A stretch of 64,000 bases of DNA, taken from Escherichia coli (GTDB taxonomy: Bacteria > Pseudomonadota > Gammaproteobacteria > Enterobacterales > Enterobacteriaceae). The position numbers were made by a program, and so were the translations under genes. The notes under the pieces are model-generated. The model was given only the letters and a program-made list of their open reading frames with translations. It did no database searches and had not been told where the DNA came from. Below are positions 1-64,000 of the stretch, piece after piece. The stretch lies in assembly GCF_013122565.1 (NCBI RefSeq), contig NZ_CP053258.1; one strand, 5' to 3'. Positions within the stretch are counted from its first letter, which is position 1. Each line of letters starts with the position of its first letter.

Positions 1-1201
1 AGTCCCAGTGCAGGGTTTCATTGTCCAGATACTGGAGTGCTTCACCAACGTTATTGAAATCCCTTTTCTTCAGTTTATAAGACATCCCCTTTATTGTTCC
101 GTTACTGGCTACATCTGCTCCGCCTCCCAGCCTGTCTGCTACCGACCGACTAATTTTGTAAAGCTGTGAACCGTTAATGGCTTCATTACTGTCCGTCGAG
201 ATGTCACCTGCCGCCATATTGACGATGCGACGCTGTTGTGAGTTTGAGCCGACCGACACAACGTTGTCTTCATCTGTTGTAGAGTTTGCACCAATCGCGA
301 CGGAATTACTCCCTCCTACATAGGACGAACTCCCCAATGCAAGACCGTTTGATCCAACCGCTGCACTACCAGTCCCGATCGCAATACCATTTGTGGCTGA
401 CGCAGCGCTATTCTGGCCTAATGCAATGGTATTTGTGTTTAATGCTTGCGCATTTTGCCCAAAGGCAAGAGCGTTTGCGCCAGTAGCCGCTGCTGTATAC
501 CCCAGAGCAACAGCGCTTTCTCCTGTTGAATTGCTGTTTGCGCCTAATGCGAGGCTATTTTGGCCTCTTGCCCTCGCTTGAGTACCTACAGCCGTCGCAT
601 TTTCAGCAGCTTCGGTCTCTGCGCCTATCGCGATGGCGTTTGCTTCGCTAGTCAGGGCTTTTCTTCCTAATGCCAGGCTTTGCTCGCCGGTTGCCTTGCT
701 TTCATTGCCGAAGGCTAACGCGTAATTACCTTTAGCAATTGCCATTACGCCCATTGCCATCGCGTAGTTGCCACTCGCATCGGCGGAGGCTCCCATTGCG
801 GTAGCCCTATCGCCGCTAGCATAAGCATTAACCCCCAATGCGGTTGACGCATCGCCGCCAGCAGAACTTCTTGCACCGATAGACGTGCTATATTTACCTA
901 AAGCGCTGGCGAGCTCCCCAATAGCCGTCGATGCTCCATCGGTACTTGTGTGCTGGCTCGCTGTAGAGTTCTTACCGATAGCAACCCATCCATCACCACT
1001 ATTATGTCCTGCAGGTACAACGGGATTACCCGCAACATTATCTGCATATGCAAATGTCGATAACATTCCGCTGGCTGCAATTAACGTCGATACGAGCAGC
1101 TTACTGCGTCCAGACTTCTTTCCTCGACTCTTCGCCGTTTCGCTGGCGACACGAAAATTGCCCGTCGCTGGATCCCAGATAACTTTAAAAATTTTATTCA
1201 T
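1..1201 (-). CDS. upaG: Trimeric autotransporter adhesin (UpaG/EhaG/SadA-like), N-terminal ~400 codons; partial, continues beyond window start
   Basis: Hand translation of reverse strand from ATG at 1201: [36 protein letters not shown]... (extended signal peptide typical of autotransporters), then Gly/Ala/Ser-rich YadA-like head repeats (NSxAxG). Frame checked open to position 1. Missing from ORF track because no stop lies in the window. Confidence 0.75.
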
Positions 1202-1244
1202 GGTTGATGTTCTCTATTTCTTGATTTAAGCGCAGCGAGCATAT

Positions 1245-1946
1245 TTATTTTTTGCTTTTCCGCTGTTGAGTTGCAGTGGGTTGAAGGTTGTCGAATTGAA
1301 TATTTGTCATATCGATAGCTAACTTCAGATAGCTAAGGTTGTTAGGCGAAATGCCTTTAAGTGTGAGATTGATGTCCTGCCATTGCCCCGGCATTAATTG
1401 CAATGAGGATTTCAGCGAGGTGCTGAAAAGCAGTTGTTGCCATTTATCATAAGCTTTTGGATCCGTAGGTCTCTCAGCACCCCATGTGGCGTGGAAGCCA
1501 ATGTTGGAGACAGGAACACTTAACAGATTGACCAACGAAATACGAATAACACTGCCGTTTTCAACCGCGTCGATGGATAGCACTCGTCCCGCCAAACCAA
1601 CTGAGCCGTTATTTAAAATGAAGTATTTAGTTTGCGCAGGGTTAAATTCTGTGAATAGAAACTCATTTTGTTGTTTTTTGATTTCCTTCACGGCATCGGT
1701 AAGTATTCTTGTACTTCCTGTGATAATGTTTTGTTGCTTTTCAATAAGTTCCGTTTTATTGATGTACTGTTCTTGCTGTTTCTCCAGGGCGTCTATTCTG
1801 TTTTTTTGTAATTCTTGCTGTTTGGTTAGATCATCTATTAATTTTGTTTTTTCAACATAGTCACACCCCGTCAACGTGTAGAGTGATACTAAAGCCAGTA
1901 CGCTTAAGAGTATTGCCTTGAAGTTAATCATTGAATTCCTTTTCAT
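1245..1946 (-). CDS. Lipoprotein with coiled-coil region, SadB-like (putative helper for the adjacent trimeric autotransporter)
   Basis: 233-aa ORF; signal peptide with lipobox LTGC; Q/E/K-rich heptad-like segment; ends 43 bp upstream of the adhesin start on the same strand. Confidence 0.6.
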   Translation of the reverse strand: MKRNSMINFKAILLSVLALVSLYTLTGCDYVEKTKLIDDLTKQQELQKNRIDALEKQQEQYINKTELIEKQQNIITGSTRILTDAVKEIKKQQNEFLFTEFNPAQTKYFILNNGSVGLAGRVLSIDAVENGSVIRISLVNLLSVPVSNIGFHATWGAERPTDPKAYDKWQQLLFSTSLKSSLQLMPGQWQDINLTLKGISPNNLSYLKLAIDMTNIQFDNLQPTATQQRKSKK

Positions 1947-2454
1947 TATCTTCCAATAAGGGTGAATTTTTTAGCGAATCATCTTTTAAATAAATAATTC
2001 ATTGCTTATGTATTTGTGGTAGGAATCATAAATAAGCGATCGGATTTTTAGCATCATTAATATATTATTAAGTATCAACTGATTTAAAATTATTTCAAAA
2101 GGTATTAAAGCGCGGGGATTCTAATTAACAATGTTAATTAATGTCAAATGTAAAGTAGCTAATGATTGGCACTCTGAGAACTGAATATTGCTGTAAGTGA
2201 AATTAGCGCAATAGTTTTTGTGATATTGATCGGGGCAATATCAGTATCGGTTATCAGTTAATCAATGAAATGCGATAATCTATTTGTTATATTTATATAA
2301 TATTTTTTTTGCTCAACACATTTTTCAGACAATAGTCCGCAGCAATGACTCAAGAGCTAGAGAGAAGGAGGGGATGGAACTTAGTTTTTTTGCCTCTGAA
2401 GCAAACTCCTGCATCTCTCTGCAGGAGCGATTTGTCATTTGAGATACTGTCTTC

Positions 2455-2817
2455 TTAAAACGCAGTCTTAGAGAATCCTGTCATCTCCTGCAGGCCCATT
2501 TCGCGGCCCAGCGCGGTCATTGGGTGCACAACCACCAGTCCGCGCACACTTTTCTTCAGCTTGCCCATGTCAGCCTGCTCTTTTTTGGTAATTGCGCGCT
2601 GAAACGGCATCTTCATCAGCTTCTGTGCTTCTTTACTCAGTTTCTGGCTGTGAACTTCACGCAGGCGGGCAATTTCTGCTTCCAGCGTGGCTTTCTCTTT
2701 TTCCAGCTCGGCATATTTGTCTGCGGCTTCAACCAGCGACAGATCGGCCTGCTGGTGGCGGATGGCGTCCAGACGATCGCTGAGACGTTTGATTTCGTTT
2801 TTTTCGACTTCTTTCAT
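2455..2817 (-). CDS. yibL: YibL, DUF2810 family protein
   Basis: 120-aa [34 protein letters not shown]... recognised as E. coli YibL. Confidence 0.85.
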
Positions 2818-3101
2818 GTGATGGCTTCTGATAAAGATAAATTTATAGCCCCTAGTATGCGCGACCAGGTGCTTTGTTCACAACTGATGACATTGCAATA
2901 GTTCTGTAATGTAATCATTAATATGCTTAAAAACTACGCAATTTATTGATTAATTAAGAAATCTATAGAAAAAAGATAATAAACAGCAGCGGATGATTAT
3001 TGAGGATTCAGCACGTTTTCCTTAATGTCATCTTTACCGGGAACCTAAACTAAAATAGGCGGCCGCGCATTCCCGGCGCGGGGTAATACGGAGATATCAT
3101 C

Positions 3102-3311
3102 ATGGGCAAATTAGGTGAAAACGTTCCGCTTCTTATCGATAAAGCCGTAGATTTCATGGCATCAAGCCAGGCGTTCCGGGAGTATCTGAAAAAACTTCCT
3201 CCCCGTAACGCGATTCCGTCCGGAATACCCGATGAAAGCGTGCCGTTATATCTACAACGTCTGGAGTATTATCGTCGGCTTTATCGGCCGAAGCAGGTAG
3301 AGGGGCAGTAA
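3102..3311 (+). CDS. yibT: Small protein YibT
   Basis: 69-aa [34 protein letters not shown]...; SD-like ACGGAG upstream; position between mtlR and yibL matches K-12 order. Confidence 0.7.
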
Positions 3312-3322
3312 GCAGACGTTGC

Positions 3323-3910
3323 TTACTTTTGGAAGGCTTTTTTTAAGCTGATTTTGGAAATCAGCTCTGTCAGTGAAAGGACCATTGTTGATCGCACAGC
3401 CTGTTGATAGCGCTGAATTTGCATTGCATACAAACTGGAGTCTGCAGGTTCAAACTGTGGCGGCGGTGGTAACGCCGCCACGCAATGCAGTTCACCAAAG
3501 GGTCCAAGGATTTCGTCGTCGGTAAACGCGTACTCGTTGCCGTCGTGATTTAGCTCTTCACGCAATGCCATCAGCAGTTCCGCATCTTCGTATTCCTGGC
3601 GGTTAATGACGCCCAACCCGTAAATGAGTTTTAAACGCACAGAAAGATCGCCCAGCGGACCATCGCCGTCGAGTAACGGTTCTACAGCATACTTCACCGC
3701 GTAATCGTCTTTGCGGAATACCTGAAGCACCAGAAGATTTACCGCTTCGGTCAGGAGCTCGACGGCGGTGATCAGAAAGCTTCGCACGGTTTTGCCAGCA
3801 TTCAGACGCTCAAGCACACGGTTTTCAAAGGCCTGGGTTTGTTCCATTATTGCCTGCATATCTGACAATCTGTTATTCGGGCGCAGGGTGTCCTGCGCCT
3901 GGTCCACCAT
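3323..3910 (-). CDS. mtlR: Mannitol operon repressor MtlR
   Basis: 195-aa [39 protein letters not shown]...; immediately downstream of mtlD. Confidence 0.9.
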   Translation of the reverse strand: MVDQAQDTLRPNNRLSDMQAIMEQTQAFENRVLERLNAGKTVRSFLITAVELLTEAVNLLVLQVFRKDDYAVKYAVEPLLDGDGPLGDLSVRLKLIYGLGVINRQEYEDAELLMALREELNHDGNEYAFTDDEILGPFGELHCVAALPPPPQFEPADSSLYAMQIQRYQQAVRSTMVLSLTELISKISLKKAFQK

Positions 3911-5058
3911 TATTGCATTGCTTTATAAGCGGTTACCGCCTCGGATACAACCTCGCTGTTGGCATCAAGACCGGAAATCTGTGCCAGCGCTGCCTGCGGA
4001 CCTTTGTCAGCGATCAGTGCTGCCAGTTCCTGAGCCTGCGGATCATCTTCACTGCGGAAGTGCATTGCAGCGGCAATACCTTCAATCAGGTTTTTATGTG
4101 GCAGACCATATTCCAGCGTACCGAGCAGTGGCTTGATCAGACGGTCGCCAGCACTCAGTTTACGCAGCGGCTGACGGCCTACGCGCTCAACATCATCTTT
4201 CAGATACGGGTTCTCAAAACGACCGAGGATTTTCTGGATGTACGCCGCATGTTTGTCTGCGTCAAAGCCGTAACGCTTGATCAGTACCGCGCCGCTTTCT
4301 TCCATCGCACCTTTTACCACCGCGCGGATTTTCTCGTCGAGAATCGCGTCACGAATGGTCTGATGACCCGCCAGTTTTCCGAGGTACGCGGTTATAGCAT
4401 GACCTGTGTTCAGGGTGAAGAGTTTACGTTCGACAAATGCCATCAGGTTGTCGGTTAACTCCATGCCTGGGATGTTCGGCAGTGCGCCTTTGAACTGCGT
4501 TTTATCGACAATCCATTCGCTGAAGGTTTCTACCGTCACTTCCAGAGGATCGTTAGTTGCCGAAGCCGAAGGCGGCACGATGCGGTCAACGGCGGAATCG
4601 ACAAAGCCAACGTGTTCTTCTACCCACGTTTTGGCGTCTTCTGGCAGGGCGTTCATCACATGGCCTTTCAGCTGCGTGGTACCGCGTACCATGTTTTCAC
4701 AGGCGATGATGTTCAGCGGGGATTCATTACCTTGTTCTTTACGTTTCACCAGCCCTTTGGCGATAGCCGGAGCAATACGTTCCAGCACAACCGGGCCAAC
4801 GGCGGTAGTGACTAAATCGACCTGAGCAATCAGATCAACGACATCATCACCAATGCTGCTGACAGCATTGACGCCGGAAACGGTATCAACCTGCTCGGTT
4901 TCACCAACCACATGAACCTGATAGCTATGACGGGCATTCAGGGCATCAAGTACCACCTGATTGACATCGGCAAACGTCAGTTGGATACCCGCGTCTGCCA
5001 GCAGTTTACCGATAAAGCCACGACCGATATTACCTGCGCCAAAATGTAATGCTTTCAT
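3910..5058 (-). CDS. mtlD: Mannitol-1-phosphate 5-dehydrogenase
   Basis: ORF track gives 3910..5376 (488 aa); true start taken as [17 protein letters not shown] (382 aa, Rossmann GxGxxG). The upstream extension runs through REP sequences. Confidence 0.9.
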
Positions 5059-5084
5059 AGTATTAACCTTCATCAATGTTTTTA

Positions 5085-5285
<201 letters not shown>

Positions 5286-5287
5286 GA

Positions 5288-7201
5288 TTACTTATGACCT
5301 GCCAGCAGTTCCAGCACTTCATCCACGCTGGTGGTGTGTGCCAGACGCTCGATGACGGACTCATCATCCAGTGCATTGGTCAGGCTGGTGATAACCTGAA
5401 TGTGCTCGTTGTTGCGGGCAGCAATACCAATCACCAGACGGGCAATGTCATCTTCTTCTTCACCGAAGCGCACGCCTTCCGGGTACTGGCAGAACACGAC
5501 GCCCGTTTTCAGTACGCGATCTTTCGCTTCAACCGTACCGTGTGGCACCGCGATAGACTCACCCAGATAAGTCGGGGTCAGTTTTTCACGATCCAACATC
5601 GCCTGAACGTATTCCGGCTCAACGTAACCGCCTTTCACCAGCTGCTCGCCAGCAAAACGAATCGCTTCTTCTTTGGTTGCCGCTTTGCGACCGAGGAAGA
5701 TGTTCTCCGCGCCCAGTTTGAATAGGTTAGCACTGGAATCGTCAAAGCTGTCTTTCAGACTGTCTTTCACTTTCACTTCGTTTTCAGTATGGCGCTGGGC
5801 AGCAACCAGACGTTCGGTCAGGCTGGTGTACAGGCCACTGTCGAGGAAGTTGGTCAGCGAAATATGCTGCGCCTGCGGAACCTGGCGCATAGCGCGTTCG
5901 GTCAGGTCACGGTGAGTGATGACGAGGTCCACATCTGGCGGCAGGTTGTTGATCGCGCTGTTAGTGACCGAAATCTGCGACAGACCTGCATCCTGAATTT
6001 TCTTACGCAGCACGCCTGCGCCCATCGCACTTGAACCCATACCGGCGTCACAGGCAACGATGATTTTACGTACGTGGCTCAGGTCGTTAGTCACATCACC
6101 CGCAGACAGCGGAGATGCGCCTTTAGACTCAGCTTTCATGTCCTGCATACGACGAGTTGCTGCTTCAATATCATCTTCTTCTTTCACTTTGCTGGTTTTC
6201 AGCAAAATAGCAGAGACAACGAAGGAGACAGCCATCGCCGCACACACACCCGCGATGTTAGCGAAATAAGCACCTTTTGGTGTCATCGCCAGTACCGCAA
6301 GGATAGAACCCGGAGATGCCGGAGAAACCAGACCACCGCCCAGGATAGTCAGCGTGAACACGCCAGTCATACCGCCGAGGATAACGGCCAGGATCAGACG
6401 CGGATTCATCAGCACATACGGGAAGTAGATTTCGTGGATACCACCCAGGAAGTGGATGATTGCCGCACCACCCGCAGACTGTTTAGCACTACCACGACCA
6501 AAGAACATGTACGCCAGCAGCACGCCCATACCTGGACCTGGGTTAGCTTCAATCAGGAAGAAGATGGATTTACCCAGTTCATGGGACTGCTGAATACCCA
6601 GCGGCGAGAAGATACCGTGGTTAATGGCGTTGTTGAGGAACAGGATTTTCGCCGGTTCAACAAAGATAGATGCCAGCGGCAGCATGTCATGGACAACCAT
6701 GAAGTTAACGCCCGCAGCCAGCATTTTGGACAGGGCTTCAACAATCGGGCCAATGCCGAGGAATGCCAGAATGGCGAGGATCATCCCGATGATGCCTGCG
6801 GAGAAGTTATTCACCAGCATCTCAAAACCGGATTTGATCTTACCGTCTACCCAGCGGTCGAAGTGCTTAATGCACCAGCCGCCCAGCGGACCTGCAATCA
6901 TAGAGCCGAGGAACATCGGCATGTCTGCGCCGACGATAACGCCCATGGTGGTGATGGCACCGACTACGCCGCCACGTTCGCCGCCTACCAGCTTACCACC
7001 GGTATAACCGATCAGCAGCGGCAGGAGGTAAGTGATCATCGGTCCGACTAGCTTCGCCAGCGTCTCGTTCGGTAACCACCCTGTTGGAATAAATAATGCG
7101 GTGATGATACCCCACGCGATAAACGCGCCGATATTTGGCATCACCATGTTGCTGAGGAAACGACCAAAGCTTTGCACTTTGATCTTAATATCGGATGACA
7201 T
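5288..7201 (-). CDS. mtlA: PTS mannitol-specific EIICBA component
   Basis: 637-aa [40 protein letters not shown]...; recognised as MtlA. Confidence 0.95.
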
Positions 7202-7344
7202 AAAAACACCCCTTCTTATGTTTGCTGTCGCGCAGGCTGGAAGCCCGAGGTTTTTTGTTAATGTGGCGGCAGAGGTAGCCGGACCTTGTGGATAGTGCGA
7301 AATCTGGCACTGAATCGGTTAACTGTCCAGTCGTCGGCCTTTTG

Positions 7345-7521
7345 TGTGATATTAGTCACATAAATATAGGGGGTAGAGAGGTAATTGACGTGATGTCCAT
7401 CACAAAACACTTGTGTAAAAAAGCAACAAGCCGGCTGTTTTCGCTAAAAATGGCATTTAAATGTGAGTAATGTCACATTTTTGTTTTGATGGTTTGTTGA
7501 ATCTTTGTGATCTGAATCACA
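7345..7521. promoter_or_regulatory. mtlA promoter region with CRP-consensus sites
   Basis: TGTGA-N6-TCACA matches at 7345..7360 (tgtgatattagtcaca) and 7506..7521 (tgtgatctgaatcaca); near-match at 7389..7404 (cgtgatgtccatcaca). The mtl operon is known to be CRP-dependent with several CRP sites. Confidence 0.7.
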
Positions 7522-7737
7522 AGATATTTTCTTACGGCGTTCAGCTGATGTGATCTACAGCATGTTATGCCTTCGTCATAAAATCGTTATGTAACTAAGC
7601 AACTCATCACCTCTAAAAATTATTCTTTGGTGTTATGGCGAGAATCGCGAACCCGGATTATTGTCAAAATATCAGCCTGACTCCCTTCTGGCTGCCAGCC
7701 AAAAAACAACACTGATAAACGTGAATCCGAGGCAGAT

Positions 7738-8100
7738 ATGTTTCTAAACTATTTCGCGTTAGGAGTGCTGATCTTCGTCTTTCTGGTGATTTTTTATGGA
7801 ATCATCGCGATACATGACATCCCTTATCTGATTGCCAAAAAGCGCAACCATCCCCATGCCGACGCTATTCATACGGCGGGCTGGGTGAGCCTGTTTACTC
7901 TGCATGTTATCTGGCCGTTTCTGTGGATTTGGGCGACGCTCTATCAACCGGAGCGCGGGTGGGGCATGCAGTCACATGTTGCGTCGCAGGAGAAAGCGAC
8001 TGACCCGGAAATCGCCGCACTTTCTGACCGAATTTCCCGGCTGGAGCACCAACTCGCCGCCGAGAAAAAGACTGACTATTCCACGTTCCCGGAGATCTAA
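7738..8100 (+). CDS. yibI: DUF3302 small inner-membrane protein YibI
   Basis: 120-aa [48 protein letters not shown]...; stop is 2 nt before the yibH start. Confidence 0.85.
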
Positions 8101-8102
8101 TT

Positions 8103-9239
8103 ATGGATCTATTGATTGTTTTAACTTACGTGGCGCTGGCGTGGGCGGTCTTTAAAATCTTCCGCATTCCAGTAAATCAGTGGACGCTGGCGACGGCGGC
8201 GCTGGGAGGCGTGTTTCTGGTGAGTGGTTTGATTTTGTTGATGAACTACAACCACCCTTACACTTTTACCGCGCAAAAGGCTGTGATAGCGATCCCCATC
8301 ACGCCACAGGTGACGGGAATTGTTACTGAAGTCACTGACAAGAATAATCAGCTTATTCAAAAGGGCGAGGTACTTTTTAAGCTCGACCCGGTTCGTTACC
8401 AGGCGCGAGTTGACAGACTTCAGGCTGACCTGATGACGGCGACGCATAATATAAAGACGCTGCGCGCCCAGCTCACTGAAGCGCAGGCCAACACCACCCA
8501 GGTTTCAGCGGAGCGCGACCGTCTGTTTAAAAATTATCAACGTTATCTGAAAGGCAGCCAGGCGGCGGTGAATCCGTTCTCGGAACGTGACATCGACGAT
8601 GCGCGGCAAAATTTCCTCGCGCAGGATGCGCTGGTGAAAGGCTCGGTGGCGGAGCAGGCGCAGATCCAGAGCCAGCTCGACAGTATGGTTAACGGCGAGC
8701 AATCGCAGATTGTGAGCTTAAGAGCGCAACTTACTGAAGCAAAATATAATCTTGAGCAGACTGTCATTCGCGCGCCGAGCAATGGCTACGTTACTCAGGT
8801 ACTGATCCGCCCAGGCACATACGCAGCTGCCTTGCCGCTGCGTCCGGTGATGGTCTTCATCCCCGAGCAAAAACGGCAAATTGTCGCCCAATTTCGGCAA
8901 AACTCGCTGTTACGTCTGAAACCCGGCGATGATGCGGAAGTGGTGTTTAACGCGCTACCTGGGCAGGTGTTTCACGGCAAACTGACCAGTATTTTACCTG
9001 TCGTGCCAGGCGGTTCTTATCAGGCGCAGGGGGTATTGCAATCATTAACGGTCGTGCCCGGCACGGACGGTGTGCTGGGAACCATTGAACTGGACCCTAA
9101 CGATGATATCGATGCCTTACCCGACGGCATCTACGCCCAGGTGGCAGTTTACTCCGACCATTTCAGCCATGTTTCGGTGATGCGTAAGGTGCTGCTAAGA
9201 ATGACCAGTTGGATGCATTATCTTTATTTGGATCATTGA
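8103..9239 (+). CDS. yibH: HlyD-family membrane-fusion-like protein YibH
   Basis: 378-aa ORF; N-terminal TM segment, central coiled coil, C-terminal beta domain; paralog of the ORF at 16271..17407. Confidence 0.85.
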
Positions 9240-9309
9240 GACTTATATCACCTGTGTTTTGCGTGAGCCTGAGCCATACTGATATTTTTCCTCGCACAAA
9301 GGACTCGGC

Positions 9310-9918
9310 ATGAAACTCGTCGGTAGCTACACCAGCCCGTTTGTACGCAAACTTTCTATTCTGTTGTTAGAAAAGGGCATAACTTTCGAATTTATTAATG
9401 AACTGCCCTATAACGCGGACAACGGCGTGGCGCAATTTAACCCGTTAGGAAAAGTGCCGGTGCTGGTGACCGAAGAGGGCGAATGCTGGTTTGATTCGCC
9501 GATCATCGCTGAATATATTGAGTTAATGAATGTCGCTCCGGCGATGTTGCCGCGCGATCCGCTGGAGTCGTTGCGGGTGCGCAAAATTGAGGCGCTGGCG
9601 GATGGCATCATGGATGCCGGGCTGGTATCGGTGCGTGAACAGGCGCGTCCGGCGGCGCAGCAGTCTGAAGATGAATTGTTACGTCAGCGTGAGAAAATCA
9701 ACCGTAGCCTTGATGTGCTGGAAGGATATCTGGTCGATGGCACACTCAAAACCGATACGGTCAATCTGGCGACTATCGCCATTGCCTGTGCCGTTGGATA
9801 TCTCAATTTCCGCCGCGTTGCGCCAGGCTGGTGTGTCGACCGCCCACACTTAATCAAACTGGTCGAAAACCTGTTTAGCCGCGAAAGTTTTGCTCGCACC
9901 GAACCGCCAAAGGCTTGA
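9310..9918 (+). CDS. yibF: Glutathione S-transferase family protein YibF
   Basis: 202-aa [31 protein letters not shown]... (GST N-terminal thioredoxin-like fold). Confidence 0.85.
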
Positions 9919-10015
9919 TGCGCGATATGTCCTCCTGACCCATCTCACGTTACAATCCGTGGTTATGTTAAACGCCCTTCTCCGTGTGAGAGGGCCTTGA
10001 TCAGCCAGGTTTCCT

Positions 10016-11407
10016 ATGACAACCGAAACGCGTTCCCTCTATAGTCAACTTCCGGCTATTGATCGCTTATTGCGCGATAGCTCCTTCCTTTCTTTGCGTG
10101 ATACTTATGGTCACACCCGCGTAGTGGAATTGCTGCGTCAGATGCTTGACGAAGCGCGAGAAGTGATTCGTGACAGCCAGACGCTGCCTGCGTGGTGTGA
10201 AAACTGGGCGCAAGAAGTCGATGCCCGGTTGACGAAAGAGGCGCAGAGCGCGCTGCGTCCGGTGATCAACCTGACGGGAACCGTGCTGCATACCAACCTT
10301 GGTCGAGCTTTACAGGCGGAAGCCGCGGTGGAAGCCGTTGCGCAGGCTATGCGTTCGCCAGTGACCCTCGAGTACGATCTGGACGACGCCGGACGCGGAC
10401 ATCGCGATCGGGCGCTGGCGCAGTTGCTGTGCCGCATTACGGGGGCGGAAGATGCCTGTATCGTTAATAACAATGCGGCGGCGGTGTTATTGATGTTGGC
10501 GGCCACTGCCAGCGGGAAAGAGGTGGTGGTATCTCGCGGCGAACTGGTGGAGATTGGCGGCGCGTTTCGTATTCCCGATGTTATGCGTCAGGCAGGCTGC
10601 ACCCTACACGAAGTAGGGACCACCAACCGCACGCACGCGAATGATTATCGTCAGGCGGTGAATGAAAATACCGCGCTGTTGATGAAAGTACATACCAGTA
10701 ACTACAGCATTCAGGGGTTCACCAAAGCGATAGACGAAGCGGAACTGGTGGCGCTCGGCAAAGAACTGGATATTCCCGTAGTGACTGATTTAGGCAGTGG
10801 CTCGCTGGTCGATCTTAGCCAGTACGGTTTGCCGAAAGAGCCAATGCCGCAGGAGTTGATTGCGGCGGGCGTCAGTCTGGTGAGCTTCTCCGGCGACAAG
10901 CTGTTAGGCGGGCCGCAGGCAGGAATTATTGTTGGTAAAAAAGAGATGATCGCCCGCCTGCAAAGCCACCCGCTGAAGCGTGCATTACGCGCGGATAAAA
11001 TGACCCTTGCGGCGCTGGAAGCTACGTTGCGTCTTTATTTACACCCTGAAGCTCTGAGTAAAAAATTACCGACCCTGCGCCTGCTTACCCGCAGCGCAGA
11101 GGTCATTCAAATCCAGGCACAACGTTTACAGGCTCCCCTTGCCGCACATTACGGCGCGGAGTTTGCAGTCCAGGTTATGCCATGTCTTTCGCAGATTGGC
11201 AGTGGTTCGCTGCCGGTTGATCGCCTGCCGAGCGCGGCATTAACGTTTACACCCCATGATGGACGCGGTAGCCACCTTGAGTCATTAGCCGCCCGCTGGC
11301 GTGAATTGCCAGTGCCGGTGATTGGTCGTATTTATGACGGACGATTGTGGCTGGATTTACGCTGCCTTGAAGATGAGCAACGGTTTTTGGAGATGTTGTT
11401 GAAATGA
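10016..11407 (+). CDS. selA: L-seryl-tRNA(Sec) selenium transferase
   Basis: 463-aa [45 protein letters not shown]...; ATGA overlap with selB. Confidence 0.95.
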
Positions 11408-13248
11408 TTATTGCGACTGCCGGACACGTTGACCACGGCAAAACAACCTTATTGCAGGCGATTACTGGCGTAAATGCCGATCGTCTGCCGGAAGAAAAAA
11501 AGCGCGGCATGACTATCGATCTCGGCTATGCCTACTGGCCGCAGCCGGATGGCCGCGTGCCTGGTTTTATCGACGTGCCCGGTCATGAAAAGTTTCTTTC
11601 CAACATGCTGGCGGGCGTTGGTGGTATCGATCACGCGCTGTTGGTGGTGGCGTGCGATGACGGCGTGATGGCACAGACCCGTGAGCATCTGGCGATTTTG
11701 CAGCTGACCGGTAACCCGATGCTGACAGTGGCGCTGACCAAGGCCGATCGCGTGGACGAAGCGCGTGTTGATGAGGTTGAACGTCAGGTAAAGGAGGTGC
11801 TGCGGGAATACGGTTTTGCTGAGGCAAAACTGTTTATCACCGCAGCAACCGAAGGTCGGGGAATTGATGCCCTGCGCGAGCATCTGCTTCAGTTACCAGA
11901 ACGTGAGCACGCCAGCCAACATAGTTTCCGCCTCGCGATCGACCGCGCATTTACCGTAAAAGGTGCCGGGCTGGTCGTCACCGGTACGGCGTTAAGCGGG
12001 GAAGTGAAGGTAGGCGATTCACTCTGGCTGACTGGTGTAAATAAACCGATGCGTGTACGTGCACTGCATGCACAAAACCAGCCAACAGAAACCGCTCATG
12101 CCGGCCAGCGTATCGCGCTTAACATCGCGGGGGATGCGGAAAAAGAGCAGATTAACCGTGGCGACTGGCTGCTTGCCGATGTGCCGCCAGAGCCGTTCAC
12201 GCGGGTGATTGTCGAGCTTCAAACCCATACGCCGCTGACCCAGTGGCAGCCGCTGCATATTCACCACGCCGCCAGCCACGTTACGGGACGCGTTTCGCTG
12301 CTGGAAGATAACCTTGCCGAGCTGGTGTTCGACACGCCGCTGTGGCTGGCGGATAACGATCGCTTAGTGTTGCGCGATATCTCGGCCCGCAATACGCTCG
12401 CGGGGGCGCGTGTGGTGATGCTTAACCCGCCGCGTCGCGGTAAACGTAAGCCGGAATATCTGCAATGGCTGGCGTCACTGGCACGGGCGCAGAGCGATGC
12501 CGATGCGTTATCTGTTCATCTGGAACGCGGCGCGGTTAACCTTGCGGATTTCGCCTGGGCGCGCCAGCTCAACGGCGAAGGGATGCGCGAATTGCTGCAA
12601 CAGCCGGGCTATATTCAGGCTGGTTATAGCTTGTTGAATGCGCCGGTTGCCGCCCGCTGGCAGCGGAAAATTCTCGACACATTAGCGACTTATCATGAGC
12701 AACATCGCGATGAACCTGGCCCTGGGCGCGAACGTCTGCGACGTATGGCGTTGCCAATGGAAGATGAAGCGCTGGTACTGTTGCTGATTGAAAAGATGCG
12801 CGAAAGCGGCGACATCCTCAGTCATCACGGTTGGCTGCATCTGCCAGATCACAAAGCGGGCTTCAGCGAAGAGCAGCAGGCCATCTGGCAAAAAGCAGAG
12901 CCGCTGTTTGGTGACGAGCCGTGGTGGGTGCGTGATCTGGCAAAAGAGACGGGTACCGACGAGCAGGCAATGCGCCTGACTCTACGCCAGGCGGCGCAGC
13001 AAGGAATAATTACCGCGATCGTTAAAGATCGTTATTACCGTAACGATCGGATTGTCGAATTTGCCAATATGATCCGCGATCTCGATCAGGAATGTGGCTC
13101 GACCTGCGCGGCGGATTTCCGCGATCGCTTAGGCGTAGGCCGAAAGCTGGCAATTCAGATTCTGGAATATTTTGACCGCATTGGCTTTACACGTCGTCGT
13201 GGAAATGATCATTTATTGCGCGACGCATTATTATTTCCGGAAAAATAA
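11404..13248 (+). CDS. selB: Selenocysteine-specific translation elongation factor
   Basis: 614-aa [25 protein letters not shown]... (GTPase G1 motif), length matches SelB. Confidence 0.95.
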
Positions 13249-13303
13249 GGCGTTGATTAATTCAAATTAAACGAGAAGTAGATAAAAATTGTTATAAATA
13301 AAA

Positions 13304-13328
13304 AAGCACATTTCAATGTGCTTTTTTA
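13304..13328 (+). terminator. Rho-independent terminator downstream of selB
   Basis: Stem aagcacat (13304..13311) / atgtgctt (13316..13323), loop ttca, followed by T-run. Confidence 0.7.
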
Positions 13329-13419
13329 TTGCGAATGATTAAAAGAGTAATAGCGCTCATATTTTAAATTAAAATATTTTGTAAGCTTCGCGTCATTTTA
13401 TACTCGTTCAGGGTGTTTT

Positions 13420-13696
13420 ATGGCAGCCTCCATCTTTTTTATCCCTTCAGATAATGCCTTTGGCGTAGATTCTTTAAAAGATGCAATGAATATGATGATA
13501 TGGAATATGGCTTTCACCGTACATGGATGAACTGACGAAGAAAGTGGATATCCCGGCAGGCCTACGCGACCTGAACGTGAAAGAAGAAGATTTCGCGGTA
13601 CTGGCGACTAATGCCCTGAAAGATGCCTGTGGCTTTACTAACCCGATCCAGGCAACTCACGAAGAAATTGTGGCGATTTATCGCGCCGCAATGTAA
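13420..13696 (+). pseudogene. yiaY: Remnant of Fe-dependent alcohol dehydrogenase gene yiaY (N-terminal ~35 codons and C-terminal 56 codons, internal deletion with frame change)
   Basis: 13420..13530 encodes MAASIFFIPSDNAFGVDSLKDAMNMM...HG then stop; from 13526 in the +1 frame [56 protein letters not shown] to the stop at 13694..13696. Both ends resemble YiaY termini as I recall them; the ~300 central codons are missing. Confidence 0.7.
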
Positions 13697-13860
13697 TCAT
13701 CATTCCCACAACGGCTGGCAAATTGTCAGCCGCTTTTTCAACTATCTCTGTAATCCTTGCCCGTAAATTCGTGATAGCTGTCGTAAAGCTGTTACCGACT
13801 GGCGAAGATTTCGCCAGTCACGTCTACCCTTGTTATACCTCACACCGCAAGGAGACGATC

Positions 13861-15399
13861 ATGACCAATAATCCCCCTTCAGCACAGATTAAGCCCGGCG
13901 AGTATGGTTTCCCCCTCAAGTTAAAAGCTCGCTATGACAACTTTATTGGCGGCGAATGGGTAGCCCCTGCCGACGGCGAGTATTACCAGAATCTGACGCC
14001 GGTGACCGGGCAGCTGCTGTGCGAAGTGGCGTCTTCGGGCAAACGAGACATCGATCTGGCGCTGGATGCTGCGCACAAAGTGAAAGATAAATGGGCGCAC
14101 ACCTCGGTGCAGGATCGCGCGGCGATTCTGTTTAAGATTGCCGATCGAATGGAACAAAACCTTGAGCTGTTAGCGACGGCTGAAACCTGGGATAACGGCA
14201 AACCCATTCGCGAAACCAGTGCTGCCGACGTGCCGCTGGCGATTGACCATTTTCGCTATTTCGCCTCGTGTATTCGGGCGCAGGAAGGTGGGATCAGTGA
14301 AGTTGATAGCGAAACCGTGGCCTATCATTTCCATGAACCGTTAGGCGTGGTGGGGCAGATTATCCCGTGGAACTTCCCGCTGCTGATGGCGAGCTGGAAA
14401 ATGGCTCCCGCGCTGGCGGCGGGCAACTGTGTGGTGCTGAAACCCGCACGTCTTACCCCGCTTTCTGTACTGCTGCTAATGGAAATCGTCGGTGATTTAC
14501 TGCCGCCGGGCGTGGTGAACGTGGTCAACGGCGCAGGTGGGGAAATTGGCGAATATCTGGCGACCTCGAAACGCATCGCCAAAGTGGCGTTTACCGGCTC
14601 AACGGAAGTGGGCCAACAAATTATGCAATACGCCACGCAAAACATTATTCCGGTGACGCTGGAGCTGGGCGGCAAATCGCCAAATATCTTCTTTGCTGAC
14701 GTGATGGATGAAGAAGATGCCTTTTTCGATAAAGCGCTGGAAGGCTTTGCACTGTTTGCCTTTAACCAGGGCGAAGTTTGCACCTGTCCAAGCCGTGCTT
14801 TAGTGCAGGAATCTATCTACGAACGCTTTATGGAACGCGCCATCCGCCGTGTCGAAAGCATTCGTAGCGGTAACCCGCTCGACAGCGTGACGCAAATGGG
14901 CGCGCAGGTATCTCACGGGCAACTGGAAACCATCCTCAATTACATTGATATCGGCAAAAAAGAGGGCGCAGATGTGCTTACCGGCGGGCGGCGCAAGCTG
15001 CTGGAAGGCGAACTGAAAGATGGCTACTACCTCGAACCGACGATTTTGTTTGGTCAGAACAATATGCGCGTGTTCCAGGAGGAGATTTTTGGCCCGGTGC
15101 TGGCGGTGACCACCTTTAAAACGATGGATGAGGCGCTGGAGCTGGCGAACGACACGCAATATGGCCTGGGCGCGGGCGTCTGGAGCCGCAACGGTAATCT
15201 GGCCTATAAGATGGGGCGCGGCATTCAGGCCGGGCGCGTGTGGACCAACTGCTATCACGCTTACCCGGCACATGCTGCGTTTGGTGGCTACAAACAATCA
15301 GGTATCGGTCGCGAAACCCACAAGATGATGCTGGAGCATTACCAGCAAACCAAGTGCCTGCTGGTGAGCTACTCAGATAAACCGTTGGGGCTGTTCTGA
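13861..15399 (+). CDS. aldB: Aldehyde dehydrogenase B
   Basis: ORF track 13723..15399; start trimmed to [34 protein letters not shown] (512 aa); ALDH family with catalytic Cys context. Confidence 0.95.
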
Positions 15400-15427
15400 T
15401 ATAAGAAGCTGGTCGCATTGGGTATTC

Positions 15428-15518
15428 ATTGCCTGATGCGACGCTTACGCGTCTTATCATGCCTACGGGAACCTGACCGTAGGCCGGATAAGGCGTACAC
15501 GCCGCATCCGGCATAAAC
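15428..15518. repeat. REP elements downstream of aldB
   Basis: gcctgatgcgacgcttacgcgtcttatcatgcctac and gtaggccggataaggcgtacacgccgcatccggc REP-type palindromes. Confidence 0.8.
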
Positions 15519-15941
15519 AAAGCGCACGTTGTTACAATTTACGTTTTAAACCTACGTGCGCAATAACCCAGACTACGCCAACAGAAGTGCGTTTCTGGGG
15601 CGTGTTTTGTCAGGAGTTTAATCTCGCGTTTCGATGGTGAGCGGGCGAACCAGGCCGTAAATCACCATTGGCGTTCCGAGGCCAATCAGCAATAAACGGT
15701 AGATAATTGAAGGTTTAATACGCTTAATCTGTATTGTGGATGTTTTACTGGAGTTATTCATTAGTTTGGCCAATAGTTCTATTATTTCAATATGATAAGT
15801 CTCAGTCTGTTGAAAATCCACGCAGTACACTTCAGAAAGTATATAAAAAACAATATGTCGTTATATAAATAAGGAAATTGCACTGCATCATGGCATTTCA
15901 TAATATGCGTTAATTGTTTTTTTATATTCTTTGAGGAAAAT

Positions 15942-16265
15942 ATGTTCCTGGACTATTTTGCACTGGGAGTGCTTATTTTTGTATTTCTGGTGATATTCTA
16001 TGGGATTATTATTTTACATGATATTCCCTACCTGATTGCTAAAAAACGTAATCATCCACATGCCGACGCCATTCATGTTGCTGGTTGGGTGAGTCTTTTT
16101 ACGCTGCATGTTATCTGGCCATTTTTGTGGATTTGGGCCACGCTTTACCGCCCGGAGCGGGGATGGGGAATGCAAAACCATGACTCCTCCGTTGTGCAAC
16201 TACAACAGCGTATTGCCGGGCTGGAGAAACAGCTCGCTGACATCAAATCCTCTTCTGCCGAGTAA
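15942..16265 (+). CDS. yiaW: DUF3302 small inner-membrane protein YiaW (paralog of YibI)
   Basis: 107-aa [48 protein letters not shown]..., nearly identical N-terminus to the ORF at 7738. Confidence 0.85.
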
Positions 16266-16270
16266 TACTT

Positions 16271-17407
16271 ATGGATTTACTGATTATTTTGACCTATGTG
16301 GCTTTCGCATGGGCAATGTTTAAGATCTTCAAAATTCCTGTAAATAAATGGACCATTCCCACCGCGGCCCTGGGTGGAATATTTATTGTCAGCGGTTTAA
16401 TTCTGTTAATGAACTATAACCATCCGTATACCTTTAAAGCGCAAAAAGCGGTTATTTCTATTCCTGTTGTCCCACAGGTGACAGGCGTGGTGATCGAAGT
16501 GACGGATAAGAAAAATACGCTGATTAAAAAAGGTGAGGTGCTATTTCGACTGGACCCGACGCGTTATCAGGCGCGGGTGGATCGGCTGATGGCGGATATC
16601 GTTACCGCAGAACATAAACAGCGGGCGTTGGGCGCAGAGTTAGATGAGATGGCGGCGAATACTCAGCAGGCAAAGGCCACGCGGGATAAATTCGCTAAAG
16701 AGTATCAGCGTTACGCACGCGGCAGCCAGGCGAAAGTAAACCCGTTTTCAGAACGCGATATTGATGTGGCGCGGCAAAATTATCTGGCGCAGGAAGCCTC
16801 CGTAAAGTCATCGGCGGCGGAACAAAAACAGATCCAGAGCCAGCTGGATAGCCTGGTGTTGGGTGAACATTCTCAAATCGCCAGCCTGAAAGCGCAGCTC
16901 GCGGAAGCAAAATATAACCTTGAGCAGACGATAGTGCGTGCGCCGAGCGATGGTTATGTGACCCAGGTGCTGATTCGTCCGGGTACCTATGCCGCGTCGC
17001 TGCCGCTACGTCCGGTGATGGTGTTTATACCCGATCAGAAACGACAAATTGTGGCGCAGTTCCGTCAGAACTCCTTGCTGCGACTGGCTCCTGGCGACGA
17101 TGCGGAAGTGGTGTTTAATGCTCTGCCAGGTAAGGTATTCAGCGGTAAGCTGGCAGCCATTAGTCCAGCCGTTCCCGGCGGAGCTTATCAGTCGACCGGC
17201 ACCTTACAGACGTTAAACACAGCGCCGGGTTCAGATGGCGTTATCGCGACCATTGAACTGGATGAGCATACTGATTTGAGCGCATTACCAGACGGTATTT
17301 ACGCCCAGGTGGCGGTCTACTCTGATCATTTCAGCCATGTCTCGGTGATGCGCAAAGTACTGTTACGCATGACCAGCTGGGTGCATTACCTTTATCTCGA
17401 TCATTAA
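16271..17407 (+). CDS. yiaV: HlyD-family membrane-fusion-like protein YiaV (paralog of YibH)
   Basis: 378-aa [39 protein letters not shown]...; same length and architecture as the ORF at 8103. Confidence 0.85.
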
Positions 17408-18378
17408 TCTTCGCTTTCCGCCGCTTGTTCAGGCCGCAGTTGCTGCGACTGAGCAAGCTGGTGGCGAATTTCACGCAGCATTTCATCCAGCACATACTGG
17501 ACCCGCCAGGGCTGGTATTCCCGTTTACGGAAGATAGCCACCAGATCCAGCCACCATTCATACGGGTGCTGAAAGCAGGGCACCAGCGTGCCGTCTTGCA
17601 GGTCGCTCTGCACACTTTTGTCTGGCGCAAACACAATCCCCAGGTGATTTCGTGCCAGCTCCAGCGCAGATTGCGTGTTGTCGCAAACGTAATTTCCCTT
17701 CACGCGATAATCCCGCACATCTTTACTCCCGGCGACGTTGAAGCGCCAGATATTCGCGTCGTCGATCATCATCGAGTCGATCAAAATACAGGAGTGATGT
17801 TCGAGTTCGTCAGGACGGCTAATGGGATGTTTCGCAAGATAGCGCTGGCTGGCATAAGCGGTTACGGCATATTGTGTAATAAAACTGGCAACCAGCGATT
17901 CATCTTTTGGTGGGGCGTAGCTGATTAAAACATCACAATCATCGGGAAATTCGACGCCTTCATAAAAGGCATTACGCTCAAGATTGCAGGTTTTTAGCGA
18001 TAAGGTGATATCACCGATATCTTTAATTTTATCGATAACATGTTTGGATAAATAGGTAATTATGCCGGTTGGGGCGTAGATGGTGACCCGACCACGTTTC
18101 TCATGCTTATAATCTGCAATAAAATTATTAAGCTGCTCGTTTCTGTCCAGCATGTCGTTGATGTACGGTAATAGCGCGGTGCCAAAAGGTGTGAGCATCA
18201 GCTGCCGGGTGGTGCGGTCAAAGACTTTTAAACCCACTTTTGATTCAAAATCAGCAAGATATTTGCTGACGTTGGCCTGTGCGATGCCAAGTACAGTCGC
18301 GGCATGGCTGATATTTTCACTGGCAGCGATTACCGAGATAATTTTTAACTCCCGGTACTTAAGTTGTAATTTTGTCAT
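17404..18378 (-). CDS. yiaU: LysR-family transcriptional regulator YiaU
   Basis: 324-aa [48 protein letters not shown]... (N-terminal HTH); 4-nt convergent overlap with yiaV. Confidence 0.85.
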
Positions 18379-18500
18379 CGCAACAGCCCAATTATATATA
18401 ATTTTATATATTACTATATAAATATGAATCTTGCACCGGAGAAATTGTAAGCATTACTATGCCGACTCTTTTTATCTTATTTTAAAATGGAATACCGGAC

Positions 18501-19241
18501 ATGTTAATTAACCGCAATATTGTGGCGTTATTTGCGTTGCCTTTTATGGCAAGCGCAACTGCTTCTGAATTATCCATTGGTGCTGGTGCGGCTTATAATG
18601 AATCGCCTTATCGCGGTTATAATGAAAATACAAAGGCAATTCCGCTGATTAGTTATGAAGGTGATTCTTTTTATGTTCGTCAGACCACGTTAGGTTTTAT
18701 TCTGTCGCAAAGTGAAAAAAATGAACTTAGCCTGACCGCATCCTGGATGCCGCTGGAATTTGACCCTGCCGATAATGACGATTATGCCATGCAACAGCTT
18801 GATAAGCGTGATAGTACGGCTATGGCGGGGGTTGCCTGGTATCACCACGAGCGTTGGGGAACCGTGAAAGCCTCTGCGGCTGCGGACGTTCTGGATAACA
18901 GCAACGGCTGGGTGGGGGAGCTATCGGTTTTCCACAAAATGCAGATAGGTCACCTGTCGCTGACACCTGCGCTGGGCGTTATCTATTATGACGAGAATTT
19001 CAGTGACTATTACTATGGCATTTCAGAGAGTGAGTCCCGTCGTAGCGGTCTGGCAAGTTATTCCGCGCAGGATGCATGGGTGCCCTATGTCAGCCTGACG
19101 GCAAAATACCCGATAGGAGAGCACGTCGTATTGATGGCGAGCGCCGGATACAGCGAGCTGCCGGAAGAGATTACCGACAGCCCGATGATTGATCGTAATG
19201 AGAGTTTTACCTTTGTCACCGGCGTGAGCTGGCGTTTTTAA
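18501..19241 (+). CDS. yiaT: MipA/OmpV-family outer-membrane protein YiaT
   Basis: 246-aa ORF with signal peptide MLINRNIVALFALPFMASATASE and C-terminal ...SWRF beta-barrel terminus. Confidence 0.85.
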   Translation: MLINRNIVALFALPFMASATASELSIGAGAAYNESPYRGYNENTKAIPLISYEGDSFYVRQTTLGFILSQSEKNELSLTASWMPLEFDPADNDDYAMQQLDKRDSTAMAGVAWYHHERWGTVKASAAADVLDNSNGWVGELSVFHKMQIGHLSLTPALGVIYYDENFSDYYYGISESESRRSGLASYSAQDAWVPYVSLTAKYPIGEHVVLMASAGYSELPEEITDSPMIDRNESFTFVTGVSWRF

Positions 19242-19244
19242 TTC

Positions 19245-19375
19245 ACCGATGGATGTCGGTGCGGCTGGCCTACGCTCTCGCACCGACTCGTATGCCTGAT
19301 AAGACGTTTTAAGCGTCGCATTAGGCAATGTACTCCCTACGTTGGATGCGGCGCGAGCGCCTTATCCAACCTCCG
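19245..19375. repeat. REP elements between yiaT and the GH127 gene
   Basis: REP-type palindromes (gcctgataagacg...cgtcgcattaggc; ggatgcggcgcgagcgccttatcc); overlaps the 3' end of the GH127 ORF. Confidence 0.7.
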
Positions 19376-21341
19376 GATGGCGATGCTTTTCCTCATTCAC
19401 CCAGATCCGCATTTCACCTTCACCCCGGTTAGCCCAGCTAAACCACGGGATAAATGTCAGAGTTTGCGGCTGGCGTTTGGCTGGGGCATAGTCGTAATGC
19501 CACAACGGTTGTTGTTCTGGATTGCTCTGTTCATACCGGTAACCCGGTGCCTGGATTAAGATCTTATGGCTGAACAATCCCTTACCTTCAAATGTCGTAA
19601 ATGGCGCATCGGCGGGCAGCCACAGATTATGCAGTGACTCGCCGTTGTCAGCCTGTTCCAGGCAATACACCAGCGGGCCGCGCTGAATCGCCACTTTTCC
19701 GGCGACGTGACGCACCAGCGGGTTACCGTAAACGCGGCGTACCGGCATCGGCAAAGTCAGATTCAGCGTATCGCCCTCCTGCCATTCGCGGGTAATGTGC
19801 AAATACCCTTTACGAATATCCTGCTCGACCTCTTCCCCATTCAATATGATCTGCGGCTGTGTGCACCAGTCCGGCAGACGTAAAGCCAGCGTATGACGTA
19901 CCGGCTGGGGCGATTCAACCGCAATCGTCACCTGCTCCTGCCACGGATAGTTCCCGCTAACCCGCAGGCGCAGCGTGCCATTTTCTACCGGCACTTCCAT
20001 GCTGTTTCCTGCGTATATGTTGATATACAACGCATCTTCACGCGGCGTGTAGAGATAATGACCGATTGAGGTCAGCACGCGGGCGATATTTGGCGGACAA
20101 CAAGCGCAGCCAAACCAACGCTGGCGGATCGGCTTAATGTGATCGTAGATATGGTTGAATTTCAGCGATTTTGGATGTACTTCCAGCGGATTCACATAGA
20201 AGAAATGTTTGCCATCCAGCGCCATGCCGCCGAGCACAGTGTTGTACAGTGCGCGCTCCATCACATCGGCATATTGACTGTCGCCTTCCATTTCCAGCAT
20301 TCGTCGGGCGAACATCATCAGGCCGATGGAAGCACAGCTTTCGGCGTAAACCGTGTCATTCGGCAGATCGTAATCGCTGCTGAACGCTTCGCCGCTACTC
20401 TGTGAGCCAATGCCACCGGTAATATATAACTGACGCTGGGCCATATTGTTCCACAGCCGCAGGCAGTCCTGACGCTTGCTGTCATCGTGACTTAAACGCG
20501 CGAGATGCGCGACGCCGGTCATCAGGTAGACAAAACGTACCGCGTGACCGATGGCGGTTTGCTGTTGCGCAAGGGGCAAATGTGCCTGGCTGTAGGCTTT
20601 GTCTTTCACCATCCACGCCGGGCCGTAGGTGTGCCAGTGCGAGGTCTGCCCGCGCTTTTCATATTCCTGGTCGTAATAGTGCGGTTGCGCACCACGCTGT
20701 TCGACAAAATAGTTCGTCAATGCCAGGTAGCGCGGCTCTTCGGTCACTTCATACAGACGCATCAGTGCCAGTTCAATTTCCGGGTGACCAGGGTAACCGT
20801 GTAACTTACTTTCATCTGGACCAAATACGCTGTCGATATGATCGGCCAGACGGCAAACCACTTCCAGCAAGCGCCGCTTGCCCGTGGCCTGGAAGAAGGC
20901 GACTCCAGCTTCAATCAGATGACCGGCGCAGTAAAGTTCATGACACTCCGCCAGATTGCTCCAGCGTTCTTCGGGCGCTTTTACCGTAAAGTAAGTATTG
21001 AGATAGCCGTCTTCGCACTGGGCGGAGGCGATCAGTTCGATTACCTCGTCGGCGGTTTTTTCCAGTTCGGCGTCCGGCTTCTGGCACAGCGACCAGGCTA
21101 CCGCTTCCAGCCATTTGGCGACGTCGCTGTCCTGAAACACCATCCCGTAAAATTCACCCTCCTGAAGTCCGGCGGCAATGCGAAAGTTTTCAATCGCATG
21201 GCTGGGTTCCGCTTCTGGGATACGATCGTTCAAGGCATCCCACTGATAAGGAATCACCACGTCGCGGACCAGTTGTTGGTACTGACCGAGGAACGGATCG
21301 CTGACCGTCAGTTTATGCAGATCGACTTCCGAAATGTTCAT
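19362..21341 (-). CDS. Glycoside hydrolase family 127 (DUF1680; beta-L-arabinofuranosidase-like)
   Basis: ORF track 19362..21365; start trimmed to MNISEVD (ATG at 21341) because AAGGAG lies 6 nt upstream. Contains YAESCASIG and WFGCACCPPNIAR motifs, matching the Glu/Cys and Cys-Cys signatures I associate with GH127. Confidence 0.75.
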   Translation of the reverse strand: MNISEVDLHKLTVSDPFLGQYQQLVRDVVIPYQWDALNDRIPEAEPSHAIENFRIAAGLQEGEFYGMVFQDSDVAKWLEAVAWSLCQKPDAELEKTADEVIELIASAQCEDGYLNTYFTVKAPEERWSNLAECHELYCAGHLIEAGVAFFQATGKRRLLEVVCRLADHIDSVFGPDESKLHGYPGHPEIELALMRLYEVTEEPRYLALTNYFVEQRGAQPHYYDQEYEKRGQTSHWHTYGPAWMVKDKAYSQAHLPLAQQQTAIGHAVRFVYLMTGVAHLARLSHDDSKRQDCLRLWNNMAQRQLYITGGIGSQSSGEAFSSDYDLPNDTVYAESCASIGLMMFARRMLEMEGDSQYADVMERALYNTVLGGMALDGKHFFYVNPLEVHPKSLKFNHIYDHIKPIRQRWFGCACCPPNIARVLTSIGHYLYTPREDALYINIYAGNSMEVPVENGTLRLRVSGNYPWQEQVTIAVESPQPVRHTLALRLPDWCTQPQIILNGEEVEQDIRKGYLHITREWQEGDTLNLTLPMPVRRVYGNPLVRHVAGKVAIQRGPLVYCLEQADNGESLHNLWLPADAPFTTFEGKGLFSHKILIQAPGYRYEQSNPEQQPLWHYDYAPAKRQPQTLTFIPWFSWANRGEGEMRIWVNEEKHRHPEVG

Positions 21342-21351
21342 CTTGTGCTCC

Positions 21352-22752
21352 TTAAGGCTGTACATGACGCTGACGCAGGTCGGTAGCTATGCGTGACATC
21401 ATAGGATTATTGAGTTTGCAAAAGCGGATCGCCCCTGCCAGCAGCAGGTGAAATAGCGCAGGCAGTAATGTTTCCATCGCCGCGATCCCGCCAAGCGAAC
21501 TGGCGGTCTGGTTTTCCATGCCTGGCTGGTAGGCGACAAAAATAAACAGCAGGCTGATGATCCCGGCGCTGGAGGCCCAGGCCAGCTTGATGAAAAACAG
21601 ATTGAAGGCGAAGTTCATGCCGGAAGAACGTACGCGGGTTTTCCACTCGCCGTAGTCATCGGCAAAGGCCATCAATGAGAAGTGCAGTGGCAATGTGAAG
21701 CCAAGAATTACGCCATTACCGAGGATCACCGCCAGCCACAGCGTTTGATAAGCCGGGCCGGAGGGCAGGAACCACATCAACACCGCCAGCGCAGCGAGGA
21801 GCAGGTTGGTGTAGTAGTAAATTTTGACGGTATCGAAACGCCGCGTTAACGGGCTGACAATCACCGAGCCGATAATGGAGGCGAAGGTGACCATGGTGAA
21901 GAACAGCGACGTGTAGCCCGTACTGCCTTGTAAGACGTAGGTAATGAAGTACATATACCCACCGCCGCGAATATTAAAGACGTTAATCAGCAGGAAAGAC
22001 ATGACCAGCATCAGCAGCAGTTGGTCGTTGTTCCGCAGCCCGGCAAGATGTTCGCGCAGGGTAAATTTCCCCATTGTGGAGAGCGGCACCCGTTCACGAA
22101 CCCAGAAAAAACAGCACAGGAACATCACCACGGCAATGGCGCACAATACGCCGACGCCCAGTTGATAGCCGCGTGCAGCGTTGCCCTGACCGAAGAGATC
22201 TACCATCCACGGTAAGCCTACCGAAACCAGAAATCCCGCTACGCCGCAGAGAACGAATCGCCAGGACTGGCAGGAGATCACTTCATTGTGGCGGGTGGTC
22301 ATGGTGTTGATCAGCGCGCAGTACGGTACGTTGATGGCGGTATAACCGACTGAAAGGAGCAGGTAAGTACCGAACGCCCAGGCGATTTTTACTCCCATGC
22401 TGGCATCTGGCACGGTGAACGTCAGGATGCCGATAATGCCGATGGGAATGGCAATCCATAGCTGCCACGGACGAAAGCGCCCCCAGCGACTTTGCGTCCG
22501 GTCGGCAATGACGCCCATCACCGGGTCGGAGATGGCATCAAACACGCGCAGTGCAATAAACAGCGTGCCAACCAGCGCCGGAGTTAATCCAAAAACGTCG
22601 GTGTAGAAAAAGGTGAGAAAATTCATGATCAGGCAAGTTATTACGGTGCCGCCTGCGTCACCCAGGCCGTAGCCTATTTTTTCCCGTACAGATAACGCAT
22701 CGTCAATTTTACCTTTAGCGATATCAGCGGTAGTAATCGGTGTAGAGGTCAT
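21352..22752 (-). CDS. MFS transporter, glycoside-pentoside-hexuronide (GPH):cation symporter family
   Basis: 466-aa ORF; N-terminal [10 protein letters not shown]...[20 protein letters not shown] motif typical of MelB/UidB-type symporters; about 12 TM segments; stop overlaps the SD of the downstream hydrolase. Confidence 0.8.
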
Positions 22753-22884
22753 AGATATTCCTCGTGAATAGGGAGCAATTTTTAGTTTTATTGCAATGAC
22801 CTGATTAATTCTGCCGTGAACGGGAATATCAACAAGGCGAGAAAAGAGTAAAAAAAGGTGACGATTCCGACCTGTATTTAAAAG

Positions 22885-22900
22885 TGTGAAATGGATCAGG
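22885..22900. promoter_or_regulatory. CRP-like half-consensus site in divergent promoter region between GPH transporter and AraC regulator
   Basis: tgtgaaatggatcagg (TGTGA-N6-TCAGG) in an AT-rich intergenic region; weaker than the mtl sites. Confidence 0.35.
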
Positions 22901-22977
22901 TGAAATTAATGTTTTTGATTAATAATCAAAAGGTAATGTGTTTAATCCTTAATAAATAAGCGGGAAATTACATATCA

Positions 22978-23793
22978 ATGCTCGAATTATCCATGACGTT
23001 ACCGATTAAAGTGCAAAATGGTGGATTATTTATTTCCCGTGGCGTAGGGAGGCATCCGGCAAGGCGGCTGGAGTCATGGGAAATTATCTTTGTCGAAAAA
23101 GGTCGATTAACGATTCAGGAAGAAGAACGGATATTTCTGGTCGATGCGGGAGAGAGTTTATTACTCTGGCCGAACCGACAGCATGTTGGGGTGGAGGATT
23201 TTCCCGCCGATCTCAAATTTTACTGGCTGCATTTTGAGGTTAAAGCGCCGGACAACGACCCTCGCTGGCTTACTCATCTTAGCGTGCCGCAACAAACGAA
23301 GGTTGCCGATCCGCAGGCGCTGGTGGCCCTGTTTCGCCAGTTCTTAAGCGAACAGGAAAAGCATCAACGCACTCCGGCGCTGGAGTTTATTGTGCTGCTC
23401 ATTTTGCAGCAGCTCACCCGTGACGCGCGTCTTGATGAACAGGCCGATGGCGCAGGCACCACCCTTGCCTGGAAGGCGCAGAAACTGATTCGCACGCAAT
23501 ATCACCGCCCGCTTTCCACGGCGCTTCTGGCCCGCGAGCTGTACTGCAATGCCGATTATCTTGGGCGTGTCTATCGGCGAGTGTTTCATCTGACGCTTAC
23601 AGAAGCAATCCACCGCCAGCGGGTGCGCGAAGCCGAAAAGCTGTTAATTAGCGAAGCTCGATCGCTCACGGAAGTGGCGGCGTTGTGCGGGTTTAATGAC
23701 GTTGGCTATTTCCGGCAGATTTTTCGCAAGCACACCGGTTTAACGCCAGCAGCGTGGAAGCGGCGTTACAGCAAGGAACATATCAATTCGTAG
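22978..23793 (+). CDS. AraC/XylS-family transcriptional regulator
   Basis: 271-aa ORF (true start may be M6 at 22993); N-terminal cupin-like effector domain, C-terminal double HTH (...LTEVAALCGFNDVGYFRQIFRKHTGLTPAAWKRR); divergent from the transporter-hydrolase pair. Confidence 0.8.
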   Translation: MLELSMTLPIKVQNGGLFISRGVGRHPARRLESWEIIFVEKGRLTIQEEERIFLVDAGESLLLWPNRQHVGVEDFPADLKFYWLHFEVKAPDNDPRWLTHLSVPQQTKVADPQALVALFRQFLSEQEKHQRTPALEFIVLLILQQLTRDARLDEQADGAGTTLAWKAQKLIRTQYHRPLSTALLARELYCNADYLGRVYRRVFHLTLTEAIHRQRVREAEKLLISEARSLTEVAALCGFNDVGYFRQIFRKHTGLTPAAWKRRYSKEHINS

Positions 23794-23794
23794 T

Positions 23795-23816
23795 GCCGGG
23801 GCGATGAAGCCCCGGC
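23795..23816. terminator. GC-rich hairpin between convergent AraC-regulator gene and sgbE
   Basis: Stem gccgggg (23795..23801) / ccccggc (23810..23816), 8-nt loop; no clear U-tract, so terminator function is tentative. Confidence 0.4.
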
Positions 23817-23824
23817 GTGAGGGA

Positions 23825-24520
23825 TTACTGCCCGTAATAGGCATTGTCTCCATGCTTACGCAGGTAGTGCTTATCCAGCAGTTCGTTTTGCATGGCAGGG
23901 AGCTGCGGCGCAAGCTGGCGCGAGAACAGGCCCATATAGGCGCACTCTTCCAGCACCACGGCGTTATGCACCGCATCGGCGGCGTTTTTTCCCCAGGCGA
24001 ACGGGCCGTGAGAATGTACCAGTACCGCAGGGATTTGTGCCGGGTTCAGCCCACGCTCTTCGAAGGTTTCAATGATCACTTCGCCGGTCTGGTATTCATA
24101 CTCGCCGTTGATCTCCTCTGCGGTCATCAGGCGCGTGCAGGGGATGGCACCATAGAAATAATCGGCGTGCGTGGTGCCCCAGGCGGGGAGATCCAGCCCG
24201 GCCTGCGACCAGATGGTAGCGTGGCGCGAGTGGGTATGCACAATGCCACCGATTTCGGCATAGCGACGGTAAAGTGCCAGATGCGTTGGCGTATCGGAAG
24301 AGGGCTTTTTGCTACCTTCCACCACCTTGCCGCTGGCTAACTCAACCACCACCATATCGTCGGCGGTCATCACGTCATACTCGACACCGGAAGGTTTAAT
24401 CACCATCCATTGCCGCGTTTCGTCTACCGCGCTGACATTGCCCCAGGTAAACGTCACCAGATGTTGAGCGGGAAGCGCCAGGTTAGCCGCCAGCACGTCG
24501 TTTTTCAGTTGCTCTAACAT
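23825..24520 (-). CDS. sgbE: L-ribulose-5-phosphate 4-epimerase
   Basis: 231-aa [49 protein letters not shown]... (class II aldolase/AraD fold). Confidence 0.9.
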
Positions 24521-25374
24521 ATAAAACCTGCCTCCTGCATACGCGCTTCAATCCAGCGCCGCGCCTGAATGATCTCCAGCACCGGCTCTTTGGCTTTTTC
24601 GGTCCACATCTCAATCAGGAAAGAACCGCGATAGTTCAGTTCATGCAGCGTTTTGAAGATGCCAACGAAATCGACGCAGCCTTCGCCAAACGGCACATCA
24701 CGGAACTGTCCGGGGCTTTGTTCGGTCACTGGCTGGGTGTCTTTCAGGTGGATCGCGGCGATACGGTCAATGCCCAGTTTCAGTTCGGCGGGAACATCAT
24801 TGCCCCAGGCGCTGAGGTTGCCGACGTCCGGGTAGACGGTGAACCACGGCGAGGCGAGCATCTCGTCCCACTTTTTCCATTTACTGATGGAGTTCATAAA
24901 CGCGGTATCCATAATCTCCACCGCCAGCATTACTTGTGATGCCGCCGCCTGTTCGACCGCCCACGCCAGCCCTTCAGCAAAACGTTGTTGGGTGCCTTCG
25001 TCGTGGTCTTCGTAATAGACGTCATAACCTGCCAGTTGAATGGTGCGAATGCCGAGATCGCGCGCCAGGCGAATTGCTTTACTCATGATCTCCCGCGCCC
25101 GTTCGCGCACCGCTTCGTCCCGGCTGCCAAAAGGAAAACGACGGTGGGCAGACAGGCACATTGACGGAATGGCAACACCCGTTTCGATCATCGCAGTGAC
25201 CAGCGAAGCACGTTGTGCGGCGCTCCAGTCAAGACGTGAGAGCCGTTCGTCGGTTTCATCCACCGACATTTCGACAAAATCAAAGCCACAGCTTTTTGCC
25301 AGCACCAGCCGCTCCGGCCAGGAGAGATCTTTCGCCAGCGCTTTTTCATAAATCCCTAACGGATGATTACGCAC
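24514..25374 (-). CDS. sgbU: L-xylulose-5-phosphate 3-epimerase
   Basis: ORF track 24514..25464; start trimmed to [23 protein letters not shown] (286 aa, TIM-barrel sugar isomerase-like). Confidence 0.85.
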
Positions 25375-26029
25375 GCGCACCTCCCCAGATGGCATCAATT
25401 TGTGCATGGAAATCGCCAGCCACCTGCACCGGATTTGCTGCGCCTGCCAGTGCTCGCCCGGCAATAAACGCTTTCACGCGAATATCTTTAAACAGCGGCA
25501 GGTCAGCAGGGGTAATCCCGCCGGTAATGGAAAGCTCAAGGCCGATATCGGAAAGCGCCTTCATGCGTGCCAGATCGGCCTCGCCCCACTGTTGCCCGCT
25601 GGCCTGTGCATCACGACCGCGATGATAAATGGCCTGCCGCACGCCAATACGATGCCAGTCGCGGGCGTCGTCCAGCGTCCAGTTACCGAACAGCTCTATC
25701 TGAATTTCACCCCCGCAGCGTTGCGCCATTGCGTGGCCTTTTTCTACCGTCGCGAGCGGCGCGGCGCAGATGATGGTCATCCAGTTAGCGCCTGCGCCAA
25801 ACGCCTGTTGCGCGAGCGTTTCACCAGCGTCGGCGACCTTCCAGTCAGCAACGATGATTTTGTCCGGGCACTGTTCGCGCAAGGCTTTCACCGCGCCAAG
25901 CCCTTCGTTTAAACAGAGAATGGTGCCCGCTTCGACGATATCGACGCTGTCTTTTAACAGCGTCACGTCGCGCTGTGCGTCTTCAAGTGATGAGTGGTCG
26001 AGGGCCAGTTGCAGAAGTGGTCGGCTCAT
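25367..26029 (-). CDS. sgbH: 3-keto-L-gulonate-6-phosphate decarboxylase
   Basis: 220-aa [39 protein letters not shown]... (OMP-decarboxylase-like). Confidence 0.9.
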
Positions 26030-27522
26030 AATGTGTGCTCCTTGATGCGGGCGTGATAACCCTGAAGTGCGGCAATGAAATGCTGATAGCGTTGGTATTT
26101 TTGTTGGTAAAGCTGATGGGCGGTCATATCCGGCAGCAGGGTGCGTACCGGGTGCTGTAAATCACGTTGGGCTTCGCTGAAATCGCGATAAACTCCGGTG
26201 CCGACGCGGGCGGCAAGTGCTGCACCAAAGCAGCCGGTTTCTTCCACCTGCGGCAGCTCGATACGCAGACCGCTGACGTCCGCCAGCATTTGCATCCAGA
26301 CATCGGAATGCGCCGGGCCGCCAGTGACGCGCAGGGTGTGCACATCAGTAAAACGTTCGCGCATCCGGTTGAGATGGGTCATATGGCTGAACACCACGCC
26401 TTCATAAATGGCCTGCAACAGGTGTGCGCGGGTGTGAATGGCCTGCATCCCGTAGAAACCGCTGGTCATCTCGAGTCCGGCGTTGCTGCCGTACAGGAAC
26501 GGCAGGAAAAAGAGGTCGCCCCCGGCCTTCGGCAAGCTGGCTACGGCCTGGTTAATCTCATCAAACGAGATTTCTCCCCACTGTGCGGTAAACCATTCGA
26601 GGTTGCCGGAAGAGGTGGGGCTGGCTTCGTGAACGATAAATTGACCATCGTTAACGTAGCGACCATAGACATACGGATGCGCTTCACCGTCACGTAAACC
26701 GCGGGTTATGCCGCTGGTCACCGCCCAGGTGCCCATCACCGCATTAAGGGTAAATTCGTCTTCGATCCCGGCACAGAGTGCGGTGGAAACCACATCAAAC
26801 AGGCCGCCGACAACGGGCGTACCCGCTTTCAGACCGGTCAGTGCGGCTGTCTGAGCGGTGATTTCCCCGCAGATTTCGGCAGATCCCACAACCGGCGGCA
26901 GGGCGTGGTTGATTTCAGCGATCCCCAGCCAGTCGGTGAGACACGGGTCATATTTCCCGCGACTCATGTTGTAGAGATTGGACTCGGAAATATTGCTCTC
27001 TTCACAGCCTTTGACGCCAGTTAAACACCAGCGCAGGTAGTCGTGCGTCATCATCACGCAGCCAATTTGCGTGTAGCGTTCCGGTTCGTGCTCTTTCAGC
27101 CAGCGTAACAGCGACACCGGATGCCCGGTCCACAAGGTTTGTCGGGTCAGCGGGTAGAGTTTTTCCGGGATGCCATCTTCCTGCCAGCGGCGAACGATTT
27201 CCATCGCCCGGCGATCCGAGGACAAAATGGCGTTACCGAGCGGCTTGTTGTTTTTATCCAGCAAAAACAAGCCTTTTCCTTGTGCGGAGATACCGATACC
27301 CACTATTTGCTCCCCGCTAACGCCGGAATGGGTAAGCAGGGCGCGAATGACAGCCATGCAGCATTGCCACAGTTCTGCCATATCGCGCTCTGCCCAGCCT
27401 GGCTGCGGGCTTAATGCGCACAGCGGCAGGCGCTGCACGCCTGCCTCCCGGCCTTCGCGGTCATACAGCCCGGCTTTCAGCCAGCTACCGCCACAATCTA
27501 ACCCCAGCCAGTATTGCGTCAT
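26026..27522 (-). CDS. lyxK: L-xylulose/3-keto-L-gulonate kinase
   Basis: 498-aa ORF MTQYWLGLDCGGSWLKAGLYDREGREAG... (FGGY carbohydrate kinase). Confidence 0.9.
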   Translation of the reverse strand: MTQYWLGLDCGGSWLKAGLYDREGREAGVQRLPLCALSPQPGWAERDMAELWQCCMAVIRALLTHSGVSGEQIVGIGISAQGKGLFLLDKNNKPLGNAILSSDRRAMEIVRRWQEDGIPEKLYPLTRQTLWTGHPVSLLRWLKEHEPERYTQIGCVMMTHDYLRWCLTGVKGCEESNISESNLYNMSRGKYDPCLTDWLGIAEINHALPPVVGSAEICGEITAQTAALTGLKAGTPVVGGLFDVVSTALCAGIEDEFTLNAVMGTWAVTSGITRGLRDGEAHPYVYGRYVNDGQFIVHEASPTSSGNLEWFTAQWGEISFDEINQAVASLPKAGGDLFFLPFLYGSNAGLEMTSGFYGMQAIHTRAHLLQAIYEGVVFSHMTHLNRMRERFTDVHTLRVTGGPAHSDVWMQMLADVSGLRIELPQVEETGCFGAALAARVGTGVYRDFSEAQRDLQHPVRTLLPDMTAHQLYQQKYQRYQHFIAALQGYHARIKEHTL

Positions 27523-27525
27523 GGT

Positions 27526-28512
27526 TTATTGCACCTCATCCACGGCTTTCAGCAGATCAGCGCCCTGCGGCACATCTTTAACAAACATGTCGCGAACCTG
27601 ATTCCCCAGCGCGTCGCTAAAGGCTTTGCGGTCGAGATCGGTGATGACTTCCACGCCCGCTTCTTTCATGCCGTCGATGATTTTTTGCTGATCTTCGGCA
27701 ACCAGTTTGCGCTGGTAGTTACCCGCTTCCTGCGCAGATGAAATTAGCGCTTGCTGGAACTCCGGGCTTAAGCCATCAAACTTCGCTTTGTTGATCACCA
27801 CCAGAAGTGGCGAATAGGCGTGGTGCGTCAGAGAAAGGTACTTCTGTACTTCGAAAAATTTTGCTGACCAGACGACGTTGATCGGGTGTTCCTGAGCGTC
27901 GATAGTGCGCGTTTCCAGCCCGGTATAGACTTCGGCAAACGGCATCGGGATTGGGTTAGCGCCAAAGACTTTGAATGCTGCGATATTCATCGGACTATTG
28001 TTGGTGCGGATTTTCAGCCCTTTCAGGTCGGCGGGGGTTTTAACCGGTGCGCGCGAGTTGGTGACATCGCGCCAGCCGTTTTCCCAGTAGGCCAGTACTT
28101 TTAGTCCTTTACCTTCAAGTGAGGCTTTCAGATCATCACCGACTTTGCCGTCGAGCGTTTTATGCGCGTGAGCGGTATCGCGGAACAGGAAAGGGACATC
28201 AAGCAAGTTCATCACTGGTGATAACCCGGCAAAGTTATTCGAGCCGGACATTTCCATATCGATGGTGCCGCCACGTACGCCGCTGATCATCGCCTGCGCG
28301 TTACCGAGAGTGCTGTCCGGGAACAGTTTTAATTTCAGCTCGCCTTTGGTTCTCTCCTGCAATAAATCATTGAATTTTTTCGCCGCAATATGTTGCGAGT
28401 CGGTTTGTGAGGTTTCATAACCGAAACGTAAAGATTGCGCCGCCAGTGAAGGTGTACTGAATGCAGCCAGGCCAGCAATGAATAATGCGTAGGTTACAGA
28501 GCGTAATTTCAT
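27526..28512 (-). CDS. yiaO: TRAP transporter periplasmic solute-binding protein (2,3-diketo-L-gulonate)
   Basis: 328-aa ORF with signal peptide MKLRSVTYALFIAGLAAFSTPSLA; DctP family. Confidence 0.9.
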   Translation of the reverse strand: MKLRSVTYALFIAGLAAFSTPSLAAQSLRFGYETSQTDSQHIAAKKFNDLLQERTKGELKLKLFPDSTLGNAQAMISGVRGGTIDMEMSGSNNFAGLSPVMNLLDVPFLFRDTAHAHKTLDGKVGDDLKASLEGKGLKVLAYWENGWRDVTNSRAPVKTPADLKGLKIRTNNSPMNIAAFKVFGANPIPMPFAEVYTGLETRTIDAQEHPINVVWSAKFFEVQKYLSLTHHAYSPLLVVINKAKFDGLSPEFQQALISSAQEAGNYQRKLVAEDQQKIIDGMKEAGVEVITDLDRKAFSDALGNQVRDMFVKDVPQGADLLKAVDEVQ

Positions 28513-28524
28513 AATATTTTCCTT

Positions 28525-29802
28525 TTAATTAATCCATTTCAAAGGGAGGATGATGAGATCGGGAATAAAAATAAATACGACTAATAATGAATATAAAACC
28601 AGGACGTAAGGGAAAACGCCTCTGACTGCATCATCGAATTTGAGTTTTGCCACCCCTGAAATAACGTTAAGCACATTACCGATAGGCGGTGTAATTAAGC
28701 CGATTGAGCAGTTAATGATAAACATGACACCGAAATAAATCGGATCGATTCCTGCCTCTTTAACTAAAGGCATTAATACCGGGGTAAGAATTAATACCGT
28801 CGGCGTTAAATCCATGACCATGCCGACAATCAGGATAGCCACCATAATGACGATAAACAGCAGACGCGGTGAATCGACTAGCGGTTGCAGTAAATCAGAA
28901 ACCATCATCGGCAGTTCAGCAATGGTGATCAGCCAGGCGGAAACTTGTGCCGAGGCCACCAGAAACATCACCACTGAGGTCGTTTTCGCTGCGCCAATGA
29001 GCACATGCCAAAGTGTGGCGAAGGTCATTTCACGGTAAATAACTGTGGCGACAAACAACGCATAGAAAGCAGCAACGGCCCCGGCTTCGGTAGGGGTAAA
29101 CAGACCGGAGCGAAAACCCCCAATAATGATGACCGGAAGAAACAGCGCCCAGATACCGGAGACAAAAGAGTGCCAGATTTCCTGCATCGTCGCTTTTTGC
29201 TGGCGGGGTAAGTTAAGACGACTGGCCTGCCACCACCAGGTAAGCATCAGCGTTGCGCCCATCATCATGCCAGGGGCAATGCCCGCCATAAACAGCTTAC
29301 TGATGGATAATCCGCTGGAAACGCCGAAGATAATAAACGGAATGGAAGGGGGAATAATTGGCGCGATAATGCCGCCAGAGGCAATCAGCCCCGCAGCCCG
29401 GTTGACCGGGTAGTTGGCGCTGCGCATCATCGGCACCAGTAGTGCGGCAACGGCGGCGGTATCCGCAACGGCAGAACCAGAAAGGCTCGCCATAATCATA
29501 GCCGCCAGCACGCCGACGTAGCCCAGCCCGCCTGGTTTATGCCCCACCAGTTTCATCGGCAGGTCAACAATGCGTTTTGACAAGCCGCCCGCATTCATGA
29601 TTTCACCCGCCAGCACAAAGAACGGAATCGCCAGCAGGGAGAAACTGTCGGCTCCGTTCACCAGCGTTTGTGCCATGATCTGGACATCAAACATCTCCAG
29701 CCAGAACATCAACGCTGCGCCGCATAACAAAAGTGCCCAGGCAATAGGCAAACCGATAGCAATGCCACCTAACAGGCAGCCCAGAAAAATCAGCACAGCC
29801 AT
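28525..29802 (-). CDS. yiaN: TRAP transporter large permease
   Basis: 425-aa polytopic membrane ORF, DctM family. Confidence 0.9.
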   Translation of the reverse strand: MAVLIFLGCLLGGIAIGLPIAWALLLCGAALMFWLEMFDVQIMAQTLVNGADSFSLLAIPFFVLAGEIMNAGGLSKRIVDLPMKLVGHKPGGLGYVGVLAAMIMASLSGSAVADTAAVAALLVPMMRSANYPVNRAAGLIASGGIIAPIIPPSIPFIIFGVSSGLSISKLFMAGIAPGMMMGATLMLTWWWQASRLNLPRQQKATMQEIWHSFVSGIWALFLPVIIIGGFRSGLFTPTEAGAVAAFYALFVATVIYREMTFATLWHVLIGAAKTTSVVMFLVASAQVSAWLITIAELPMMVSDLLQPLVDSPRLLFIVIMVAILIVGMVMDLTPTVLILTPVLMPLVKEAGIDPIYFGVMFIINCSIGLITPPIGNVLNVISGVAKLKFDDAVRGVFPYVLVLYSLLVVFIFIPDLIILPLKWIN

Positions 29803-29804
29803 GA

Positions 29805-30278
29805 TTAAGCTCCTTGCGGTGGCGGCGTTAGAGAATTGCTACGCGTGATGAGTTGATATAAATGACGCAGTTCAAAGAATGCGATAACGAGGCTGGTGGG
29901 CAGACAAGCGGCATACATCAGGCCGATGGGCAAACCGAGGATCGGTGAATAATCGCTCCAGTCCTGAATTGTTTTTAGCGTTGCGCCCCAGGCCAGTGCG
30001 CCACAAATAAATAAGATTAAGGAATGGGTAACCAGAGCGACTCGTCGCTGCCATGCGGGGGAGAGTTTCTCCACCAGAAAGGTGACCTGAACGTGGGCGT
30101 TATCCATAAAAGCCACAATCGCGCCAATAAATGTTAACCAGACAAATAAATAACGCGACAATTCATCTACAGATAAAATACTTGTTTGAAAACCATATCT
30201 TAAAATAATGTTTATAAACACAATACAGGAAAGTACGGCGAGATTAATCGCCAGTATTGCTTCAAGTATTTTTTTCAT
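29805..30278 (-). CDS. yiaM: TRAP transporter small permease
   Basis: 157-aa ORF with 4 TM segments, DctQ family. Confidence 0.9.
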
Positions 30279-30395
30279 AGCTATTCCTTGAGGCTATGTT
30301 TGTCATAATTCAAGTTGCATGTGCAGCAACCTGAATTATTAATATGGTTAGAGTAATAACATTACCCTGGCGTTCTGGCGTAGACGATTATTTGA

Positions 30396-30866
<471 letters not shown>

Positions 30867-30874
30867 TTATCTCC

Positions 30875-31873
30875 TTATAACGCCTGGATTTTGGCCCACA
30901 CGCTGTCATCAACGGTAATACCGTTACGGCGGTTTTCGGCCAGCAGGGTAGTAAATTCGTGGCCGGGTAAGCGGATGGCCTGGTTTTCGTCAGCGCGTTC
31001 AGCGGTAGTAACGTAATCCATGATACGTTGCAGCTTGGCATCGCGGGTGGGACCGTCGATAAGCTTATCTACTTCAATGGCAATAAAAATTTGTGAAATG
31101 CCGTATTCGTCGCTGTTGTCCTGGGTGACTTCGGCAACCGATGCGCCGTCGGAAAGGAGAGTAGCGATCATATCCAGCACAATCGACATGCCAGAACCTT
31201 TCCAGTAGCCCATCGGCAAAATGCGGCGATTCTTCTCGATAACGCCAGGTTCTTTGGTCAAATTGCCCTCATCATCAAAGCCACCATCGACCGGGAGCTG
31301 ACGACCTGCCAGACGGTTAACTTCTAACATGCCGTAAGAGAACATCGACATCGACATATCGACCATGGTGATCGGCGTGGAAGGAATGGCGACGATCAGC
31401 GGGTTAGTGCCGATGCGACACTCTTTTGCGCCCCACGGCGGCATTACGGCGATGGAGTTGGTCCAGCAAATGCCAATATAGCCTTTTTCCGCCGCCTGCC
31501 AGCCGTAGCTGCCGCCGCGCATCCAGTGGTTGGCATTACGAAGTGCCACCAGACCAATACCGTGATCGGCAGCCAGTTCAATGGCGCGATCCATCATCTT
31601 TTTCGCCGTCAGGTTGCCGATCGAACGCTGGGCATCCCACTGTTCAATTGCGCCGAGGCTGGTTATACGTTTGGGTTGGGCATCAGGAATGATATCGCCG
31701 TTTTCCAGTTGTTGAATGAAACGAGGGAAACGATTAACGCCGTGAGAATAAACGCCGGATTCGGTGGTGCGGGCGAACATCTCTGCACAGGCGTCAGCCG
31801 TTTCGCTGTCAACGCCGCGTGAAATTAAGACCCGATTAAAGGCTGCTTTTAACTGCTCAAATGTCACTTTCAT
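30875..31873 (-). CDS. yiaK: 2,3-diketo-L-gulonate reductase
   Basis: 332-aa [52 protein letters not shown]... (Ldh_2 family). Confidence 0.9.
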
Positions 31874-32073
31874 CCCAGGCTTCCTTGTTTTTTTGATCGC
31901 TTTTTTGGCTTAAAATTTCAATATGCGAAACTTGATTTCAAATATATCGATCACTTTTTAACAAAGCAATCTGATTGATGAATTTCAAAAGACATAAAAA
32001 TCAAGTGGTTATAAATTATCTGTCGAGATCGTGAACTACGGCACACTTTGCGCTACCATCAGGACGCGACAAA

Positions 32074-32922
32074 ATGGGGAAAGAAGTGATGGGAAAAAAA
32101 GAGAACGAGATGGCGCAGGAAAAAGAGCGTCCAGCCGGAAGCCAGAGTCTGTTTCGCGGGTTGATGCTGATTGAGATTTTGAGCAACTATCCAAACGGTT
32201 GTCCGTTGGCGCATCTTTCGGAGCTGGCTGGTTTAAATAAGAGTACCGTCCATCGCTTATTGCAGGGATTACAGTCCTGCGGCTATGTGACCACCGCGCC
32301 CGCCGCAGGGAGTTACCGCCTGACTACCAAATTTATTGCCGTCGGGCAGAAGGCGCTGTCTTCGCTGAATATCATTCATATCGCCGCTCCGCATCTTGAG
32401 GCACTGAACATCGCCACTGGTGAAACCATTAACTTCTCCAGCCGCGAAGACGATCACGCTATTTTGATTTATAAGCTGGAGCCCACAACCGGGATGCTGC
32501 GAACCCGTGCCTATATTGGCCAGCATATGCCGCTCTACTGTTCCGCAATGGGCAAGATCTACATGGCGTTTGGTCACCCGGACTACGTGAAGTCATACTG
32601 GGAAAGCCATCAGCATGAGATCCAGCCGTTAACCCGCAATACCATTACCGAGCTGCCCGCGATGTTCGACGAACTGGCGCACATTCGTGAAAGCGGAGCG
32701 GCGATGGACAGAGAAGAAAACGAACTCGGCGTCTCCTGTATTGCTGTTCCGGTGTTTGATATTCATGGGCGGGTGCCGTACGCCGTGTCGATTTCGCTTT
32801 CGACATCACGTCTGAAACAGGTGGGGGAGAAAAATCTCCTGAAACCACTGCGTGAAACCGCGCAGGCTATTTCTAATGAACTGGGATTTACTGTCAGGGA
32901 CGACCAGGGCGCGATCACATAA
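32074..32922 (+). CDS. yiaJ: IclR-family repressor of the yiaK-sgbE operon
   Basis: 282-aa ORF MGKEVMGKKENEMAQEKERPAGSQSLFRGLMLIEIL...; divergent from yiaK. Confidence 0.9.
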   Translation: MGKEVMGKKENEMAQEKERPAGSQSLFRGLMLIEILSNYPNGCPLAHLSELAGLNKSTVHRLLQGLQSCGYVTTAPAAGSYRLTTKFIAVGQKALSSLNIIHIAAPHLEALNIATGETINFSSREDDHAILIYKLEPTTGMLRTRAYIGQHMPLYCSAMGKIYMAFGHPDYVKSYWESHQHEIQPLTRNTITELPAMFDELAHIRESGAAMDREENELGVSCIAVPVFDIHGRVPYAVSISLSTSRLKQVGEKNLLKPLRETAQAISNELGFTVRDDQGAIT

Positions 32923-33023
32923 CGCTTTGGACAAGTGCCAAAACTTTAACATTTCCTTCGTTGGATCAAAGCAGTAGGGACGCGCTCTCTGGCACTCTGC
33001 TGTTTTAGTGCAAAGGAGTGATC

Positions 33024-33497
33024 ATGAACCGGTTTATTATTGCGGATGCGACGAAATGTATCGGTTGCCGTACCTGTGAAGTGGCTTGCGCAGTGTCGCA
33101 TCAGGAGAATCAGGATTGCGCTGCGTTGCTACCAGACGAGTTTATTTCCCGTATTCGTGTCATTAAAGACCACACCTGGACCACGGCAGTAGCCTGTCAT
33201 CAGTGTGAAGATGCACCGTGCGCGAATGTCTGCCCTGTTGACGCGATAAGCCGCGAACATGGGCATATTTTCGTTGAACAATCACGTTGTATTGGCTGTA
33301 AAAGCTGTATGCTGGCTTGTCCGTTTGGTGCGATGGAGGTCGTTTCTTCGCGCAAAAAGGCGAGGGCGATTAAGTGCGATCTGTGCTGGCATCGGGCGAC
33401 GGGACCGGCCTGTGTTGAAGCCTGTCCGACAAAGGCGTTGCAGTGCATGGATGTCGAGAAAGTGCAGCGGCATCGGCTACGGCAGCAGCCTGTTTGA
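33024..33497 (+). CDS. ysaA: 4Fe-4S ferredoxin-type protein YsaA
   Basis: ORF track 33018..33497; start taken at MNRFIIADATKCIGCRTCEVACAVSHQ (CxxCxxCxxxC cluster motifs). Confidence 0.85.
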   Translation: MNRFIIADATKCIGCRTCEVACAVSHQENQDCAALLPDEFISRIRVIKDHTWTTAVACHQCEDAPCANVCPVDAISREHGHIFVEQSRCIGCKSCMLACPFGAMEVVSSRKKARAIKCDLCWHRATGPACVEACPTKALQCMDVEKVQRHRLRQQPV

Positions 33498-33539
33498 AAC
33501 GTTTTTCCGGCGTTTCTCAACGCAGGGATAGTGCGCTTT

Positions 33540-33648
33540 GTTTATGCCGGATGCGGCTAAAACGCCTTATCCGGCCTACAAATTCTACCAAATTCAATAT
33601 ATTGCAGAAATCATGTAGGCCTGATAAGCGTAGCGCATCAGGCAATTT
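33540..33648. repeat. REP/BIME elements between ysaA and avtA
   Basis: gccggatgcggctaaaacgccttatccggcctac and gtaggcctgataagcgtagcgcatcaggc palindromes. Confidence 0.8.
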
Positions 33649-34902
33649 TTAGTGACTTTCAGCCCAGGCTCTTTCTATCTCTTCTGCCAGAATCTTCACA
33701 CCCGCCTCAATTTTATCCGGCTCCGGCACGTAGTTCATGCGCATACATTGATGCGTATGCGGCCACGGTTTATCCAGTCCCGGGAAGAAGTTGTGCCCCG
33801 GCACCATCAGCACGCCGCGTGCTTTCAGGCGCTGATAGAGCTGCTCGGTCGTAATGGGCAAATCCTTAAACCATAGCCAGAGGAAAATGGCTCCTTCCGG
33901 TTTATGAATCAGGCAGCGATTTTCCGGTAAATAGCGGCGAATGATGGCGATAGTTTCCTGAACACGCTGGTAGTAAAACGGTTTGATGACTGTTTCAGAC
34001 AGGCGCAGCAGATCGTTACGCTTAATCATTTCACACATCATCGCCGGACCAATACCGCCAGGTGCCAGGCTGATAATGCCGTTCATATTGGTGATGGCGG
34101 TGATGATTTTTTCATTGGCGATGATAATGCCGCAGCGGGAGCCTGGTAGACCCAGCTTGGAAAGACTCATGCACAGTACGATATTCGGATTCCACAGCGG
34201 GCGCGCTTCGCTGAAGATGATACCCGGGAACGGGACGCCATAAGCGTTATCAATCACCAGCGGAATGCCGTGTTGATTCGCCAGCGCGTCAAGCTTCAGC
34301 AACTCTTCGTCAGTAATCACATTGCCTGTTGGATTCGTCGGCCGGGAGACGCAAATCATCCCGGTTTCTTCGCCAATATGCAGATGCTCAAAATCGACGT
34401 GATATTTAAACTGGCCTTCCGGCAGCAGTTCAATATTCGGACGCGCAGAGACAAACAGATCTTCTTCCAGTCCGGCGTCAGCGTAGCCAATGTATTCCGG
34501 TGCCAGCGGGAACAGCACTTTTTTGACCCGACCATCGGCACGGCGTCCGGCAAACAGATTAAATAAGTAGAAAAACGCGCTCTGGCTGCCGTTTGTTAGT
34601 GCAATATTCTGTGCTTCGATATCCCAACCCAACTTCTCGCGCAGCATTCCGGCAAGCAGTGTGAGTAGCTCCGTTTTCCCCTGTGGACCGTCGTAATTGC
34701 ACAGTGCATCAGTCGCTTTGCCACTTTCCAGCATGTCGGTCAGTAGCGTCTGGAAGTAGTCCTGCATTTCCGGGATCTGCGCCGGATTACCGCCGCCGAG
34801 CATAATCGCGCCAGGCGTGCGTAAACCGTCGTTCAGATCTTCCATCAGCAGCGTAATGCCGGAGTGGCGGGTAAATTTGTCACCAAAAAGGGAGAATGTC
34901 AT
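33649..34902 (-). CDS. avtA: Valine-pyruvate aminotransferase
   Basis: ORF track 33649..35007; start trimmed to MTFSLFGDKFTRHSGITLLMEDL (417 aa, class I aminotransferase). Confidence 0.9.
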   Translation of the reverse strand: MTFSLFGDKFTRHSGITLLMEDLNDGLRTPGAIMLGGGNPAQIPEMQDYFQTLLTDMLESGKATDALCNYDGPQGKTELLTLLAGMLREKLGWDIEAQNIALTNGSQSAFFYLFNLFAGRRADGRVKKVLFPLAPEYIGYADAGLEEDLFVSARPNIELLPEGQFKYHVDFEHLHIGEETGMICVSRPTNPTGNVITDEELLKLDALANQHGIPLVIDNAYGVPFPGIIFSEARPLWNPNIVLCMSLSKLGLPGSRCGIIIANEKIITAITNMNGIISLAPGGIGPAMMCEMIKRNDLLRLSETVIKPFYYQRVQETIAIIRRYLPENRCLIHKPEGAIFLWLWFKDLPITTEQLYQRLKARGVLMVPGHNFFPGLDKPWPHTHQCMRMNYVPEPDKIEAGVKILAEEIERAWAESH

Positions 34903-35079
34903 AGCGGGATATCTGTCGAACTCTGTAGCAAGGAAGGTAACAATAACGCTACATTTGCTGGGGTGCAAATCGGTCTGTTGAAGAGTGAGCGGTGCTTTAT
35001 CCTGCAACGCTGATTAGGGCTGACATTTTATCCTGGTTGGTGGCTTCCCGAGGTCCTGACGAACGGGAAGCCGGAAAAG

Positions 35080-37110
35080 TCACTGTTGCCCAGCCCAGAT
35101 GACCAGCACTTTATCGTCGCCATGCTCACGAACAAAGCCGTAGCCCTGCTTCAGCGAAAGTGTCGTTTGTTTGCCCGCGCCAATTGCGGGATGGCGGGCG
35201 CGGAACTGGCTGATTTTCTGCCAGTGCGCGACGCTGGCGGCAGATTTACCGCTAACATCCTGCCAGTTCATATCCGAACGTGTACCTTGCAGCGGATCAG
35301 AACCGGTAGGACCGAACGGACGCGAGGATTCATCACCATAAAAGATTTGTACCGCGCCTGGCGCTAATAGTAATAACTCTGCTGCTTTGTCGCCCCCTTC
35401 ACGGAACAGGCGGGTATCATGCGACGAGAGGTAGCTCAACACGTTGAAACCCTGCAATTTCTCCGCCATTTGCTGCCAGGTCGTATCCATCTGCGCCAGA
35501 CAATCGACTGCTTTCGCCGCCTGCTCCTGATAATCGAAATTGATCATCGCATCGAAGCCGTGGCGATAGTAGTCACTTTGCATCACGCCGTGGCCCCAGG
35601 CTTCACCGGTCATCCAGAAAGGTTTGTCATCTAATGCTTTGTCGGGGTTAGCTTTTTTCCATTCGCGAAGCGCGGCGCTGGCTTCGGTTTTCAGTTGCTG
35701 CCAGGCGGGCAACTCAACATGTTTGGCGGTATCGACCCGAAAACCATCAATCCCATAGTCGCGGACCCACTGACTTAACCAGTGGGTTAAGTAATCGCGA
35801 GGTGTAAAGCCTTCGATGACTTTAGCGTGAGTATCCGTTTTGTTTTTATAGAACACCGGCAGACCAGAAGCGGTAGTTGATTCGGTTTTGATATCCGGCA
35901 AAAAGGCCAGCGACATAGTGAGATCGTCAAACCCAGGATTGTCGTAATCGCCGATATCCGTTCTGATCCAGTTTTTTCCCCACCATTTATCCCAGCCTGT
36001 TTTGTCGCTGAAATTAATGTAATCGTTAAAGCTATGCCAGGTTTGCCCGGCGGCAGGTTTCCAGTCGCTCCAGCGTTCACCCAGCGTTTTTTTCACTTCG
36101 TCACCAGAAAGATATAACGCGCCAAACTGATACTCCTGCATATCCGCCAGCGTGGCATAGCCGGTGTGGTTCATCACGACATCAAAGAGAATACGAATAC
36201 CGCGCTGATGTGCGCTATCAACCAGCGTCCGTAGATCGGCTTCGTTGCCCATATTGGCATCAAGATTCGTCCAGTCCTGTGTGTAATAACCGTGGTAGGC
36301 ATAATGCGGGAAATCACCTTTTGTACCGCCGCCGACCCAGCCGTGAATTTGCTCAAATGGGGCGCTTATCCATAAAGCATTGATGCCCAGCTGCTGGAGA
36401 TAATCCAGTTTGTTGGTCAGGCCGCGTAAATCGCCGCCGTGAAAAGTACCAATTTCTGCCATACCGTCTTTATGACGTCCGTAACTCTGGTCATTACTGG
36501 GATCGCCGTTTTCGAAACGATCTGTCAGCACAAAGTAAACCGTGGCGTTATGCCAGTCGAAAGGGGCAGGGGCGTCAGTTTCTGCCCGTTCCAGCAGGAG
36601 TAAACCGTTGCTGGTGGCAGCGGGTTGTAACGTTATTTGACCGTTCTTCACTATCGCAATTTGCTGGCTGTAATAATCCCGTACGGCGGCTCCTTCCGGA
36701 AAAGTGGCGCTGACATCCAGCGTGAGCGGTAATCCATCCCATTTCGGGCATACACGGACCTGGCTTGCTACCGGTTCGGCGGCGTTCTGGATGGAAATCA
36801 TCAATGTTGGCGTGCCGGAGCGGGTGTCTATTTGCAGCGTATATTCGCCGTCCCTGAACAATCGCCATTGCGGCGGCGTGTTGCTACAAGGTTGCAGGGA
36901 AAGCATCTGATTGAGTTTTATCGCATCCGCAGGCTGCCAGCACTGTTGGTCAAAATTTAGCGTTAGTGGACGCGTACCTTTGGGCAACTGTGCGTGGCTG
37001 ACAAATGTTCCCGTTCCCTGTTCGCTAAAGGCGGGAAAGCCCGGAGAAGTCCAGCTGGCGGCAACGGCGAAGCCAGGAAGGAGTGTCAGAAAACAGGCGG
37101 CGAGTTTCAT
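35080..37110 (-). CDS. malS: Periplasmic alpha-amylase
   Basis: 676-aa ORF with signal peptide MKLAACFLTLLPGFAVAAS; GH13 motifs (GFRVDTAKH, FLPDIKTE). Confidence 0.9.
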   Translation of the reverse strand: MKLAACFLTLLPGFAVAASWTSPGFPAFSEQGTGTFVSHAQLPKGTRPLTLNFDQQCWQPADAIKLNQMLSLQPCSNTPPQWRLFRDGEYTLQIDTRSGTPTLMISIQNAAEPVASQVRVCPKWDGLPLTLDVSATFPEGAAVRDYYSQQIAIVKNGQITLQPAATSNGLLLLERAETDAPAPFDWHNATVYFVLTDRFENGDPSNDQSYGRHKDGMAEIGTFHGGDLRGLTNKLDYLQQLGINALWISAPFEQIHGWVGGGTKGDFPHYAYHGYYTQDWTNLDANMGNEADLRTLVDSAHQRGIRILFDVVMNHTGYATLADMQEYQFGALYLSGDEVKKTLGERWSDWKPAAGQTWHSFNDYINFSDKTGWDKWWGKNWIRTDIGDYDNPGFDDLTMSLAFLPDIKTESTTASGLPVFYKNKTDTHAKVIEGFTPRDYLTHWLSQWVRDYGIDGFRVDTAKHVELPAWQQLKTEASAALREWKKANPDKALDDKPFWMTGEAWGHGVMQSDYYRHGFDAMINFDYQEQAAKAVDCLAQMDTTWQQMAEKLQGFNVLSYLSSHDTRLFREGGDKAAELLLLAPGAVQIFYGDESSRPFGPTGSDPLQGTRSDMNWQDVSGKSAASVAHWQKISQFRARHPAIGAGKQTTLSLKQGYGFVREHGDDKVLVIWAGQQ

Positions 37111-37429
37111 GGCGGATGAGTCCTTATTGCTGCGATTTCAGACAGTTTGCCAGCGATAAGCCAGACAAAACTCATCCCTGAGCGGTAAGTCCACAGGATG
37201 AGAAGCAAGGGTGAGCGATCTCGCGCAAAAAACGGCTGAATTTTGCGATAAACCCCACATTTTCTGCGATTTAGCGCCAATCTGAATCGTTAACACGTGA
37301 CATAGTTTCAGATTTGGACTATTCCTTGGGGTGCTCTTGACAGCTATTTTTGATATGATTTGAGATTCAACTCTCAAATTTGTGAAAAATATAAGGTGTT
37401 GGAATGATTAAATCCGACCAGGAGACCTG

Positions 37430-38254
37430 ATGATTTTGACTCCCATACGACGATATGGGGCGATGATTCTTATGTTACTCACTCTGGTGTTTTCGAGTGA
37501 GGTGTTAGCGAAGACGCACACAACAACAGCGAGTCAAAAGTCCCACTTAACTAAAGCTAGTAATAAACAGGTAAGCAGTAAACAAGAGTATTCTCGCAAT
37601 AGTGCAAAGAGTAGTTCACTTCCTGATTTGCGAAAATACCCTTCCGGAACACCAAGGAAAAAGGCGTTTCTCCGGACCGTAATGCCTTACATTACCAGCC
37701 AAAATGCAGCCATTACTGCAGAACGTAACTGGCTGATTTCAAAACAGTATCAGGGCCAATGGTCACCTGCTGAGCGTGCGCGTCTGAAAGACATCGCCAA
37801 ACGCTACAAGGTGAAGTGGTCTGGTAATACGCGAAAAATCCCGTGGAATACCTTGCTTGAACGCGTAGACATTATCCCCACCAGTATGGTGGCGACGATG
37901 GCTGCAGCAGAAAGCGGTTGGGGAACGTCAAAGCTGGCGCGCAACAACAACAATCTTTTCGGCATGAAATGCATGAAAGGACGTTGTACCAATGCGCCGG
38001 GTAAAGTGAAAGGGTACTCACAGTTTAGTTCTGTCAAAGAATCGGTGAGCGCCTATGTCACTAACCTCAATACGCATCCGGCTTACTCTTCGTTCCGTAA
38101 ATCGCGTGCACAGCTGCGTAAAGCGGATCAGGAAGTGACTGCCACAGCGATGATTCACAAGCTGAAGGGCTACTCGACCAAAGGGAAGAGTTATAACAAC
38201 TACCTGTTCGCAATGTACCAGGATAACCAACGGTTAATCGCGGCGCATATGTAA
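37430..38254 (+). CDS. bax: Bax protein (glucosaminidase-domain protein)
   Basis: 274-aa ORF MILTPIRRYGAMILMLLTLVFSSEVLA... Confidence 0.85.
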   Translation: MILTPIRRYGAMILMLLTLVFSSEVLAKTHTTTASQKSHLTKASNKQVSSKQEYSRNSAKSSSLPDLRKYPSGTPRKKAFLRTVMPYITSQNAAITAERNWLISKQYQGQWSPAERARLKDIAKRYKVKWSGNTRKIPWNTLLERVDIIPTSMVATMAAAESGWGTSKLARNNNNLFGMKCMKGRCTNAPGKVKGYSQFSSVKESVSAYVTNLNTHPAYSSFRKSRAQLRKADQEVTATAMIHKLKGYSTKGKSYNNYLFAMYQDNQRLIAAHM

Positions 38255-38267
38255 TTGTATTTCCTCG

Positions 38268-38350
38268 AGCCTTATCCGAATTGTCGGTCGGATAAGGCTT
38301 TTGATCGCATCAGGTGGTTGTGCTGAGTTACCTGATGCGACGCCGACAAT
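38268..38350. repeat. REP-type palindromic elements between bax and xylR
   Basis: gccttatccgaattgtcggtcggataaggc and gcatcaggtg...cctgatgcgacgc inverted repeats. Confidence 0.7.
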
Positions 38351-38361
38351 TCTCATCATCG

Positions 38362-39540
38362 CTACAACATGACCTCGCTATTTACATCGCGATACTCTTT
38401 TGGCGTCGTGTCATATGCTTTTTTAAAAACAGAGTAGAAATATTGCAGCGATGGATAACCGCACATTTGCGATATCTCATTGATCGACAAGGTGGTTGAA
38501 ATCAGCAGACTGCGCGCTTTCTCCAGCTTCTCGGCATGAATCATGGCATGGATGGTTTCACCCACCTCTTCTTTAAAACGCTTCTCAAGATTGGAGCGCG
38601 AGATCCCGACCGCATCGAGTACCTGATCCACTTTAATCCCTTTACAGGCGTGATTACGAATGTAATGCATGGCCTGAATAACGGCGGGATCGGTCAGCGA
38701 ACGGTAATCTGTTGAGCGCCGTTCAATGACGCGAACTGGAGGGACCAAAATCCGCTGTAGCGGCATTTCTTCTTTATCTAATAATCGATGCAACAGTTTT
38801 GCCGCCTGATAGCCCATTTGCCGCGCGCCCTGAGCGACCGAAGAAAGGGCGACACGCGACAGATAGCGGGTCAGTTCTTCGTTGTCGATGCCAATCACGC
38901 ATAATTTTTCCGGTACGGGAATGTGTAGATGTTCACATACTTGCAGAATATGCCGCGCCCGGGCGTCAGTAACGGCAATAATCCCGGTTTGCGGTGGCAG
39001 CGTTTGTAGCCAGTCTGCCAGCCGATTTTGCGCGTGTTGCCAGTTCTCTGGTGCGGTTTCTAACCCCTGATAAACCACTCCGCGATACTTTTCTTCGGCG
39101 ACAAGCTGACGAAATGCATATTCGCGTTCAGTGGCCCAACGTTTGCCGCTTGATTCCGGAAGACCATAAAAAGCAAAGCGGTTAACGCCTTTCTCTTTTA
39201 AATGCAAAAATGCGCTTTCAACCAGCGCATAGTTATCGGTGGCAATGTAATGAACGGGTGGGTAACTTTCTGCAAGGTGATACGAGCCGCCAACCCCAAC
39301 AATGGGGACGTCGACATCAGCCAGCGCTTGCTCGATTTGTTTGTCGTCGAAGTCGGCAATGACGCCATCTCCTAACCAGTCCTTGATTTTATCAATGCGG
39401 GCGCGGAAATCTTCTTCAATGAAAATATCCCATTCTGATTGTGATGCCTGTAAATATTCCCCTACGCCTTCTACTACCTGCCGGTCATAGGCTTTATTGG
39501 CATTGAACAGTAATGTGATGCGGTGACGTTTAGTAAACAT
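38362..39540 (-). CDS. xylR: Xylose operon transcriptional activator
   Basis: 392-aa ORF MFTKRHRITLLFNANKAYDRQVVEGVGEYLQ...; C-terminal AraC-type HTH. Confidence 0.95.
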   Translation of the reverse strand: MFTKRHRITLLFNANKAYDRQVVEGVGEYLQASQSEWDIFIEEDFRARIDKIKDWLGDGVIADFDDKQIEQALADVDVPIVGVGGSYHLAESYPPVHYIATDNYALVESAFLHLKEKGVNRFAFYGLPESSGKRWATEREYAFRQLVAEEKYRGVVYQGLETAPENWQHAQNRLADWLQTLPPQTGIIAVTDARARHILQVCEHLHIPVPEKLCVIGIDNEELTRYLSRVALSSVAQGARQMGYQAAKLLHRLLDKEEMPLQRILVPPVRVIERRSTDYRSLTDPAVIQAMHYIRNHACKGIKVDQVLDAVGISRSNLEKRFKEEVGETIHAMIHAEKLEKARSLLISTTLSINEISQMCGYPSLQYFYSVFKKAYDTTPKEYRDVNSEVML

Positions 39541-39617
39541 GGTTCTTTTCCTGCTGAATCATGCAAAAACTCAAAACCGGTAATACGTAACCGGCTTTGA
39601 GAAAATTTTTATCAAAA

Positions 39618-40799
39618 TCAAGAACGGCGTTTGGTTGCGGAGTCCATCCATACTGCCAGCAACAGAATCGCACCTTTAACGATATACTGCCAGAAGGTCG
39701 GTACATCCATCATACTCATACCGTTATCCAGTGAAGCCATGATGAATGCCCCCATTACCGCTCCAGCCACGCTCCCGACGCCGCCTGCCAGACTGGTGCC
39801 GCCAATCACGCATGCTGCAATTGCGTCCAGCTCGGCGATATTCCCCGCAGAAGGTGAACCAGCGCCAAGTCGAGAACTGAGGATTAATCCGGCGATGGCT
39901 ACCATTAATCCGTTAATAGCGAACACGGCAAGTTTGGTGCGTTCAACGTTAATGCCGGAGAGACGTGCTGCTTCCAGATTGCCGCCGATGGCATAAATGC
40001 GTCGTCCAAATGCCGTCCGCGTTGCCATAAACATTCCGCCGAGTAACAGCAACGTCAGCAGCAGAACAGGAGTGGGAACGCCACGATAATCATTCAACAG
40101 CCAGATTGCGCCTAATACGATGATAGCGGTTAAAGCCTGGCGACCGACTACTGCGGTAGAGGCCGGAGACTGCAAACCCAAAGCCTGACGGCGCATTCTT
40201 CCGCGCCATTGCCAGCCAACAAAAGCCATTAAGCCAAGCGCGCCAATGATGAAGCCGGTGCTGGCAGGTAGATAGCTTTGCCCAATTTGTGACATCGCGG
40301 CGCTGGTGGGGGAAACAGTCGTGCCGTTGGTAATGCCAATGAGTATGCCGCGAAATGCCAACATGCCCGCGAGGGTGACAATAAATGAAGGGACTTTGCG
40401 GTACGCGACCCACCATCCGTTCCAGGCACCGAGAAGCAGTCCCAGAACCAGCGTTACAATGATGGTAAGTGGCAAAGGCCAGCCTAACCAGACGTCGCAA
40501 ATCGCCGCGACGCCACCTAACAGCCCCATCATTGAGCCGACGGAAAGGTCGATTTCAGCAGAAATTATGACGAACACCATTCCTACCGCGAGGATGCCGG
40601 TAATCGCGGTCTGGCGTAACAGGTTGGAGACGTTACGGGCGCTTAAGTAGGCACCCTCGGTGGTCCAGGTAAAGAACAGCATGATTGCGATGATAGCTGC
40701 AATCATCACGAAGACCTGCAAATTTAGTGACTTCAGCCCGGAAAAGCCACCGGATGTCGGTACGGCCAATTTCACTTCAGACGGATTGCTTTTCGACAT
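39618..40799 (-). CDS. xylH: Xylose ABC transporter permease
   Basis: 393-aa polytopic membrane ORF; overlaps xylG end by 23 nt. Confidence 0.9.
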
Positions 40800-42318
40800 G
40801 ATGTTCGCTCCTCAATGCGGCTTCCATCACCTGCTCCTGAGTCAGGTTATGATTTATCAGGTTGGCTTTTAGTTTCCCTTCATGCATCACCAGTACACGA
40901 TCGCTAAGGCCGAGCACTTCAGGTAATTCGGAAGAGATGACAATAACGGCAATACCCTGCTGGACGAGTTGGTTAATTAATTTGTAGATCTCATATTTCG
41001 CGCCAATATCAATACCCCTGGTAGGTTCATCAAGAATGAGAATGCGCGGGTTGAGTAACAGACAGCGGGCGAGGATCGCTTTTTGCTGATTGCCGCCGCT
41101 CAAACGTCCAATAGCAAGGTCGGGGGACGACGTTTTAACTTTGAGTTGCTGGATTGATTCCAGAATACATTTTTGCTCTGCCGCGTCATCAAGCTGGCTA
41201 ATGCCACCGGTAAATTTATTGAGTGCGGCGAGGGTAATATTTTTACCAACCGCCATTACCGGAACGATGCCGTCGCGCTTTCTGTCTTCGGGGACCATCG
41301 CAATCCCCTGGGCGATGGCTTGCTGACAGTTACGAATATCTACCTGTTTGCCATCAATATAAATTTTTCCTTCCCATTGTCCGGGCCACACACCAAACAG
41401 GCACTGAATGGTCTCGGTACGTCCGGCACCAACGAGTCCGGCAATACCCAGTATTTCGCCACGTTTCAGGGAAAACGAGACATCATTAACTCGTTTAATA
41501 TGACGATTAACCGGATGCCATGCCGTCAGATGTTCAATACGTAATATTTCATCTCCGGTGGTATGTGGTTCATTAGGGTAAAGCGCGGTTAACTCTCGCC
41601 CGACCATCATGGTGATAATATCGTCTTCACTCATTCCGGCAGCATCACGCGTACCAATGTGCTGTCCGTCGCGAATAACGCAAATCGTATCGGAAATCGC
41701 TTTGACTTCGTTGAGTTTGTGCGAAATATAAATACAGGCGATACCGTGCTGTTGTAGATCGCGAATAATATCCAGTAAAACCGACGTTTCCTGCTCAGTT
41801 AATGAGGCTGTCGGTTCATCGAGAATTAACAAGCGCACCTGTTTATTAAGTGCCTTGGCTATTTCAACCAGTTGTTGTTGCCCAAGCCCTAAATCTCCCA
41901 CGCGGGTATCTGGTGAAATGGATAAACTGACCTGTGCGAGCAGCTTCTGACAGCGTAGCGTCATCAGGTCATAATCCATAATACCATTGTGGGTTATTTC
42001 GTTACCCAGGAAGATATTTTCCAGTACGGTCAATTCTTTCACCAGGGCCAATTCCTGGTGAATGATGGCGATACCTTTGCGTTCGGTATCGCGGATGTGA
42101 CTCGCCTGAATCTCTTCTCCCGCAAAAATAATTTCGCCTTCGTAGGAGCCATGGGGATAAATACCACACAGCACTTTCATCAGCGTTGATTTACCAGACC
42201 CATTTTCCCCACAGAGTGAGACGATTTCGCCAGCATTCAACCGCAAGCTGACGTTATCAATCGCCTTCACACTGCCGAAGGTTTTGGTAATGTTCTTCAT
42301 TTCAAGTAGATAAGGCAT
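40777..42318 (-). CDS. xylG: Xylose ABC transporter ATP-binding protein
   Basis: 513-aa ORF with two ABC domains (GENGSGKST; LSGGNQQK). Confidence 0.95.
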
Positions 42319-42395
42319 AACGACTCCACCTAAGCCAATTCATTCACGCGGCATGGAGAGAAATCACGCCCCCGCTCCTCGCCGGGGCGTAACGC

Positions 42396-43388
42396 TTACA
42401 GCTCGCTCTCTTTGTGGAATCCGTCTTTGACTACCGTATCTTTGATGTTGTTTTTATTCACATCGATCGGTGTCAGCAGGCGGGAGGGAACATCTTTCAG
42501 GCCATTATTCAGTGTGGTATCTGCTTTTGGTTCCTGACCATTGCCCAACTCAACGGCAATTTCTGCGGCAGTATTTGCCAGCAATGTAATAGGTTTATAC
42601 ACCGTCATAGTTTGCGTACCGGCAGCAATACGTTTAATACCTGCGAGATCCGCATCCTGGCCAGAAATTGCTACTTTCCCTGATAAACCTTGCGCGCTTA
42701 ATGCCTGAATTGCCCCACCTGCGGTGGCATCATTTGAGGCAACTACAGCATCAATTTTGTTATTATTGGCGGTTAGCGCGTTTTCCATAATTTTCAATGC
42801 GTTTTCCGGTAACCAGCCATCAACCCATTGGTCACCAACGACTTTAATTTTTCCGGAATCAACGTAAGGTTGTAACACTTTCATTTGTCCGGCGCGGAAC
42901 AGCTTGGCGTTGTTATCTACCGGAGAGCCGCCCATCAGGAAGTAATTACCTTGTGGAACAATATCGACCAGGGCTTTTGCCTGCAGTTCACCGACTTTTT
43001 CGTTATCGAAAGAAATATAAAAATCGATATCCGCATCGTTAATCATACGGTCGTAAGCTAATACTTTAATACCTTCTTGTTTGGCTTCTTTTACAACGTT
43101 ACTTAATACCTGACCGTTATACGGAATAATGACAAGAACATCGACACCCCGGTTAATCATGTTTTCAATCTGCGACATTTGTGTTTCTTCATTGCCATTT
43201 GCAGACTGTACAAATACTTTCGCGCCGAGAGATTCTGCCTTTTTCACAAAGATATCTCGATCTTTTTGCCAGCGTTCAAGACGGAGATCATCAATCGCCA
43301 TACCTATTTTGACTTCTTTGGCGTGTGCCGCAACGTTGGTAAGCAGAAGTGAGGTGCAAAGGGTGAGTAGAATGTTCTTTATTTTCAT
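42396..43388 (-). CDS. xylF: D-xylose ABC transporter periplasmic binding protein
   Basis: ORF track 42396..43466; start trimmed to MKIKNILLTLCTSLLLTNVAAHA (330 aa). Confidence 0.9.
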   Translation of the reverse strand: MKIKNILLTLCTSLLLTNVAAHAKEVKIGMAIDDLRLERWQKDRDIFVKKAESLGAKVFVQSANGNEETQMSQIENMINRGVDVLVIIPYNGQVLSNVVKEAKQEGIKVLAYDRMINDADIDFYISFDNEKVGELQAKALVDIVPQGNYFLMGGSPVDNNAKLFRAGQMKVLQPYVDSGKIKVVGDQWVDGWLPENALKIMENALTANNNKIDAVVASNDATAGGAIQALSAQGLSGKVAISGQDADLAGIKRIAAGTQTMTVYKPITLLANTAAEIAVELGNGQEPKADTTLNNGLKDVPSRLLTPIDVNKNNIKDTVVKDGFHKESEL

Positions 43389-43753
43389 GGTGTAGGGCCT
43401 TCTGTAGTTAGAGGACAGCTTTAATAAGTAACAATCACCGCGATAAACGTAACCAATTTTTAGCAACTAAACAGGGGAAAACAATTACAGATTTTTATCT
43501 TTCGATTACGATTTTTGGTTTATTTCTTGATTTATGACCGAGATCTTACTTTTGTTGCGCAATTGTACTTATTGCATTTTTCTCTTCGAGGAATTACCCA
43601 GTTTCATCATTCCATTTTATTTTGCGAGCGAGCGCACACTTGTGAATTATCTCAATAGCAGTGTGAAATAACATAATTGAGCAACTGAAAGGGAGTGCCC
43701 AATATTACAACATCATCCATCACCCGCGGCATTACCTGATTATGGAGTTCAAT
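43389..43753. promoter_or_regulatory. Divergent xylA / xylF promoter region (expected XylR and CRP control)
   Basis: AT-rich intergenic region between divergent xylF and xylA; contains a TGTGA half-site (cttgtgaattatctcaat). Exact operator positions not resolved by eye. Confidence 0.5.
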
Positions 43754-45076
43754 ATGCAAGCCTATTTTGACCAGCTCGATCGCGTTCGTTATGAAGGCTC
43801 AAAATCCTCAAACCCGTTAGCATTCCGTCACTACAATCCCGACGAACTGGTGTTGGGCAAGCGTATGGAAGAGCACTTGCGTTTTGCCGCCTGCTACTGG
43901 CACACCTTCTGCTGGAACGGGGCGGATATGTTTGGTGTGGGGGCGTTTAATCGTCCGTGGCAGCAGCCTGGTGAGGCACTGGCGTTGGCGAAGCGTAAAG
44001 CAGATGTCGCATTTGAGTTTTTCCACAAGTTACATGTGCCATTTTATTGCTTCCACGATGTGGATGTTTCCCCTGAGGGCGCGTCGTTAAAAGAGTACAT
44101 CAATAATTTTGCGCAAATGGTTGATGTCCTGGCAGGCAAGCAAGAAGAGAGCGGCGTGAAGCTGCTGTGGGGAACCGCTAACTGCTTTACAAACCCTCGC
44201 TATGGCGCGGGTGCGGCGACGAACCCAGATCCTGAAGTCTTCAGTTGGGCGGCAACGCAAGTTGTTACAGCGATGGAAGCAACCCATAAATTGGGCGGTG
44301 AAAACTATGTCCTGTGGGGCGGTCGTGAAGGTTACGAAACTCTGTTAAATACCGACCTGCGTCAGGAGCGTGAACAACTGGGCCGCTTTATGCAAATGGT
44401 GGTTGAGCATAAACATAAAATCGGCTTCCAGGGCACGTTGCTTATCGAACCGAAACCGCAAGAACCGACCAAACATCAATATGATTACGATGCTGCGACA
44501 GTCTATGGCTTCCTGAAACAGTTTGGTCTGGAAAAAGAGATTAAACTGAACATTGAAGCTAACCATGCGACGCTGGCAGGTCACTCTTTCCATCATGAAA
44601 TAGCCACCGCCATTGCGCTTGGCCTGTTCGGTTCTGTCGACGCCAACCGTGGTGATGCACAACTGGGCTGGGACACCGACCAGTTCCCGAACAGTGTGGA
44701 AGAGAATGCGCTGGTGATGTATGAAATTCTCAAAGCAGGCGGTTTCACCACCGGCGGTCTGAACTTCGATGCCAAAGTACGTCGTCAAAGTACTGATAAA
44801 TATGATCTGTTTTACGGTCATATCGGCGCGATGGATACGATGGCACTGGCGCTGAAAATTGCAGCGCGCATGATTGAAGATGGCGAGCTGGATAAACGCA
44901 TCGCGCAGCGTTATTCCGGCTGGAATAGCGAATTAGGCCAGCAAATCCTGAAAGGCCAAATGTCACTGGCAGATTTAGCCAAATATGCTCAGGAACATAA
45001 TTTGTCTCCGGTGCATCAGAGTGGTCGCCAGGAACAACTGGAAAATCTGGTAAATCATTATCTGTTCGACAAATAA
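43754..45076 (+). CDS. xylA: Xylose isomerase
   Basis: ORF track 43742..45076; start taken at [31 protein letters not shown] (440 aa). Confidence 0.95.
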
Positions 45077-45147
45077 CGGCTAACTGTGCAGTCCGTTGGC
45101 CCGGTTATCGGTAGCGATACCGGGCATTTTTTTAAGGAACGATCGAT

Positions 45148-46602
45148 ATGTATATCGGGATAGATCTTGGCACCTCGGGCGTAAAAGTTATTTTGCTCAA
45201 CGAGCAGGGTGAGGTGGTTGCTGCGCAAACGGAAAAGCTGACCGTTTCGCGCCCGCATCCACTCTGGTCGGAACAAGACCCGGAACAGTGGTGGCAGGCA
45301 ACTGATCGCGCAATGAAAGCTCTGGGCGATCAGCATTCTCTGCAGGACGTTAAAGCATTGGGTATTGCCGGCCAGATGCACGGAGCAACCTTACTGGATG
45401 CTCAACAACGGGTATTGCGCCCTGCCATTTTGTGGAACGACGGGCGCTGTGCGCAAGAGTGCGCTTTGCTGGAAGCGCGAGTTCCGCAATCGCGGGTGAT
45501 TACCGGTAACCTGATGATGCCCGGATTTACTGCGCCTAAATTGCTATGGATTCAGCGGCATGAGCCGGAGATATTCCGTCAAATCGACAAAGTATTATTA
45601 CCGAAAGATTACTTGCGTCTGCGTATGACGGGGGAGTTTGCCAGCGATATGTCTGACGCAGCTGGCACCATGTGGCTGGATGTCGCAAAGCGTGACTGGA
45701 GTGACGTCATGCTGCAGGCTTGCAACTTATCTCGTGACCAGATGCCCGCATTATACGAAGGCAGCGAAATTACTGGTGCTTTGTTACCTGAAGTTGCGAA
45801 AGCGTGGGGTATGGCGACGGTGCCAGTTGTCGCAGGCGGTGGCGATAATGCAGCTGGTGCGGTTGGTGTGGGAATGGTTGATGCTAATCAGGCAATGTTA
45901 TCGCTGGGGACGTCGGGGGTCTATTTTGCTGTCAGCGAAGGGTTCTTAAGCAAGCCAGAAAGCGCCGTACATAGCTTTTGCCATGCGCTACCGCAACGTT
46001 GGCATTTAATGTCTGTGATGCTGAGTGCAGCGTCGTGTCTGGATTGGGCCGCGAAATTAACCGGCCTGAGCAATGTCCCAGCTTTAATCGCTGCAGCTCA
46101 ACAGGCTGATGAAAGTGCCGAGCCAGTTTGGTTTCTGCCTTATCTTTCCGGCGAGCGTACGCCACACAATAATCCCCAGGCGAAGGGGGTTTTCTTTGGT
46201 TTGACTCATCAACATGGCCCCAATGAACTGGCGCGAGCAGTGCTGGAAGGCGTGGGTTATGCGCTGGCAGATGGCATGGATGTCGTGCATGCCTGCGGTA
46301 TTAAACCGCAAAGTGTTACGTTGATTGGGGGCGGGGCGCGTAGTGAGTACTGGCGTCAGATGCTGGCGGATATCAGCGGTCAGCAGCTCGATTACCGTAC
46401 GGGGGGGGATGTGGGGCCAGCACTGGGCGCAGCAAGGCTGGCGCAGATTGCGGCGAATCCAGAGAGAGCGCTCATTGAGTTGTTGCCGCAACTACCGTTA
46501 GAACAGTCGCATCTACCAGATGCGCAGCGTTATGCCGCTTATCAGCCACGACGTGAAACGTTCCGTCGCCTCTATCAGCAACTTCTGCCATTAATGGCGT
46601 AA
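45148..46602 (+). CDS. xylB: Xylulokinase
   Basis: 484-aa ORF MYIGIDLGTSGVKVILLNEQGEVVAAQTEKL... (FGGY kinase). Confidence 0.95.
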   Translation: MYIGIDLGTSGVKVILLNEQGEVVAAQTEKLTVSRPHPLWSEQDPEQWWQATDRAMKALGDQHSLQDVKALGIAGQMHGATLLDAQQRVLRPAILWNDGRCAQECALLEARVPQSRVITGNLMMPGFTAPKLLWIQRHEPEIFRQIDKVLLPKDYLRLRMTGEFASDMSDAAGTMWLDVAKRDWSDVMLQACNLSRDQMPALYEGSEITGALLPEVAKAWGMATVPVVAGGGDNAAGAVGVGMVDANQAMLSLGTSGVYFAVSEGFLSKPESAVHSFCHALPQRWHLMSVMLSAASCLDWAAKLTGLSNVPALIAAAQQADESAEPVWFLPYLSGERTPHNNPQAKGVFFGLTHQHGPNELARAVLEGVGYALADGMDVVHACGIKPQSVTLIGGGARSEYWRQMLADISGQQLDYRTGGDVGPALGAARLAQIAANPERALIELLPQLPLEQSHLPDAQRYAAYQPRRETFRRLYQQLLPLMA

Positions 46603-46770
46603 ACGTTATCCCCTGCCTGACCGGGTGGGGGATAATTCGCATCTATATATATCGGTAATTAATTAATATTTAGTATGAATTTATTCTGAAAATCATTTGT
46701 TAATGGCATTTTTCAGTTTTGTCTTTCGTTGGTTACTCGTAATGTATCGCTGGTAGATATGGAGATCGTT

Positions 46771-47112
46771 ATGAAAACCTCAAAGACTGTGGCAAAACTA
46801 TTATTTGTTGTCGGGGCGCTGGTTTATCTGGTTGGGCTATGGATCTCATGCCCATTGTTAAGTGGAAAAGGCTATTTTCTTGGCGTGTTAATGACAGCAA
46901 CTTTTGGCAACTATGCATATCTTCGCGCAGAAAAACTTGGGCAACTGGATGATTTTTTTATCCGCGTCTGCCAGTTGCTAGCGTTAATCACTATCGGTCT
47001 CTTGTTTATCGGTGTTTTAAACGCACCTATCAATGCTTATGAAATGGTGATCTACCCCATCGCCTTTTTTGTCTGCTTGTTTGGTGAAATGCGTTTGTTT
47101 CGCTCGGCATGA
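46771..47112 (+). CDS. yiaB: Inner-membrane protein YiaB
   Basis: ORF track 46729..47112; start taken at MKTSKTVAKLLFVVGALVYLVGLW (113 aa). Gene name assigned by position next to xylB. Confidence 0.7.
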   Translation: MKTSKTVAKLLFVVGALVYLVGLWISCPLLSGKGYFLGVLMTATFGNYAYLRAEKLGQLDDFFIRVCQLLALITIGLLFIGVLNAPINAYEMVIYPIAFFVCLFGEMRLFRSA

Positions 47113-47157
47113 GCAACATAAAGCTCTTACACATTCAGGAATGAAAGGAATACTGTG

Positions 47158-47595
47158 ATGGACAACAAAATATCAACCTATTCTCCGGCATTCAGTATTG
47201 TGTCATGGATAGCTCTCGTTGGTGGTATCGTTACCTATCTGTTAGGGCTATGGAATGCAGAGATGCAGTTAAATGAAAAAGGGTATTATTTTGCCGTACT
47301 GGTGTTAGGACTGTTTTCTGCGGCGTCTTATCAAAAGACCGTTCGGGACAAGTATGAAGGCATACCGACCACCTCCATTTATTATATGACCTGCCTGACT
47401 GTCTTTATTATCTCTGTTGCATTACTGATGGTAGGTCTGTGGAATGCGACATTATTACTCAGCGAAAAAGGTTTTTATGGACTGGCTTTCTTCTTAAGCT
47501 TGTTTGGAGCAGTAGCGGTGCAGAAGAATATTCGTGATGCCGGAATAAACCCACCAAAAGAAACACAGGTTACCCAGGAAGAATACAGCGAATAA
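47158..47595 (+). CDS. yiaA: Inner-membrane protein YiaA (internally duplicated YiaAB-type two-TM domain)
   Basis: ORF track 47155..47595; 145 aa from [10 protein letters not shown]; two repeated modules resembling the upstream yiaB product ([14 protein letters not shown]... / [20 protein letters not shown]). Confidence 0.7.
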
Positions 47596-47603
47596 TTCAC
47601 GTA

Positions 47604-47635
47604 AGCCCGGTCAGTCCAATGTGACCGGGCTTTTA
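47604..47635. terminator. Bidirectional rho-independent terminator between convergent yiaA and wecH
   Basis: Stem agcccggtca (47604..47613) / tgaccgggct (47622..47631), loop gtccaatg, T-run after. Confidence 0.7.
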
Positions 47636-47636
47636 C

Positions 47637-48632
47637 TTAACTCACTAATCTGTTTCTGTCGATTCGTTGTACCAACATAGAAAGTAACAAACTCGCTGCC
47701 AACGTCGCGCAAAATATCCAAATAATATCCAGTATTGGCCAGTTTTTAAGCTCAATCCCCCGGGTGCGCAGCGCATGGATAATCAAGGCGTGGAATCCGT
47801 ATATACCCAACGAATGGCGTGAGATTAAGCCAAGTCCGCGAATGGTACACGTATCCAGCGTGTTTTTAACCAGAGTCAATAGCGCGATTGCGCAGATAAA
47901 AACCATCGGCCCACAGTAAAGATACCAGGTGTCGGCAAAATTTCCGCGCCACTGCAATTCATATAATGTCCCGCGAGAGATAATAAAAACACCCGTCGCA
48001 AACAGTGCGGCACTCACCCACGACAGTGCTTTATGCTGTGTGTCCATCATCCCTATAGCGCGGCCCAACATGCCATACAGGATGTAGTAAAAAGTATCGC
48101 CATTGATATATAAGTTAATTGGCAGCCATTCAAAACCGTCGATTTTCTGCGGCACGGTGTTTGGGTTAGCGATGATACCAATCACCACCATTAGCACCAG
48201 CAACATTTTTCCGCCGACGTTCTTCACCTGAATCAGCGGTGAAACCAGATAAATCACCGCAATCGCGAAGAAAAACCATAGGTGGTAAAACACTGGCTTT
48301 TGCAGCAGGTTTTTCAGCGCTAACTCCACATTAATGGAGGTAAACAGTGCAATGTAGAGCAGCGCGATTGCGCTATAAAAAAACAGACATAAGCCGATAC
48401 GCAAGAAATGGCGCGGCTGGGCGCTGCGTTCGCCAAAAAAGAGATAGCCGGAAATCATGAAAAATAGCGGCACGCTGACACGAGAGGCAGAGTTCAGAAT
48501 ATTGGCGATATCCCAGGTGACGGGGCTAACACTATGAGCATTGGTCACATACCAGGTAGTAGTGTGAATCATCACCACCATTAAACACGCTATCCCTCGC
48601 AGGTTATCAATCCAGTAAATTTTGGGCTGCAT
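47637..48632 (-). CDS. wecH: O-acetyltransferase WecH (acyltransferase family 3)
   Basis: 331-aa polytopic [32 protein letters not shown]... Confidence 0.9.
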
Positions 48633-48806
48633 CTGTGTCTCTGTATCTGGTTAAAAAAAGTCTGACCGATAAATCATTCAGTTGGCGCACTGGAATAATC
48701 TGAGTTTTATCACTACAGCTTATAGAGGCTTAAGGAAATTCGTAAGATATCAGCCACTATACCGATATAAATAATAAGACTCACCTGCAAACCAGACGGT
48801 AATTTA

Positions 48807-49106
48807 ATGATGATGAACTCTTTCTTTCCGGCAATGGCACTTATGGTGCTAGTAGGTTGTTCAACACCGCCACCCGTGCAGAAAGCACAACGGGTAAAGG
48901 TTGATCCTCTGCGTTCGTTGAATATGGAAGCGTTATGCAAGGATCAGGCGGCAAAACGTTATAACACCGGCGAACAAAAAATCGACGTCACCGCCTTCGA
49001 ACAGTTCCAGGGAAGCTATGAAATGCGCGGTTATACCTTCCGTAAAGAGCAGTTTGTCTGTTCTTTTGACGCAGATGGCCATTTTTTGCATCTTTCCATG
49101 CGTTAA
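48807..49106 (+). CDS. ysaB: Putative lipoprotein YsaB
   Basis: 99-aa ORF MMMNSFFPAMALMVLVGCSTPPPV... (lipobox LVGC). Confidence 0.8.
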   Translation: MMMNSFFPAMALMVLVGCSTPPPVQKAQRVKVDPLRSLNMEALCKDQAAKRYNTGEQKIDVTAFEQFQGSYEMRGYTFRKEQFVCSFDADGHFLHLSMR

Positions 49107-49200
49107 GCCCTGCTTTTTCCCGTTTCATACTGTATATCTTCCATCCAGCGGGTATACTGATCCCTTCCTTTAAATCCACACGTATCCAGCACGAAATAAT

Positions 49201-50112
49201 ATGCAAAAGTTTGATACCAGGACCTTCCAGGGCTTGATCCTGACCTTACAGGATTACTGGGCTCGCCAGGGCTGCACCATTGTTCAACCATTGGACATGG
49301 AAGTCGGCGCGGGAACCTCTCACCCAATGACCTGTCTGCGCGCGCTGGGGCCAGAACCGATGGCGGCTGCTTATGTTCAGCCTTCTCGTCGCCCGACCGA
49401 TGGTCGCTACGGCGAAAACCCCAACCGTTTACAGCACTACTATCAGTTCCAGGTGGTCATTAAGCCATCGCCGGACAATATTCAGGAGCTGTACCTCGGT
49501 TCTCTGAAAGAGCTGGGCATGGACCCGACTATTCACGACATCCGTTTCGTGGAAGATAACTGGGAAAACCCGACGCTGGGTGCCTGGGGGCTGGGCTGGG
49601 AAGTGTGGCTGAACGGCATGGAAGTGACGCAGTTCACTTACTTCCAGCAGGTTGGTGGTCTGGAGTGTAAACCGGTTACCGGCGAGATCACCTACGGTCT
49701 GGAACGTCTGGCCATGTACATTCAGGGCGTAGACAGCGTTTACGACCTGGTCTGGAGCGACGGCCCGCTGGGTAAAACCACCTATGGCGACGTGTTCCAT
49801 CAGAACGAAGTGGAGCAGTCCACTTACAACTTTGAGTACGCGGATGTGGACTTCCTGTTCACCTGCTTTGAGCAGTACGAGAAAGAAGCGCAGCAGCTGC
49901 TGGCGCTGGAAAATCCGCTGCCGCTGCCAGCCTACGAGCGTATTCTGAAAGCCGCCCACAGCTTCAACCTGCTGGATGCGCGTAAAGCCATCTCCGTCAC
50001 CGAGCGTCAGCGCTACATTCTGCGCATTCGCACCCTGACCAAAGCAGTGGCAGAAGCATACTACGCTTCCCGTGAAGCCCTCGGCTTCCCGATGTGCAAC
50101 AAAGATAAGTAA
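49201..50112 (+). CDS. glyQ: Glycine--tRNA ligase alpha subunit
   Basis: 303-aa [47 protein letters not shown]... Confidence 0.97.
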
Positions 50113-50121
50113 GAGGCGGCC

Positions 50122-52191
50122 ATGTCTGAGAAAACTTTTCTGGTGGAAATCGGCACTGAAGAGCTGCCACCAAAAGCACTGCGCAGCCTGGCAGAGTCCT
50201 TTGCTGCGAACTTTACTGCGGAGCTGGATAACGCCGGCCTCGCACACGGCACCGTTCAATGGTTTGCTGCTCCGCGTCGTCTGGCGCTGAAAGTAGCTAA
50301 CCTGGCGGAAGCGCAACCGGATCGTGAAATCGAAAAACGCGGCCCGGCGATTGCCCAGGCGTTCGACGCTGAAGGCAAACCGAGCAAAGCGGCAGAAGGT
50401 TGGGCGCGTGGTTGCGGTATTACCGTTGACCAGGCTGAGCGTCTGACTACCGATAAAGGCGAATGGCTGCTGTATCGCGCCCATGTGAAGGGCGAAAGCA
50501 CTGAAGCACTGCTGCCGAATATGGTTGCGACTTCGCTGGCGAAGCTGCCGATCCCGAAACTGATGCGTTGGGGCGCAAGCGACGTGCACTTCGTGCGTCC
50601 GGTGCACACCGTGACCCTGCTGCTGGGCGACAAAGTCATTCCGGCAACCATTCTGGGCATTCAGTCCGATCGCGTGATTCGCGGCCACCGCTTTATGGGC
50701 GAGCCGGAATTCACCATCGATAACGCCGATCAGTATCCGGAAATTCTGCGTGAGCGCGGGAAAGTCATCGCCGATTACGAAGAACGTAAGGCGAAGATTA
50801 AAGCCGATGCCGAAGAAGCAGCACGGAAGATTGGCGGTAACGCTGACTTAAGCGAAAGTCTGCTGGAAGAAGTGGCTTCGCTGGTGGAGTGGCCGGTTGT
50901 GCTGACCGCAAAATTCGAAGAGAAATTCCTCGCGGTGCCGTCTGAAGCGCTGGTTTACACCATGAAAGGTGACCAGAAATACTTCCCGGTGTATGCGAAC
51001 GATGGCAAACTGCTGCCGAACTTCATCTTCGTTGCCAACATCGAATCGAAAGATCCGCAGCAAATTATCTCTGGTAACGAGAAAGTCGTTCGTCCACGTC
51101 TGGCGGATGCCGAGTTCTTCTTCAATACCGACCGTAAAAAACGTCTGGAAGATAACCTGCCGCGCCTGCAAACCGTGCTGTTCCAGCAACAGCTGGGTAC
51201 GCTGCGTGACAAAACTGACCGCATCCAGGCGCTGGCTGGCTGGATTGCTGAACAGATTGGCGCTGACGTTAACCACGCAACCCGTGCGGGCCTGCTGTCT
51301 AAGTGTGACCTGATGACCAACATGGTCTTCGAGTTCACCGACACCCAAGGCGTTATGGGGATGCACTACGCGCGTCACGATGGCGAAGCGGAAGATGTCG
51401 CGGTGGCGCTGAATGAGCAGTATCAGCCGCGCTTTGCCGGTGATGACCTGCCGTCCAACCCGGTAGCTTGTGCGCTGGCGATTGCTGATAAGATGGATAC
51501 TCTGGCGGGTATCTTCGGTATCGGTCAGCATCCGAAAGGCGACAAAGACCCGTTTGCGTTGCGTCGTGCCGCACTTGGCGTACTGCGTATTATCGTTGAG
51601 AAGAACCTCAACCTTGATCTGCAAACGCTGACCGAAGAAGCAGTGCGTCTGTATGGCGATAAGCTGACTAATGCCAACGTGGTTGATGATGTTATCGACT
51701 TTATGCTCGGTCGCTTCCGCGCCTGGTATCAGGACGAAGGTTACACCGTTGATACCATCCAGGCGGTACTGGCGCGTCGTCCGACTCGTCCGGCTGATTT
51801 CGATGCCCGTATGAAAGCGGTATCGCACTTCCGTACCCTGGAAGCAGCTGCAGCACTGGCGGCGGCGAACAAACGTGTATCTAACATCCTGGCGAAATCT
51901 GACGAAGTGCTGAGCGATCGCGTGAATGCCTCTACTCTGAAAGAGCCAGAAGAAATTAAACTGGCGATGCAGGTTGTGGTGCTACGTGACAAGCTGGAGC
52001 CGTACTTTGCGGAAGGTCGTTACCAGGATGCGCTGGTCGAACTGGCAGAGCTGCGTGAGCCGGTTGATGCTTTCTTCGATAAAGTGATGGTCATGGTTGA
52101 TGACAAAGAATTGCGAATCAACCGTCTTACCATGCTGGAGAAACTGCGCGAATTATTCCTGCGCGTTGCAGATATTTCGCTGTTGCAGTAA
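50122..52191 (+). CDS. glyS: Glycine--tRNA ligase beta subunit
   Basis: 689-aa [39 protein letters not shown]... Confidence 0.97.
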
Positions 52192-52205
52192 TCGATAAGT
52201 AATGG

Positions 52206-52241
52206 AAAAACCGACATTCATTTTGGGTGTCGGTTTTTTTT
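52206..52241 (+). terminator. Rho-independent terminator of glyQS
   Basis: Stem aaaaaccgaca / tgtcggttttt with 11-nt loop, followed by T-run (52234..52241). Confidence 0.8.
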
Positions 52242-52259
52242 AATCTTAAGGAATGAGAT

Positions 52260-52619
52260 TTGGCAAAGTTACGAAAGATAGTGGTGGCTGGTCGCACCTG
52301 GTTTTGGGTTTATCGTTACTACTATGCAGATGAGCGAGATTGTTATTTAAGGATAATAAGCGAAGATAAAAAAGCACAGTTTGTAATCTATTTCAGAACT
52401 CCTACTTACCATTACGGTTGTCACCCATTAAATGATGGCCTGCCAGCTTTATACAATAATGTAAAAATCAATATTAATTTGAATCAACCTCGCTTTGTGG
52501 CTCAGTTACTGACTTATGTGTTGGAGAATATTCTTCAAGGTACACCATCAGATGTAATCGAGTACGAGAACGGTAATGAGATGTTACAGCAGCTTGGGTA
52601 TGAGTTTGATTATAAATAA
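52260..52619 (+). CDS. Hypothetical protein, 119 aa, TTG start, AT-rich orphan ORF
   Basis: ORF track 52260..52619 (MAKLRKIVVAGRTWFWVYRYYYADERDCYLRIISEDKK...); AGGA 9 nt upstream of TTG; visibly AT-rich compared with flanking glyS; no family recognised. Confidence 0.4.
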   Translation: MAKLRKIVVAGRTWFWVYRYYYADERDCYLRIISEDKKAQFVIYFRTPTYHYGCHPLNDGLPALYNNVKININLNQPRFVAQLLTYVLENILQGTPSDVIEYENGNEMLQQLGYEFDYK

Positions 52620-52894
52620 TAAAATCCTCATGCCCCATAAATCCTGGTTAATACGATTGTGTTTAATAATCACCTGTTGAATATAATATTATTTATCTAT
52701 TCATTAAGTGAAATTTTTTTTCGGAATTTATCAACAAGAGTGAAATCAGAATTTACGCTAGAATAGCTGCGGGTGCTTGAGACTGTTTGTCTCAGGTATT
52801 CACCGAAAGGCAGACAGAGAAAAGCCCCACCTGACTATAAATCAAAGTGTACTGCACCCATTTTGTTGGACGATGAAATGGAATAGCCCCTGAT

Positions 52895-53416
52895 ATGTCA
52901 AAGCCAAAATACCCTTTTGAAAAGCGCCTTGAAGTCGTGAATCACTACTTCACTACTGATGATGGTTACAGGATCATCTCGGCACGTTTTGGTGTCCCCC
53001 GAACCCAGGTCAGGACATGGGTTGCCCTCTATGAAAAACATGGAGAAAAAGGTTTAATTCCCAAACCTAAAGGTGTTAGTGCTGATCCAGAGTTGCGTAT
53101 TAAGGTCGTGAAAGCTGTGATCGAGCAGCACATGTCCCTTAATCAGGCTGCTGCTCACTTTATGCTTGCTGGTAGTGGTTCTGTAGCCAGGTGGCTGAAG
53201 GTTTATGAAGAGCGCGGAGAAGCTGGTTTACGCGCGCTCAAGATTGGCACCAAAAGAAACATTGCAATATCAGTTGATCCAGAAAAAGCGGCATCAGCAT
53301 TGGAGCTGTCAAAAGACCGACGCATTGAGGATCTTGAAAGGCAAGTTCGATTTCTTGAAACGCGGCTTGTGTATCTAAAAAAGCTGAAAGCCTTAGCTCA
53401 TCCCACGAAAAAGTGA
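52895..53416 (+). CDS. insJ: IS150 OrfA (HTH DNA-binding protein)
   Basis: 173-aa ORF MSKPKYPFEKRLEVVNHYFTTDDGYRIISARFGVPRTQVRTWVALYEKHGEKGL... Confidence 0.95.
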   Translation: MSKPKYPFEKRLEVVNHYFTTDDGYRIISARFGVPRTQVRTWVALYEKHGEKGLIPKPKGVSADPELRIKVVKAVIEQHMSLNQAAAHFMLAGSGSVARWLKVYEERGEAGLRALKIGTKRNIAISVDPEKAASALELSKDRRIEDLERQVRFLETRLVYLKKLKALAHPTKK

Positions 53417-54264
53417 AAGTACTCAACGAGCTAAGGCAGTTTTATCCTCTTGATGAGCTTCTCAGGGCTGCGGAGATACCGCGCAGTACGTTTTATTACC
53501 ATCTAAAGGCTCTCAGCAAGCCTGACAAGTATGCGGACGTTAAAAAGCGTATTGGTGAGATTTATCATGAGAATAGAGGCCGATACGGATACCGTAGGGT
53601 AACGCTGTCTCTTCATCGAGAAGGGAAACAGATTAACCATAAAGCTGTTCAGCGCCTGATGGGAACCCTCTCACTTAAGGCAGCGATTAAGGTCAAGCGA
53701 TACCGCTCTTACAGAGGAGAGGTAGGGCAAACCGCCCCCAATGTTCTCCAAAGAGATTTCAAGGCTACGCGGCCAAACGAGAAGTGGGTTACCGATGTTA
53801 CTGAATTTGCAGTCAATGGGCGCAAGCTGTATTTGTCTCCAGTAATAGATCTCTTCAACAATGAAGTTATTTCTTACAGCCTTTCGGAAAGACCTGTGAT
53901 GAACATGGTTGAGAATATGCTCGATCAGGCATTCAAAAAGCTTAATCCTCACGAGCATCCTGTTCTGCACTCTGACCAGGGATGGCAGTATCGTATGAGA
54001 AGATATCAAAATATCCTTAAAGAACATGGTATTAAACAAAGCATGTCCAGAAAAGGCAATTGTCTGGATAATGCTGTGGTGGAGTGTTTCTTTGGAACCT
54101 TAAAGTCGGAGTGTTTTTATCTTGATGAGTTCAGTAATATAAGCGAACTGAAGGATGCTGTTACGGAATATATTGAATACTACAACAGAAGAAGAATTAG
54201 CCTGAAATTAAAAGGTCTGACTCCAATTGAATATCGGAATCAGACCTATATGCCTCGTGTTTAA
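53413..54264 (+). CDS. insK: IS150 OrfB (DDE integrase/transposase catalytic domain)
   Basis: 283-aa ORF overlapping insJ; DDE region (WVTDVTEF..., HSDQGWQY...); OrfAB fusion expected by -1 frameshift at the heptamer. Confidence 0.95.
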
Positions 54265-54306
54265 CTGTCCAACTTTTTGGGGTCAGTACAAAGTGAGGCT
54301 GCCTCT

Positions 54307-54520
54307 ATGCTTCAACAACATAAGGTTAGCCTCTTACTCGTTGGAAATCAACACAGGAGGCTGGGAATGCCGCAGAAATACGGATTACTATTCGTTAATA
54401 GTGATTTGTTTCACGCTTTTATTTTTCACCTGGATGATAAGAGATTCACTGTGTGAATTGCATATTAAACAGGAGAGTTATGAGCTGGCGGCGTTTTTAG
54501 CCTGCAAATTGAAAGAGTAA
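54307..54520 (+). pseudogene. hokA: hokA locus (Hok-family membrane toxin), apparently frameshifted and separated from its upstream region by IS150
   Basis: Hok C-terminal domain SLIVICFTLLFFTWMIRDSLCELHIKQESYELAAFLACKLKE is encoded to the stop at 54518..54520, but the Hok-type start MPQKY (ATG 54367) is in the +1 frame and reads MPQKYGLLFVNSDLF... to a stop at 54454. An overlapping mok-like frame starts at ATG 54307. Confidence 0.55.
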
Positions 54521-54679
54521 GAGTCTTCGGCGGGAAATTATTCCCGCCTTTCTTACGGTGTTGGGTATTCTCAATGCACCCTAATTTATTTCTTTAATGA
54601 ATGTTTTTTTTAAAAAATACGCATGGATTTGGCTATTAGATAAGTTTTTAATCGGGAACAGGAATGGTTCGGAGCCTTC

Positions 54680-55051
54680 ATGAATAAACTGCTTTTACTG
54701 TTGATAATGCTTTATCAACGACATCTTTCTCCTCGCAAAGGATACCGCTGTGCTTACAGTGTGTTGTACCAAACGCAGGGATGTTCGGGAGCAGTCAAAG
54801 AGATTATTCAACAGAAAGGTGTTATTGCAGGCTGGGGCGATATACGTCAGCGTTTTGCAGATTGCCGACTTGCGGCAAAGACAATCAGGCAGAAGCAACA
54901 CCTGAACGAGGTAATACGTAAAAAGAAGAATAATGATTGTGATTGTTCCGGGTGTGATGGTGCGGTCTGTCGTGATTGCGACATTCCGGTGCCGGATCTG
55001 GATTGTTCCTGGGACTGTTCTTCTCTACATTTAAAGCGGTTTTTCCAATAA
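54680..55051 (+). CDS. YidD-like (DUF37-like) protein with cysteine-rich C-terminal tail
   Basis: 123-aa ORF MNKLLLLLIMLYQRHLSPRKGYRCAYSVLYQTQGCSGAVKEIIQQKGVIAGWGDIRQRF... resembles the YidD core as I recall it (YQxxISP..G..CRF.P.CS...G.IKG.W); tail NNDCDCSGCDGAVCRDCDIPVPDLDCSWDCSS holds 8 Cys; GGAG 8 nt upstream. Confidence 0.5.
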   Translation: MNKLLLLLIMLYQRHLSPRKGYRCAYSVLYQTQGCSGAVKEIIQQKGVIAGWGDIRQRFADCRLAAKTIRQKQHLNEVIRKKKNNDCDCSGCDGAVCRDCDIPVPDLDCSWDCSSLHLKRFFQ

Positions 55052-55055
55052 AAAA

Positions 55056-55092
55056 ATCCCCGCCAAATGGCAGGGATCTTAGATTCTGTGCT
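55056..55092 (-). terminator. Rho-independent terminator of cspA
   Basis: On the minus strand, stem atccctgcc / ggcggggat (one G-U pair) followed by a U-run; directly 3' of the cspA stop. Confidence 0.7.
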
Positions 55093-55104
55093 TTTAAGCA
55101 GAGA

Positions 55105-55317
55105 TTACAGGCTGGTTACGTTACCAGCTGCCGGGCCTTTAGCGCCGCTTTCGATGGTGAAGGACACTTTCTGACCTTCGTCCAGAGATTTGTAACCATC
55201 GTTCTGGATAGCAGAGAAGTGTACAAACACGTCTTTAGAGCCATCGTCAGGAGTGATGAAGCCGAAGCCTTTGTCAGCGTTGAACCATTTTACGATACCA
55301 GTCATTTTACCGGACAT
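55105..55317 (-). CDS. cspA: Major cold-shock protein CspA
   Basis: 70-aa [73 protein letters not shown]. Confidence 0.98.
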
Positions 55318-55480
55318 AGTGTATTACCTTTAATAATTAATTGTGCCTTTCGGCGATATGGCGTGCTTTACAGATTTTTGAAGCGTTAAAGGAAATGCAC
55401 TACGAGGGGTATCAACGATAACTCTTGAAGAGGACTTGCCTTACTACACTGCTTTAATGGTCTGTACGTCAAACCGTTGA
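55318..55480 (-). promoter_or_regulatory. cspA long 5' UTR (cold-box / thermosensing leader) region
   Basis: cspA is known to carry a ~160-nt structured 5' UTR; extent assigned from that knowledge, not resolved base by base here. Confidence 0.5.
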
Positions 55481-55598
55481 TGTGCATTAAGCCACGCATT
55501 GGCGGGTGATGCAACAATTATTTTTCATATTTATGATTAATCGGTTGGAAAACGGTCCTGTCATCAGGACCGTAAACAGCAATAAAGTGGATAAAAGT

Positions 55599-55889
55599 CT
55601 ATTCCATCAACTGCTTACTTAATGCCGGGTTGGCTTGAATCAAACGCATCAATTTTAGTTCGGCACTTGAAGGCTTCACGCGTCTGGATTCCCATTCCTT
55701 TACCATGGCGACGGATACGCCCAAAACCCGGGCGAAATCATCGATTTTTAATCCTGTCCCTTTTCGTAACTGCTCAATTTCGGTACAGGACGTTGTTCTG
55801 TGCGTCAGGGTAATTTTCTGCGTTTCATCTTTAAAAACAATCTGTTCCAGGCTGCTCAACAGCTCATGCATTGGATCTTTATATTCCAT
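55599..55889 (-). CDS. yiaG: XRE-family HTH protein YiaG
   Basis: 96-aa ORF MEYKDPMHELLSSLEQIVFKDETQKITLTHRTTSCTEIEQLRKGTGLKIDDFARVLGVSVAMVKEWESRR... Confidence 0.85.
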   Translation of the reverse strand: MEYKDPMHELLSSLEQIVFKDETQKITLTHRTTSCTEIEQLRKGTGLKIDDFARVLGVSVAMVKEWESRRVKPSSAELKLMRLIQANPALSKQLME

Positions 55890-56321
55890 TGAAAACTCCT
55901 CAAATCACACTGCGGGATCGTGAATTGCATCGAAGCTCATTAAGAATAGTCGGGAAAAGCAGACTCAGCGGGTGAAGTCAGGGCATGCTCTGGCTTTGAT
56001 TCGATTCAGCCTGTCATTTAGCGTGACTTATAGCCACCTAACGATCTGATAAATGCCGATATATCTCTTACCACTCCTGTTTTGTAAAGATTTCGAAAAT
56101 CTAACCTTCTGCGAAGGCGTAAATCGCTGGCTACAAAAAAGGCAACGGCAATATCATTTTTTAACAATGAAACAACAAATTAACCTTGTTTCATTTTCTC
56201 CATGATTTTACCAGGAAGATTACGTAGAAAGGGTATCCTGCAAGCCTGTCCTGGACTATCCTTGTCACGTCAGACACGCGTGTGTCGTTGTGCGCTTTTT
56301 TTGGGTGAAAGGAGTAAGAAA

Positions 56322-57032
56322 ATGGCGACAGGAAAGTCCTGCTCTCGCTGGTTTGCGCCTCTTGCGGCGTTATTAATGGTAGTTAGCCTGAGTGGGTGTT
56401 TTGATAAAGAAGGCGATCAGCGTAAAGCGTTTATCGACTTCCTGCAGAATACAGTGATGCGTAGCGGTGAACGTCTACCAACCCTGACTGCCGATCAGAA
56501 AAAACAGTTTGGTCCTTTTGTCTCTGATTACGCGATTCTGTATGGTTATTCTCAGCAGGTGAATCAGGCGATGGATTCCGGTCTGCGCCCGGTCGTAGAC
56601 AGCGTTAACGCAATTCGCGTACCGCAGGATTACGTTACGCAAAGCGGTCCGCTGCGTGAAATGAACGGTTCTCTGGGCGTACTGGCGCAACAGCTGCAAA
56701 ATGCGAAGTTGCAGGCCGATGCTGCGCACTCTGCGCTAAAACAGAGCGATGACCTGAAACCGGTCTTTGATCAGGCATTCACCAAAGTGGTGACGACGCC
56801 AGCTGATGCATTGCAACCGTTGATTCCGGCGGCACAAACTTTCACGCAACAACTGGTGATGGTTGGAGACTACATTGCTCAGCAAGGTACTCAGGTGAGC
56901 TTTGTAGCAAATGGCATCCAGTTCCCGACTTCACAGCAGGCAAGTGAATATAACAAACTGATTGCGCCATTACCGGCACAACATCAGGCGTTTAATCAGG
57001 CCTGGACTACAGCAGTTACTGCAACCCAATAA
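56322..57032 (+). CDS. yiaF: DUF3053 lipoprotein YiaF
   Basis: ORF track 56202..57032; start trimmed to MATGKSCSRWFAPLAALLMVVSLSGC (lipobox LSGC), 236 aa. Confidence 0.85.
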   Translation: MATGKSCSRWFAPLAALLMVVSLSGCFDKEGDQRKAFIDFLQNTVMRSGERLPTLTADQKKQFGPFVSDYAILYGYSQQVNQAMDSGLRPVVDSVNAIRVPQDYVTQSGPLREMNGSLGVLAQQLQNAKLQADAAHSALKQSDDLKPVFDQAFTKVVTTPADALQPLIPAAQTFTQQLVMVGDYIAQQGTQVSFVANGIQFPTSQQASEYNKLIAPLPAQHQAFNQAWTTAVTATQ

Positions 57033-57037
57033 AGAGT

Positions 57038-57062
57038 AAAGCCCGAGCGATTATCGGGCTTT
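57038..57062. terminator. Bidirectional terminator between convergent yiaF and ghrB
   Basis: Stem aaagcccga (57038..57046) / tcgggcttt (57054..57062), loop gcgatta. Confidence 0.7.
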
Positions 57063-57080
57063 ACTCCACGCAGTCGCGGC

Positions 57081-58055
57081 TTAGTCCGCGACGTGCGGAT
57101 TCACACAGTTCTTCTCAACCTTTCCTTGTAACGCTTCAATCAAATTATCCACGGCACAGGCGGCCATGCCATAACGCGTCTCATGGGTGGCAGATCCAAT
57201 ATGCGGTACTGCGACGACGTTGGCCATTGAGAGCAACGGCGAATCTACGGACAGTGGCTCTTGTTCGAAAACATCCAGCCCGGCGGCGTGAATTTCGCCT
57301 TTCTGCAATGCAGCAATCAGTGCATTTTCATCAACCACCGGGCCACGTCCGGCATTAATGAAAATGGCGGAGGATTTCATTTTGGCGAATTGTTCTGCGC
57401 CAAACAGATGATGCGTCTCATCCGTTAACGGCAGGATCAGGCAAACGAAATCTGACTCTTGTAACAGAGTATCCAAATCGCAGTAGCGGGCGTTGAAGCG
57501 TTCTTCGGCTTCTTTATGGTGGCGGCGCGCGTTATAGAGGATGGGCATGTTGAAGCCAAAGTGCGCACGTTGTGCCAGCGCCATACCGATCCGTCCCATC
57601 CCGACAATGCCCAGTGTTTTATGGTGAACGTCAGTGCCGTACCAGTCCGGGCCTATGCTCGCGGTCCATTCGCCTGCTTTTACCCGTTCTGCTACCTCCA
57701 CAACCCGACGAGCGGTAGACAACACCAACGCCATCAGCGTATCGGCGACGGTTTCTGTTAATATAGTTGGCGTGTGCATCAGCAGAATTTTTCGGGCGGT
57801 AAGCGCATCGACATCAAAATTGTCATAGCCGACGGAGATCGTTGATGTGGCACGCAGTTTAGGCATTTTTTCCAGCAATGCGGCATCAACATTCTCGTTT
57901 GAACCCAGTAAACCTTCAGCTTCTGCAAAAATTGCTGCATTTTGTTCGACGGTGTGTGGGCTGAGGTTTGCCACCTGGTGAACGGTGAAATGCTCTTGCA
58001 GGCGTTGCAGTAAATCATCAGGTAAGGCTTTGTAGAGGATAACGGACGGCTTCAT
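57081..58055 (-). CDS. ghrB: Glyoxylate/hydroxypyruvate reductase B (2-ketogluconate reductase)
   Basis: ORF track 57081..58067; start taken at [19 protein letters not shown] (324 aa); D-isomer 2-hydroxyacid dehydrogenase motifs (GIVGMGRIG). Confidence 0.9.
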
Positions 58056-58158
58056 GCTTCTCTCCATTCACAGATAAGGCGATCACCTTAGCCTGAAATA
58101 TGATGAAGGAAAACTGAAGAATGCCAGGTGATTTCTGCATCACCTGGCATGAAAGGAA

Positions 58159-58818
58159 TTACAGCGGGCTTAAGGTAATTTCTACACGGCGGTTTTGCGC
58201 CTTACCTTCTGCGGTGCTGTTGCTGGCGATTGGGTTAGCCGGGCCAAGGCCCTGAGTACGGATGCGGCTGGCGTCCACGCCCTGGGTGATCAACGCGCTG
58301 GCAACGGAATCCGCACGTTGCTGGGAGAGACGCATGTTCAGGTCGTGACCACCCGTGCTGTCGGTATAACCAATCACGTTAACCGCCGTTTTCGGATACT
58401 CTTTCAGTACCATTGCCACGCCGGTCAGGGTGTTAGCGCCCGCCGGTTTCAGGGTCGCGCTGCTGCTGTCGAAGGTCACATTGTTCGGCATATTGAGGAT
58501 AATGTTATCCCCGCTGCGGGTTACGCTAACACCAGTGCCGCGCATTTTGTCACGCAGCTTCGCTTCCTGCACATCCATGTAATAACCCACGCCGCCGCCC
58601 AGAGCTGCACCTGCTGCTGCGCCAATCAGCGCGCCTTTACCGCGATCTTTCTTCGAAGAAGAGAGCGCACCAATACCCGCGCCCACGAGAGAGCCCAGAC
58701 CTGCGCCAATAGCAGATTTACCTGCTTCGCGTTCACCGGTGTAAGGGTTAGTTGTGCAGCCAGATACCGCCAGAGCGCCACTCACTACGGCGGCAATAAG
58801 ATAAACACGTTTCTTCAT
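58159..58818 (-). CDS. yiaD: OmpA-family lipoprotein YiaD
   Basis: 219-aa ORF MKKRVYLIAAVVSGALAVSGC...; C-terminal OmpA-like domain (NRRVEITL). Confidence 0.9.
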   Translation of the reverse strand: MKKRVYLIAAVVSGALAVSGCTTNPYTGEREAGKSAIGAGLGSLVGAGIGALSSSKKDRGKGALIGAAAGAALGGGVGYYMDVQEAKLRDKMRGTGVSVTRSGDNIILNMPNNVTFDSSSATLKPAGANTLTGVAMVLKEYPKTAVNVIGYTDSTGGHDLNMRLSQQRADSVASALITQGVDASRIRTQGLGPANPIASNSTAEGKAQNRRVEITLSPL

Positions 58819-58970
58819 TGTTAATCCTTAATAACCTTTTTATTCTTTGCCACGGGTTCCGTGGCGGCAGATTATGCCGCGTGAACATGAAGATTATTCC
58901 TGGGAATACTCGGAAATTTGTAAGTAATATTTAACTGCTCAATACATCTAACCTTTCAGGAGTCTTCGGT

Positions 58971-61304
58971 TTGGCCAACTCATCCTCACGATATTCCGTT
59001 CTGACTGCCGCCCACTGGGGGCCCATGCTGGTTGAAACCGACGGCGAAACCGTGTTTAGCTCACGTGGCGCGTTAGCCACAGGAATGGAAAATTCCTTGC
59101 AGAGCGCGGTTCGCGACCAGGTTCACAGCAATACGCGGGTACGATTTCCAATGGTGCGCAAAGGCTTTCTCGCGTCACCGGAAAACCCGCAAGGCATTCC
59201 TGGGCAGGATGAATTTGTTCGCGTGAGTTGGGATGAGGCGCTGGATCTTATTCACCAACAACATAAACGCATTCGTGAGGCTTATGGTCCGGCATCGATT
59301 TTTGCTGGTTCCTACGGCTGGCGTTCAAACGGCGTGCTGCATAAGGCCTCGACATTATTACAACGCTATATGGCGCTGGCAGGCGGTTATACCGGGCATC
59401 TGGGGGATTATTCGACCGGTGCGGCACAGGCGATCATGCCGTATGTCGTGGGTGGCAGCGAAGTTTATCAACAGCAAACCAGTTGGCCGCTGGTGCTGGA
59501 ACATAGCGATGTCGTGGTGTTGTGGAGTGCTAACCCACTCAATACGCTGAAAATTGCGTGGAATGCATCTGATGAGCAGGGGCTTTCTTACTTTTCCGCA
59601 CTGCGTGACAGCGGGAAAAAGCTGATCTGCATTGATCCAATGCGATCGGAAACCGTCGATTTCTTTGGCGATAAAATGGAGTGGGTGGCACCGCACATGG
59701 GCACCGATGTTGCGCTGATGCTGGGGATCGCCCATACGCTGGTGGAAAATGGTTGGCACGACGAAGCGTTTCTGGCGCGTTGCACCACGGGTTATGCCGT
59801 CTTCGCCTCTTATTTGCTGGGCGAGTGTGATGGAATAGCGAAAAACGCCGAATGGGCGGCAGGGATTTGTGGGGTTAACGCAGAGAAAATCCGCGAGCTG
59901 GCGGCTCTTTTCCACCAAAACACGACCATGCTGATGGCTGGCTGGGGAATGCAGCGCCAACAGTTTGGTGAGCAAAAACACTGGATGATCGTCACGCTGG
60001 CGGCAATGTTGGGGCAAATCGGCACACCCGGCGGCGGTTTTGGTCTTTCTTATCATTTTGCCAATGGTGGTAACCCCACGCGGCGTTCTGCAGTGCTCTC
60101 TTCCATGCAGGGCAGCTTGCCTGGCGGCACCGATGCGGTAGATAAAATCCCTGTTGCCCGCATTGTTGAAGCACTGGAAAACCCTGGTGGCGCATATCAA
60201 CACAACGGTATGAACCGACATTTCCCGGATATTCGTTTTATCTGGTGGGCGGGCGGTGCCAACTTTACTCATCATCAGGATACCAATCGCCTGATCCGTG
60301 CCTGGCAAAAACCGGAACTGGTGGTTATCTCCGAATGCTTCTGGACGGCGGCGGCAAAACACGCGGATATCGTTCTGCCTGCGACCACCTCGTTTGAGCG
60401 TAATGATCTCACCATGACCGGTGATTACAGTAATCAGCATCTGGTGCCGATGAAGCAAGTGGTGCCGCCACGCTATGAAGCGCGTAATGATTTTGATGTT
60501 TTTGCCGAGTTAAGTGAACGCTGGGAGAAGGGCGGTTATGCACGTTTTACGGAAGGAAAAAGTGAGCTGCAATGGCTGGAAACGTTTTATAACGTTGCCC
60601 GGCAGCGCGGGGCAAGCCTGCAGATTGAATTGCCGCCATTTACGGAGTTCTGGCAAGCCAACCAGTTAATTGAGATGCCGGAAAACCCGGACAGCGAGCG
60701 GTTTATTCGCTTCGCTGATTTTTGCCGGGATCCGCAGGCGCATCCATTAAAAACTGCCAGCGGTAAGATTGAAATCTTCTCGCAGCGTATTGCCGATTAC
60801 GCTTATCCGGATTGCCCGGGGCATCCAATGTGGCTGGAGCCGGACGAATGGCAGGGCAATGCCGAACCGGAACAGTTGCAGGTACTTTCTGCTCATCCGG
60901 CGCATCGTCTGCACAGCCAGCTGAATTACAGTTCTCTGCGCGAATTGTACGCGGTGGCAAATCGTGAGCCTGTCACCATTCATCCTGACGATGCCCAGGC
61001 GCGCGGCATACAAGATGGCGATACTGTTCGGCTGTGGAACTCACGCGGGCAAATTCTTGCCGGAGCGGTCATTAGTGAGGGAATTAAACCTGGCGTGATT
61101 TGCATTCACGAAGGGGCATGGCCGGATCTGGATTTAACCGCTGACGGTATTTGTAAAAACGGCGCAGTGAACGTGCTGACCAAAGATCTCCCCAGCTCGC
61201 GGCTGGGGAATGGCTGTGCGGGTAATACGGCGCTGGCATGGCTGGAAAAATACAACGGTCCGGAACTGACACTTACAGCGTTTGAACCACCGGCCAGCTC
61301 ATAA
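58971..61304 (+). CDS. bisC: Biotin sulfoxide reductase (molybdopterin oxidoreductase)
   Basis: 777-aa ORF with non-ATG (TTG) start in the track; DMSO-reductase-family motifs. Confidence 0.9.
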
Positions 61305-61713
61305 TCCAGGTGGGTAGTTGGGTTTCATCCTGCCATGCACAATCGACAATGTGAAAACCCTGCGCCTGGTAAAAATCTATCGCCGGTTGATTTTTTTGAT
61401 AAACCTCCAGCATCAGATGGGGATGGCGCTGCTGCACATACTGCATCAGCGCCTTACCAATACCGCGCCTGACGGCCTTCGGTGCGACAAACATCGCTGC
61501 CAGAAATCGGCCTTCCATAATGCTGACAAAACCGAGAAGCTTACCGTCTTCTTCCCAGACCCAGTTTTGCGCGTTGGCAAGATAGGCATCCCGCACCAGT
61601 GGAATGCAATCGCGCCAGTAATGCGCTTTTATAAAGGGATGCCCCCAGGTTGTACTTTCCAGCCACAGTTCGAGGATCGCGGGGAGTTCTGAACGTTGCG
61701 CTTCCCGAATCAT
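61273..61713 (-). CDS. yiaC: GNAT-family N-acetyltransferase YiaC
   Basis: 146-aa [38 protein letters not shown]...; 32-nt convergent overlap with bisC 3' end. Confidence 0.85.
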
Positions 61714-62273
61714 GGTTTATTTCCCGGATAGCAACAGCAGCCAACCACATGATCATTCACCAGCCCACATGCCTGCATAAAGGAGTAACAGATTGTGGTA
61801 CCGACAAACTTAAAACCACGTTTTTTCAGTGCCTTAGATAGGGCGTCGGAGGCGGGCGTAGATGTGGGGATTTCGCTCAATGTTGTGGCTTGTGTCACCT
61901 GTGGCTGATGATTTACGAACGACCAGACAAAGTCGGCAAATGGTTCGCCGTTCCGTTCCATTTGCAGGTACGCCCGCGCATTACCAATAATTGCCTGAAT
62001 TTTCCCTCGATGGCGGATAATCCCGGCGTCCTGTACCAGTCTTTCGACATCCTCTTCCTGCATTGCTGCGACCTTCACCGGATCGAACTGATGAAAGCTG
62101 GCGCGATAGTTTTCGCGTTTTTTGAGAACGGTGATCCACGATAACCCAGCCTGCTGCCCTTCAAGGCAGATCATTTCGAACAGTTTTTTACTGTCAGTTT
62201 CAGGCACGCCCCATTCATTATCATGGTAGGCAATATAAAGCGGGTCCTGACTCACCCAGCCGCAACGTTCCAT
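61710..62273 (-). CDS. tag: DNA-3-methyladenine glycosylase I
   Basis: ORF track 61710..62381; start trimmed to MERCGWVSQDPLYIAYHDNEWGVPETDSKKLFEM (187 aa). Confidence 0.9.
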   Translation of the reverse strand: MERCGWVSQDPLYIAYHDNEWGVPETDSKKLFEMICLEGQQAGLSWITVLKKRENYRASFHQFDPVKVAAMQEEDVERLVQDAGIIRHRGKIQAIIGNARAYLQMERNGEPFADFVWSFVNHQPQVTQATTLSEIPTSTPASDALSKALKKRGFKFVGTTICYSFMQACGLVNDHVVGCCCYPGNKP

Positions 62274-62429
62274 ACTTTCCCTCGCTATGTACCCGATCGT
62301 AAAAATTTCAGCCGCTTTTCTTGACGCATCGGTGAAAAAGTCAATATTTAATACAGGGCTACTATGCCCGATATCCTTCATACAATGACAATAATATTGC
62401 CGAATTCGGCTCTCCCTGGAGTCGTGTTA

Positions 62430-63128
62430 ATGATCATAAAAAAAAGCGGTGGTCGCTGGCAGCTAAGCCTGCTGGCGAGTGTGGTAATCAGTGCCTTTTT
62501 TCTCAACACAGCTTACGCCTGGCAACAAGAATATATCGTTGATACGCAACCCGGACATTCCACAGAGCGTTACACCTGGGATAGTGATCATCAACCTGAT
62601 TACAACGATATTTTGTCGCAACGTATTCAAAGTAGCCAAAGGGCGCTGGGACTGGAAGTCAATCTGGCGGAAGAAACCCCTGTGGATGTGACCAGCAGTA
62701 TGAGTATGGGCTGGAATTTTCCTTTATATGAGCAGGTTACAACCGGCCCGGTCGCGGCATTACATTACGATGGCACAACCACCTCGATGTATAACGAGTT
62801 TGGAGACAGTACTACCACGCTGACCGATCCGTTATGGCATGCCAGCGTGAGTACCTTAGGCTGGCGTGTTGACTCCCGGCTTGGCGATCTCCGTCCCTGG
62901 GCGCAAATTAGCTATAACCAGCAATTTGGCGAGAATATCTGGAAGGCGCAATCAGGCCTGAGCCGGATGACGGCGACAAACCAGAACGGCAACTGGCTGG
63001 ATGTCACCGTCGGCGCTGATATGTTGCTCAATCAAAATATTGCCGCCTATGCCGCGCTAACTCAGGCAGAAAATACCACTAACAATAGCGACTATCTGTA
63101 TACGATGGGGGTTAGTGCCAGATTTTAA
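62430..63128 (+). CDS. yhjY: Autotransporter-beta-domain-like outer-membrane protein YhjY
   Basis: ORF track 62364..63128; start tentatively at MIIKKSGGRWQLSLLASVVISAFFLNTAYA (signal peptide), 232 aa, ends ...GVSARF. Confidence 0.7.
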   Translation: MIIKKSGGRWQLSLLASVVISAFFLNTAYAWQQEYIVDTQPGHSTERYTWDSDHQPDYNDILSQRIQSSQRALGLEVNLAEETPVDVTSSMSMGWNFPLYEQVTTGPVAALHYDGTTTSMYNEFGDSTTTLTDPLWHASVSTLGWRVDSRLGDLRPWAQISYNQQFGENIWKAQSGLSRMTATNQNGNWLDVTVGADMLLNQNIAAYAALTQAENTTNNSDYLYTMGVSARF

Positions 63129-63242
63129 CGTAACAATCACAATTGAAACCATTGAATAACAATAGTTATGGCGATAGTGGGTGCTAACTTACCAAATAAT
63201 AAATTTGGTGAATAATTGTCGCGTCATTCATTCCTGAACTAA

Positions 63243-63273
63243 GGCATTTCATTCCGTTCTGATGGCATTTCAT
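63243..63273 (+). promoter_or_regulatory. Tandem direct repeat GGCATTTCAT-N11-GGCATTTCAT in yhjX promoter (YpdB/LytTR-type response-regulator site)
   Basis: Exact 10-bp direct repeats at 63243..63252 and 63264..63273 separated by 11 bp, about 85 bp upstream of the yhjX ATG; matches the YpdB site described for yhjX as I recall it. Confidence 0.7.
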
Positions 63274-63356
63274 GCCGTTTTTCCCCAGGCATAAAGTGCA
63301 CTTCGTTATGGTTGTCGGCAGAGATTTTTCCTTTTTATTACTGCAGGAATACTGCC

Positions 63357-64000
63357 ATGACACCTTCAAATTATCAGCGTACCCGCTGGCTGACACTCAT
63401 CGGTACTATCATTACCCAGTTTGCGCTGGGGTCGGTTTATACCTGGAGCCTGTTTAATGGCGCGCTTTCCGCCAAGCTGGATGCGCCGGTAAGCCAGGTC
63501 GCTTTCTCTTTCGGCTTGTTAAGTCTGGGGCTGGCAATTTCATCTTCTGTTGCGGGCAAATTACAGGAGCGTTTTGGCGTTAAACGCGTCACCATGGCTT
63601 CCGGCATTTTGCTGGGATTAGGCTTCTTCCTGACCGCGCATTCTGACAACCTGATGATGCTGTGGTTAAGCGCCGGTGTACTGGTCGGTCTGGCAGATGG
63701 CGCGGGTTACCTGCTGACGCTCTCTAACTGCGTGAAGTGGTTCCCGGAGCGTAAAGGTCTGATCTCCGCGTTCGCTATCGGTTCTTATGGTCTGGGTAGC
63801 CTGGGTTTCAAATTTATCGACACGCAGCTGCTGGAAACGGTCGGTCTGGAAAAAACCTTTGTGATTTGGGGAGCGATTGCGCTGGTGATGATTGTTTTCG
63901 GCGCAACGTTAATGAAAGACGCACCAAAACAGGAAGTGAAAACCAGCAATGGTGTGGTGGAGAAAGATTACACGCTGGCAGAGTCGATGCGTAAACCGCA
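63357..64000 (+). CDS. yhjX: MFS transporter YhjX (oxalate/formate antiporter family), 5' portion; partial at window end
   Basis: Hand translation from ATG 63357: MTPSNYQRTRWLTLIGTIITQFALGSVYTWSLFNGALSAKLDAPVSQVAFSFGLLSLG...; not in ORF track because it runs off the window. Confidence 0.85.
   Translation, partial: MTPSNYQRTRWLTLIGTIITQFALGSVYTWSLFNGALSAKLDAPVSQVAFSFGLLSLGLAISSSVAGKLQERFGVKRVTMASGILLGLGFFLTAHSDNLMMLWLSAGVLVGLADGAGYLLTLSNCVKWFPERKGLISAFAIGSYGLGSLGFKFIDTQLLETVGLEKTFVIWGAIALVMIVFGATLMKDAPKQEVKTSNGVVEKDYTLAESMRKP

Follow-up and report, generated by a model that had tools for sequence, protein, structure and literature searches.

What system do the two genes at the start of this E. 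coli DNA form, and is the pair an acquired cassette or a long-standing resident of its site? The window, the whole stretch that was analysed, is 64,000 nucleotides long. Its positions 20000–40000 agree with E. coli genomes at 98% identity, and the closest contig carries an E. coli label, so a source outside E. coli was rejected. Within 1..1229, the open-reading-frame (ORF) listing shows only short plus-strand fragments, and an earlier note had proposed that the minus strand is instead one continuous open frame from ATG 1201 to the window edge. Translation bore this out: window 2–1201 holds 400 stop-free codons, a run for which we calculate odds of about 5e-9 in random sequence, as (61/64)^400. 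The frame is absent from the ORF track because the listing omits ORFs that run past the sequence ends. The plus-strand ORFs in 1..1229 were rejected as genes, being short and overlapping the strongly supported minus-strand frame.

That frame (1..1201, minus strand, as are all features below) is the 5′ part of a trimeric autotransporter adhesin gene that exits at the window edge. Its Pfam domains include both elements that had been read from the letters, an extended signal peptide (1043..1201; PF13018 ESPR, residues 1–45, E = 6.5e-14), probably cleaved after AYA at residue 53 (...STFAYA|DNVAG), and YadA-like head repeats over residues ~70–320 (242..994; PF05658 YadA_head, ten stretches, E = 7.2e-45). 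A neck and first stalk segment follows at residues 325–368 (98..229; PF05662 YadA_stalk, E = 3.9e-07). Because the window stops after codon 400, the adhesin of this genome might in principle be a truncated or disrupted pseudogene, which would make the pair a relic and no working system; disruption is frequent in large repetitive adhesin genes, and decay of the locus exists, the sadB orthologue of O157 Sakai having an early stop. We looked to relatives for a premature stop or a missing anchor domain. The closest, E. coli contig L002, is 99.65% identical to the window at the nucleotide level over 5.1 kb, and the 400 visible residues are 100% identical to the first 400 of its adhesin. Neither defect was found in this relative, which is not the window genome itself: its gene is intact and encodes 1299 residues with ESPR, 12 head and 9 stalk stretches and a YadA_anchor at 1239–1299 (Pfam, E = 4e-19), followed by lldP-lldR-lldD. 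In PDB searches, the Hia anchor (3emo) matches residues 1213–1299 of the L002 adhesin, its C-terminal part matches SadA fragments 2yo0 (E = 3.6e-124) and 2yo3 (E = 4.3e-77), and its head matches the solved YadA and UspA1 heads (1p9h and 3pr7). In a second contig, L003, the adhesin frame is open for 543 residues, up to the contig end. With no stop among the 400 visible codons either, we consider disruption of the adhesin very unlikely.

Upstream of the adhesin lies a lipoprotein gene, for which the earlier note had given 233 residues. The corresponding ORF exists and is the longest available (1245..1946, from ATG 1946 to the stop codon at 1245–1247), but translation most likely starts at ATG 1931, giving 228 residues (1245..1931). 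ATG 1946 sits within a conserved block, GAT(A/T)ATGAAAAGGAATTCA, and its equivalent in both CFT073 and 33F4 does not share the reading frame of the annotated start. By contrast, ATG 1931 follows AAGGA with 5 nt between them and yields a length that fits the 227–228-residue homologues. An exact-sequence database look-up of the 233-residue ORF returned no match, because databases carry the 227- and 228-residue forms.

The N terminus of the lipoprotein is a predicted signal peptide with the lipobox LTGC (1863..1931; ...LYTLTGC|DYVEK), in which Cys23 is encoded at 1863–1865 and Asp occupies the +2 position. D24 does not vary in any of the 20 sequences of the alignment, and C23, nearly invariant, occurs in all 19 full-length ones; Asp+2 is the inner-membrane retention signal of SadB (PMC3953254). 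The mature protein falls into two parts that differ in conservation. A glutamine-rich coiled-coil segment, from residue 24 to ~91 (1659..1862), is the most variable, with 46–67% identity to other alleles and 35% to Salmonella SadB. The conserved part is a C-terminal β-sandwich domain, from residue 92 to ~215 (1287..1658), with 79–85% identity to other alleles and 56% to Salmonella SadB. Ratios of dN/dS of 0.06–0.11 against three other alleles indicate that the gene is under purifying selection.

To which family does this lipoprotein belong? Its homology and structure model identify the gene as sadB-type, encoding a putative inner-membrane lipoprotein. A phmmer search of the PDB matched 4c47_A (SadB) at E = 1.8e-65 in one gapless stretch (query 29–233, chain 3–207), and the mature lipoprotein aligns gaplessly with SadB and 18 homologues, at an identity to Salmonella SadB of 48% in this alignment and about 48–53% overall. 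We had sought a lack of SadB-type similarity and instead found a match to 4c47 over the whole mature length. A single-chain AlphaFold2 model (mean pLDDT 75; 80–91 in the sandwich) consists of a helix to residue 89 and an eight-strand sandwich, with a helix at 158–168 in a long loop, in agreement with the published SadB, which is trimeric with nine heptads and an Ig/MATH-like β-sandwich (PMC3953254). In a Foldseek search of the PDB, 4c47 chains A–C rank first (E = 4.8e-20 to 1.1e-18); TM-scores to 4c47 are only 0.5–0.6, because helix orientation differs between our monomer model and the trimer. A Pfam scan of the lipoprotein returned no family at E ≤ 0.01 and did not reproduce RefSeq's DUF3251 name, so it is the PDB match and the RefSeq naming that carry the family assignment; RefSeq calls such a pair "SadB/YajI family lipoprotein" and "YadA-like family protein".

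That merged family name raises a different reading, in which the lipoprotein would be a paralogue of the YajI type, or some generic periplasmic lipoprotein, and its adjacency to the adhesin functionally meaningless. YajI, the E. coli SadB paralogue (PDB 2JWY), is distantly homologous and shares the lipoprotein, coiled-coil and β-sandwich plan, and 2jwy comes second in the Foldseek list. The lipoprotein also weakly matches NCBIfam PRK11530 (E = 4.5e-4), which we take to be the YajI model, its label reading only "hypothetical protein"; at 19.7 bits, however, this match is far under the model's 158-bit cut-off. Identity is ~49% to SadB versus ~16% to YajI. Moreover, the gene stands where sadB does, with a trimeric autotransporter adhesin 43 bp downstream, whereas yajI lies at a different locus elsewhere in the genome, unlinked to any autotransporter (PMC3953254). 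The 4c47 match, the PRK11530 score and the Foldseek identities effectively refute a YajI identity, which is barely conceivable. The lipoprotein is a full-length homologue of the crystallised SadB.

The chromosomal site supports the same assignment. The genes run mtlA-mtlD-mtlR-yibT-yibL-sadB-adhesin, an order shared with the upaG locus of CFT073 and the ehaG locus of O157 Sakai; mtlR, mtlD and mtlA flank one side in the window, and lldP flanks the other in L002. With identical neighbours in CFT073, Sakai and 33F4, the adhesin gene is orthologous by position to upaG, ehaG and sadA, and the literature likewise places these adhesin genes between mtl and lld (PMC3953254). The earlier note had recognized a SadB/SadA-like pair, and the PDB and Foldseek matches, the adhesin domains and this synteny uphold that reading. 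It had also stated that in K-12 yibL is followed directly by lldP, and the MG1655 coordinates agree: yibL (3776665–3777027) is followed directly by lldP (3777399), with sadB and the adhesin absent. Published work places the sadBA operon of Salmonella, Shigella and Escherichia between mtl and lld and attributes its loss in K-12 to a 5-kb deletion (PMC3953254). We found that this deletion begins 13 nt past the yibL stop, which explains why a stem-loop next to yibL (described below) is missing in K-12. The pair had been said to appear accessory, which holds to the extent that it is missing in K-12 and variably retained. It does not hold in the sense of an acquired island, given that ~76% of 5426 complete E. 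coli genomes carry a detectable relative of window 1–1946 at the same site. The sadB–adhesin locus is ancestral and variably retained.

Comparison with characterized members showed how closely the pair follows the known plan. Salmonella enterica SadB–SadA (STM3690–STM3691; PDB 4C47; Grin et al. 2014, PMC3953254) occupies the same mtl–lld site in the same order and orientation, and its SadB shares with the window lipoprotein the Asp at +2, a coiled coil of equal length (aligned without gaps) and the β-sandwich. SadA fragments closely resemble the C-terminal stalk and anchor of the L002 adhesin, and the 1299-residue length of that adhesin is a difference from Salmonella SadA. The CFT073 upaG locus runs yibL, lipoprotein (DUF3251/SadB-type), 43 bp, adhesin and lldP, like the window, and shares its promoter block, ribosome-binding block, yibL hairpin and adhesin domain plan. 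The CFT073 lipoprotein is 69.6% identical to that of the window; UpaG is 49.6% identical at the N terminus, with indels, and 68% over its C-terminal ~975 residues, and it measures 1778 residues against 1299 in the L002 relative. EhaG of O157:H7 (ECs_4480 in Sakai), also of type Vc, shares the site, the gene order and the 43-bp spacer, with 50.5% N-terminal identity to the window adhesin and a lipoprotein 65% identical to that of the window; codon 3 of the Sakai lipoprotein gene is TAG, while the window gene is intact. Against the adhesin of E. coli 33F4, the visible part of the window adhesin is 65% identical.

The layout of the two genes is consistent with a single transcript. As originally observed, the lipoprotein gene ends 43 bp upstream of the adhesin, with the spacer (1202..1244) lying between the stop codon at 1245–1247 and the adhesin ATG at 1199–1201. 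Its predicted fold reaches only −2 kcal/mol (z = +0.89), and a terminator scan of 1100–3150 found none. Spacers of 43 bp are likewise present in CFT073, 33F4, Sakai and L002, and the corresponding Salmonella spacer is 44 bp (PMC3953254). Upstream of sadB, a candidate sigma-70 promoter, TTGACA-18-TAGAAT (2118..2147), agrees with the consensus at 11 of 12 positions and falls within one of the three main blocks that the window allele has kept in common with CFT073 and 33F4 while the rest of the spacer has diverged. The consensus match, and conservation in only these three alleles, suggest that it may be the operon promoter. The spacer that contains it, between yibL and sadB, has 28–34% G+C, and this AT richness fits the H-NS repression of UpaG that PMC5012682 reports.

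The left border of the variable segment is marked by a 9-bp stem-loop (2405..2428), just past the stop of yibL (2455..2817; NCBIfam PRK11020 YibL, E = 8e-57), a conserved flanking gene outside the system. Over a 70-nt stretch it folds at −19.6 kcal/mol (z = −2.67), and its stem is kept in CFT073 and 33F4 with different loops. It is likely the yibL terminator; its T-tail is too weak for the terminator scan, and we found it by alignment and folding. High E. coli identity resumes exactly at yibL (97.5% versus 33F4). An Rfam scan of window 1–3400 at E ≤ 1 returned no matches, and thus no known RNA element in the spacers.

Taken together, these data make it highly probable that window 1–1946 is the promoter-proximal part of an enterobacterial sadBA-type operon at its usual mtl–lld site in an E. 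coli genome. In the model that we propose, a promoter in the AT-rich yibL–sadB spacer would drive a bicistronic transcript. The first product, the SadB-type lipoprotein, would be exported, lipidated at Cys23 and retained at the inner membrane by Asp+2, from where it would extend a glutamine-rich trimeric coiled coil and three β-sandwich domains into the periplasm. The second would be a type Vc autotransporter adhesin of the UpaG/EhaG/SadA lineage, with ESPR, YadA-like head, neck and stalk repeats and a YadA anchor. By homology with Salmonella SadB, the lipoprotein trimer may help three adhesin chains to trimerise in register after Sec export, so that more, and more intact, adhesin would reach the surface and promote matrix binding, aggregation and biofilm formation. 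The single transcript and the adhesin function are predicted from gene layout and domain content; trimerisation and helper activity of the lipoprotein are extrapolated from the sole characterized SadB, to which it is ~48–53% identical.

SadB is a trimeric inner-membrane lipoprotein that raises SadA's display at the surface, its helper activity is demonstrated only for the Salmonella SadB–SadA pair, and it trimerises only at high local concentration (PMC3953254). In a 2026 survey, SadB homologues were confined to Enterobacterales. Acinetobacter TpgA–AtaA likewise places the gene for a small envelope protein that promotes surface display beside a trimeric autotransporter; TpgA is unrelated to SadB, however, having BamE-like and OmpA-like domains, and it acts at the peptidoglycan and the outer membrane, not as an inner-membrane coiled-coil lipoprotein. 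For the adhesin, SadB helper activity may be dispensable, because the Sakai sadB orthologue stops at codon 3 and because Totsika et al. (2012) reportedly found that UpaG and EhaG both work after expression in K-12 hosts, which have no sadB.

Where, then, does this particular allele come from? Window sadB is at most 78% identical to other alleles, and none of the 5426 complete E. coli genomes matches window 1–1946 at ≥90% nucleotide identity. One explanation, which concerns origin and not function, is that the promoter, sadB and the adhesin's N-terminal half are a recent foreign cassette, recombined from another genus into conserved flanks, rather than an old E. coli allele. The absence of close E. 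coli matches would fit such an import, as would the profile of divergence: the flanks share 97–98% identity with E. coli, the match falls off from the yibL stop and is regained only at ~codon 710 of the adhesin, and synonymous sites are saturated in sadB (dS > 1.4) compared with 0.09–0.29 in yibL. Just three protein clusters reach 96% identity or more with the lipoprotein, and E. marmotae, E. ruysiae, E. fergusonii, Pseudocitrobacter and Salmonella carry related alleles. Yet the search turned up no closer donor: among alleles that are not identical, the nearest (74–78%) come from E. coli and E. marmotae. Other E. coli sadB alleles are as distant from one another (pairwise 65–98%, median 74%), and dS is saturated among CFT073, 33F4 and Sakai too, so deep divergence belongs to the locus and not to the window allele. 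A recent import is therefore unlikely, although it retains some weight. The window carries a rare allele of a known locus, and comparable divergence is general among sadB alleles.

This pattern led us to speculate that each SadB allele, chiefly through its fast-evolving coiled coil, is tuned to its own adhesin's N-terminal passenger, acting as an allele-specific rather than a generic helper. If true, such matching would explain both the saturated synonymous divergence and the 46–67% coiled-coil identity within one species. Simple hitchhiking fits equally well, with sadB adjoining a surface antigen under diversifying selection. Furthermore, a 900-nt adhesin stretch is 85% identical between L002 and 33F4, whose sadB genes are 76% identical; mosaic segments of this kind within the adhesin gene argue against strict co-inheritance of sadB and adhesin. 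We regard allele matching as quite improbable.

The pair is already known, being published and named in RefSeq, and matters little beyond correct annotation: the appropriate annotation is a partial trimeric autotransporter adhesin for the gene at the window edge, and a SadB-family protein of 228 residues starting at ATG 1931 for the lipoprotein. Beyond this, the adhesin is a rare allele with a head substantially unlike those of UpaG and EhaG, which could bear on adhesion specificity or strain typing, and the anciently diverged sadB alleles of Escherichia, kept under purifying selection, offer a modest lead on the specificity between helper and adhesin.

Translation of the window revealed a minus-strand frame of 400 codons without a stop, running from the ATG at 1199–1201 to base 2, a run expected by chance with a probability of about 5e-9. 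Consistent with the earlier note, which had read this frame as a trimeric autotransporter adhesin with an extended signal peptide and YadA-like head repeats, Pfam placed an ESPR (extended signal peptide) at residues 1–45 (E = 6.5e-14), YadA_head in ten stretches (E = 7.2e-45) and a YadA_stalk/neck motif at residues 325–368. NCBIfam returned only likeness to Ata, EmaA, YadA and BimA, in partial matches below threshold, which is what a fragment from another trimeric adhesin should give. ORFs running off the source never enter the ORF list, which is why it lacks the adhesin and has nothing but short plus-strand fragments in 1..1229; the miss is an artefact of the tool and not biology.

The adhesin frame runs off the window edge, and its missing part was taken from relatives identified by querying databases with the two nearest lipoproteins. 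The closest available relative, a 132.7-kb E. coli contig (L002; GCA_052983875.1), is 99.65% identical to the window at the DNA level over 5.1 kb. Its adhesin, followed by lldP, lldR and lldD, has 1,299 residues, of which 1–400 are identical to those of the window, and comprises an ESPR, 12 head stretches, 9 stalk stretches and a YadA_anchor at 1239–1299. The C-terminal third resembles solved SadA fragments (2yo0, E = 3.6e-124; 2yo3, E = 4.3e-77) and the anchor matches Hia. In a second contig with a close allele (L003), the adhesin frame stays open to the contig end (543 residues). Because the frame is complete and anchored in the first contig and open in the second, the premature stop or absent anchor named beforehand as counter-evidence is not found in the closest available relative, in which the adhesin is intact.

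The lipoprotein ORF (1245..1946, minus strand) gave a single match in a PDB sequence search: 4c47, the Salmonella 'inner membrane lipoprotein' SadB (E = 1.8e-65), with residues 29–233 aligning without gaps to 3–207 of the chain. Its signal peptide ends in an L-T-G-C lipobox, and the next residue is Asp; this Asp at +2, invariant in 20 of 20 aligned sequences, was the basis for predicting the inner-membrane retention of SadB that was later shown (PMC3953254). An AlphaFold2 model built from the alignment of 20 sequences has one long helix to residue 89 and then an eight-strand sandwich (pLDDT 80–91), with a short helix (158–168) within a long loop, in agreement with the nine heptads and the beta-sandwich with a helix in the beta5–beta6 loop published for SadB (PMC3953254). 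Foldseek against the PDB ranked three 4c47 chains first (E = 4.8e-20 to 1.1e-18), then YajI (2jwy, 16% identity) and, lower, MATH/SPOP domains, as published for SadB. Sequence match, lipobox with Asp at +2 and fold thus bear out the proposed likeness to SadB. The lipoprotein is SadB-type and not the paralogue YajI, because it scores only 19.7 bits against PRK11530, which we take to be the YajI model, far under the 158-bit cut-off. A scan of SadB-type lipoproteins with the Pfam copy used matched no family at E ≤ 0.01 (window 1245–1931; L002 10001–10684). RefSeq names many of these proteins 'DUF3251 domain-containing protein', and one database cluster (P0008) has a precomputed PF18241 match.

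The gene order in the window is adhesin, sadB, yibL, yibT, mtlR, mtlD, mtlA, with the expected 43-bp spacer between sadB and the adhesin gene (1202–1244, minus strand). Both order and spacer length recur in E. coli 33F4 ('YadA-like family protein' and 'SadB/YajI family lipoprotein'), CFT073 (adhesin annotated UpaG) and O157:H7 Sakai (ECs_4480, EhaG). In K-12 (MG1655), yibL is followed directly by lldP, as in the earlier note. The K-12 deletion, 5,197 bp relative to L002 (L002 9488–14684 against 7040/7041 of the K-12 locus), extends from 13 nt past the yibL stop to 58 nt past the adhesin stop, beside a REP element, and removes the yibL hairpin. A sadBA operon flanked by mtl and lld was described for Salmonella, Shigella and Escherichia by Grin et al. 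2014 (PMC3953254), with a 44-bp sadB–sadA spacer and a 5-kb K-12 deletion that takes out both genes; the authors showed that SadB is a trimeric inner-membrane lipoprotein that raises the surface display and protease resistance of SadA. A 2026 survey places SadB homologues in Enterobacterales only. The sadB–adhesin system is thus not new, and RefSeq has names for it. Further along, the mtlD ORF, listed as 488 aa (3910–5376, minus strand), is overextended, because the frame stays open through the mtlA–mtlD spacer, ahead of the true start (ATG at 5058, 382 aa). This spacer has a REP-like look, its translation containing motifs such as CPSPHGEG. At about 5143–5256 the window carries around 114 nt more than L002, which brings the spacer to 229 nt, as in K-12.

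Two in-frame ATGs lie at 1929–1946 (minus strand), the longest ORF beginning at ATG 1946. This ATG falls within a block, GAT(A/T)ATGAAAAGGAATTCA, conserved in CFT073 and 33F4; because the block's ATG is out of frame there with the annotated start, the block is better read as a ribosome-binding region. With AAGGA 5 nt ahead of ATG 1931, sadB most likely starts at that codon and encodes 228 aa, like its 227–228-aa homologues. The GenBank record behind L002 starts sadB one codon later, at ATT (227 aa, MNFK...). The 508-bp yibL–sadB spacer (28–34% G+C) has diverged from other alleles past easy blastn recognition. Its three main blocks conserved in the window, CFT073 and 33F4 are a 9-bp stem-loop just 3′ of yibL (2405–2428, minus strand; conservation and fold), a promoter-like TTGACA-18-TAGAAT site (2147..2118, minus strand; 11 of 12 consensus positions) and the ribosome-binding block. 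Together, the three blocks amount to a modest phylogenetic footprint over the operon control region. A terminator scan found no terminator-like site in 1100–3150, the 43-nt spacer is unstructured (-2 kcal/mol, z = +0.89) and Rfam has no match in window 1–3400. The AT-rich yibL–sadB spacer fits the H-NS repression reported for upaG in a passage of PMC5012682 that cites Totsika et al. 2012.

The genomic backbone of the window is E. coli: positions 20000–40000 are 98% identical to complete E. coli genomes, and the flanks from yibL onward 97.5% identical. Among 5,426 such genomes, window 1–1946 has no match of at least 90% nucleotide identity; 4,149 (76%) carry a detectable relative, the best being 80% identical over 82% of the query. 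In a collection of 5.8 billion proteins, no more than three clusters reach 96% identity with the lipoprotein, and the next is at 78%. Lipoprotein and adhesin N-terminus are, respectively, 74% and 65% identical to those of 33F4, 69.6% and 49.6% to those of CFT073 (UpaG), and 65% and 50.5% to those of Sakai (EhaG). This divergence is normal for the locus, because other alleles differ about as much: UpaG and EhaG share 54.5% identity at the N-terminus and their lipoproteins 65.6%, and sampled non-window alleles from Escherichia and related genera are 65–98% identical in pairs (median 74%). Among the window, 33F4, CFT073 and Sakai alleles, sadB dS is saturated (0.8 to above 3, mostly > 1.4) and dN/dS is 0.06–0.13; yibL dS in these four loci is 0.09–0.29. 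The coiled coil, 46–67% identical between alleles against 79–85% for the beta-sandwich, evolves much faster. Divergence sets in at the yibL stop and extends to around adhesin codon 710, past which identity to CFT073 returns to 91%. The sadB locus behaves as a set of ancient alleles, unlike ordinary core genes. These alleles are old and recombining, and the window thus adds a further rare one. A specific match between each SadB allele and its own adhesin allele is, in our view, improbable; mosaic segments within the adhesin gene argue for plain hitchhiking instead.

Taken together, frame, domains, SadB match and locus order confirm the earlier observation and support its interpretation, and sadB and the adhesin gene are both intact as far as visible. 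The two genes would form one transcript from a candidate promoter near 2118–2147. Given its lipobox and Asp at +2, SadB is predicted to be lipidated and kept in the inner membrane; by homology it would trimerise and, as Salmonella experiments suggest, help the adhesin chains to trimerise in register and to be exported. The adhesin may then mediate matrix binding, aggregation or biofilm formation, as work on UpaG and SadA suggests. The functions listed for EhaG in PMC7312957 point the same way. In Sakai, the sadB orthologue (about 13507–13515 of L007, the Sakai locus from NC_002695.2, upstream of ECs_4480) reads ATG AAC TAG AAG AAG... (M-N-stop-K-K-I-F-F), with a stop at codon 3, and the RefSeq annotation there is limited to ECs_4479, a 'hypothetical protein' of 193 aa that begins at an internal start and has neither signal peptide nor lipobox. 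Because of this stop, EhaG in Sakai may be without a functional helper. UpaG and EhaG reportedly worked when cloned into K-12, and this, with the Sakai stop codon, indicates that the helper SadB is probably not indispensable.

Follow-up and report, generated by a model that had tools for sequence, protein, structure and literature searches.

The window (the whole 64,000-nucleotide stretch of Escherichia coli DNA that was analysed) contains intact mtlA, mtlD, and mtlR genes on the minus strand and, on the opposite strand, yibI and yibH, with a divergent mtlA-yibI intergenic region of 536 bp. The genes and the regulatory features upstream of mtlA are as follows.

about 3323-3910, minus strand: mtlR, repressor, 195 aa (NCBIfam MltR family, 256 bits)
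about 3910-5058, minus strand: mtlD, mannitol-1-phosphate 5-dehydrogenase (NCBIfam NF002648, 878 bits)
5288-7201, minus strand: mtlA, PTS mannitol transporter IICBA, full-length, 637 aa (NCBIfam NF011663, 1323 bits)
7202-7293, minus strand: mtlA 5' untranslated leader, about 93 nt, highly conserved
7294-7329, minus strand: mtlA core promoter, with the -35 hexamer TGGACA at 7329-7324, a 17-nt spacer, and the -10 hexamer CAGATT at 7306-7301
7309-7324, no strand assigned: Cra(FruR)-like left half-site CTGAATCG, between -35 and -10, read from the sequence
7345-7360, minus strand: CRP5 core, promoter-proximal, exact (10/10), TGTGATATTAGTCACA; centre 7352.5, published centre -58.5
7389-7404, minus strand: CRP4 core, 9/10, CGTGATGTCCATCACA (TGTGATGGACATCACG on the mtlA strand); centre 7396.5, published centre -102.5
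7462-7477, minus strand: CRP3 core, exact (10/10), TGTGAGTAATGTCACA; centre 7469.5, published centre -175.5
7506-7521, minus strand: CRP2 core, exact (10/10), TGTGATCTGAATCACA; centre 7513.5, published centre -219.5
7549-7564, minus strand: CRP1, weak, 7/10, TGTGATCTACAGCATG; centre 7556.5, published centre -262.5
7738-8100, plus strand: yibI, divergent from mtlA and followed by yibH on the same strand

The published centres are those of the K-12 operator map as relayed by Lee et al. 2026, discussed below. The annotation of mtlA as a PTS mannitol transporter is shared by the homologous genomes, and the mtlR product matches PDB entry 6kcr, 'Mannitol operon repressor' (E=2e-124). Since mtlA, mtlD, and mtlR all lie on the minus strand, the CRP sites are upstream of mtlA, which is where the original prediction had put them. 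The segment 7150-7800 matches 5404 of 5426 complete E. coli genomes, always between mtlA and yibI, and the start codon of yibI lies 181 bp past CRP1.

The surroundings of the locus vary between strains. In the window (9239-9310), as in strain ECNB21-M121, yibH is directly followed by yibF, selA, and selB, and K-12 carries Rhs and Imm57 remnants after yibH (K-12 locus positions 5090-6651); from these sequences, the Rhs element downstream of yibH reads as a presence/absence polymorphism. The gap between mtlA and mtlD measures 229 bp in the window (5059-5287) and in K-12, and 94 bp in ECNB21-M121 (locus positions 6045-6138), a strain which is 100% identical to the window over 7150-7800. This difference indicates an indel polymorphism and mosaic relatedness, the indel possibly being a REP element. 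A second pair of genes like yibI and yibH, in the same order, occurs at 15942-17404 (74% and 77% amino-acid identity); these paralogues are presumably yiaW and yiaV.

Core promoter and CRP sites upstream of mtlA

We place the transcription start near 7294, because the CRP5 centre was set at -58.5, its position in the published map. A start at 7294 puts TGGACA at -35 to -30 and CAGATT at -12 to -7, which provides an independent consistency check from the sequence. The core promoter sequences CTGGACAG and GTGCCAGATT are conserved in the 15 Enterobacterales operators compared. The -10 hexamer CAGATT matches TATAAT at three of six positions only, and for this reason a sigma-70 consensus scan of the window missed the mtlA promoter, its only hit falling in a coding region, as expected for an activator-dependent promoter. 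The missed call is consistent with a weak -10 and is no argument against the mtlA promoter.

Class III CRP-dependent promoters combine two or more CRP sites on one promoter with a weak core promoter in need of an activator. Here, a single inferred start is preceded by four strong CRP sites and a weak one, and the core is weak, as seen from its -10 hexamer, from its escape from the scan, and from the phenotype of a crp deletion (PMC13421365). CRP5, at -58.5 from the published start, misses the canonical Class I position (-61.5; Class II: -41.5) by 3 bp.

The mtlA promoter is stated to contain a Cra site, with Cra and Fis acting as additional repressors (PMC13421365). The GATTCAG motif of the Cra-like half-site is conserved in Enterobacteriaceae, and a Cra full-palindrome consensus gave no match in the promoter at up to three mismatches. 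Since this full consensus is unmatched and only the left half-site is visible, we assign CTGAATCG to Cra tentatively. In the leader, the sequence AACCUC would be able to pair with the Shine-Dalgarno sequence AAGGGGUG; RNAalifold predicts a weak structure for the leader (-8.6 kcal/mol), essentially without covariation, and an Rfam search of 7150-7800 at a permissive threshold found no family.

A search of the 64 kb for the palindromic pattern TGTGA-N6-TCACA yields three exact cores and one single-mismatch core within 7345-7521, in non-coding DNA upstream of a catabolic promoter. The original prediction had located the motif correctly and had counted two exact matches and one near-match; the count falls short, as there are three exact sites, one near-match, and one weak site. 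By chance, 0.02 exact cores would be expected in 64 kb, and none of 100 shuffles reached three, the corresponding expectation for cores with up to one mismatch being 1.73 per 64-kb window. When the ten core positions are scored over the whole window, at least 9/10 is reached at five sites, four of them inside one 177-bp stretch upstream of mtlA. For four such sites together, a Poisson estimate gives a probability of about 2e-11 for a given 177-bp stretch and of about 8e-9 for the window as a whole. The intergenic region itself is AT-rich (42% GC), and shuffling it 20,000 times never produced more than two sites at 9/10 or above.

The centre-to-centre spacings are 44 bp between CRP5 and CRP4, 73 bp between CRP4 and CRP3, 44 bp between CRP3 and CRP2, and 43 bp between CRP2 and CRP1. 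CRP1, whose right half reads GATCACA on the mtlA strand, lies just outside 7345-7521 and could not be called on sequence grounds alone, as the window has 220 sites at 7/10 or higher; we recognise it only by its spacing and from the literature.

A few other cores stand out in the window. The remaining 9/10 core, at 38922-38937 (TGTGTAGATGTTCACA), lies inside the coding sequence of xylR (ORF 38362-39540, minus strand) and is probably a chance match. Two 8/10 cores 18 bp apart, TGCGAGCGAGCGCACA and TGTGAATTATCTCAAT, occur at 43623-43656 in the divergent xylF-xylA intergenic region, and this pair probably corresponds to the xyl CRP site already known. Four more 8/10 cores are grouped within 380 bp in the 5' part of lldP, inside its coding sequence (1650-2030), where about 0.2 would be expected.

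Agreement with the K-12 operator

In K-12, the CRP sites of the mtl operator are centred at -262.5, -219.5, -175.5, -102.5, and -58.5, which gives spacings of 43, 44, 73, and 44 bp from CRP1 to CRP5, as stated by Lee et al. 2026 (PMC13421365) on the basis of Ramseier & Saier 1995. The spacings in the window equal these published values to the base pair. The numbers of consensus bases reported for K-12, 7/10 for CRP1 and 10/10 for both CRP2 and CRP3 (PMC13421365), also agree with those of the window. The sites thus line up with the mapped CRP footprints, as relayed by Lee et al. 2026, in spacings, match counts, and K-12 half-sites. Misalignment with these footprints was the outcome that would have told against the original prediction; its reading is therefore sound in this respect, although it made no mention of the functionally important 43-46 bp spacing of the site pairs.

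An alignment with K-12 over 556 bp contains 16 substitutions and no indels, and none of the changes touches a CRP pentamer; five of the 16 are located in N6 spacers, namely those of CRP3, CRP4, and CRP5. Over 7150-7800, the window is identical to ECNB21-M121, and its identity to K-12, as to most other strains, is about 97.5%. Identity of at least 99% is found in four of the 5404 matching complete E. coli genomes, nearly all others being at 95-99%, so that the mtl operator allele of the window is an uncommon one in which all CRP half-sites are unchanged. Compared with the K-12 mtlADR operator-promoter, the window has the same locus, the same five sites with their half-sites and 43/44/73/44 spacing, the same -35 and -10 hexamers, and the same flanking genes mtlA and yibI, and differs as an allelic variant substituted at 16 of 556 bp, the N6 spacers being non-contacted. 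Judging from this comparison, no functional difference between the two alleles would be expected.

The function of the individual sites is described for K-12. A crp deletion leaves mtlA expression low and prevents growth on mannitol (PMC13421365). Physical, cAMP-dependent CRP binding is reported for the K-12 sequence, whose half-sites are identical to those of the window (PMC13421365). Chromosomal replacement of CRP2, CRP4, or CRP5 abolishes mtl expression, whereas replacement of CRP3 has a small effect and that of CRP1 none; the corresponding mutants M2, M4, and M5 lose both expression and growth on mannitol (PMC13421365). CRP2, CRP4, and CRP5 are reported to be essential in K-12, and CRP1 to be poorly occupied and dispensable (PMC13421365). 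The authors assign the promoter to Class III, with CRP5 as the likely contact of RNA polymerase, and propose an architectural or anti-silencing role for the upstream sites (PMC13421365).

The repressor MtlR supershifts CRP-DNA complexes only when two occupied CRP sites are 43-46 bp apart, and the MtlR-CRP-DNA ternary complex has been observed by EMSA for K-12, Salmonella enterica, and V. cholerae (PMC13421365). Dephospho-HPr competes for MtlR, which brings repression back in the presence of glucose (PMC13421365). In the window, three pairs of adjacent sites have a recruiting spacing, CRP5-CRP4 (44 bp), CRP3-CRP2 (44 bp), and CRP2-CRP1 (43 bp), CRP4-CRP3 at 73 bp being of the non-recruiting kind. 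Moreover, mtlR and a full-length mtlA with its IIB domain are present in the same operon.

Conservation of the operator in other species

We scanned 100,044 species, each represented by one genome, for pairs of perfect cores at a distance of 33-63 bp and obtained at least 120 loci. Among the matches listed, at least 14 loci (15 pairs) have a 44-bp perfect pair directly upstream of an mtlA homologue; they belong to Enterobacter (five), Klebsiella, Citrobacter, Pluralibacter, Pseudescherichia, Superficieibacter, Pectobacterium, Brenneria, an Orbaceae genome, and one MAG. In the gammaproteobacteria bearing a mannitol operon among these matches, every 44-bp pair is directly upstream of mtlA, and the 44-bp perfect CRP pairs of enteric bacteria listed there occur at mtlA only. 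The other 44-bp pairs among the matches listed come from a Bacteroidetes MAG and an actinobacterium, with no mtlA in the locus examined.

The operators compared across species were chosen for having one perfect pair. The CRP2-3-4-5 spacing is 44/73/44 in 14 of the 15 Enterobacterales operators and 44/74/44 in Brenneria. When the 15 operators are oriented and anchored, the columns without variation coincide almost exactly with the GTGA and TCAC half-sites, whereas the N6 spacers and the DNA between sites diverge freely; in the Enterobacterales compared, each of the four strong sites has half-sites that vary little or not at all. The loci were selected without regard to the pentamers of CRP4 and CRP5, apart from two loci in which the CRP4-CRP5 pair is itself the perfect one. 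In 14 non-redundant operators these pentamers reach 1.79 bits per column, compared with 0.67 bits for the N6 spacers and 0.68 bits for the inter-site DNA, a result which none of 100,000 permutations attained. Purifying selection on the half-sites, with N6 free to vary, is thus apparent in the CRP4 and CRP5 columns.

CRP1 behaves differently. It scores 8/10 in several Enterobacteriaceae and is missing in E. cloacae, a Klebsiella sp., Pectobacterium, and Brenneria, a patchy conservation which fits its published poor occupancy and dispensability (PMC13421365). In E. coli GPEC1054, an IS21-family element (istA/istB) is inserted between CRP2 and CRP1, at about window position 7537, and cuts both CRP1 and yibI off from the mtlA promoter; such an insertion is compatible with the reported dispensability of CRP1.

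The distance from the array to the mtlA start codon is nearly fixed, at 148.5-154.5 bp in Enterobacteriaceae, and in at least eight species the array occurs at loci that show no yibI or yibH homologue upstream. Because of this near-constant distance and of its presence without yibI and yibH, we consider that the array belongs to mtlA.

Besides the CRP half-sites, the mtl operators of 13 Enterobacteriaceae share three conserved elements: TTTTTTACAC (mtlA strand, 7413-7422), in the 73-bp gap between CRP3 and CRP4, the block CCCCCT (7368-7373) between CRP4 and CRP5, and most of the leader. TTTTTTACAC looks Fis-like. It is conceivable, if rather unlikely, that TTTTTTACAC, CCCCCT, and the AACCUC element of the leader could serve regulators yet to be assigned or translational control, or that the distal CRP sites might also bring the uncharacterised yibIH operon, which is induced in urine, under CRP control.

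Regulatory model, alternatives, and other pairs of CRP cores

We are highly confident that the minus-strand region 7294-7564 constitutes the operator-promoter of the mannitol operon mtlADR of E. coli, with the mechanism described in the K-12 literature. The array is the already characterised control region of this operon, published in 1995 and whose mechanism was extended in 2026. The functional steps of the model, i.e. CRP binding, site essentiality, MtlR bridging, and sequestration, are carried over from K-12 and would apply here by analogy.

Five cAMP-CRP sites, of which CRP2-CRP5 are strong and CRP1 is weak, would thus act on a weak sigma-70 promoter. At high cAMP, CRP dimers would occupy CRP2 to CRP5. 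The dimer at CRP5 (-58.5) is thought to contact RNA polymerase in a Class I manner, and the upstream dimers would also be required, probably for architectural reasons, which would make this a Class III CRP-dependent promoter. The same array would be a landing pad for MtlR, a repressor without a DNA-binding domain, a dimer of which would bridge two CRP dimers only at a centre-to-centre distance of 43-46 bp. The pairs CRP4-CRP5, CRP2-CRP3, and CRP1-CRP2 would be eligible for such bridging, and CRP3-CRP4, at 73 bp, would be excluded. Mannitol transport would dephosphorylate EII-Mtl (MtlA), whose IIB domain would then sequester MtlR, drawing it to the membrane and relieving repression.

Control of the divergent yibIH operon by the array, or by its distal part CRP1-CRP3, in addition to or instead of mtlA, seems improbable to us. 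The sites do lie within the shared 536-bp intergenic region, for which a genomic SELEX study lists RpoD promoters in both directions (yibI-mtlA spacer); CRP sites are directionless because they are palindromic, and the distal ones are far from the mtlA start. Nevertheless, the 44/73/44 array keeps its almost constant distance from the mtlA start codon, it persists in the species mentioned above whose loci lack upstream yibI and yibH homologues, and in K-12 the chromosomal mutation of CRP2, one of the distal sites, abolishes mtl expression (PMC13421365). In addition, the IS21 element of GPEC1054 parts yibI from CRP2-CRP5, and the promoter scan contained no yibI promoter-like site. An extra role of the array in yibIH control is therefore disfavoured. 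An even weaker case, which we regard as very improbable, is that the promoter-proximal site alone matters and that the other matches are chance occurrences or functionless relics. The positions -175 and -219 are unusually distant from the start for a direct contact between CRP and RNA polymerase, and the 9/10 match at 38922 in xylR is probably a chance one. Against this, three exact cores in 177 bp compare with 0.02 expected, the half-sites of the four strong sites are nearly invariant in Enterobacterales when the intervening sequence is not, the spacing is conserved to the base pair, and the K-12 mutants M2 and M4, like M5, lose expression and growth on mannitol (PMC13421365). Statistics and conservation together exclude a chance origin of the array.

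The tandem CRP sites could also be thought of as an anti-activation module of the CytR type, where a DNA-binding repressor is held between two CRP dimers as at deoP2, instead of an anchor for MtlR. The logic is the same, as CytR likewise depends on two neighbouring DNA-bound CRP dimers in tandem, with critical spacing, at deoP2, cdd, and similar promoters, and a 7/8 match to the CytR octamer, AAAGCAAC, is present at 7420-7427 between CRP4 and CRP3. However, CytR binds DNA itself through octamer repeats located between the CRP sites, whereas MtlR reads only the 43-46 bp geometry. The octamer found here is a single one, with 0.23 expected by chance in the region; it is not conserved, other species reading TGTTCTTTTTTTACAC; and it sits in the 73-bp gap, outside any 44-bp pair. 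Instead of octamer repeats (GTTGCATT/AATGCAAC) between tandem CRP sites there is one unpaired, non-conserved 7/8 octamer, and we reject the CytR module. The operon moreover has its own repressor, MtlR, which supershifts CRP-DNA in vitro (PMC13421365). Taken together, these observations leave a CytR-type module with hardly any likelihood.

Two other known systems resemble parts of this operator. The malE-malK region is likewise a multi-CRP array in a divergent intergenic region that forms a higher-order nucleoprotein complex. The 34-bp spacing at malK does not recruit MtlR unless lengthened to 44 bp (PMC13421365). Sequestration of Mlc by EII-Glc is likewise an induction by capture of a repressor at the membrane by a dephosphorylated PTS transporter; Mlc is, unlike MtlR, a conventional DNA-binding repressor, and the parallel bears on the proteins of the circuit rather than on the CRP array.

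The CRP array itself is fully explained and opens no new question. The main value of the analysis lies in calibration: a multi-site CRP operator was correctly located from raw sequence, and the published map was recovered to the base pair, including the 43-46 bp spacing by which MtlR uses CRP as its DNA anchor. The 44/73/44 geometry, kept within 1 bp from Escherichia to Pectobacterium, gives modest independent support to that claim (PMC13421365).

Perfect core pairs with other spacings were also recovered in the scan. Among the matches listed, a second family, with cores 57-58 bp apart (56 bp in one case), occurs in several Enterobacterales, and similarity to E. coli places its Citrobacter member in the intergenic region between atpC and glmU, so that other spacings belong to other loci. 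Pairs 49-52 bp apart recur, among the same matches, in Haemophilus and Rodentibacter (Pasteurellaceae). The gammaproteobacterium HTCC2148 has an intergenic 43-bp pair with no mtlA within its 3.5-kb locus. Finally, many of the matches listed come from Bacillales; these are probably sites of another regulator sharing the core, and we suspect Rex.

Follow-up and report, generated by a model that had tools for sequence, protein, structure and literature searches.

[quoted passage not shown] Open reading frames and Pfam matches agree with an earlier note on this DNA, which had placed both units in direct orientation at these coordinates and had described them as tightly coupled: all four genes are on the plus strand, and the stop-to-start gaps indeed amount to 2 nt for yibI-yibH and 5 nt for yiaW-yiaV. 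Other genes around or between the pairs are mtlA, the LysR-type regulator gene yiaU, and yiaT, coding for a MipA-like protein. The aldB gene is located directly upstream of yiaW, with an AT-rich spacer of 542 nt, and the last 4 nt of yiaV overlap yiaU, a convergent context also kept in Citrobacter and Yersinia. No ABC, RND or MFS pump gene adjoins either pair in the window, as the note had stated, and the same applies to FUSC genes; the nearest MFS gene (21352-22752) follows about 4 kb past yiaV.

Table 1. Positions of the two gene pairs and of neighbouring features in the window.
Feature	Position	Strand	Description	Basis
yibI	7738-8100	+	120 aa, DUF3302	ORF; named yibI in the near-identical strain C9
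yibH	8103-9239	+	378 aa, HlyD/MFP-family periplasmic adaptor	ORF, Pfam, NCBIfam
yibF	9310-9918	+	between the pairs, outside the modules	ORF, C9 annotation
selA	10016-11407	+	between the pairs, outside the modules	ORF, C9 annotation
selB	11404-13248	+	between the pairs, outside the modules	ORF, C9 annotation
yiaY pseudogene	13420-13696	+		alignment to intact yiaY, translations
aldB	13861-15399	+	512 aa	ORF 13723-15399 with internal Met; C9 annotation
yiaW	15942-16265	+	107 aa, DUF3302, yibI paralog	ORF, PF11742, AF2 model
yiaV	16271-17407	+	378 aa, HlyD/MFP-family adaptor, yibH paralog	ORF, alignment, AF2, Foldseek
yiaU	17404-18378	-	LysR-type regulator, convergent with yiaV	ORF, gene contexts

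The description of each unit as a small protein with two transmembrane (TM) helices plus a membrane-fusion-like protein is borne out by Pfam and by the AF2 models. YibI and YiaW match DUF3302 (PF11742) with 140 and 147 bits, respectively (cut-off 32), in alignments that span all 77 model positions. YibI contains two TM helices with a conserved RNHPH turn between them and a C-terminal coiled-coil tail, and the AF2 model of YiaW (pLDDT 91) consists of helices at residues 2-35, 41-68, and 81-106. YibH and YiaV both match CusB_dom_1, HlyD_D23 and HlyD_3 above the Pfam cut-offs, and the AF2 model of YiaV (pLDDT 86.5) comprises predicted TM helices at residues 2-19 and 28-50, strands at 53-94, a helical hairpin at 97-218, strands at 221-350, and a C-terminal helix at 355-374. 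The lipoyl half-domains, alpha-hairpin and beta-barrel of HlyD-family MFPs are thus recognized by Pfam, AF2 and Foldseek alike, and the two predicted N-terminal helices of YiaV provide the usual inner-membrane anchor; the further hallmark of these proteins, a gene for an inner-membrane transporter (ABC, RND, MFS, or FUSC) next to that of the adaptor, was not found in the E. coli window.

A Foldseek search with the YiaV model retrieved 71 PDB matches at E ≤ 0.001, the best 50 of which are all adaptor chains, headed by the EmrA chains of EmrAB-TolC (8zal/8zar; E 9e-21, TM-score 0.64-0.71). EmrA is also the best PDB match by sequence (7.5e-12), and the hairpin helices of the E. coli adaptors, at about 56 residues, are similar in length to those of EmrA. 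The top partial NCBIfam matches are the EmrA/EmrK, MdtN and AaeA models, with EmrA/EmrK ranking first for YibH and MdtN for YiaV, where EmrA/EmrK follows less than 1 bit behind. All these scores stay below the respective cut-offs, namely 112-114 bits versus 391 for the EmrA/EmrK subfamily, 111-112 versus 376 for MdtN, 63-75 versus 400 for AaeA, and 53-57 versus 563 for the EmrA equivalog. As judged from these values, YibH and YiaV belong to the same broad clade as EmrA/EmrK, MdtN and AaeA, yet stand outside those named families. With EmrA (8zal/8zar, 4tko) they share the TM anchor, the lipoyl and beta-barrel domains and the long alpha-hairpin, but they are only about 20% identical to it, possess a pair of TM helices at the N terminus and a conserved helix at the C terminus, and share their operons with a DUF3302 gene rather than with one for an EmrB pump.

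In both proteins, conservation is highest in the membrane segments. Within the adaptor family, the mean pairwise identity is 0.77 in the TM region and 0.71 in the C-terminal helix versus 0.44 in the hairpin, and in DUF3302 it reaches 0.70 in the turn and 0.75 in the second TM helix (TM2). Invariant DUF3302 residues are P29, H38, P39, A43, S51, W59, P60, and W65, and the sole conserved ionisable residue within a predicted TM helix is His56, which is replaced by Gly in some members. An M2-like HxxxW proton-channel motif (H45...W49 in YiaW) was considered and rejected, since many members carry G, Q, E, R, L or Y instead of H45.

The two units are paralogous far beyond chance as judged from their sequences, in line with the earlier note: YibI and YiaW are 74% identical (E 8e-62), and YibH and YiaV 77% identical over all 378 residues in a gapless alignment. 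The DNA of the aligned modules is 70% identical, with a longest identical run of 20 nt, and the best-matching stretches are found at the 5' end of the small gene (79% over 242 nt) and the 3' end of the adaptor gene (84% over 124 nt). The nucleotide identity that the note had called visibly high in the 5' portion is therefore real, but only moderate, and it reflects amino-acid constraint, because the first and second codon positions are kept (92 and 96% identity), but the third is not (49%). Synonymous sites are saturated (pS 0.78), the adaptor has a dN of 0.18 and the DUF3302 domain one of 0.045, and the two pairs are under purifying selection. Recent gene conversion behind the better-matching ends was dismissed, since pS is 0.69-0.82 and the third-position identity 42-49% in every segment of the alignment. 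The regions upstream of the two modules are unrelated. YibH groups with adaptors from Yersinia (82%) and Erwinia (79%), and YiaV with that from Citrobacter (93%), and the tree places the split before the divergence of the Enterobacterales families. Of 5426 complete E. coli genomes, 5383 carry both yibH and yibI, and 3769 carry both yiaV and yiaW. Horizontal acquisition of yiaWV was discarded, the GC content being ordinary and synteny with Citrobacter being kept, and the absence of yiaWV from about 30% of E. coli is better explained by loss of yiaWVUT than by acquisition.

The age of the duplication bears directly on the idea, also put forward in the earlier note, that the pairs act as direct repeats of about 1.5 kb between which homologous recombination deletes or duplicates the selAB-aldB segment. 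On this view, the yiaY deletion would be a related structural scar. In favour of recombination, the pairs are co-oriented with the starts of their small genes 8204 nt apart, and the adaptor genes match best at their 3' ends; note that the spacing of about 8 kb is specific to the strain, as K-12-like strains carry an RhsA element between yibH and yibF. However, a perfectly identical stretch of roughly 23-27 bp is required for RecA/RecBCD recombination in E. coli, which mismatch repair makes orders of magnitude rarer once the divergence exceeds 10-20%. The modules, with their 20-nt run and 70% identity, offer no repeat of at least about 25 bp with perfect identity and a divergence of a few percent, and their uniformly high pS values argue against conversion tracts. 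Moreover, selA-selB are covered to more than 80% in 5425 of the 5426 genomes and single-copy except in one, the two truncated copies inspected are associated with IS elements, and the absence of yiaWV represents a difference of the yiaWVUT segment. No population sign of a selAB deletion or duplication was found in the 5426 complete genomes, and no hybrid or cross-matching genes between the modules were detected among them. The pairwise alignment which the note had proposed as a check thus reveals old, diverged paralogs, the very outcome it had named as speaking against its proposal; recombination between the pairs has no realistic potential at this level of sequence divergence, and the entire scenario is scarcely credible.

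The yiaY deletion does lie inside the interval, as the note had observed, but its connection to the repeats was not upheld. As mapped by alignment to the intact yiaY of strain CFSAN064036 and from the translations, the gene consists of a decayed 5' remnant (about 13420-13527) and a 3' remnant (13528-13696), from between which about 0.9 kb have been lost. The deletion ends inside yiaY, its junction is shared with only two of the 5426 genomes, and the modules, which do not bound it, are 4.2 and 2.2 kb away. The lesion is unrelated to the repeats.

As seen in other genomes, DUF3302 and the adaptor constitute a conserved stand-alone two-gene module throughout the Proteobacteria. DUF3302 forms 883 clusters at 50% identity across this phylum, and no transporter-sized fusion occurs among the best 150 of these, all of which are 70-229 aa long. 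The adaptor gene is located directly downstream of the DUF3302 gene in 68 of 69 callable loci, a Pseudomonas-biased sample with heuristic gene calls; the query alignment began with a Pseudomonas-like sequence, which is why the scan of the genome collection yielded Pseudomonas for the most part. The same adjacency is found in Bradyrhizobium, Rhizobium, Vibrio, Aeromonas, Pseudoalteromonas, Erwinia, Pantoea, Yersinia, and Citrobacter. The neighbourhoods are highly variable, as the 526 neighbouring proteins of the 69 loci fall into 230 families, among which no pump family recurs except for FUSC (12 loci) and MMPL-like proteins (3 loci with an MMPL/RND-like gene in cis). Depending on the lineage, other downstream genes code for SulP, PPK2, AI-2E or Na+/H+ exchanger proteins, and one metagenomic contig carries a gene for an outer-membrane protein of the TolC family (OEP) directly upstream of the pair.

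The 12 FUSC-containing loci all belong to one Pseudomonas clade and are not phylogenetically independent. In these, the next gene on the same strand, 1-128 nt downstream of the adaptor gene, encodes a FUSC/FUSC_2 protein with 31% identity to E. coli YeeA (E 2e-36), compared with only E 1e-5 for AaeB. The resulting order of small TM protein, MFP and FUSC protein equals that of aaeX-aaeA-aaeB, and AaeXAB (as well as YdhIJK and MdtNOP of the FUSC/ArAE type) resembles the E. coli pairs in the small two-TM gene followed by a tightly coupled MFP gene and in the ranking of MdtN and AaeA among the best NCBIfam matches. In contrast to AaeXAB, no FUSC gene is part of the operon at either E. coli pair or adjacent in most taxa, and where one is present, it is of the half-size YeeA type and not of the 655-aa AaeB type. 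The small subunits also differ, since PF07869 (DUF1656, as in AaeX/YdhI) is the only match of AaeX, and PF11742 the only one of YiaW and YibI. The idea that DUF3302 diverged from AaeX/DUF1656 was rejected at an hhalign probability of 0.1, and its origin as a detached fragment of a FUSC transporter at 0.2-0.4% versus YeeA and AaeB. We infer that YeeA, an orphan half-size FUSC protein, is the best candidate for a third component in E. coli.

The reading we favour, with a probability of roughly 0.55, is that the two pairs are ancient paralogous operons for a TolC-docking scaffold of the EmrA/AaeA type, which would have DUF3302 as obligate partner and a transporter encoded elsewhere, with YeeA as best candidate. 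YibH and YiaV are periplasmic adaptors anchored in the inner membrane by two N-terminal TM helices, with lipoyl and beta-barrel domains, an alpha-hairpin long enough to reach TolC, and an amphipathic helix at the C terminus. Translational coupling links each adaptor gene to its dedicated and extremely conserved two-TM DUF3302 gene, and the small protein and the adaptor TM region probably form one specific membrane complex, because the membrane-embedded parts are the most conserved ones. On this complex, a tripartite export system of the TolC type, akin to AaeXAB or EmrAB, would be built, with a transporter subunit that is not fixed in cis. Several observations were counted against an export scaffold: an adaptor gene usually has a transporter gene next to it, which is not the case in E. 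coli or most other genomes, the YeeA-like neighbour occurs in a single Pseudomonas clade only, the downstream genes differ in other lineages, DUF3302 lacks detectable homology to AaeX/DUF1656, and the scores with the EmrA, MdtN and AaeA models are far under the equivalog cut-offs. Still, the proposal amounts to a clear and testable statement on two uncharacterised E. coli envelope operons, for which one Pseudomonas clade points to an orphan transporter as candidate third component.

As the adaptor occurs with DUF3302 in nearly all of the 69 loci and almost never beside a pump, DUF3302 is probably its key partner. It may even be an obligate partner and the sole one in the inner membrane, the DUF3302-adaptor oligomer then working by itself, with no transporter besides it, for instance as a gated TolC-docking conduit or an envelope-spanning tether or stress device; we regard this as possible, though less probable than a scaffold for a separately encoded transporter. 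The pair is the only unit conserved across alpha- and gamma-proteobacteria, no transporter recurs among the 230 neighbour families, DUF3302 is conserved beyond the need of an accessory peptide (dN 0.045, turn and TM2 at 0.70-0.75), the TM region is the most conserved part of the adaptor, and the reported phenotypes are of an envelope type (adhesion, phage plaquing, transformation) and not of drug efflux. However, we know of no adaptor that functions without an energised transporter, His56 as the sole conserved ionisable TM residue is not universal, and the FUSC, MMPL/RND-like and OEP genes in cis (12 loci, 3 loci and 1 contig) indicate that some of the operons are pump-like. A bolder and more doubtful version envisages a distinct self-sufficient envelope system in which a hexamer-type adaptor sits on a DUF3302 ring in place of a pump, either as lone TolC-docking conduit or tether or as a generic dock, through which secondary transporters of different kinds (YeeA-type FUSC, SulP, AI-2E) would be connected with the outer membrane. 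It is unlikely, finally, that YibH and YiaV are spare EmrA/EmrK-like adaptors for MFS pumps of the EmrB type encoded elsewhere, with DUF3302 as a minor accessory like AcrZ. Such a role would be consistent with EmrA/EmrK at or near the top of the NCBIfam matches, with EmrA as top PDB and structural match, and with the MFS gene two genes away from the pair in Yersinia, but MFS genes are not recurrent (MFS_1 in 2 of 194 representative neighbour families), and the Yersinia protein (449 aa) is paired with a LysR regulator of its own. An optional accessory peptide would also not be expected to be as extremely conserved as DUF3302, or to be coupled to the adaptor without exception. AcrZ of AcrAB-TolC is likewise a small inner-membrane protein tied to an adaptor-containing system, but it is a single-TM peptide which binds the pump and is encoded away from acrAB, whereas DUF3302 proteins consist of two TM helices and a coiled coil, are encoded directly upstream of the adaptor and are far more conserved.

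All four genes are already catalogued y-genes and the genome-instability angle is wrong, which leaves the finding mostly ordinary. In agreement with the earlier note, which had called the function of the pairs unclear, the 2024 y-ome survey (PMC11551758) continues to count both among the uncharacterised genes, and yiaV carries the same label under TCDB 8.A.1.1.4 (PMC10971958). The pairs are expressed and functional: urine induces the yibI promoter, a UPEC strain mutated in yibI shows a competitive index of 0.33 (PMC5404293), and deletion of yibH in K. pneumoniae leads to less phage plaquing (PMC11796411). The effects reported for these genes concern urine fitness, phage plaquing, and transformation.

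YiaU has been reported as regulator of yiaT, with binding or regulation listed at the waa operon, yjiT, adeP, yiaT, and gltD; yiaW and yiaV are absent from that paper (PMC9068703). Shared regulation via a 47-nt AT-rich repeat (family D4), which occurs ahead of yiaW and again between yiaU and yiaT, was rejected, the 70% identity being at chance level. A functional link to aldehyde dehydrogenases (ALDH) was likewise judged weak, involving three ALDH subfamilies and two Pseudomonas clades only. ALDH genes lie a few genes off in 23 Pseudomonas loci, and aldB is upstream of yiaW in E. coli, but in Citrobacter two genes separate aldB and yiaW.

The window, a piece of an E. coli chromosome, has the gene order mtlA (minus strand), yibI, yibH, yibF, selA, selB, yiaY remnant, aldB, yiaW, yiaV, yiaU (minus strand), yiaT, and a GH127-MFS-AraC cassette. 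ORFs, family matches and flanking genes confirmed the two-gene architecture, coordinates, strand and tight coupling of the two pairs, as well as the absence of a pump, all as described in the earlier note. The stop-to-start gaps amount to 2 nt for yibI-yibH and 5 nt for yiaW-yiaV, YibI and YiaW match DUF3302 over their full lengths (140 and 147 bits, respectively, vs. a cut-off of 32), and YibH and YiaV are both adaptors of the HlyD/MFP family. No ABC, RND, MFS, or FUSC pump gene adjoins either pair in the window, the nearest MFS gene being located ~4 kb beyond yiaV. As the four genes are already catalogued as y-genes, the finding in its first form is ordinary; its residual value lies in the recognition of DUF3302 plus adaptor as a widespread pump-less variant of the tripartite-efflux architecture, with YeeA as a concrete candidate partner.

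Features of the window and of two loci from other genomes
Feature	Position	Strand	Remark
yibI	7738-8100	+	ORF
yibH	8103-9239	+	ORF
yibH-yibF junction	9240-9309		RhsA element absent
Inverted repeat 3' of selB	13297-13330		16 nt, perfect, 2-nt loop
yiaY pseudogene	13420-13696		internal deletion of ~0.9 kb; decayed 5' remnant from 13420, 3' 57 codons to 13696
aldB	13861-15399		aldehyde dehydrogenase
Direct repeat, copy 1	15837-15883		47 nt, AT-rich, upstream of yiaW
yiaW	15942-16265	+	ORF
yiaV	16271-17407	+	ORF
Direct repeat, copy 2	18390-18436		yiaU-yiaT spacer
GH127-MFS-AraC cassette	19362-23793	-, -, +	glycoside hydrolase (667 aa), MFS transporter (466 aa), AraC regulator (271 aa)
Extended DUF3302 gene	L094, 7001-7567		subfamily of ~180-190 aa
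Rhizobium sp. Pop5 plasmid locus	L104, 4881-10198		DUF3302-HlyD-SulP-PPK2-AI-2E

The paralogy of the two pairs is certain, with protein identities of 74% between YibI and YiaW and of 77% between YibH and YiaV, the latter without gaps across 378 residues. The modules share 70% identity at the DNA level, with the best segments at the 5' end of the small gene (79% over 242 nt) and the 3' end of the adaptor gene (84% over 124 nt), and their upstream regions do not align. Synonymous sites are saturated in both genes (pS 0.78) and third-codon-position identity is as low as 42-49%, indicating that the locally higher DNA identity is due to protein constraint. A recent duplication or gene conversion behind the better-matching ends is ruled out by pS values of 0.69-0.82 in every 63-codon window. 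Between the paralogs, dN amounts to 0.18 in the adaptor, compared with 0.045 in the DUF3302 domain, and the data as a whole establish an ancient paralogy under purifying selection. In a simple midpoint-rooted neighbor-joining distance tree of the adaptors, YibH clusters with those of Yersinia (82%) and Erwinia (79%), and YiaV with its Citrobacter ortholog (93% identity), which is encoded in the same selB-yiaY-aldB...yiaW-yiaV-yiaU-yiaT synteny; the split should therefore be older than the divergence of the Enterobacterales families.

The proposal that the modules act as direct repeats for deletion or duplication of the selAB-aldB segment is refuted by these old, diverged paralogs of low identity. 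RecA/RecBCD-dependent recombination in E. coli requires ~23-27 bp of perfect identity as minimal efficient processing segment, and mismatch repair suppresses recombination by orders of magnitude at >10-20% divergence. The modules fall short in both respects, the longest perfect run common to them being 20 nt. Moreover, selA-selB is present at >80% coverage in 5425 of the 5426 complete E. coli genomes, at a single place per genome except for one with two selAB places, and these genomes contain no hybrid or cross-matching hits between yibIH (present in 5383) and yiaWV (present in 3769). Two truncated copies were inspected, and both are IS-associated, one with ISKpn26 within yibI and the other with IS1 beside a yiaW stub. 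The yiaY deletion does lie in the interval between the pairs, as had been noted, but is unrelated to the repeats, since its endpoints are within yiaY, kilobases away from both modules. The yiaY 5' remnant is 75% identical to intact alleles, and the exact junction recurs in only two of the 5426 genomes, C9 (cow) and ET201 (frog), indicating that the window stems from a rare lineage; across the 10.5-kb query (7300-17800), no complete genome exceeds an overall identity of 98.1%.

Strains devoid of yiaWV lack the entire yiaWVUT block, with aldB followed by GH127-MFS-AraC. This arrangement is exemplified by AZ184, while the window carries both blocks, a distribution suggesting that the ancestral arrangement was fuller and underwent differential loss. 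In K-12-like strains, rhsA and its accessory genes separate yibH from yibF, and the spacing of the modules thus varies between strains; as this element is absent from the window, the match of many genomes to the 10.5-kb query starts only at yibF. Directly 3' of selB, the arms AATAAAAAAGCACATT and AATGTGCTTTTTTATT form an inverted repeat whose sequence looks like a bidirectional intrinsic terminator. The AT-rich direct repeat flanking yiaW and yiaU (70% identity) is probably a chance similarity.

A view on the genomic context in other bacteria is provided by 80 loci from a DUF3302 profile search, mostly from Pseudomonas and otherwise from several further genera of gamma- and alphaproteobacteria, in 69 of which genes were callable. 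The coupling proved invariable, an adaptor gene following DUF3302 in 68 of these 69 loci (gap <30 nt in 66), and the same adjacency occurs in Bradyrhizobium, Vibrio, Erwinia, Yersinia, Citrobacter, Aeromonas, Rhizobium, Pseudoalteromonas, and Pantoea. Several Pseudomonas genomes, namely those of P. resinovorans (L016, L045), Pseudomonas sp. JM0905a (L011, L048), and P. taiwanensis (L012, L062), contain two such loci in differing contexts; the retention of two copies therefore arose more than once and is not unique to E. coli. The 526 neighboring proteins fall into 230 families including 178 singletons, and a Pfam scan of 194 neighbor representatives yielded >250 families, each found at most three times, with two occurrences of MFS_1 and two of ABC_tran. 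Orphan pairs are thus the norm in this family rather than a peculiarity of E. coli, and no pump is fixed in cis in these loci.

Departures from this norm are instructive. In 12 loci of the P. fluorescens/syringae groups, a half-size FUSC/FUSC_2 gene lies 1-128 nt downstream of the adaptor gene on the same strand, as second gene after DUF3302 (L020, L022, L024, L026, L029, L032, L034, L036, L041, L043, L051, and L070), within a conserved block that runs from an aldehyde dehydrogenase gene through DUF3302, adaptor, and FUSC to EamA, encoded on the opposite strand, and a regulator of the AsnC type. The FUSC protein shares 31% identity with YeeA, an orphan protein of E. coli (E 2e-36), as compared with an E value of 1e-5 for AaeB. 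The gene order matches that of aaeX-aaeA-aaeB, with DUF3302 being analogous to AaeX in position, but not homologous. DUF3302 as a fragment of a FUSC protein was rejected by comparison with FUSC proteins. Other transport-related neighbors are an MMPL/RND-like gene directly 5' of the pair in three loci, inside a DUF1329 cluster, and an OEP (TolC-family) gene in the same position in one metagenomic contig. In the preferred reading, the DUF3302 protein and the adaptor would form one inner-membrane complex docking to an outer-membrane factor, presumably TolC in the case of E. coli, and the transporter would be encoded elsewhere in the genome, YeeA being the best candidate. The main rival reading, considered less likely, is a DUF3302-adaptor system without any transporter.

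The adaptor fold is EmrA-like. Besides lipoyl and beta-barrel domains, the AlphaFold2 model of YiaV (pLDDT 86.5) contains two TM helices (2-19 and 28-50), a hairpin (97-218) with helices of ~56 residues, and a C-terminal helix (355-374). Among solved structures, it is matched best by EmrA from the cryo-EM structures of EmrAB-TolC (TM-score 0.64-0.71, E 9e-21), which is also the best PDB sequence match (7.5e-12); the models for EmrA/EmrK, MdtN, and AaeA are the top sequence hits, yet all score far under their family cut-offs. Mean pairwise identity is highest in the TM1-loop-TM2 region (0.77) and the C-terminal helix (0.71), followed by the lipoyl and barrel domains (about 0.60) and the hairpin (0.44), and although the alignment is biased toward Pseudomonas, the order of the regions is unchanged when YiaV is compared with every other sequence. 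Such a conservation peak in the membrane parts is expected from a specific membrane-embedded complex with DUF3302, but not from a generic membrane anchor. The hairpin occurs in a long form in proteins of E. coli, Vibrio, Bradyrhizobium, and Microvirga (355-382 aa) and is ~60 residues shorter in those of Pseudomonas, Moritella, Psychromonas, and Colwellia (319 aa; columns ~119-193 of adaptor alignment A3, YiaV residues ~119-191). Should the adaptor indeed dock to an outer-membrane factor, the long and short forms would bridge periplasmic gaps of different width.

DUF3302 comprises 883 clusters at 50% identity, and the 150 best-scoring ones include no fusion to a transporter, with lengths of 70-229 aa throughout. 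A highly conserved core with the invariant residues P29, H38, P39, A43, S51, W59, P60, and W65 precedes a variable linker and a coiled-coil tail, mean pairwise identities being highest in TM2 (0.75) and the turn region (0.70) and lowest in the tail (0.18). YiaW is modeled by AlphaFold2 (pLDDT 91) as a helical hairpin (2-35 and 41-68, connected by an RNHPH turn) plus a C-terminal helix (81-106), and a search for solved structures resembling DUF3302 gave no match. An M2-like HxxxW motif was rejected because it is not conserved in the family. A subfamily of ~180-190 aa (P0134, P0138, and relatives) is extended at the N-terminus, ahead of the conserved domain, by a stretch including an additional hydrophobic segment, likely a third TM helix, and the adaptor gene still follows directly.

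The genes are still uncharacterized (PMC11551758; PMC10971958), and yibH serves as a neutral integration site (PMC5852967). Urine induces yibI, and a UPEC yibI mutant showed a competitive index of 0.33 and lowered adhesion (PMC5404293), while yibH deletion in K. pneumoniae led to less plaquing by evolved phages (PMC11796411). Deletion of yiaW reportedly increases Ca2+-mediated transformation (cited in PMC12844161), and an IS1 insertion into yiaW during macrophage adaptation had no phenotype of its own (PMC5495878). YiaU has been reported as regulator of yiaT, with the waa operon, yjiT, adeP, yiaT, and gltD as listed targets and yiaW and yiaV unmentioned there (PMC9068703).

A second recurrent neighborhood, common to alpha- and gammaproteobacteria, consists of SulP, PPK2, and AI-2E genes, which are found together on the Rhizobium plasmid and in parts in Pseudomonas (SulP followed by PPK2 in L037 and L038, PPK2 in seven loci, AI-2E in six). 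Aldehyde dehydrogenase genes of three subfamilies lie a few genes from the pair, represented by aldB in E. coli and Citrobacter and by 23 loci of two Pseudomonas context classes (C2, C5); this proximity is suggestive, with the occurrences being phylogenetically non-independent and two genes separating aldB from yiaW in Citrobacter. Finally, ~7 Pseudomonas loci (L045, L048, L062, L064, and others) contain a gene for a predicted DUF3313 lipoprotein directly 5' of DUF3302 on the same strand, which could represent an accessory envelope component.

What the first reader, a model, noticed from the sequence alone, without database searches (positions are those of the whole stretch)
9240..9309. No Rhs element between yibH and yibF
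Only 70 bp separate the yibH stop from the yibF start. In K-12, as I recall, this position holds the rhsA element with yibA, yibJ and yibG. Here the junction is clean, with no Rhs core fragment or orphan toxin/immunity remnant visible.
Basis: partly seen in the sequence, partly recalled or inferred. Interest (0 to 1): 0.3.

Follow-up and report, generated by a model that had tools for sequence, protein, structure and literature searches.

The report
Empty RhsA site between yibH and yibF
This E. coli-like strain lacks the 8.2-kb RhsA toxin element that K-12 carries between yibH and yibF; this empty site looks like the original arrangement, occurs in about 28% of complete E. coli genomes, and is an ordinary, long-known strain difference.

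Summary
The yibH stop codon is at 9237-9239, the yibF ATG is at 9310, and 70 bp lie between them.

The recalled K-12 gene order is also correct. MG1655 has rhsA-yibA-yibJ'-yibG-yibS'-yibW'-yibV-yibU' between the two genes. Homology to K-12 stops at window base 9240 and resumes at 9273. So 32 bp here (9241-9272) stand where K-12 has 8,249 bp. No Rhs, yibA, yibJ, yibG or yibV remnant occurs anywhere in the 64-kb window.

- **Frequency:** the same empty junction, including the 32 bp, is in 1,522 of 5,426 complete E. coli genomes. About 3,720-3,750 have the K-12-type junctions.
- **Direction of change:** four non-coli Escherichia lineages (90-93% identical in DNA) have the same 70-bp spacer. Citrobacter, Kluyvera, Lelliottia and others also have yibH next to yibF. 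The empty site is therefore the ancestral state, not a deletion scar.
- **Literature:** Jackson et al. 2009 list yibF/yibH as Rhs "position 10", gained after one group of pathogenic strains split off.

Two minor additions:
- A -10-like CATACT about 35 nt upstream of yibF is conserved across genera. The RhsA boundary lies 2 nt upstream of it.
- Another strain carries an unrelated 12.3-kb fimbrial/protease island at the same spot.

Verdict: real, already known, low interest.

The parts
5288..7201 (-). mtlA, the left-hand conserved neighbour, divergent from yibI
   Evidence: 637-aa ORF. Collinear with K-12 mtlA. Annotated as mtlA in strain C9.
7738..8100 (+). yibI (DUF3302)
   Evidence: ORF. Pfam DUF3302, E = 2.7e-41. 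RefSeq name.
8103..9239 (+). yibH (HlyD-family membrane-fusion protein), stop TGA at 9237-9239
   Evidence: 98.6% identical to K-12 up to base 9240.
9240..9309 (+). The 70-bp yibH-yibF spacer, which is the unoccupied RhsA site
   Evidence: The same spacer is in 1,522 of 5,426 E. coli genomes and in four non-coli Escherichia lineages. It has no Rfam match and no significant fold.
9241..9272 (+). 32-bp segment ACTTATATCACCTGTGTTTTGCGTGAGCCTGA, which stands where K-12 has 8,249 bp
   Evidence: blastn breakpoints at 9240 and 9273 against K-12 3770242 and 3761992. Conserved in E. whittamii, Escherichia sp. E1V33, 'E. coli' E69 and SCPM-O-B-8794, and partly in Citrobacter amalonaticus.
9275..9280 (+). 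CATACT, a conserved -10-like hexamer 35 nt upstream of the yibF ATG. That it is a promoter element is inferred, not shown.
   Evidence: CATACT or CATAAT lies at -34 to -39 in 36 of 55 yibF loci across genera (37 of 55 have the motif; one, L025, has it at -44), whether yibH or mtlA is upstream. The consensus promoter scan did not flag it.
9299..9303 (+). AAGGA, the Shine-Dalgarno sequence of yibF, 6 nt before the ATG
   Evidence: Read from the sequence. Conserved in the alignments.
9310..9918 (+). yibF (glutathione S-transferase-like)
   Evidence: 98.2% identical to K-12 from base 9273 onward.
10016..13248 (+). selA (10016-11407) and selB (11404-13248), co-oriented downstream genes
   Evidence: Collinear with K-12. 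Annotated in C9.

Best explanation
The 70-bp interval is the ancestral, never-occupied form of the yibH-yibF intergenic spacer. This is the chromosomal site where the lineage leading to K-12 and most phylogroup A/B1/E-type E. coli acquired the 8.2-kb RhsA element (phylogroup labels are my own knowledge, not tested here). RhsA consists of an rhs core gene with its toxin tip, yibA, and orphan tip/immunity fragments.

In the window, yibI, yibH, yibF, selA and selB form one co-oriented block. The spacer carries only yibF's ribosome-binding site, a -10-like CATACT conserved across genera, and a degenerate T-tract left from the yibH terminator.

Nothing is missing in a functional sense. The strain simply lacks this accessory toxin cassette.

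Shown:
- the gene adjacency;
- the exact breakpoints;
- the frequency among E. coli genomes;
- the state in outgroup species.

Inferred:
- that this strain's own lineage never held RhsA;
- that CATACT is the yibF -10 element;
- that yibF may also be read through from yibIH, because no terminator is detectable.
For: - **Adjacency and gene identities:**
- **K-12 comparison:** K-12 has 8,249 bp in place of window 9241-9272, with homology of 98.6% and 98.2% on the two sides.
- **No remnants:** no Rhs-related sequence in the window.
- **Frequency:** the empty junction with the same 32 bp is in 1,521-1,522 of 5,426 complete E. coli genomes.
- **Shared breakpoints:** occupied genomes break at the same two positions and share the K-12 junction sequences, 3,723 on the yibH side and 3,747 on the yibF side. 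This suggests one ancestral insertion.
- **Outgroups:** four Escherichia lineages only 90-93% identical to the window have the same 70-bp spacer, with 2-4 substitutions within the 32 bp. These are L005-L008, including E. whittamii. Citrobacter, Kluyvera, Pluralibacter, Huaxiibacter, Lelliottia and UBA7338 also have yibH next to yibF, 61-174 bp apart. None of the 55 loci has an RhsA hit.
- **Literature:** Jackson et al. 2009 list yibF/yibH as Rhs position 10. They infer that it arose after the split from the strain group that lacks the clade I expansion.
- **Genome-wide counts:** 1,523 of 5,426 genomes have no megablast match to the RhsA-type core at all. That is almost the same number as have the empty site.
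Against: - The source genome is not available, so its phylogroup and Rhs content elsewhere are unknown.
- No complete RefSeq E. coli genome is closer than about 97-98.5% over 24-25 kb, so the lineage history cannot be read from close relatives.
- Not every outgroup shows the empty state. Escherichia sp. MOD1-EC7003 has K-12-type sequence upstream of yibF. E. albertii has a different gene (230 aa) there.
- Strains I know to be related (O145:H28 and O157:H7, my own knowledge) differ in state. The state has therefore changed more than once in E. coli, probably by recombination.
- The promoter and read-through statements rest on conservation alone. The consensus scan found no sigma-70-type promoter-like site (TTGACA/TATAAT consensus) and no terminator in the spacer.
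Confidence: 0.85

Rival explanations
1. Secondary loss by allelic replacement. An ancestor of this strain carried RhsA. Homologous recombination with DNA from an empty-site strain, with crossovers in yibH and in yibF/selA, replaced the occupied allele and restored the ancestral 70-bp spacer.
For: - Both states occur among strains I know to be related: O145:H28 RM12581 is empty and O157:H7 is occupied.
- Islands at this site seem to travel with divergent flanking DNA. In 23CRST013 the yibF upstream region is itself divergent. The yibF-proximal end of the K-12 element resembles spacers of other genera.
- The window is a mosaic: identity to K-12 ranges from 95.8% to 98.6% between segments.
Against: - No positive sign of a recombination tract centred on the junction. 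Identity to K-12 on the two sides is similar, 98.6% and 98.2%.
- The nearest relatives in this region, C9 and ET201, share the rare yiaY deletion with the window. C9 also has the empty site.
- The simplest reading of the outgroup data is continuous inheritance.
Confidence: 0.12
2. Deletion scar. RhsA was present and was removed by a spontaneous deletion or excision in this lineage.
For: Rhs elements are known recombination substrates (Jackson et al. 2009 background). An IS1-mediated deletion that removes this whole region exists in strain QL57EC.
Against: - A deletion cannot regenerate the 32 bp that K-12 lacks. Those 32 bp are conserved in species 7-10% diverged from the window.
- No element-derived base remains.
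- The junction matches that of 1,522 other genomes at 97-100% identity.
Confidence: 0.02
3. Assembly artefact. A repeated Rhs core caused the assembler to collapse or skip the element.
For: Rhs cores are multi-copy repeats, with a median of 6 places per genome that has any. Such repeats can break short-read assemblies.
Against: A collapse would leave core sequence or a contig break. It would not leave a spacer that matches, at 97-100% identity, 1,522 complete genomes and closely matches four other Escherichia lineages.
Confidence: 0.01

Closest known systems
The RhsA-less allele of the yibF-yibH locus. This is 'position 10' of Jackson et al. 2009 (PMC2935791). From my memory, it is also the Rhs-null strain comparison in Feulner et al. 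1990, J Bacteriol 172:446, and the ECOR survey of Hill et al. 1995.
   Same: - Same flanking genes and the same breakpoints.
- 32 bp stand in place of 8,249 bp. I recall the 8,249-bp figure from Feulner et al. 1990, which could not be read here.
- Jackson et al. list the site as variable among strains and as a late gain.
   Different: Nothing of substance differs. The window's 32 bp differ at 0-3 positions from other empty-site genomes over the 100-bp junction (97-100% identity).
The RhsA element of E. coli K-12 (rhsA-yibA-yibJ'-yibG-yibS'-yibW'-yibV-yibU').
   Same: It occupies exactly this chromosomal position, between the base after the yibH stop codon and 37 bp upstream of the yibF ATG.
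   Different: It is entirely absent here: no core, no tip, no immunity or orphan fragments. When present it lies on the strand opposite to yibH and yibF, with rhsA divergent from yibF.
A 12.3-kb island at the same site in E. coli 23CRST013 (NZ_AP045773.1). It encodes an HTH protein, a sigma-like protein, a Pef-type chaperone-usher fimbrial operon and an S6-family autotransporter protease.
   Same: It is inserted between yibH and yibF and starts at the yibH stop codon. A CATACT-type motif upstream of yibF is retained.
   Different: The cargo is unrelated, the yibH stop codon is changed from TGA to TAA, and the yibF leader is divergent. The window has no trace of it.

Membership tests
Unoccupied (RhsA-less) yibH-yibF site of E. 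coli | yibH and yibF are directly adjacent and co-oriented, with flanks collinear with K-12 | tested here: met
   a 70-bp spacer, with flanks 98.6% and 98.2% identical to K-12.
Unoccupied (RhsA-less) yibH-yibF site of E. coli | A short unique sequence (32 bp) stands where K-12 has the 8,249-bp element, with the same breakpoints as other empty-site strains | tested here: met
   Searches give breakpoints at 9240 and 9273. One search finds 1,522 genomes that match the 100-bp junction at 97-100%.
Unoccupied (RhsA-less) yibH-yibF site of E. coli | The genome lacks RhsA/B/C/F-type core homology altogether, as in the strain group that lacks the clade I Rhs expansion | not testable with these tools
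   Only the 64-kb window is available, and it has none. For context, 1,523 of 5,426 genomes have no core match and 1,522 have the empty site. Whether these are the same genomes was not verified.
Rhs element (RhsA-B-C-F subfamily) | A large GC-rich core ORF with YD/RHS repeats | tested here: not met
   tblastn of K-12 RhsA (1,377 aa) against the window gives a best E of 1.1. blastn of the 8,249-bp element gives only one 16-mer chance match.
Rhs element (RhsA-B-C-F subfamily) | An AT-rich core extension (toxin tip) with a downstream immunity gene or orphan tip fragments | tested here: not met
   YibA, YibJ, YibG and YibV queries give no hit with E below 0.1. The spacer is 70 bp with no ORF.

The most novel reading that the evidence does not exclude
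The yibH-yibF spacer may be a recurrent landing site where unrelated islands sit directly against the yibH stop codon. Two are seen so far: RhsA, and a 12.3-kb fimbrial/autotransporter island.

These islands may spread between lineages by homologous recombination of the flanks rather than by site-specific integration. The boundary on the yibF side may be held just upstream of a conserved yibF -10 element by selection.

On this reading, the classical description that 32 bp were replaced by 8,249 bp is incomplete. K-12 would retain a diverged, foreign copy of the spacer at the yibF-proximal end of its 'element'.
Probability: 0.4. Interest if true: 0.2.

Novelty: already known. Interest (0 to 1): 0.08.

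Why it matters
It matters very little beyond correct annotation. Presence or absence of RhsA at this site is a long-established strain polymorphism in E. coli.

The practical value is as a lineage marker. An empty site suggests a strain outside the group that expanded clade I Rhs elements. It predicts one fewer polymorphic-toxin/immunity cassette for inter-bacterial competition.

The empty allele also shows the native context of yibF: a 70-bp leader directly behind yibIH. That is useful for anyone studying yibF or selAB expression, because in K-12 everything upstream of -37 is element-derived DNA.

Tried and rejected
- **Hidden Rhs remnants:** tblastn and blastn of all K-12 RhsA-element products and of the whole element against the window found nothing.
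- **Structured RNA or a known RNA family in the spacer:** Rfam at E ≤ 1 gave no match. The fold z-score is +0.44, no better than shuffles.
- **Consensus sigma-70 promoter or intrinsic terminator in the spacer:** none found. The conserved CATACT is proposed from cross-genus conservation only.
- **Reading the primary Hill-laboratory papers** (Feulner 1990 and the two other Hill-laboratory papers cited by Jackson et al. as refs 20-21, incl. Wang/Zhao/Hill 1998): not held. Statements about them are marked as recollection.
- **Identifying the source strain:** no complete RefSeq E. coli genome exceeds about 97-98.5% identity over 24-25 kb. Strains C9 and ET201 share the rare yiaY deletion, but C9 is only 98.8% identical over 7 kb.
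- **Homology between the 32 bp and the yibF-proximal end of the K-12 element:** a 10-mer, TTATATCACC, recurs 69 bp inside the element (shuffle p about 0.03). The last ~22 bp of the element resemble the T-tract of outgroup spacers (p = 0.006-0.045). This is suggestive, post hoc and unproven.
- **Deletion-scar and assembly-artefact readings:** rejected, because the 32 bp are conserved in other species.

Full report
**1. Observation**

The window reads ...GGATCAT TGA at 9230-9239. This is the end of a 378-aa ORF at 8103-9239. ATG AAA CTC follows at 9310 and starts a 202-aa ORF at 9310-9918. Exactly 70 bp separate them.

Pfam assigns HlyD/CusB membrane-fusion domains to the first ORF and GST_N plus GST_C to the second. 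The 120-aa ORF upstream is DUF3302. RefSeq annotation of the best-matching stretch names the genes mtlA(-), yibI, yibH, yibF, selA and selB. That stretch is in strain C9 and is 99.1% identical over 1,071 bp.

**2. Comparison with K-12**

In NC_000913.3, yibF is on the minus strand at 3761347-3761955. It is followed by rhsA, yibA, yibJ', yibG, yibS', yibW', yibV and yibU', and then by yibH on the minus strand at 3770243-3771379.

- blastn aligns window 8001-9240 to K-12 3771481-3770242 at 98.6%.
- It aligns window 9273-10500 to K-12 3761992-3760765 at 98.2%.
- Window 9241-9272 (ACTTATATCACCTGTGTTTTGCGTGAGCCTGA, 32 bp) therefore stands where K-12 has 8,249 bp.
- From memory, 8,249 bp is the size Feulner et al. 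(1990) gave for the RhsA accessory element when they compared K-12 with an Rhs-less strain. That paper could not be opened here.
- tblastn with RhsA, YibA, YibJ, YibG and YibV, and blastn with the whole element, find nothing in the 64-kb window (best E = 0.1).

**3. How common is it?**

| State at the yibH-yibF site | Complete RefSeq E. coli genomes (of 5,426) | Calls |
|---|---|---|
| Contiguous yibH-yibF junction (1,071-bp query) | 1,521 | 3 |
| Contiguous junction including the 32 bp, 97-100% identity (100-bp query) | 1,522 | 16 |
| K-12-type junction on the yibH side | 3,723 | 20 |
| K-12-type junction on the yibF side | 3,747 | 21 |
| Something else | roughly 160 | by subtraction |

In every sampled genome that lacks the contiguous junction, the alignment stops at window 9240 and resumes at 9273. 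These are the K-12 breakpoints. Shared breakpoints and shared junction sequences point to one ancestral insertion.

Two of the 'something else' cases were examined:
- QL57EC has an IS1-bounded deletion from yibL into the 5' end of yibF.
- 23CRST013 has an unrelated 12.3-kb island between the two genes. It encodes an HTH protein, a sigma-like protein, a Pef-type fimbrial operon and an S6-family autotransporter protease. It starts inside the yibH stop codon.

The RhsA-type core has no megablast match at all in 1,523 of 5,426 genomes. That number is almost the same as the count of empty sites. I could not verify that the two sets are the same genomes.

**4. Direction of change**

A scan of one genome per species with YibF returned 55 loci. 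I located MtlA, YibI, YibH, YibF, SelA and RhsA in each with tblastn.

- **Same spacer in other Escherichia:** four lineages only 90-93% identical to the window in DNA have mtlA-yibI-yibH-yibF-selA with a spacer of exactly 70 bp. The 32 bp are conserved apart from 2-4 substitutions. The four are L005 'E. coli' SCPM-O-B-8794, L006 'E. coli' E69, L007 E. whittamii and L008 Escherichia sp. E1V33.
- **Adjacency in other genera:** Citrobacter amalonaticus, C. koseri, Citrobacter sp., Kluyvera cryocrescens, Pluralibacter, Huaxiibacter, Lelliottia and two unnamed Enterobacteriaceae also have yibH directly upstream of yibF, with spacers of 61-174 bp.
- **Genera without yibIH:** many others, such as Kosakonia and Buttiauxella, lack yibIH and have mtlA next to yibF.
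- **No Rhs anywhere:** none of the 55 loci contains an RhsA hit.
- **Two exceptions:** Escherichia sp. MOD1-EC7003 has K-12-type sequence (93%) for 147 bp upstream of the boundary, but no rhs core in the 2.9 kb available. E. albertii has a 230-aa gene ending 57 bp upstream of yibF, at the end of a short contig.

On parsimony the empty site is ancestral. A deletion could not have recreated 32 bp that are conserved across species. This agrees with Jackson et al. 2009. They list yibF/yibH as Rhs position 10 of 11. They infer that it arose, by duplication of position 5, after the split from the strain group that lacks the clade I expansion.

**5. What the 70 bp contain**

- There is no Rfam match at E ≤ 1.
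- There is no fold better than shuffled sequence, z = +0.44.
- There is no consensus sigma-70 promoter or intrinsic terminator.
- AAGGA at 9299-9303 is a Shine-Dalgarno sequence, 6 nt before the ATG.
- CATACT at 9275-9280 is notable. CATACT or CATAAT lies 34-39 nt upstream of the yibF ATG in 36 of the 55 loci (one further locus, L025, has it at -44, giving 37 of 55 with the motif). It is there whether yibH or mtlA is the upstream gene. TATACT and TATAAT variants occur at the same place in two loci that the motif search missed. I infer that it is the -10 element of a yibF promoter.
- The RhsA boundary (9272/9273) lies 2 nt upstream of this hexamer. The island in 23CRST013 also leaves the equivalent hexamer intact.
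- In some outgroups the region just after yibH forms an obvious terminator hairpin plus T-run, for example AGGCAGG...CCTGCCTTTTTT in UBA7338. In Escherichia only CACCTGTGTTTT remains.

Read-through from yibIH into yibF is therefore plausible in the empty allele. This is inference only.

**6. A nuance on 'replacement'**

- The last ~22 bp of the K-12 'element' (CTGCCCTTTTTCCCATC) align with the T-tract region of outgroup spacers in the same position relative to CATACT. Shuffle p values are 0.006 for UBA7338, 0.023 for Huaxiibacter, 0.045 for C. amalonaticus and 0.036 for E. albertii.
- The 10-mer TTATATCACC from the window's 32 bp recurs 69 bp inside the K-12 element end.
- The 120 bp proximal to yibF occur once per genome, so they are specific to this locus and not part of the repeated Rhs sequence.
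- In 23CRST013 a diverged spacer (CACCTGCTTATTTG...GTCATACT) persists on the yibF side of the island.

Together these suggest that islands enter right at the yibH stop codon and move between lineages along with diverged flanking spacer, by homologous recombination. This is suggestive and post hoc. It does not change the verdict.

**7. Rivals**

- **Secondary replacement of an occupied allele by an empty one:** not excluded, about 0.12. The state differs among strains I know to be related (O145:H28 is empty, O157:H7 is occupied), and the source genome is unavailable.
- **Deletion scar or assembly collapse:** contradicted by the conserved 32 bp.

**8. Verdict**

The feature is an already-described accessory-element polymorphism, most likely in its ancestral state. 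Interest is low.

Noticed in passing
window 13400-13700 (junction near 13524-13528): yiaY (L-threonine dehydrogenase) has an internal deletion of about 880 bp relative to K-12, leaving roughly 275 bp between selB and aldB. The same junction occurs in only 2 of 5,426 complete E. coli genomes: C9 from a cow and ET201 from a frog. It is a rare lineage marker for the source strain.
   Followed up: partly
window 52848-54292: An IS150 copy (99.1% identical to the K-12 copy) sits in the hokA/sokA locus, flanked by an AAG direct repeat. The K-12 copy lies within about 2 bp of the same site, but in the opposite orientation, without a matching target duplication, and with about 41 bp of adjacent sequence missing. 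The window's junction is shared by 880 of 5,426 genomes, so K-12 looks like the derived form.
   Followed up: partly
window 19268-23690: A 4.4-kb cluster encodes a GH127 beta-L-arabinofuranosidase-like protein (19362-21365, minus strand), an MFS_2 sugar transporter (21352-22752, minus strand) and an AraC-family regulator (22978-23793, plus strand). K-12 has only the ysaC/ysaD pseudogene remnants at this position. The cluster is intact in other E. coli such as 23CRST013.
   Followed up: partly
window 1-2441: The sequence to the left of yibL is not K-12-like, since K-12 has lldP next. Bases 1097-1950 are 75% identical to the region of 23CRST013 that holds a SadB/YajI-family lipoprotein gene and the end of a YadA-like adhesin gene. 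Bases 1-1096 found no match in that locus. This is probably a divergent allele of the trimeric-autotransporter adhesin region.
   Followed up: partly
whole window: No complete RefSeq E. coli genome matches better than about 97-97.5% (bases 1-25000) or 98.5% (bases 28000-52000), although thousands are collinear. The source seems to be a poorly sampled E. coli-like lineage or a strongly mosaic region.
   Followed up: partly
L061 12032-24032 and L062 33135-37501 (NZ_AP045773.1, E. coli 23CRST013): An unrelated 12.3-kb island occupies the same yibH-yibF site. It encodes an HTH protein, a sigma-like protein, a Pef-type chaperone-usher fimbrial operon and an S6-family autotransporter protease. It begins inside the yibH stop codon (TGA changed to TAA), and the yibF leader next to it is divergent.
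   Followed up: partly
L009 1-2962 (Escherichia sp. MOD1-EC7003) and L010 1-838 (E. albertii NBRC 107761): Two non-coli Escherichia species do not have yibH upstream of yibF. MOD1-EC7003 has the K-12-type proximal 147 bp, followed by H-repeat/ISAs1-like and small unknown ORFs but no rhs core. E. albertii has a 230-aa ORF ending 57 bp upstream of yibF. The site has been remodelled more than once in the genus.
   Followed up: partly
E. coli genome collection (not in the window): 1,523 of 5,426 complete genomes have no megablast match to the RhsA-type core, and 1,522 have the empty yibH-yibF junction. The near-identical counts suggest that the two properties go together, but I did not verify that they are the same genomes.
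   Followed up: no

Follow-up and report, generated by a model that had tools for sequence, protein, structure and literature searches.

A truncated yiaY remnant with a divergent 5' block between selB and aldB of Escherichia coli

The selB-aldB interval and its two yiaY stubs

The window considered here, a stretch of 64,000 nucleotides of Escherichia coli DNA (contig NZ_CP053258.1), carries selA, selB, aldB, yiaW, and yiaV in that order and all on the + strand, with a remnant of yiaY between selB and aldB (Table 1). yiaY encodes an Fe-dependent alcohol/L-threonine dehydrogenase, an activity that is redundant with other aldehyde reductases and with threonine-degrading enzymes. The interval between selB and aldB contains only two short open reading frames (ORFs)—one of 36 aa at 13420..13530, whose TGA stop lies at 13528-13530, and one of 57 aa at 13523..13696, whose product ends in ...IVAIYRAAM. 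They mark out a remnant of 277 bp (13420-13696) that comprises yiaY nt 1 to ~107, with a 2-nt insertion, followed directly by yiaY nt ~985-1152.

Table 1. Features in and around the yiaY remnant, in window coordinates
Feature	Position	Strand	Description and basis
selA	10016..11407	+	
selB	11404..13248	+	Intact, 614-aa ORF; 100% identical to one E. coli SelB protein (P0002); last ~50 nt as in typical E. coli
Divergent selB-yiaY spacer	13251..13419	+	69% identity to E. coli-type spacers, 76% to the spacer upstream of c1
selB terminator hairpin (A-run, stem, T-run)	13297..13330	+	Predicted fold -16 kcal/mol, z = -6.3
yiaY 5' fragment (nt 1-107, codons 1-36)	13420..13528	+	79% identity to E. coli yiaY, 83% to c1
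2-nt insertion	13498..13501	+	ATATGG vs GCGG/GCAG in other alleles, from alignments
Junction	13528..13536	+	End points of two local alignments; simplest placement between 13528 and 13529
yiaY 3' fragment (nt 985-1152, residues 329-383 and stop)	13529..13696	+	99.5% identity to intact alleles
yiaY terminator, kept	13712..13740	+	Terminator scan; predicted fold -14.6 kcal/mol, z = -4.4
aldB	13862..15399	+	Intact, upstream region unchanged; ORF, and aldB annotation in homologous loci

Both ORFs were compared with NF007363, the NCBIfam equivalog model for L-threonine dehydrogenase YiaY (383 positions, cut-off 581 bits). The shorter ORF matched model positions 1-27 (E 8e-7, 28.4 bits) and the longer one positions 329-383 (E 2e-30, 106.4 bits), each with partial coverage and below the cut-off, compared with 863 bits for an intact YiaY comparator. 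At the level of Pfam domains, intact YiaY consists of Fe-ADH (PF00465, residues 9-176) and ADH_Fe_C (PF25137, residues 188-383); the 57-aa ORF corresponds to positions 139-194 of the 194 in ADH_Fe_C, that is, to its last 56, and the 36-aa ORF matched no Pfam family. YiaY residues 37-328 are missing from the remnant (nt 108-984 are absent in the alignment), and this deleted part, going by what is established for the Fe-ADH family, takes in the GGGS motif of the NAD-binding region as well as the ligands of the metal. Because the stubs cover only positions 1-27 and 329-383 of the YiaY model and the end of ADH_Fe_C, the catalytic core of the enzyme is wholly absent. Of what a functional YiaY should display, only the position between selB and aldB was found, with neither a full-length model match nor the N-terminal Fe-ADH and metal-binding domain; the locus instead has the makeup of a pseudogene, with collinear homology to both gene ends, a missing middle, and a broken frame.

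Our reference for alignment of the junction was the intact locus of E. coli PapM-32-1 (L002; yiaY at 2018-3169, 1152 nt, WP_164476354.1). This gene occupies the same selB/aldB position as the remnant, agrees with it over the last 168 nt (99.5%), is homologous over the first 27 residues, and is followed by the same terminator and by a yiaY-aldB spacer nearly identical to that of the window; by contrast, the 5' stub and the spacer preceding it are only 69-79% identical between the two. The first-pass annotation, made from the letters of the window, had described yiaY as reduced to a centrally truncated, non-functional remnant of about 277 bp between selB and aldB, and the ORFs, the model matches, and this alignment all agree, leaving a locus that is related to yiaY at both ends and not intact. 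The same annotation was right about the stop of the N-terminal ORF at 13528..13530, the different frame of the C-terminal piece, and the absence of some 300 central codons (292 relative to PapM-32-1). Its count of the last 56 codons is sound in that the 3' end is present, and in detail amounts to 55 YiaY residues plus the stop codon.

The remnant junction is real in the organism and not an assembly error, a point that the first-pass annotation had wished to see settled. The same junction occurs in two of 5426 complete E. coli genomes, C9 (NZ_CP010129) and ET201 (NZ_CP100994), which are finished genomes from different hosts. The 36-aa ORF (SQQ07488.1) moreover has entries in 59 blocks of the public assembly collection (NCBI, ENA, Logan), and all ten loci that we inspected there showed the order selB-remnant-aldB. 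A collapsed or mis-joined region would have to have arisen identically in both finished genomes and in numerous short-read and metagenome assemblies of independent origin, with at least three flanking haplotypes; nothing speaks for such an artefact beyond the general possibility raised earlier, and we give it next to no chance. In C9, the pseudogene RG31_RS01435, like its counterpart in ET201, has the same junction and the same divergent block (99.6% over 282 nt) and is the same allele, set in flanks that diverge from those of the window by 1.3% (left) and 3.8% (right), six SNPs among the latter falling within the final 50 nt of yiaY. In both genomes RefSeq records the 3' piece only, which PGAP names in C9 a pseudogene "L-threonine dehydrogenase, missing N-terminus", with the 5' piece unannotated; annotation pipelines thus detect the 3' stub and miss the 5' one. 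We found no description of the remnant in the literature searched.

The joint and the divergent 5' block

Relative to PapM-32-1, homology on the 5' side stops at 13528 (yiaY nt 107) and homology on the 3' side begins at 13528 (nt 984), the two sharing a single T, which corresponds to a deletion of ~877 nt or 292 codons. This places the joint at 13528/13529, inside the range 13515..13530 suggested by the first-pass annotation; the flanking microhomology that it had proposed to look for comes to 0-1 nt only, and the joint is illegitimate. The parental sequences at the two break points read CCGTACATTGAT before and TGTCACTGAC after the break on the 5' side (yiaY nt 96-125), and CCATCCG before and TGAACTGGCGAAG after it on the 3' side (nt 971-1000), and they contain no longer microhomology that yields the observed product. 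CCGT and TGA were considered as microhomologies at both break points and rejected, as either would predict another product. An imperfect match between ACTGAC and ACTGGC at 13531-13536, 3-8 nt 3' of the joint, leaves the placement uncertain by a few bases. Every carrier examined has A at 13535, with no variation there, and among the 5426 complete E. coli genomes no intact yiaY has A at the equivalent site; this base is either a mutation that followed the event or part of the joint. Since the true 5' parent was not found, the precise position of the break, the length of the microhomology, and the actual size of the deletion are all estimates from proxies, namely E. coli yiaY and the c1 allele described below. 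The 2-nt insertion at ~13498-13501 by itself frameshifts the 5' fragment, and the two stubs are out of frame with each other with or without it; therefore, no YiaY enzyme can be made from them.

The two sides of the joint differ sharply in their relationship to other E. coli. The block at 13251-13528, comprising the spacer and the 5' fragment, is ~72% identical to the ~5370 matching complete E. coli genomes, and its divergence sets in 2 nt past the selB stop, whereas the end of selB, and everything from the 3' fragment onward, is 98-99.5% identical. Private changes number ~12 in the 107 nt of the 5' fragment vs 1 in the 168 nt of the 3' fragment (Fisher P = 7e-5). Those in the codons of the 5' fragment comprise 8 non-synonymous and 2 synonymous changes, and the 8 replacements hit residues that are otherwise conserved across three genera, which suggests relaxed constraint on the sequence. 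The non-synonymous excess is a trend that does not reach significance against the pooled other lineages (8 vs 2, P = 0.13), and we rejected the idea that dN/dS is significantly raised on the window branch; because of this, the odd N-terminus could also derive from a functional but divergent donor gene. A change from AGGAG to AGGGTG weakens the Shine-Dalgarno sequence, and the loop of the selB terminator is shorter by 11 nt than its counterpart in typical E. coli, with the same short loop in c1. A paralogue elsewhere in the genome was rejected as a source, there being one yiaY place per genome.

The first-pass annotation had noted that the N-terminal fragment departs from the usual YiaY start, as it does (79% identity, 8 private amino-acid replacements), and had read the departures as decay. 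The evidence does not support that reading, on four counts: the whole of 13251-13528 is divergent, the 3' stub, just as non-functional, is 99.5% identical to intact alleles, the block is almost invariant among the carriers, and 22 of the differences are common to c1. Much the same evidence bears on the more general history in which an ordinary E. coli yiaY lost its middle in place and its 5' stub then drifted by neutral decay. The remnant is non-functional, and its 5' stub, with a frameshift and 8 replacements at conserved residues, looks as such a history would have it; but the divergence takes in the spacer and begins abruptly at the selB stop, the 3' stub is pristine (P = 7e-5), carriers with flanks 1.3-3.8% apart share an invariant block, and a divergence of ~25% is far above the 1-4% seen elsewhere in the locus within E. 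coli. We consider in-situ decay very improbable, and take the asymmetry between the 5' and 3' sides, together with the near-invariance among the twelve carriers compared, to rule out decay after the deletion. Near-invariance among those carriers also means that the block has not been decaying since the junction formed, and the 22 differences common to the independent c1 allele mean that they were inherited and are not new damage. A simple internal deletion within a single parental allele does not fit a left block with ~72-79% and a right one with 99.5% identity to E. coli. The description of the gene as internally deleted therefore holds for the missing middle and is otherwise too simple, because the halves have different ancestries. 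From these comparisons, we infer that the 5' block was already old and foreign when the joint formed, and it was probably already defective as well.

Relatives of the block and movement of the core

The closest relative that we found lies in genome 18KM2445 (NZ_CP151004; L026 2844-5813), where selB is followed by two yiaY copies, a frameshifted c1 and an intact c2, and then by fic, with no typical yiaY. The c1 copy (AACG31_RS01045; L026 3022-4171) is 1150 nt long, owes its frameshift to an additional T, and shows 84% identity to E. coli yiaY along its whole length; c2 (L026 4532-5683) is 83% identical. As a side observation, c1 and c2 are divergent from each other and each is about equidistant from E. 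coli, Citrobacter, and Salmonella proteins. The window block is 83% identical to c1 in the coding part and 76% in the spacer, shares with it 22 derived sites and the same 11-nt loop deletion, and is its sister in a neighbor-joining (NJ) tree with 100% bootstrap. In the same analysis, the pair falls with the Escherichia alleles, outside both E. coli and E. whittamii (100% bootstrap), and the window branch, with 26 private sites vs 13 for c1, is twice as long. Like the window block, c1 diverges from E. coli straight after the selB stop and is frameshifted; unlike it, c1 is full length, keeps the conserved N-terminal residues, and is followed by the intact, divergent c2. A search with the corrected c1 protein found c1-like proteins in E. 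coli assemblies only, and always frameshifted. These placements point to an origin of the divergent block in an Escherichia-related lineage that is neither E. coli nor E. whittamii, with c1 as its only known relative.

Searches for a donor or an undeleted version were made in several collections. In the protein collection, a query with the frame-corrected N-terminus had no match besides the 36-aa ORF. Against 100,044 species-representative genomes, a degenerate N-terminal DNA pattern retrieved 13 intact orthologues, all at 72-79% identity, from Citrobacter, Salmonella arizonae, E. whittamii, and two "E. coli" representatives, and no window-type allele. This pattern scan gave no match in E. albertii, E. 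fergusonii, E. marmotae, or E. ruysiae, and the donor may be among these species. JGI metagenomes held nothing with either the motif shared with c1 or the window-specific peptide pattern, and the plasmid and phage collections returned only mislabelled chromosomes or a distant Salmonella gene. Neither the 5426 complete E. coli genomes nor the protein collection contained a mosaic intact intermediate. Escherichia SelB proteins all fall in one 90% cluster, in which the members listed are all E. coli.

Comparison of 12 carriers delimited a core at 13144-13649 with one fixed difference only. Between the window and C9, the core differs by 0.2% (a single site), as against 1.3% in the left and 3.8% in the right flank (Poisson P = 2.5e-5). 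The carriers fall into at least three flanking haplotypes, represented by the window together with L004, by the C9 group, and by L007, which has a Fic cassette. Because the core is so much less divergent than the flanks, the joint appears to have a single and recent origin, with a core of ~500 bp that moved between backgrounds; we infer that the join arose once and that the core later spread among E. coli by homologous recombination. With two carriers among 5426 complete genomes, the remnant is rare, and one genome (L027) encodes an identical SelB protein yet has an intact, typical yiaY.

Several observations were made on the surroundings of the locus. A Fic-family gene cassette is a frequent presence/absence polymorphism here: it is inserted after AACTATCTC, past the yiaY terminator and ahead of aldB, in 1573 of the 5426 complete E. 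coli genomes. It occurs in the carrier L007 (3278-4810) and 3' of c2 in 18KM2445, and the empty site in the window is at 13741-13752. Over the last 300 nt of selB (the 12950-13200 region), the window differs from PapM-32-1 by 7-10% with the SelB protein conserved, and this high diversity at the 3' end of selB suggests a recombination-rich or import-rich neighbourhood. For positions 5000-25000 of the window, the best E. coli match has only ~97.4% identity over 20 kb, and the genomes that match best have a further ~9-10 kb of YadA-like or Rhs-associated genes with no counterpart in the window, which makes the region mosaic at a larger scale. In another remnant carrier (L003 5528-6089), yiaW is truncated to 57 aa and adjoined by an IS1 transposase gene. 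Elsewhere in E. coli, the otherwise typical YiaY proteins P0122, P0127, and P0128 have internal tandem duplications (437, 426, and 407 aa, one with a quadruplicated AARLRDC), from which it follows that yiaY has been damaged in several different ways across the species.

Consequences and origin of the joint

The remnant is an ordinary pseudogene, a routine loss of a dispensable gene, and a kind of feature that is well known. Knockouts of yiaY are viable with small effects (PMC3439341, PMC10918650), and loss of YiaY is thus tolerated. The selB terminator, the yiaY terminator, and the region upstream of aldB are all retained, and the neighbouring genes would be unaffected, leaving the loss of YiaY as the likely sole consequence. 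The practical weight of the allele is accordingly small, as YiaY is dispensable, the neighbours are untouched, and the strain is merely YiaY-less. Conservation of the core among carriers, with the native start codon and both terminators kept, might be taken to indicate a new function, such as a micro-protein of 36 or 57 aa or a small RNA transcribed from the yiaY promoter. Recent common origin explains the same conservation, however, the Shine-Dalgarno sequence is weakened, the 36-aa ORF has no Pfam family, the allele is very rare (2/5426 genomes), and no Rfam match at or near the gathering score was found there; a new function is therefore highly unlikely, and an Rfam-known RNA in the block was rejected on the last of these grounds. 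Gathering-level Rfam matches elsewhere in the window (52771-52924, 55050-55478, and 33580-33622) are to sok antitoxin RNA (hok/sok), the cspA 5' thermoregulator, and the ES036 sRNA, which are ordinary E. coli features unrelated to the remnant.

We think it probable that the remnant is a dead, chimeric relic, in which an old, divergent 5' piece of yiaY was joined illegitimately to a native 3' piece and the product then spread. A single illegitimate join at 13528/13529 links codon ~36 of a deeply divergent yiaY allele, which brought its own upstream spacer, with codon 329 of a yiaY of the usual E. coli type; on this account, the 5' block would already have been old before the joining. The route may have been a deletion inside a gene that was already mosaic, or one step during integration of divergent DNA with one homologous and one illegitimate end, after which the ~500-bp core would have been carried among E. 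coli backgrounds by homologous recombination. Against a chimera it can be said that, in principle, the 3' side may once have been divergent too and have lost this divergence through recurring gene conversion with ordinary E. coli DNA.

A source of the two ancestries could also be sought in tandem copies—a divergent copy directly after selB and a native copy behind it, with a deletion that began at nt ~108 in the first copy and ended at nt ~984 in the second. The tandem c1-c2 arrangement at the same locus in 18KM2445 makes such a deletion conceivable, and it would explain why the halves differ in ancestry. Two yiaY copies were found in only one of 5426 complete genomes, however, where the second copy is itself divergent (83%) rather than native, and in no genome does a window-type copy stand beside a native one. 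We judge this route improbable.

If the relic is a chimera, as we favor, it might have arisen in a single event of homology-facilitated illegitimate recombination (HFIR), in which linear DNA entered by one homologous and one illegitimate end and ~1.2 kb were replaced by ~0.28 kb. Either divergent DNA would have been anchored in selB, or ordinary DNA anchored in aldB or in 3' yiaY would have entered a cell with the divergent allele. We hold the single-event origin to be possible but on the unlikely side, and the same goes for these two variants taken jointly. The switch in ancestry falls exactly at the illegitimate junction, a microhomology of 0-1 nt with a loss of ~1 kb resembles experimental E. 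coli events (PMC3240628), and no mosaic intact intermediate turned up in the 5426 complete genomes or the protein collection. On the other hand, such events were measured in E. coli at a very low 3e-10 per recipient, and the authors doubt an evolutionary impact (PMC3240628). No donor was found, and the selB end is perfectly E. coli-like, so that a crossover would be needed in a stretch conserved between very different genomes; a two-step route is, besides, equally compatible with the data.

Whichever route was taken, the locus offers a clean natural case of an illegitimate joint between different ancestries that was later spread by homologous recombination. It also illustrates that a seemingly decayed end of a pseudogene can be a piece of a foreign or ancient allele, which would distort estimates of pseudogene age.

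Among known systems, the closest comparison is with the products of HFIR and with small variable segments of E. coli genomes. In experimental E. coli events, 3 of 4 joints were without homology and deletions were of ~1.1-1.4 kb (PMC3240628), and segments under 500 bp of the "insertion coupled with deletion" type are common in E. coli alignments (PMC3240628). The mechanism behind these small segments in E. coli is unsettled. Set against the features of HFIR products, namely 0-10 bp of microhomology, a loss of ~1 kb, and a foreign segment at the joint, the remnant shows 1 nt, ~877 bp, and the divergent block. A doubtful, more far-reaching reading would make the remnant a natural one-step HFIR scar between unsampled Escherichia-related DNA and native DNA, with the selB-aldB interval then serving as a recurrent entry point for xenologous yiaY (window-type, c1, and c2) from a species yet to be sequenced; we regard it as rather unlikely. 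The remnant resembles HFIR products and small variable segments (PMC3240628) in that a longer stretch of native DNA has given way to a short non-native segment, one boundary lies in conserved sequence and the other is illegitimate, and ~1 kb is lost; it differs from HFIR products in that the "inserted" segment is itself homologous, though divergent, to part of the DNA that was lost, and in that it may have arisen in two steps.
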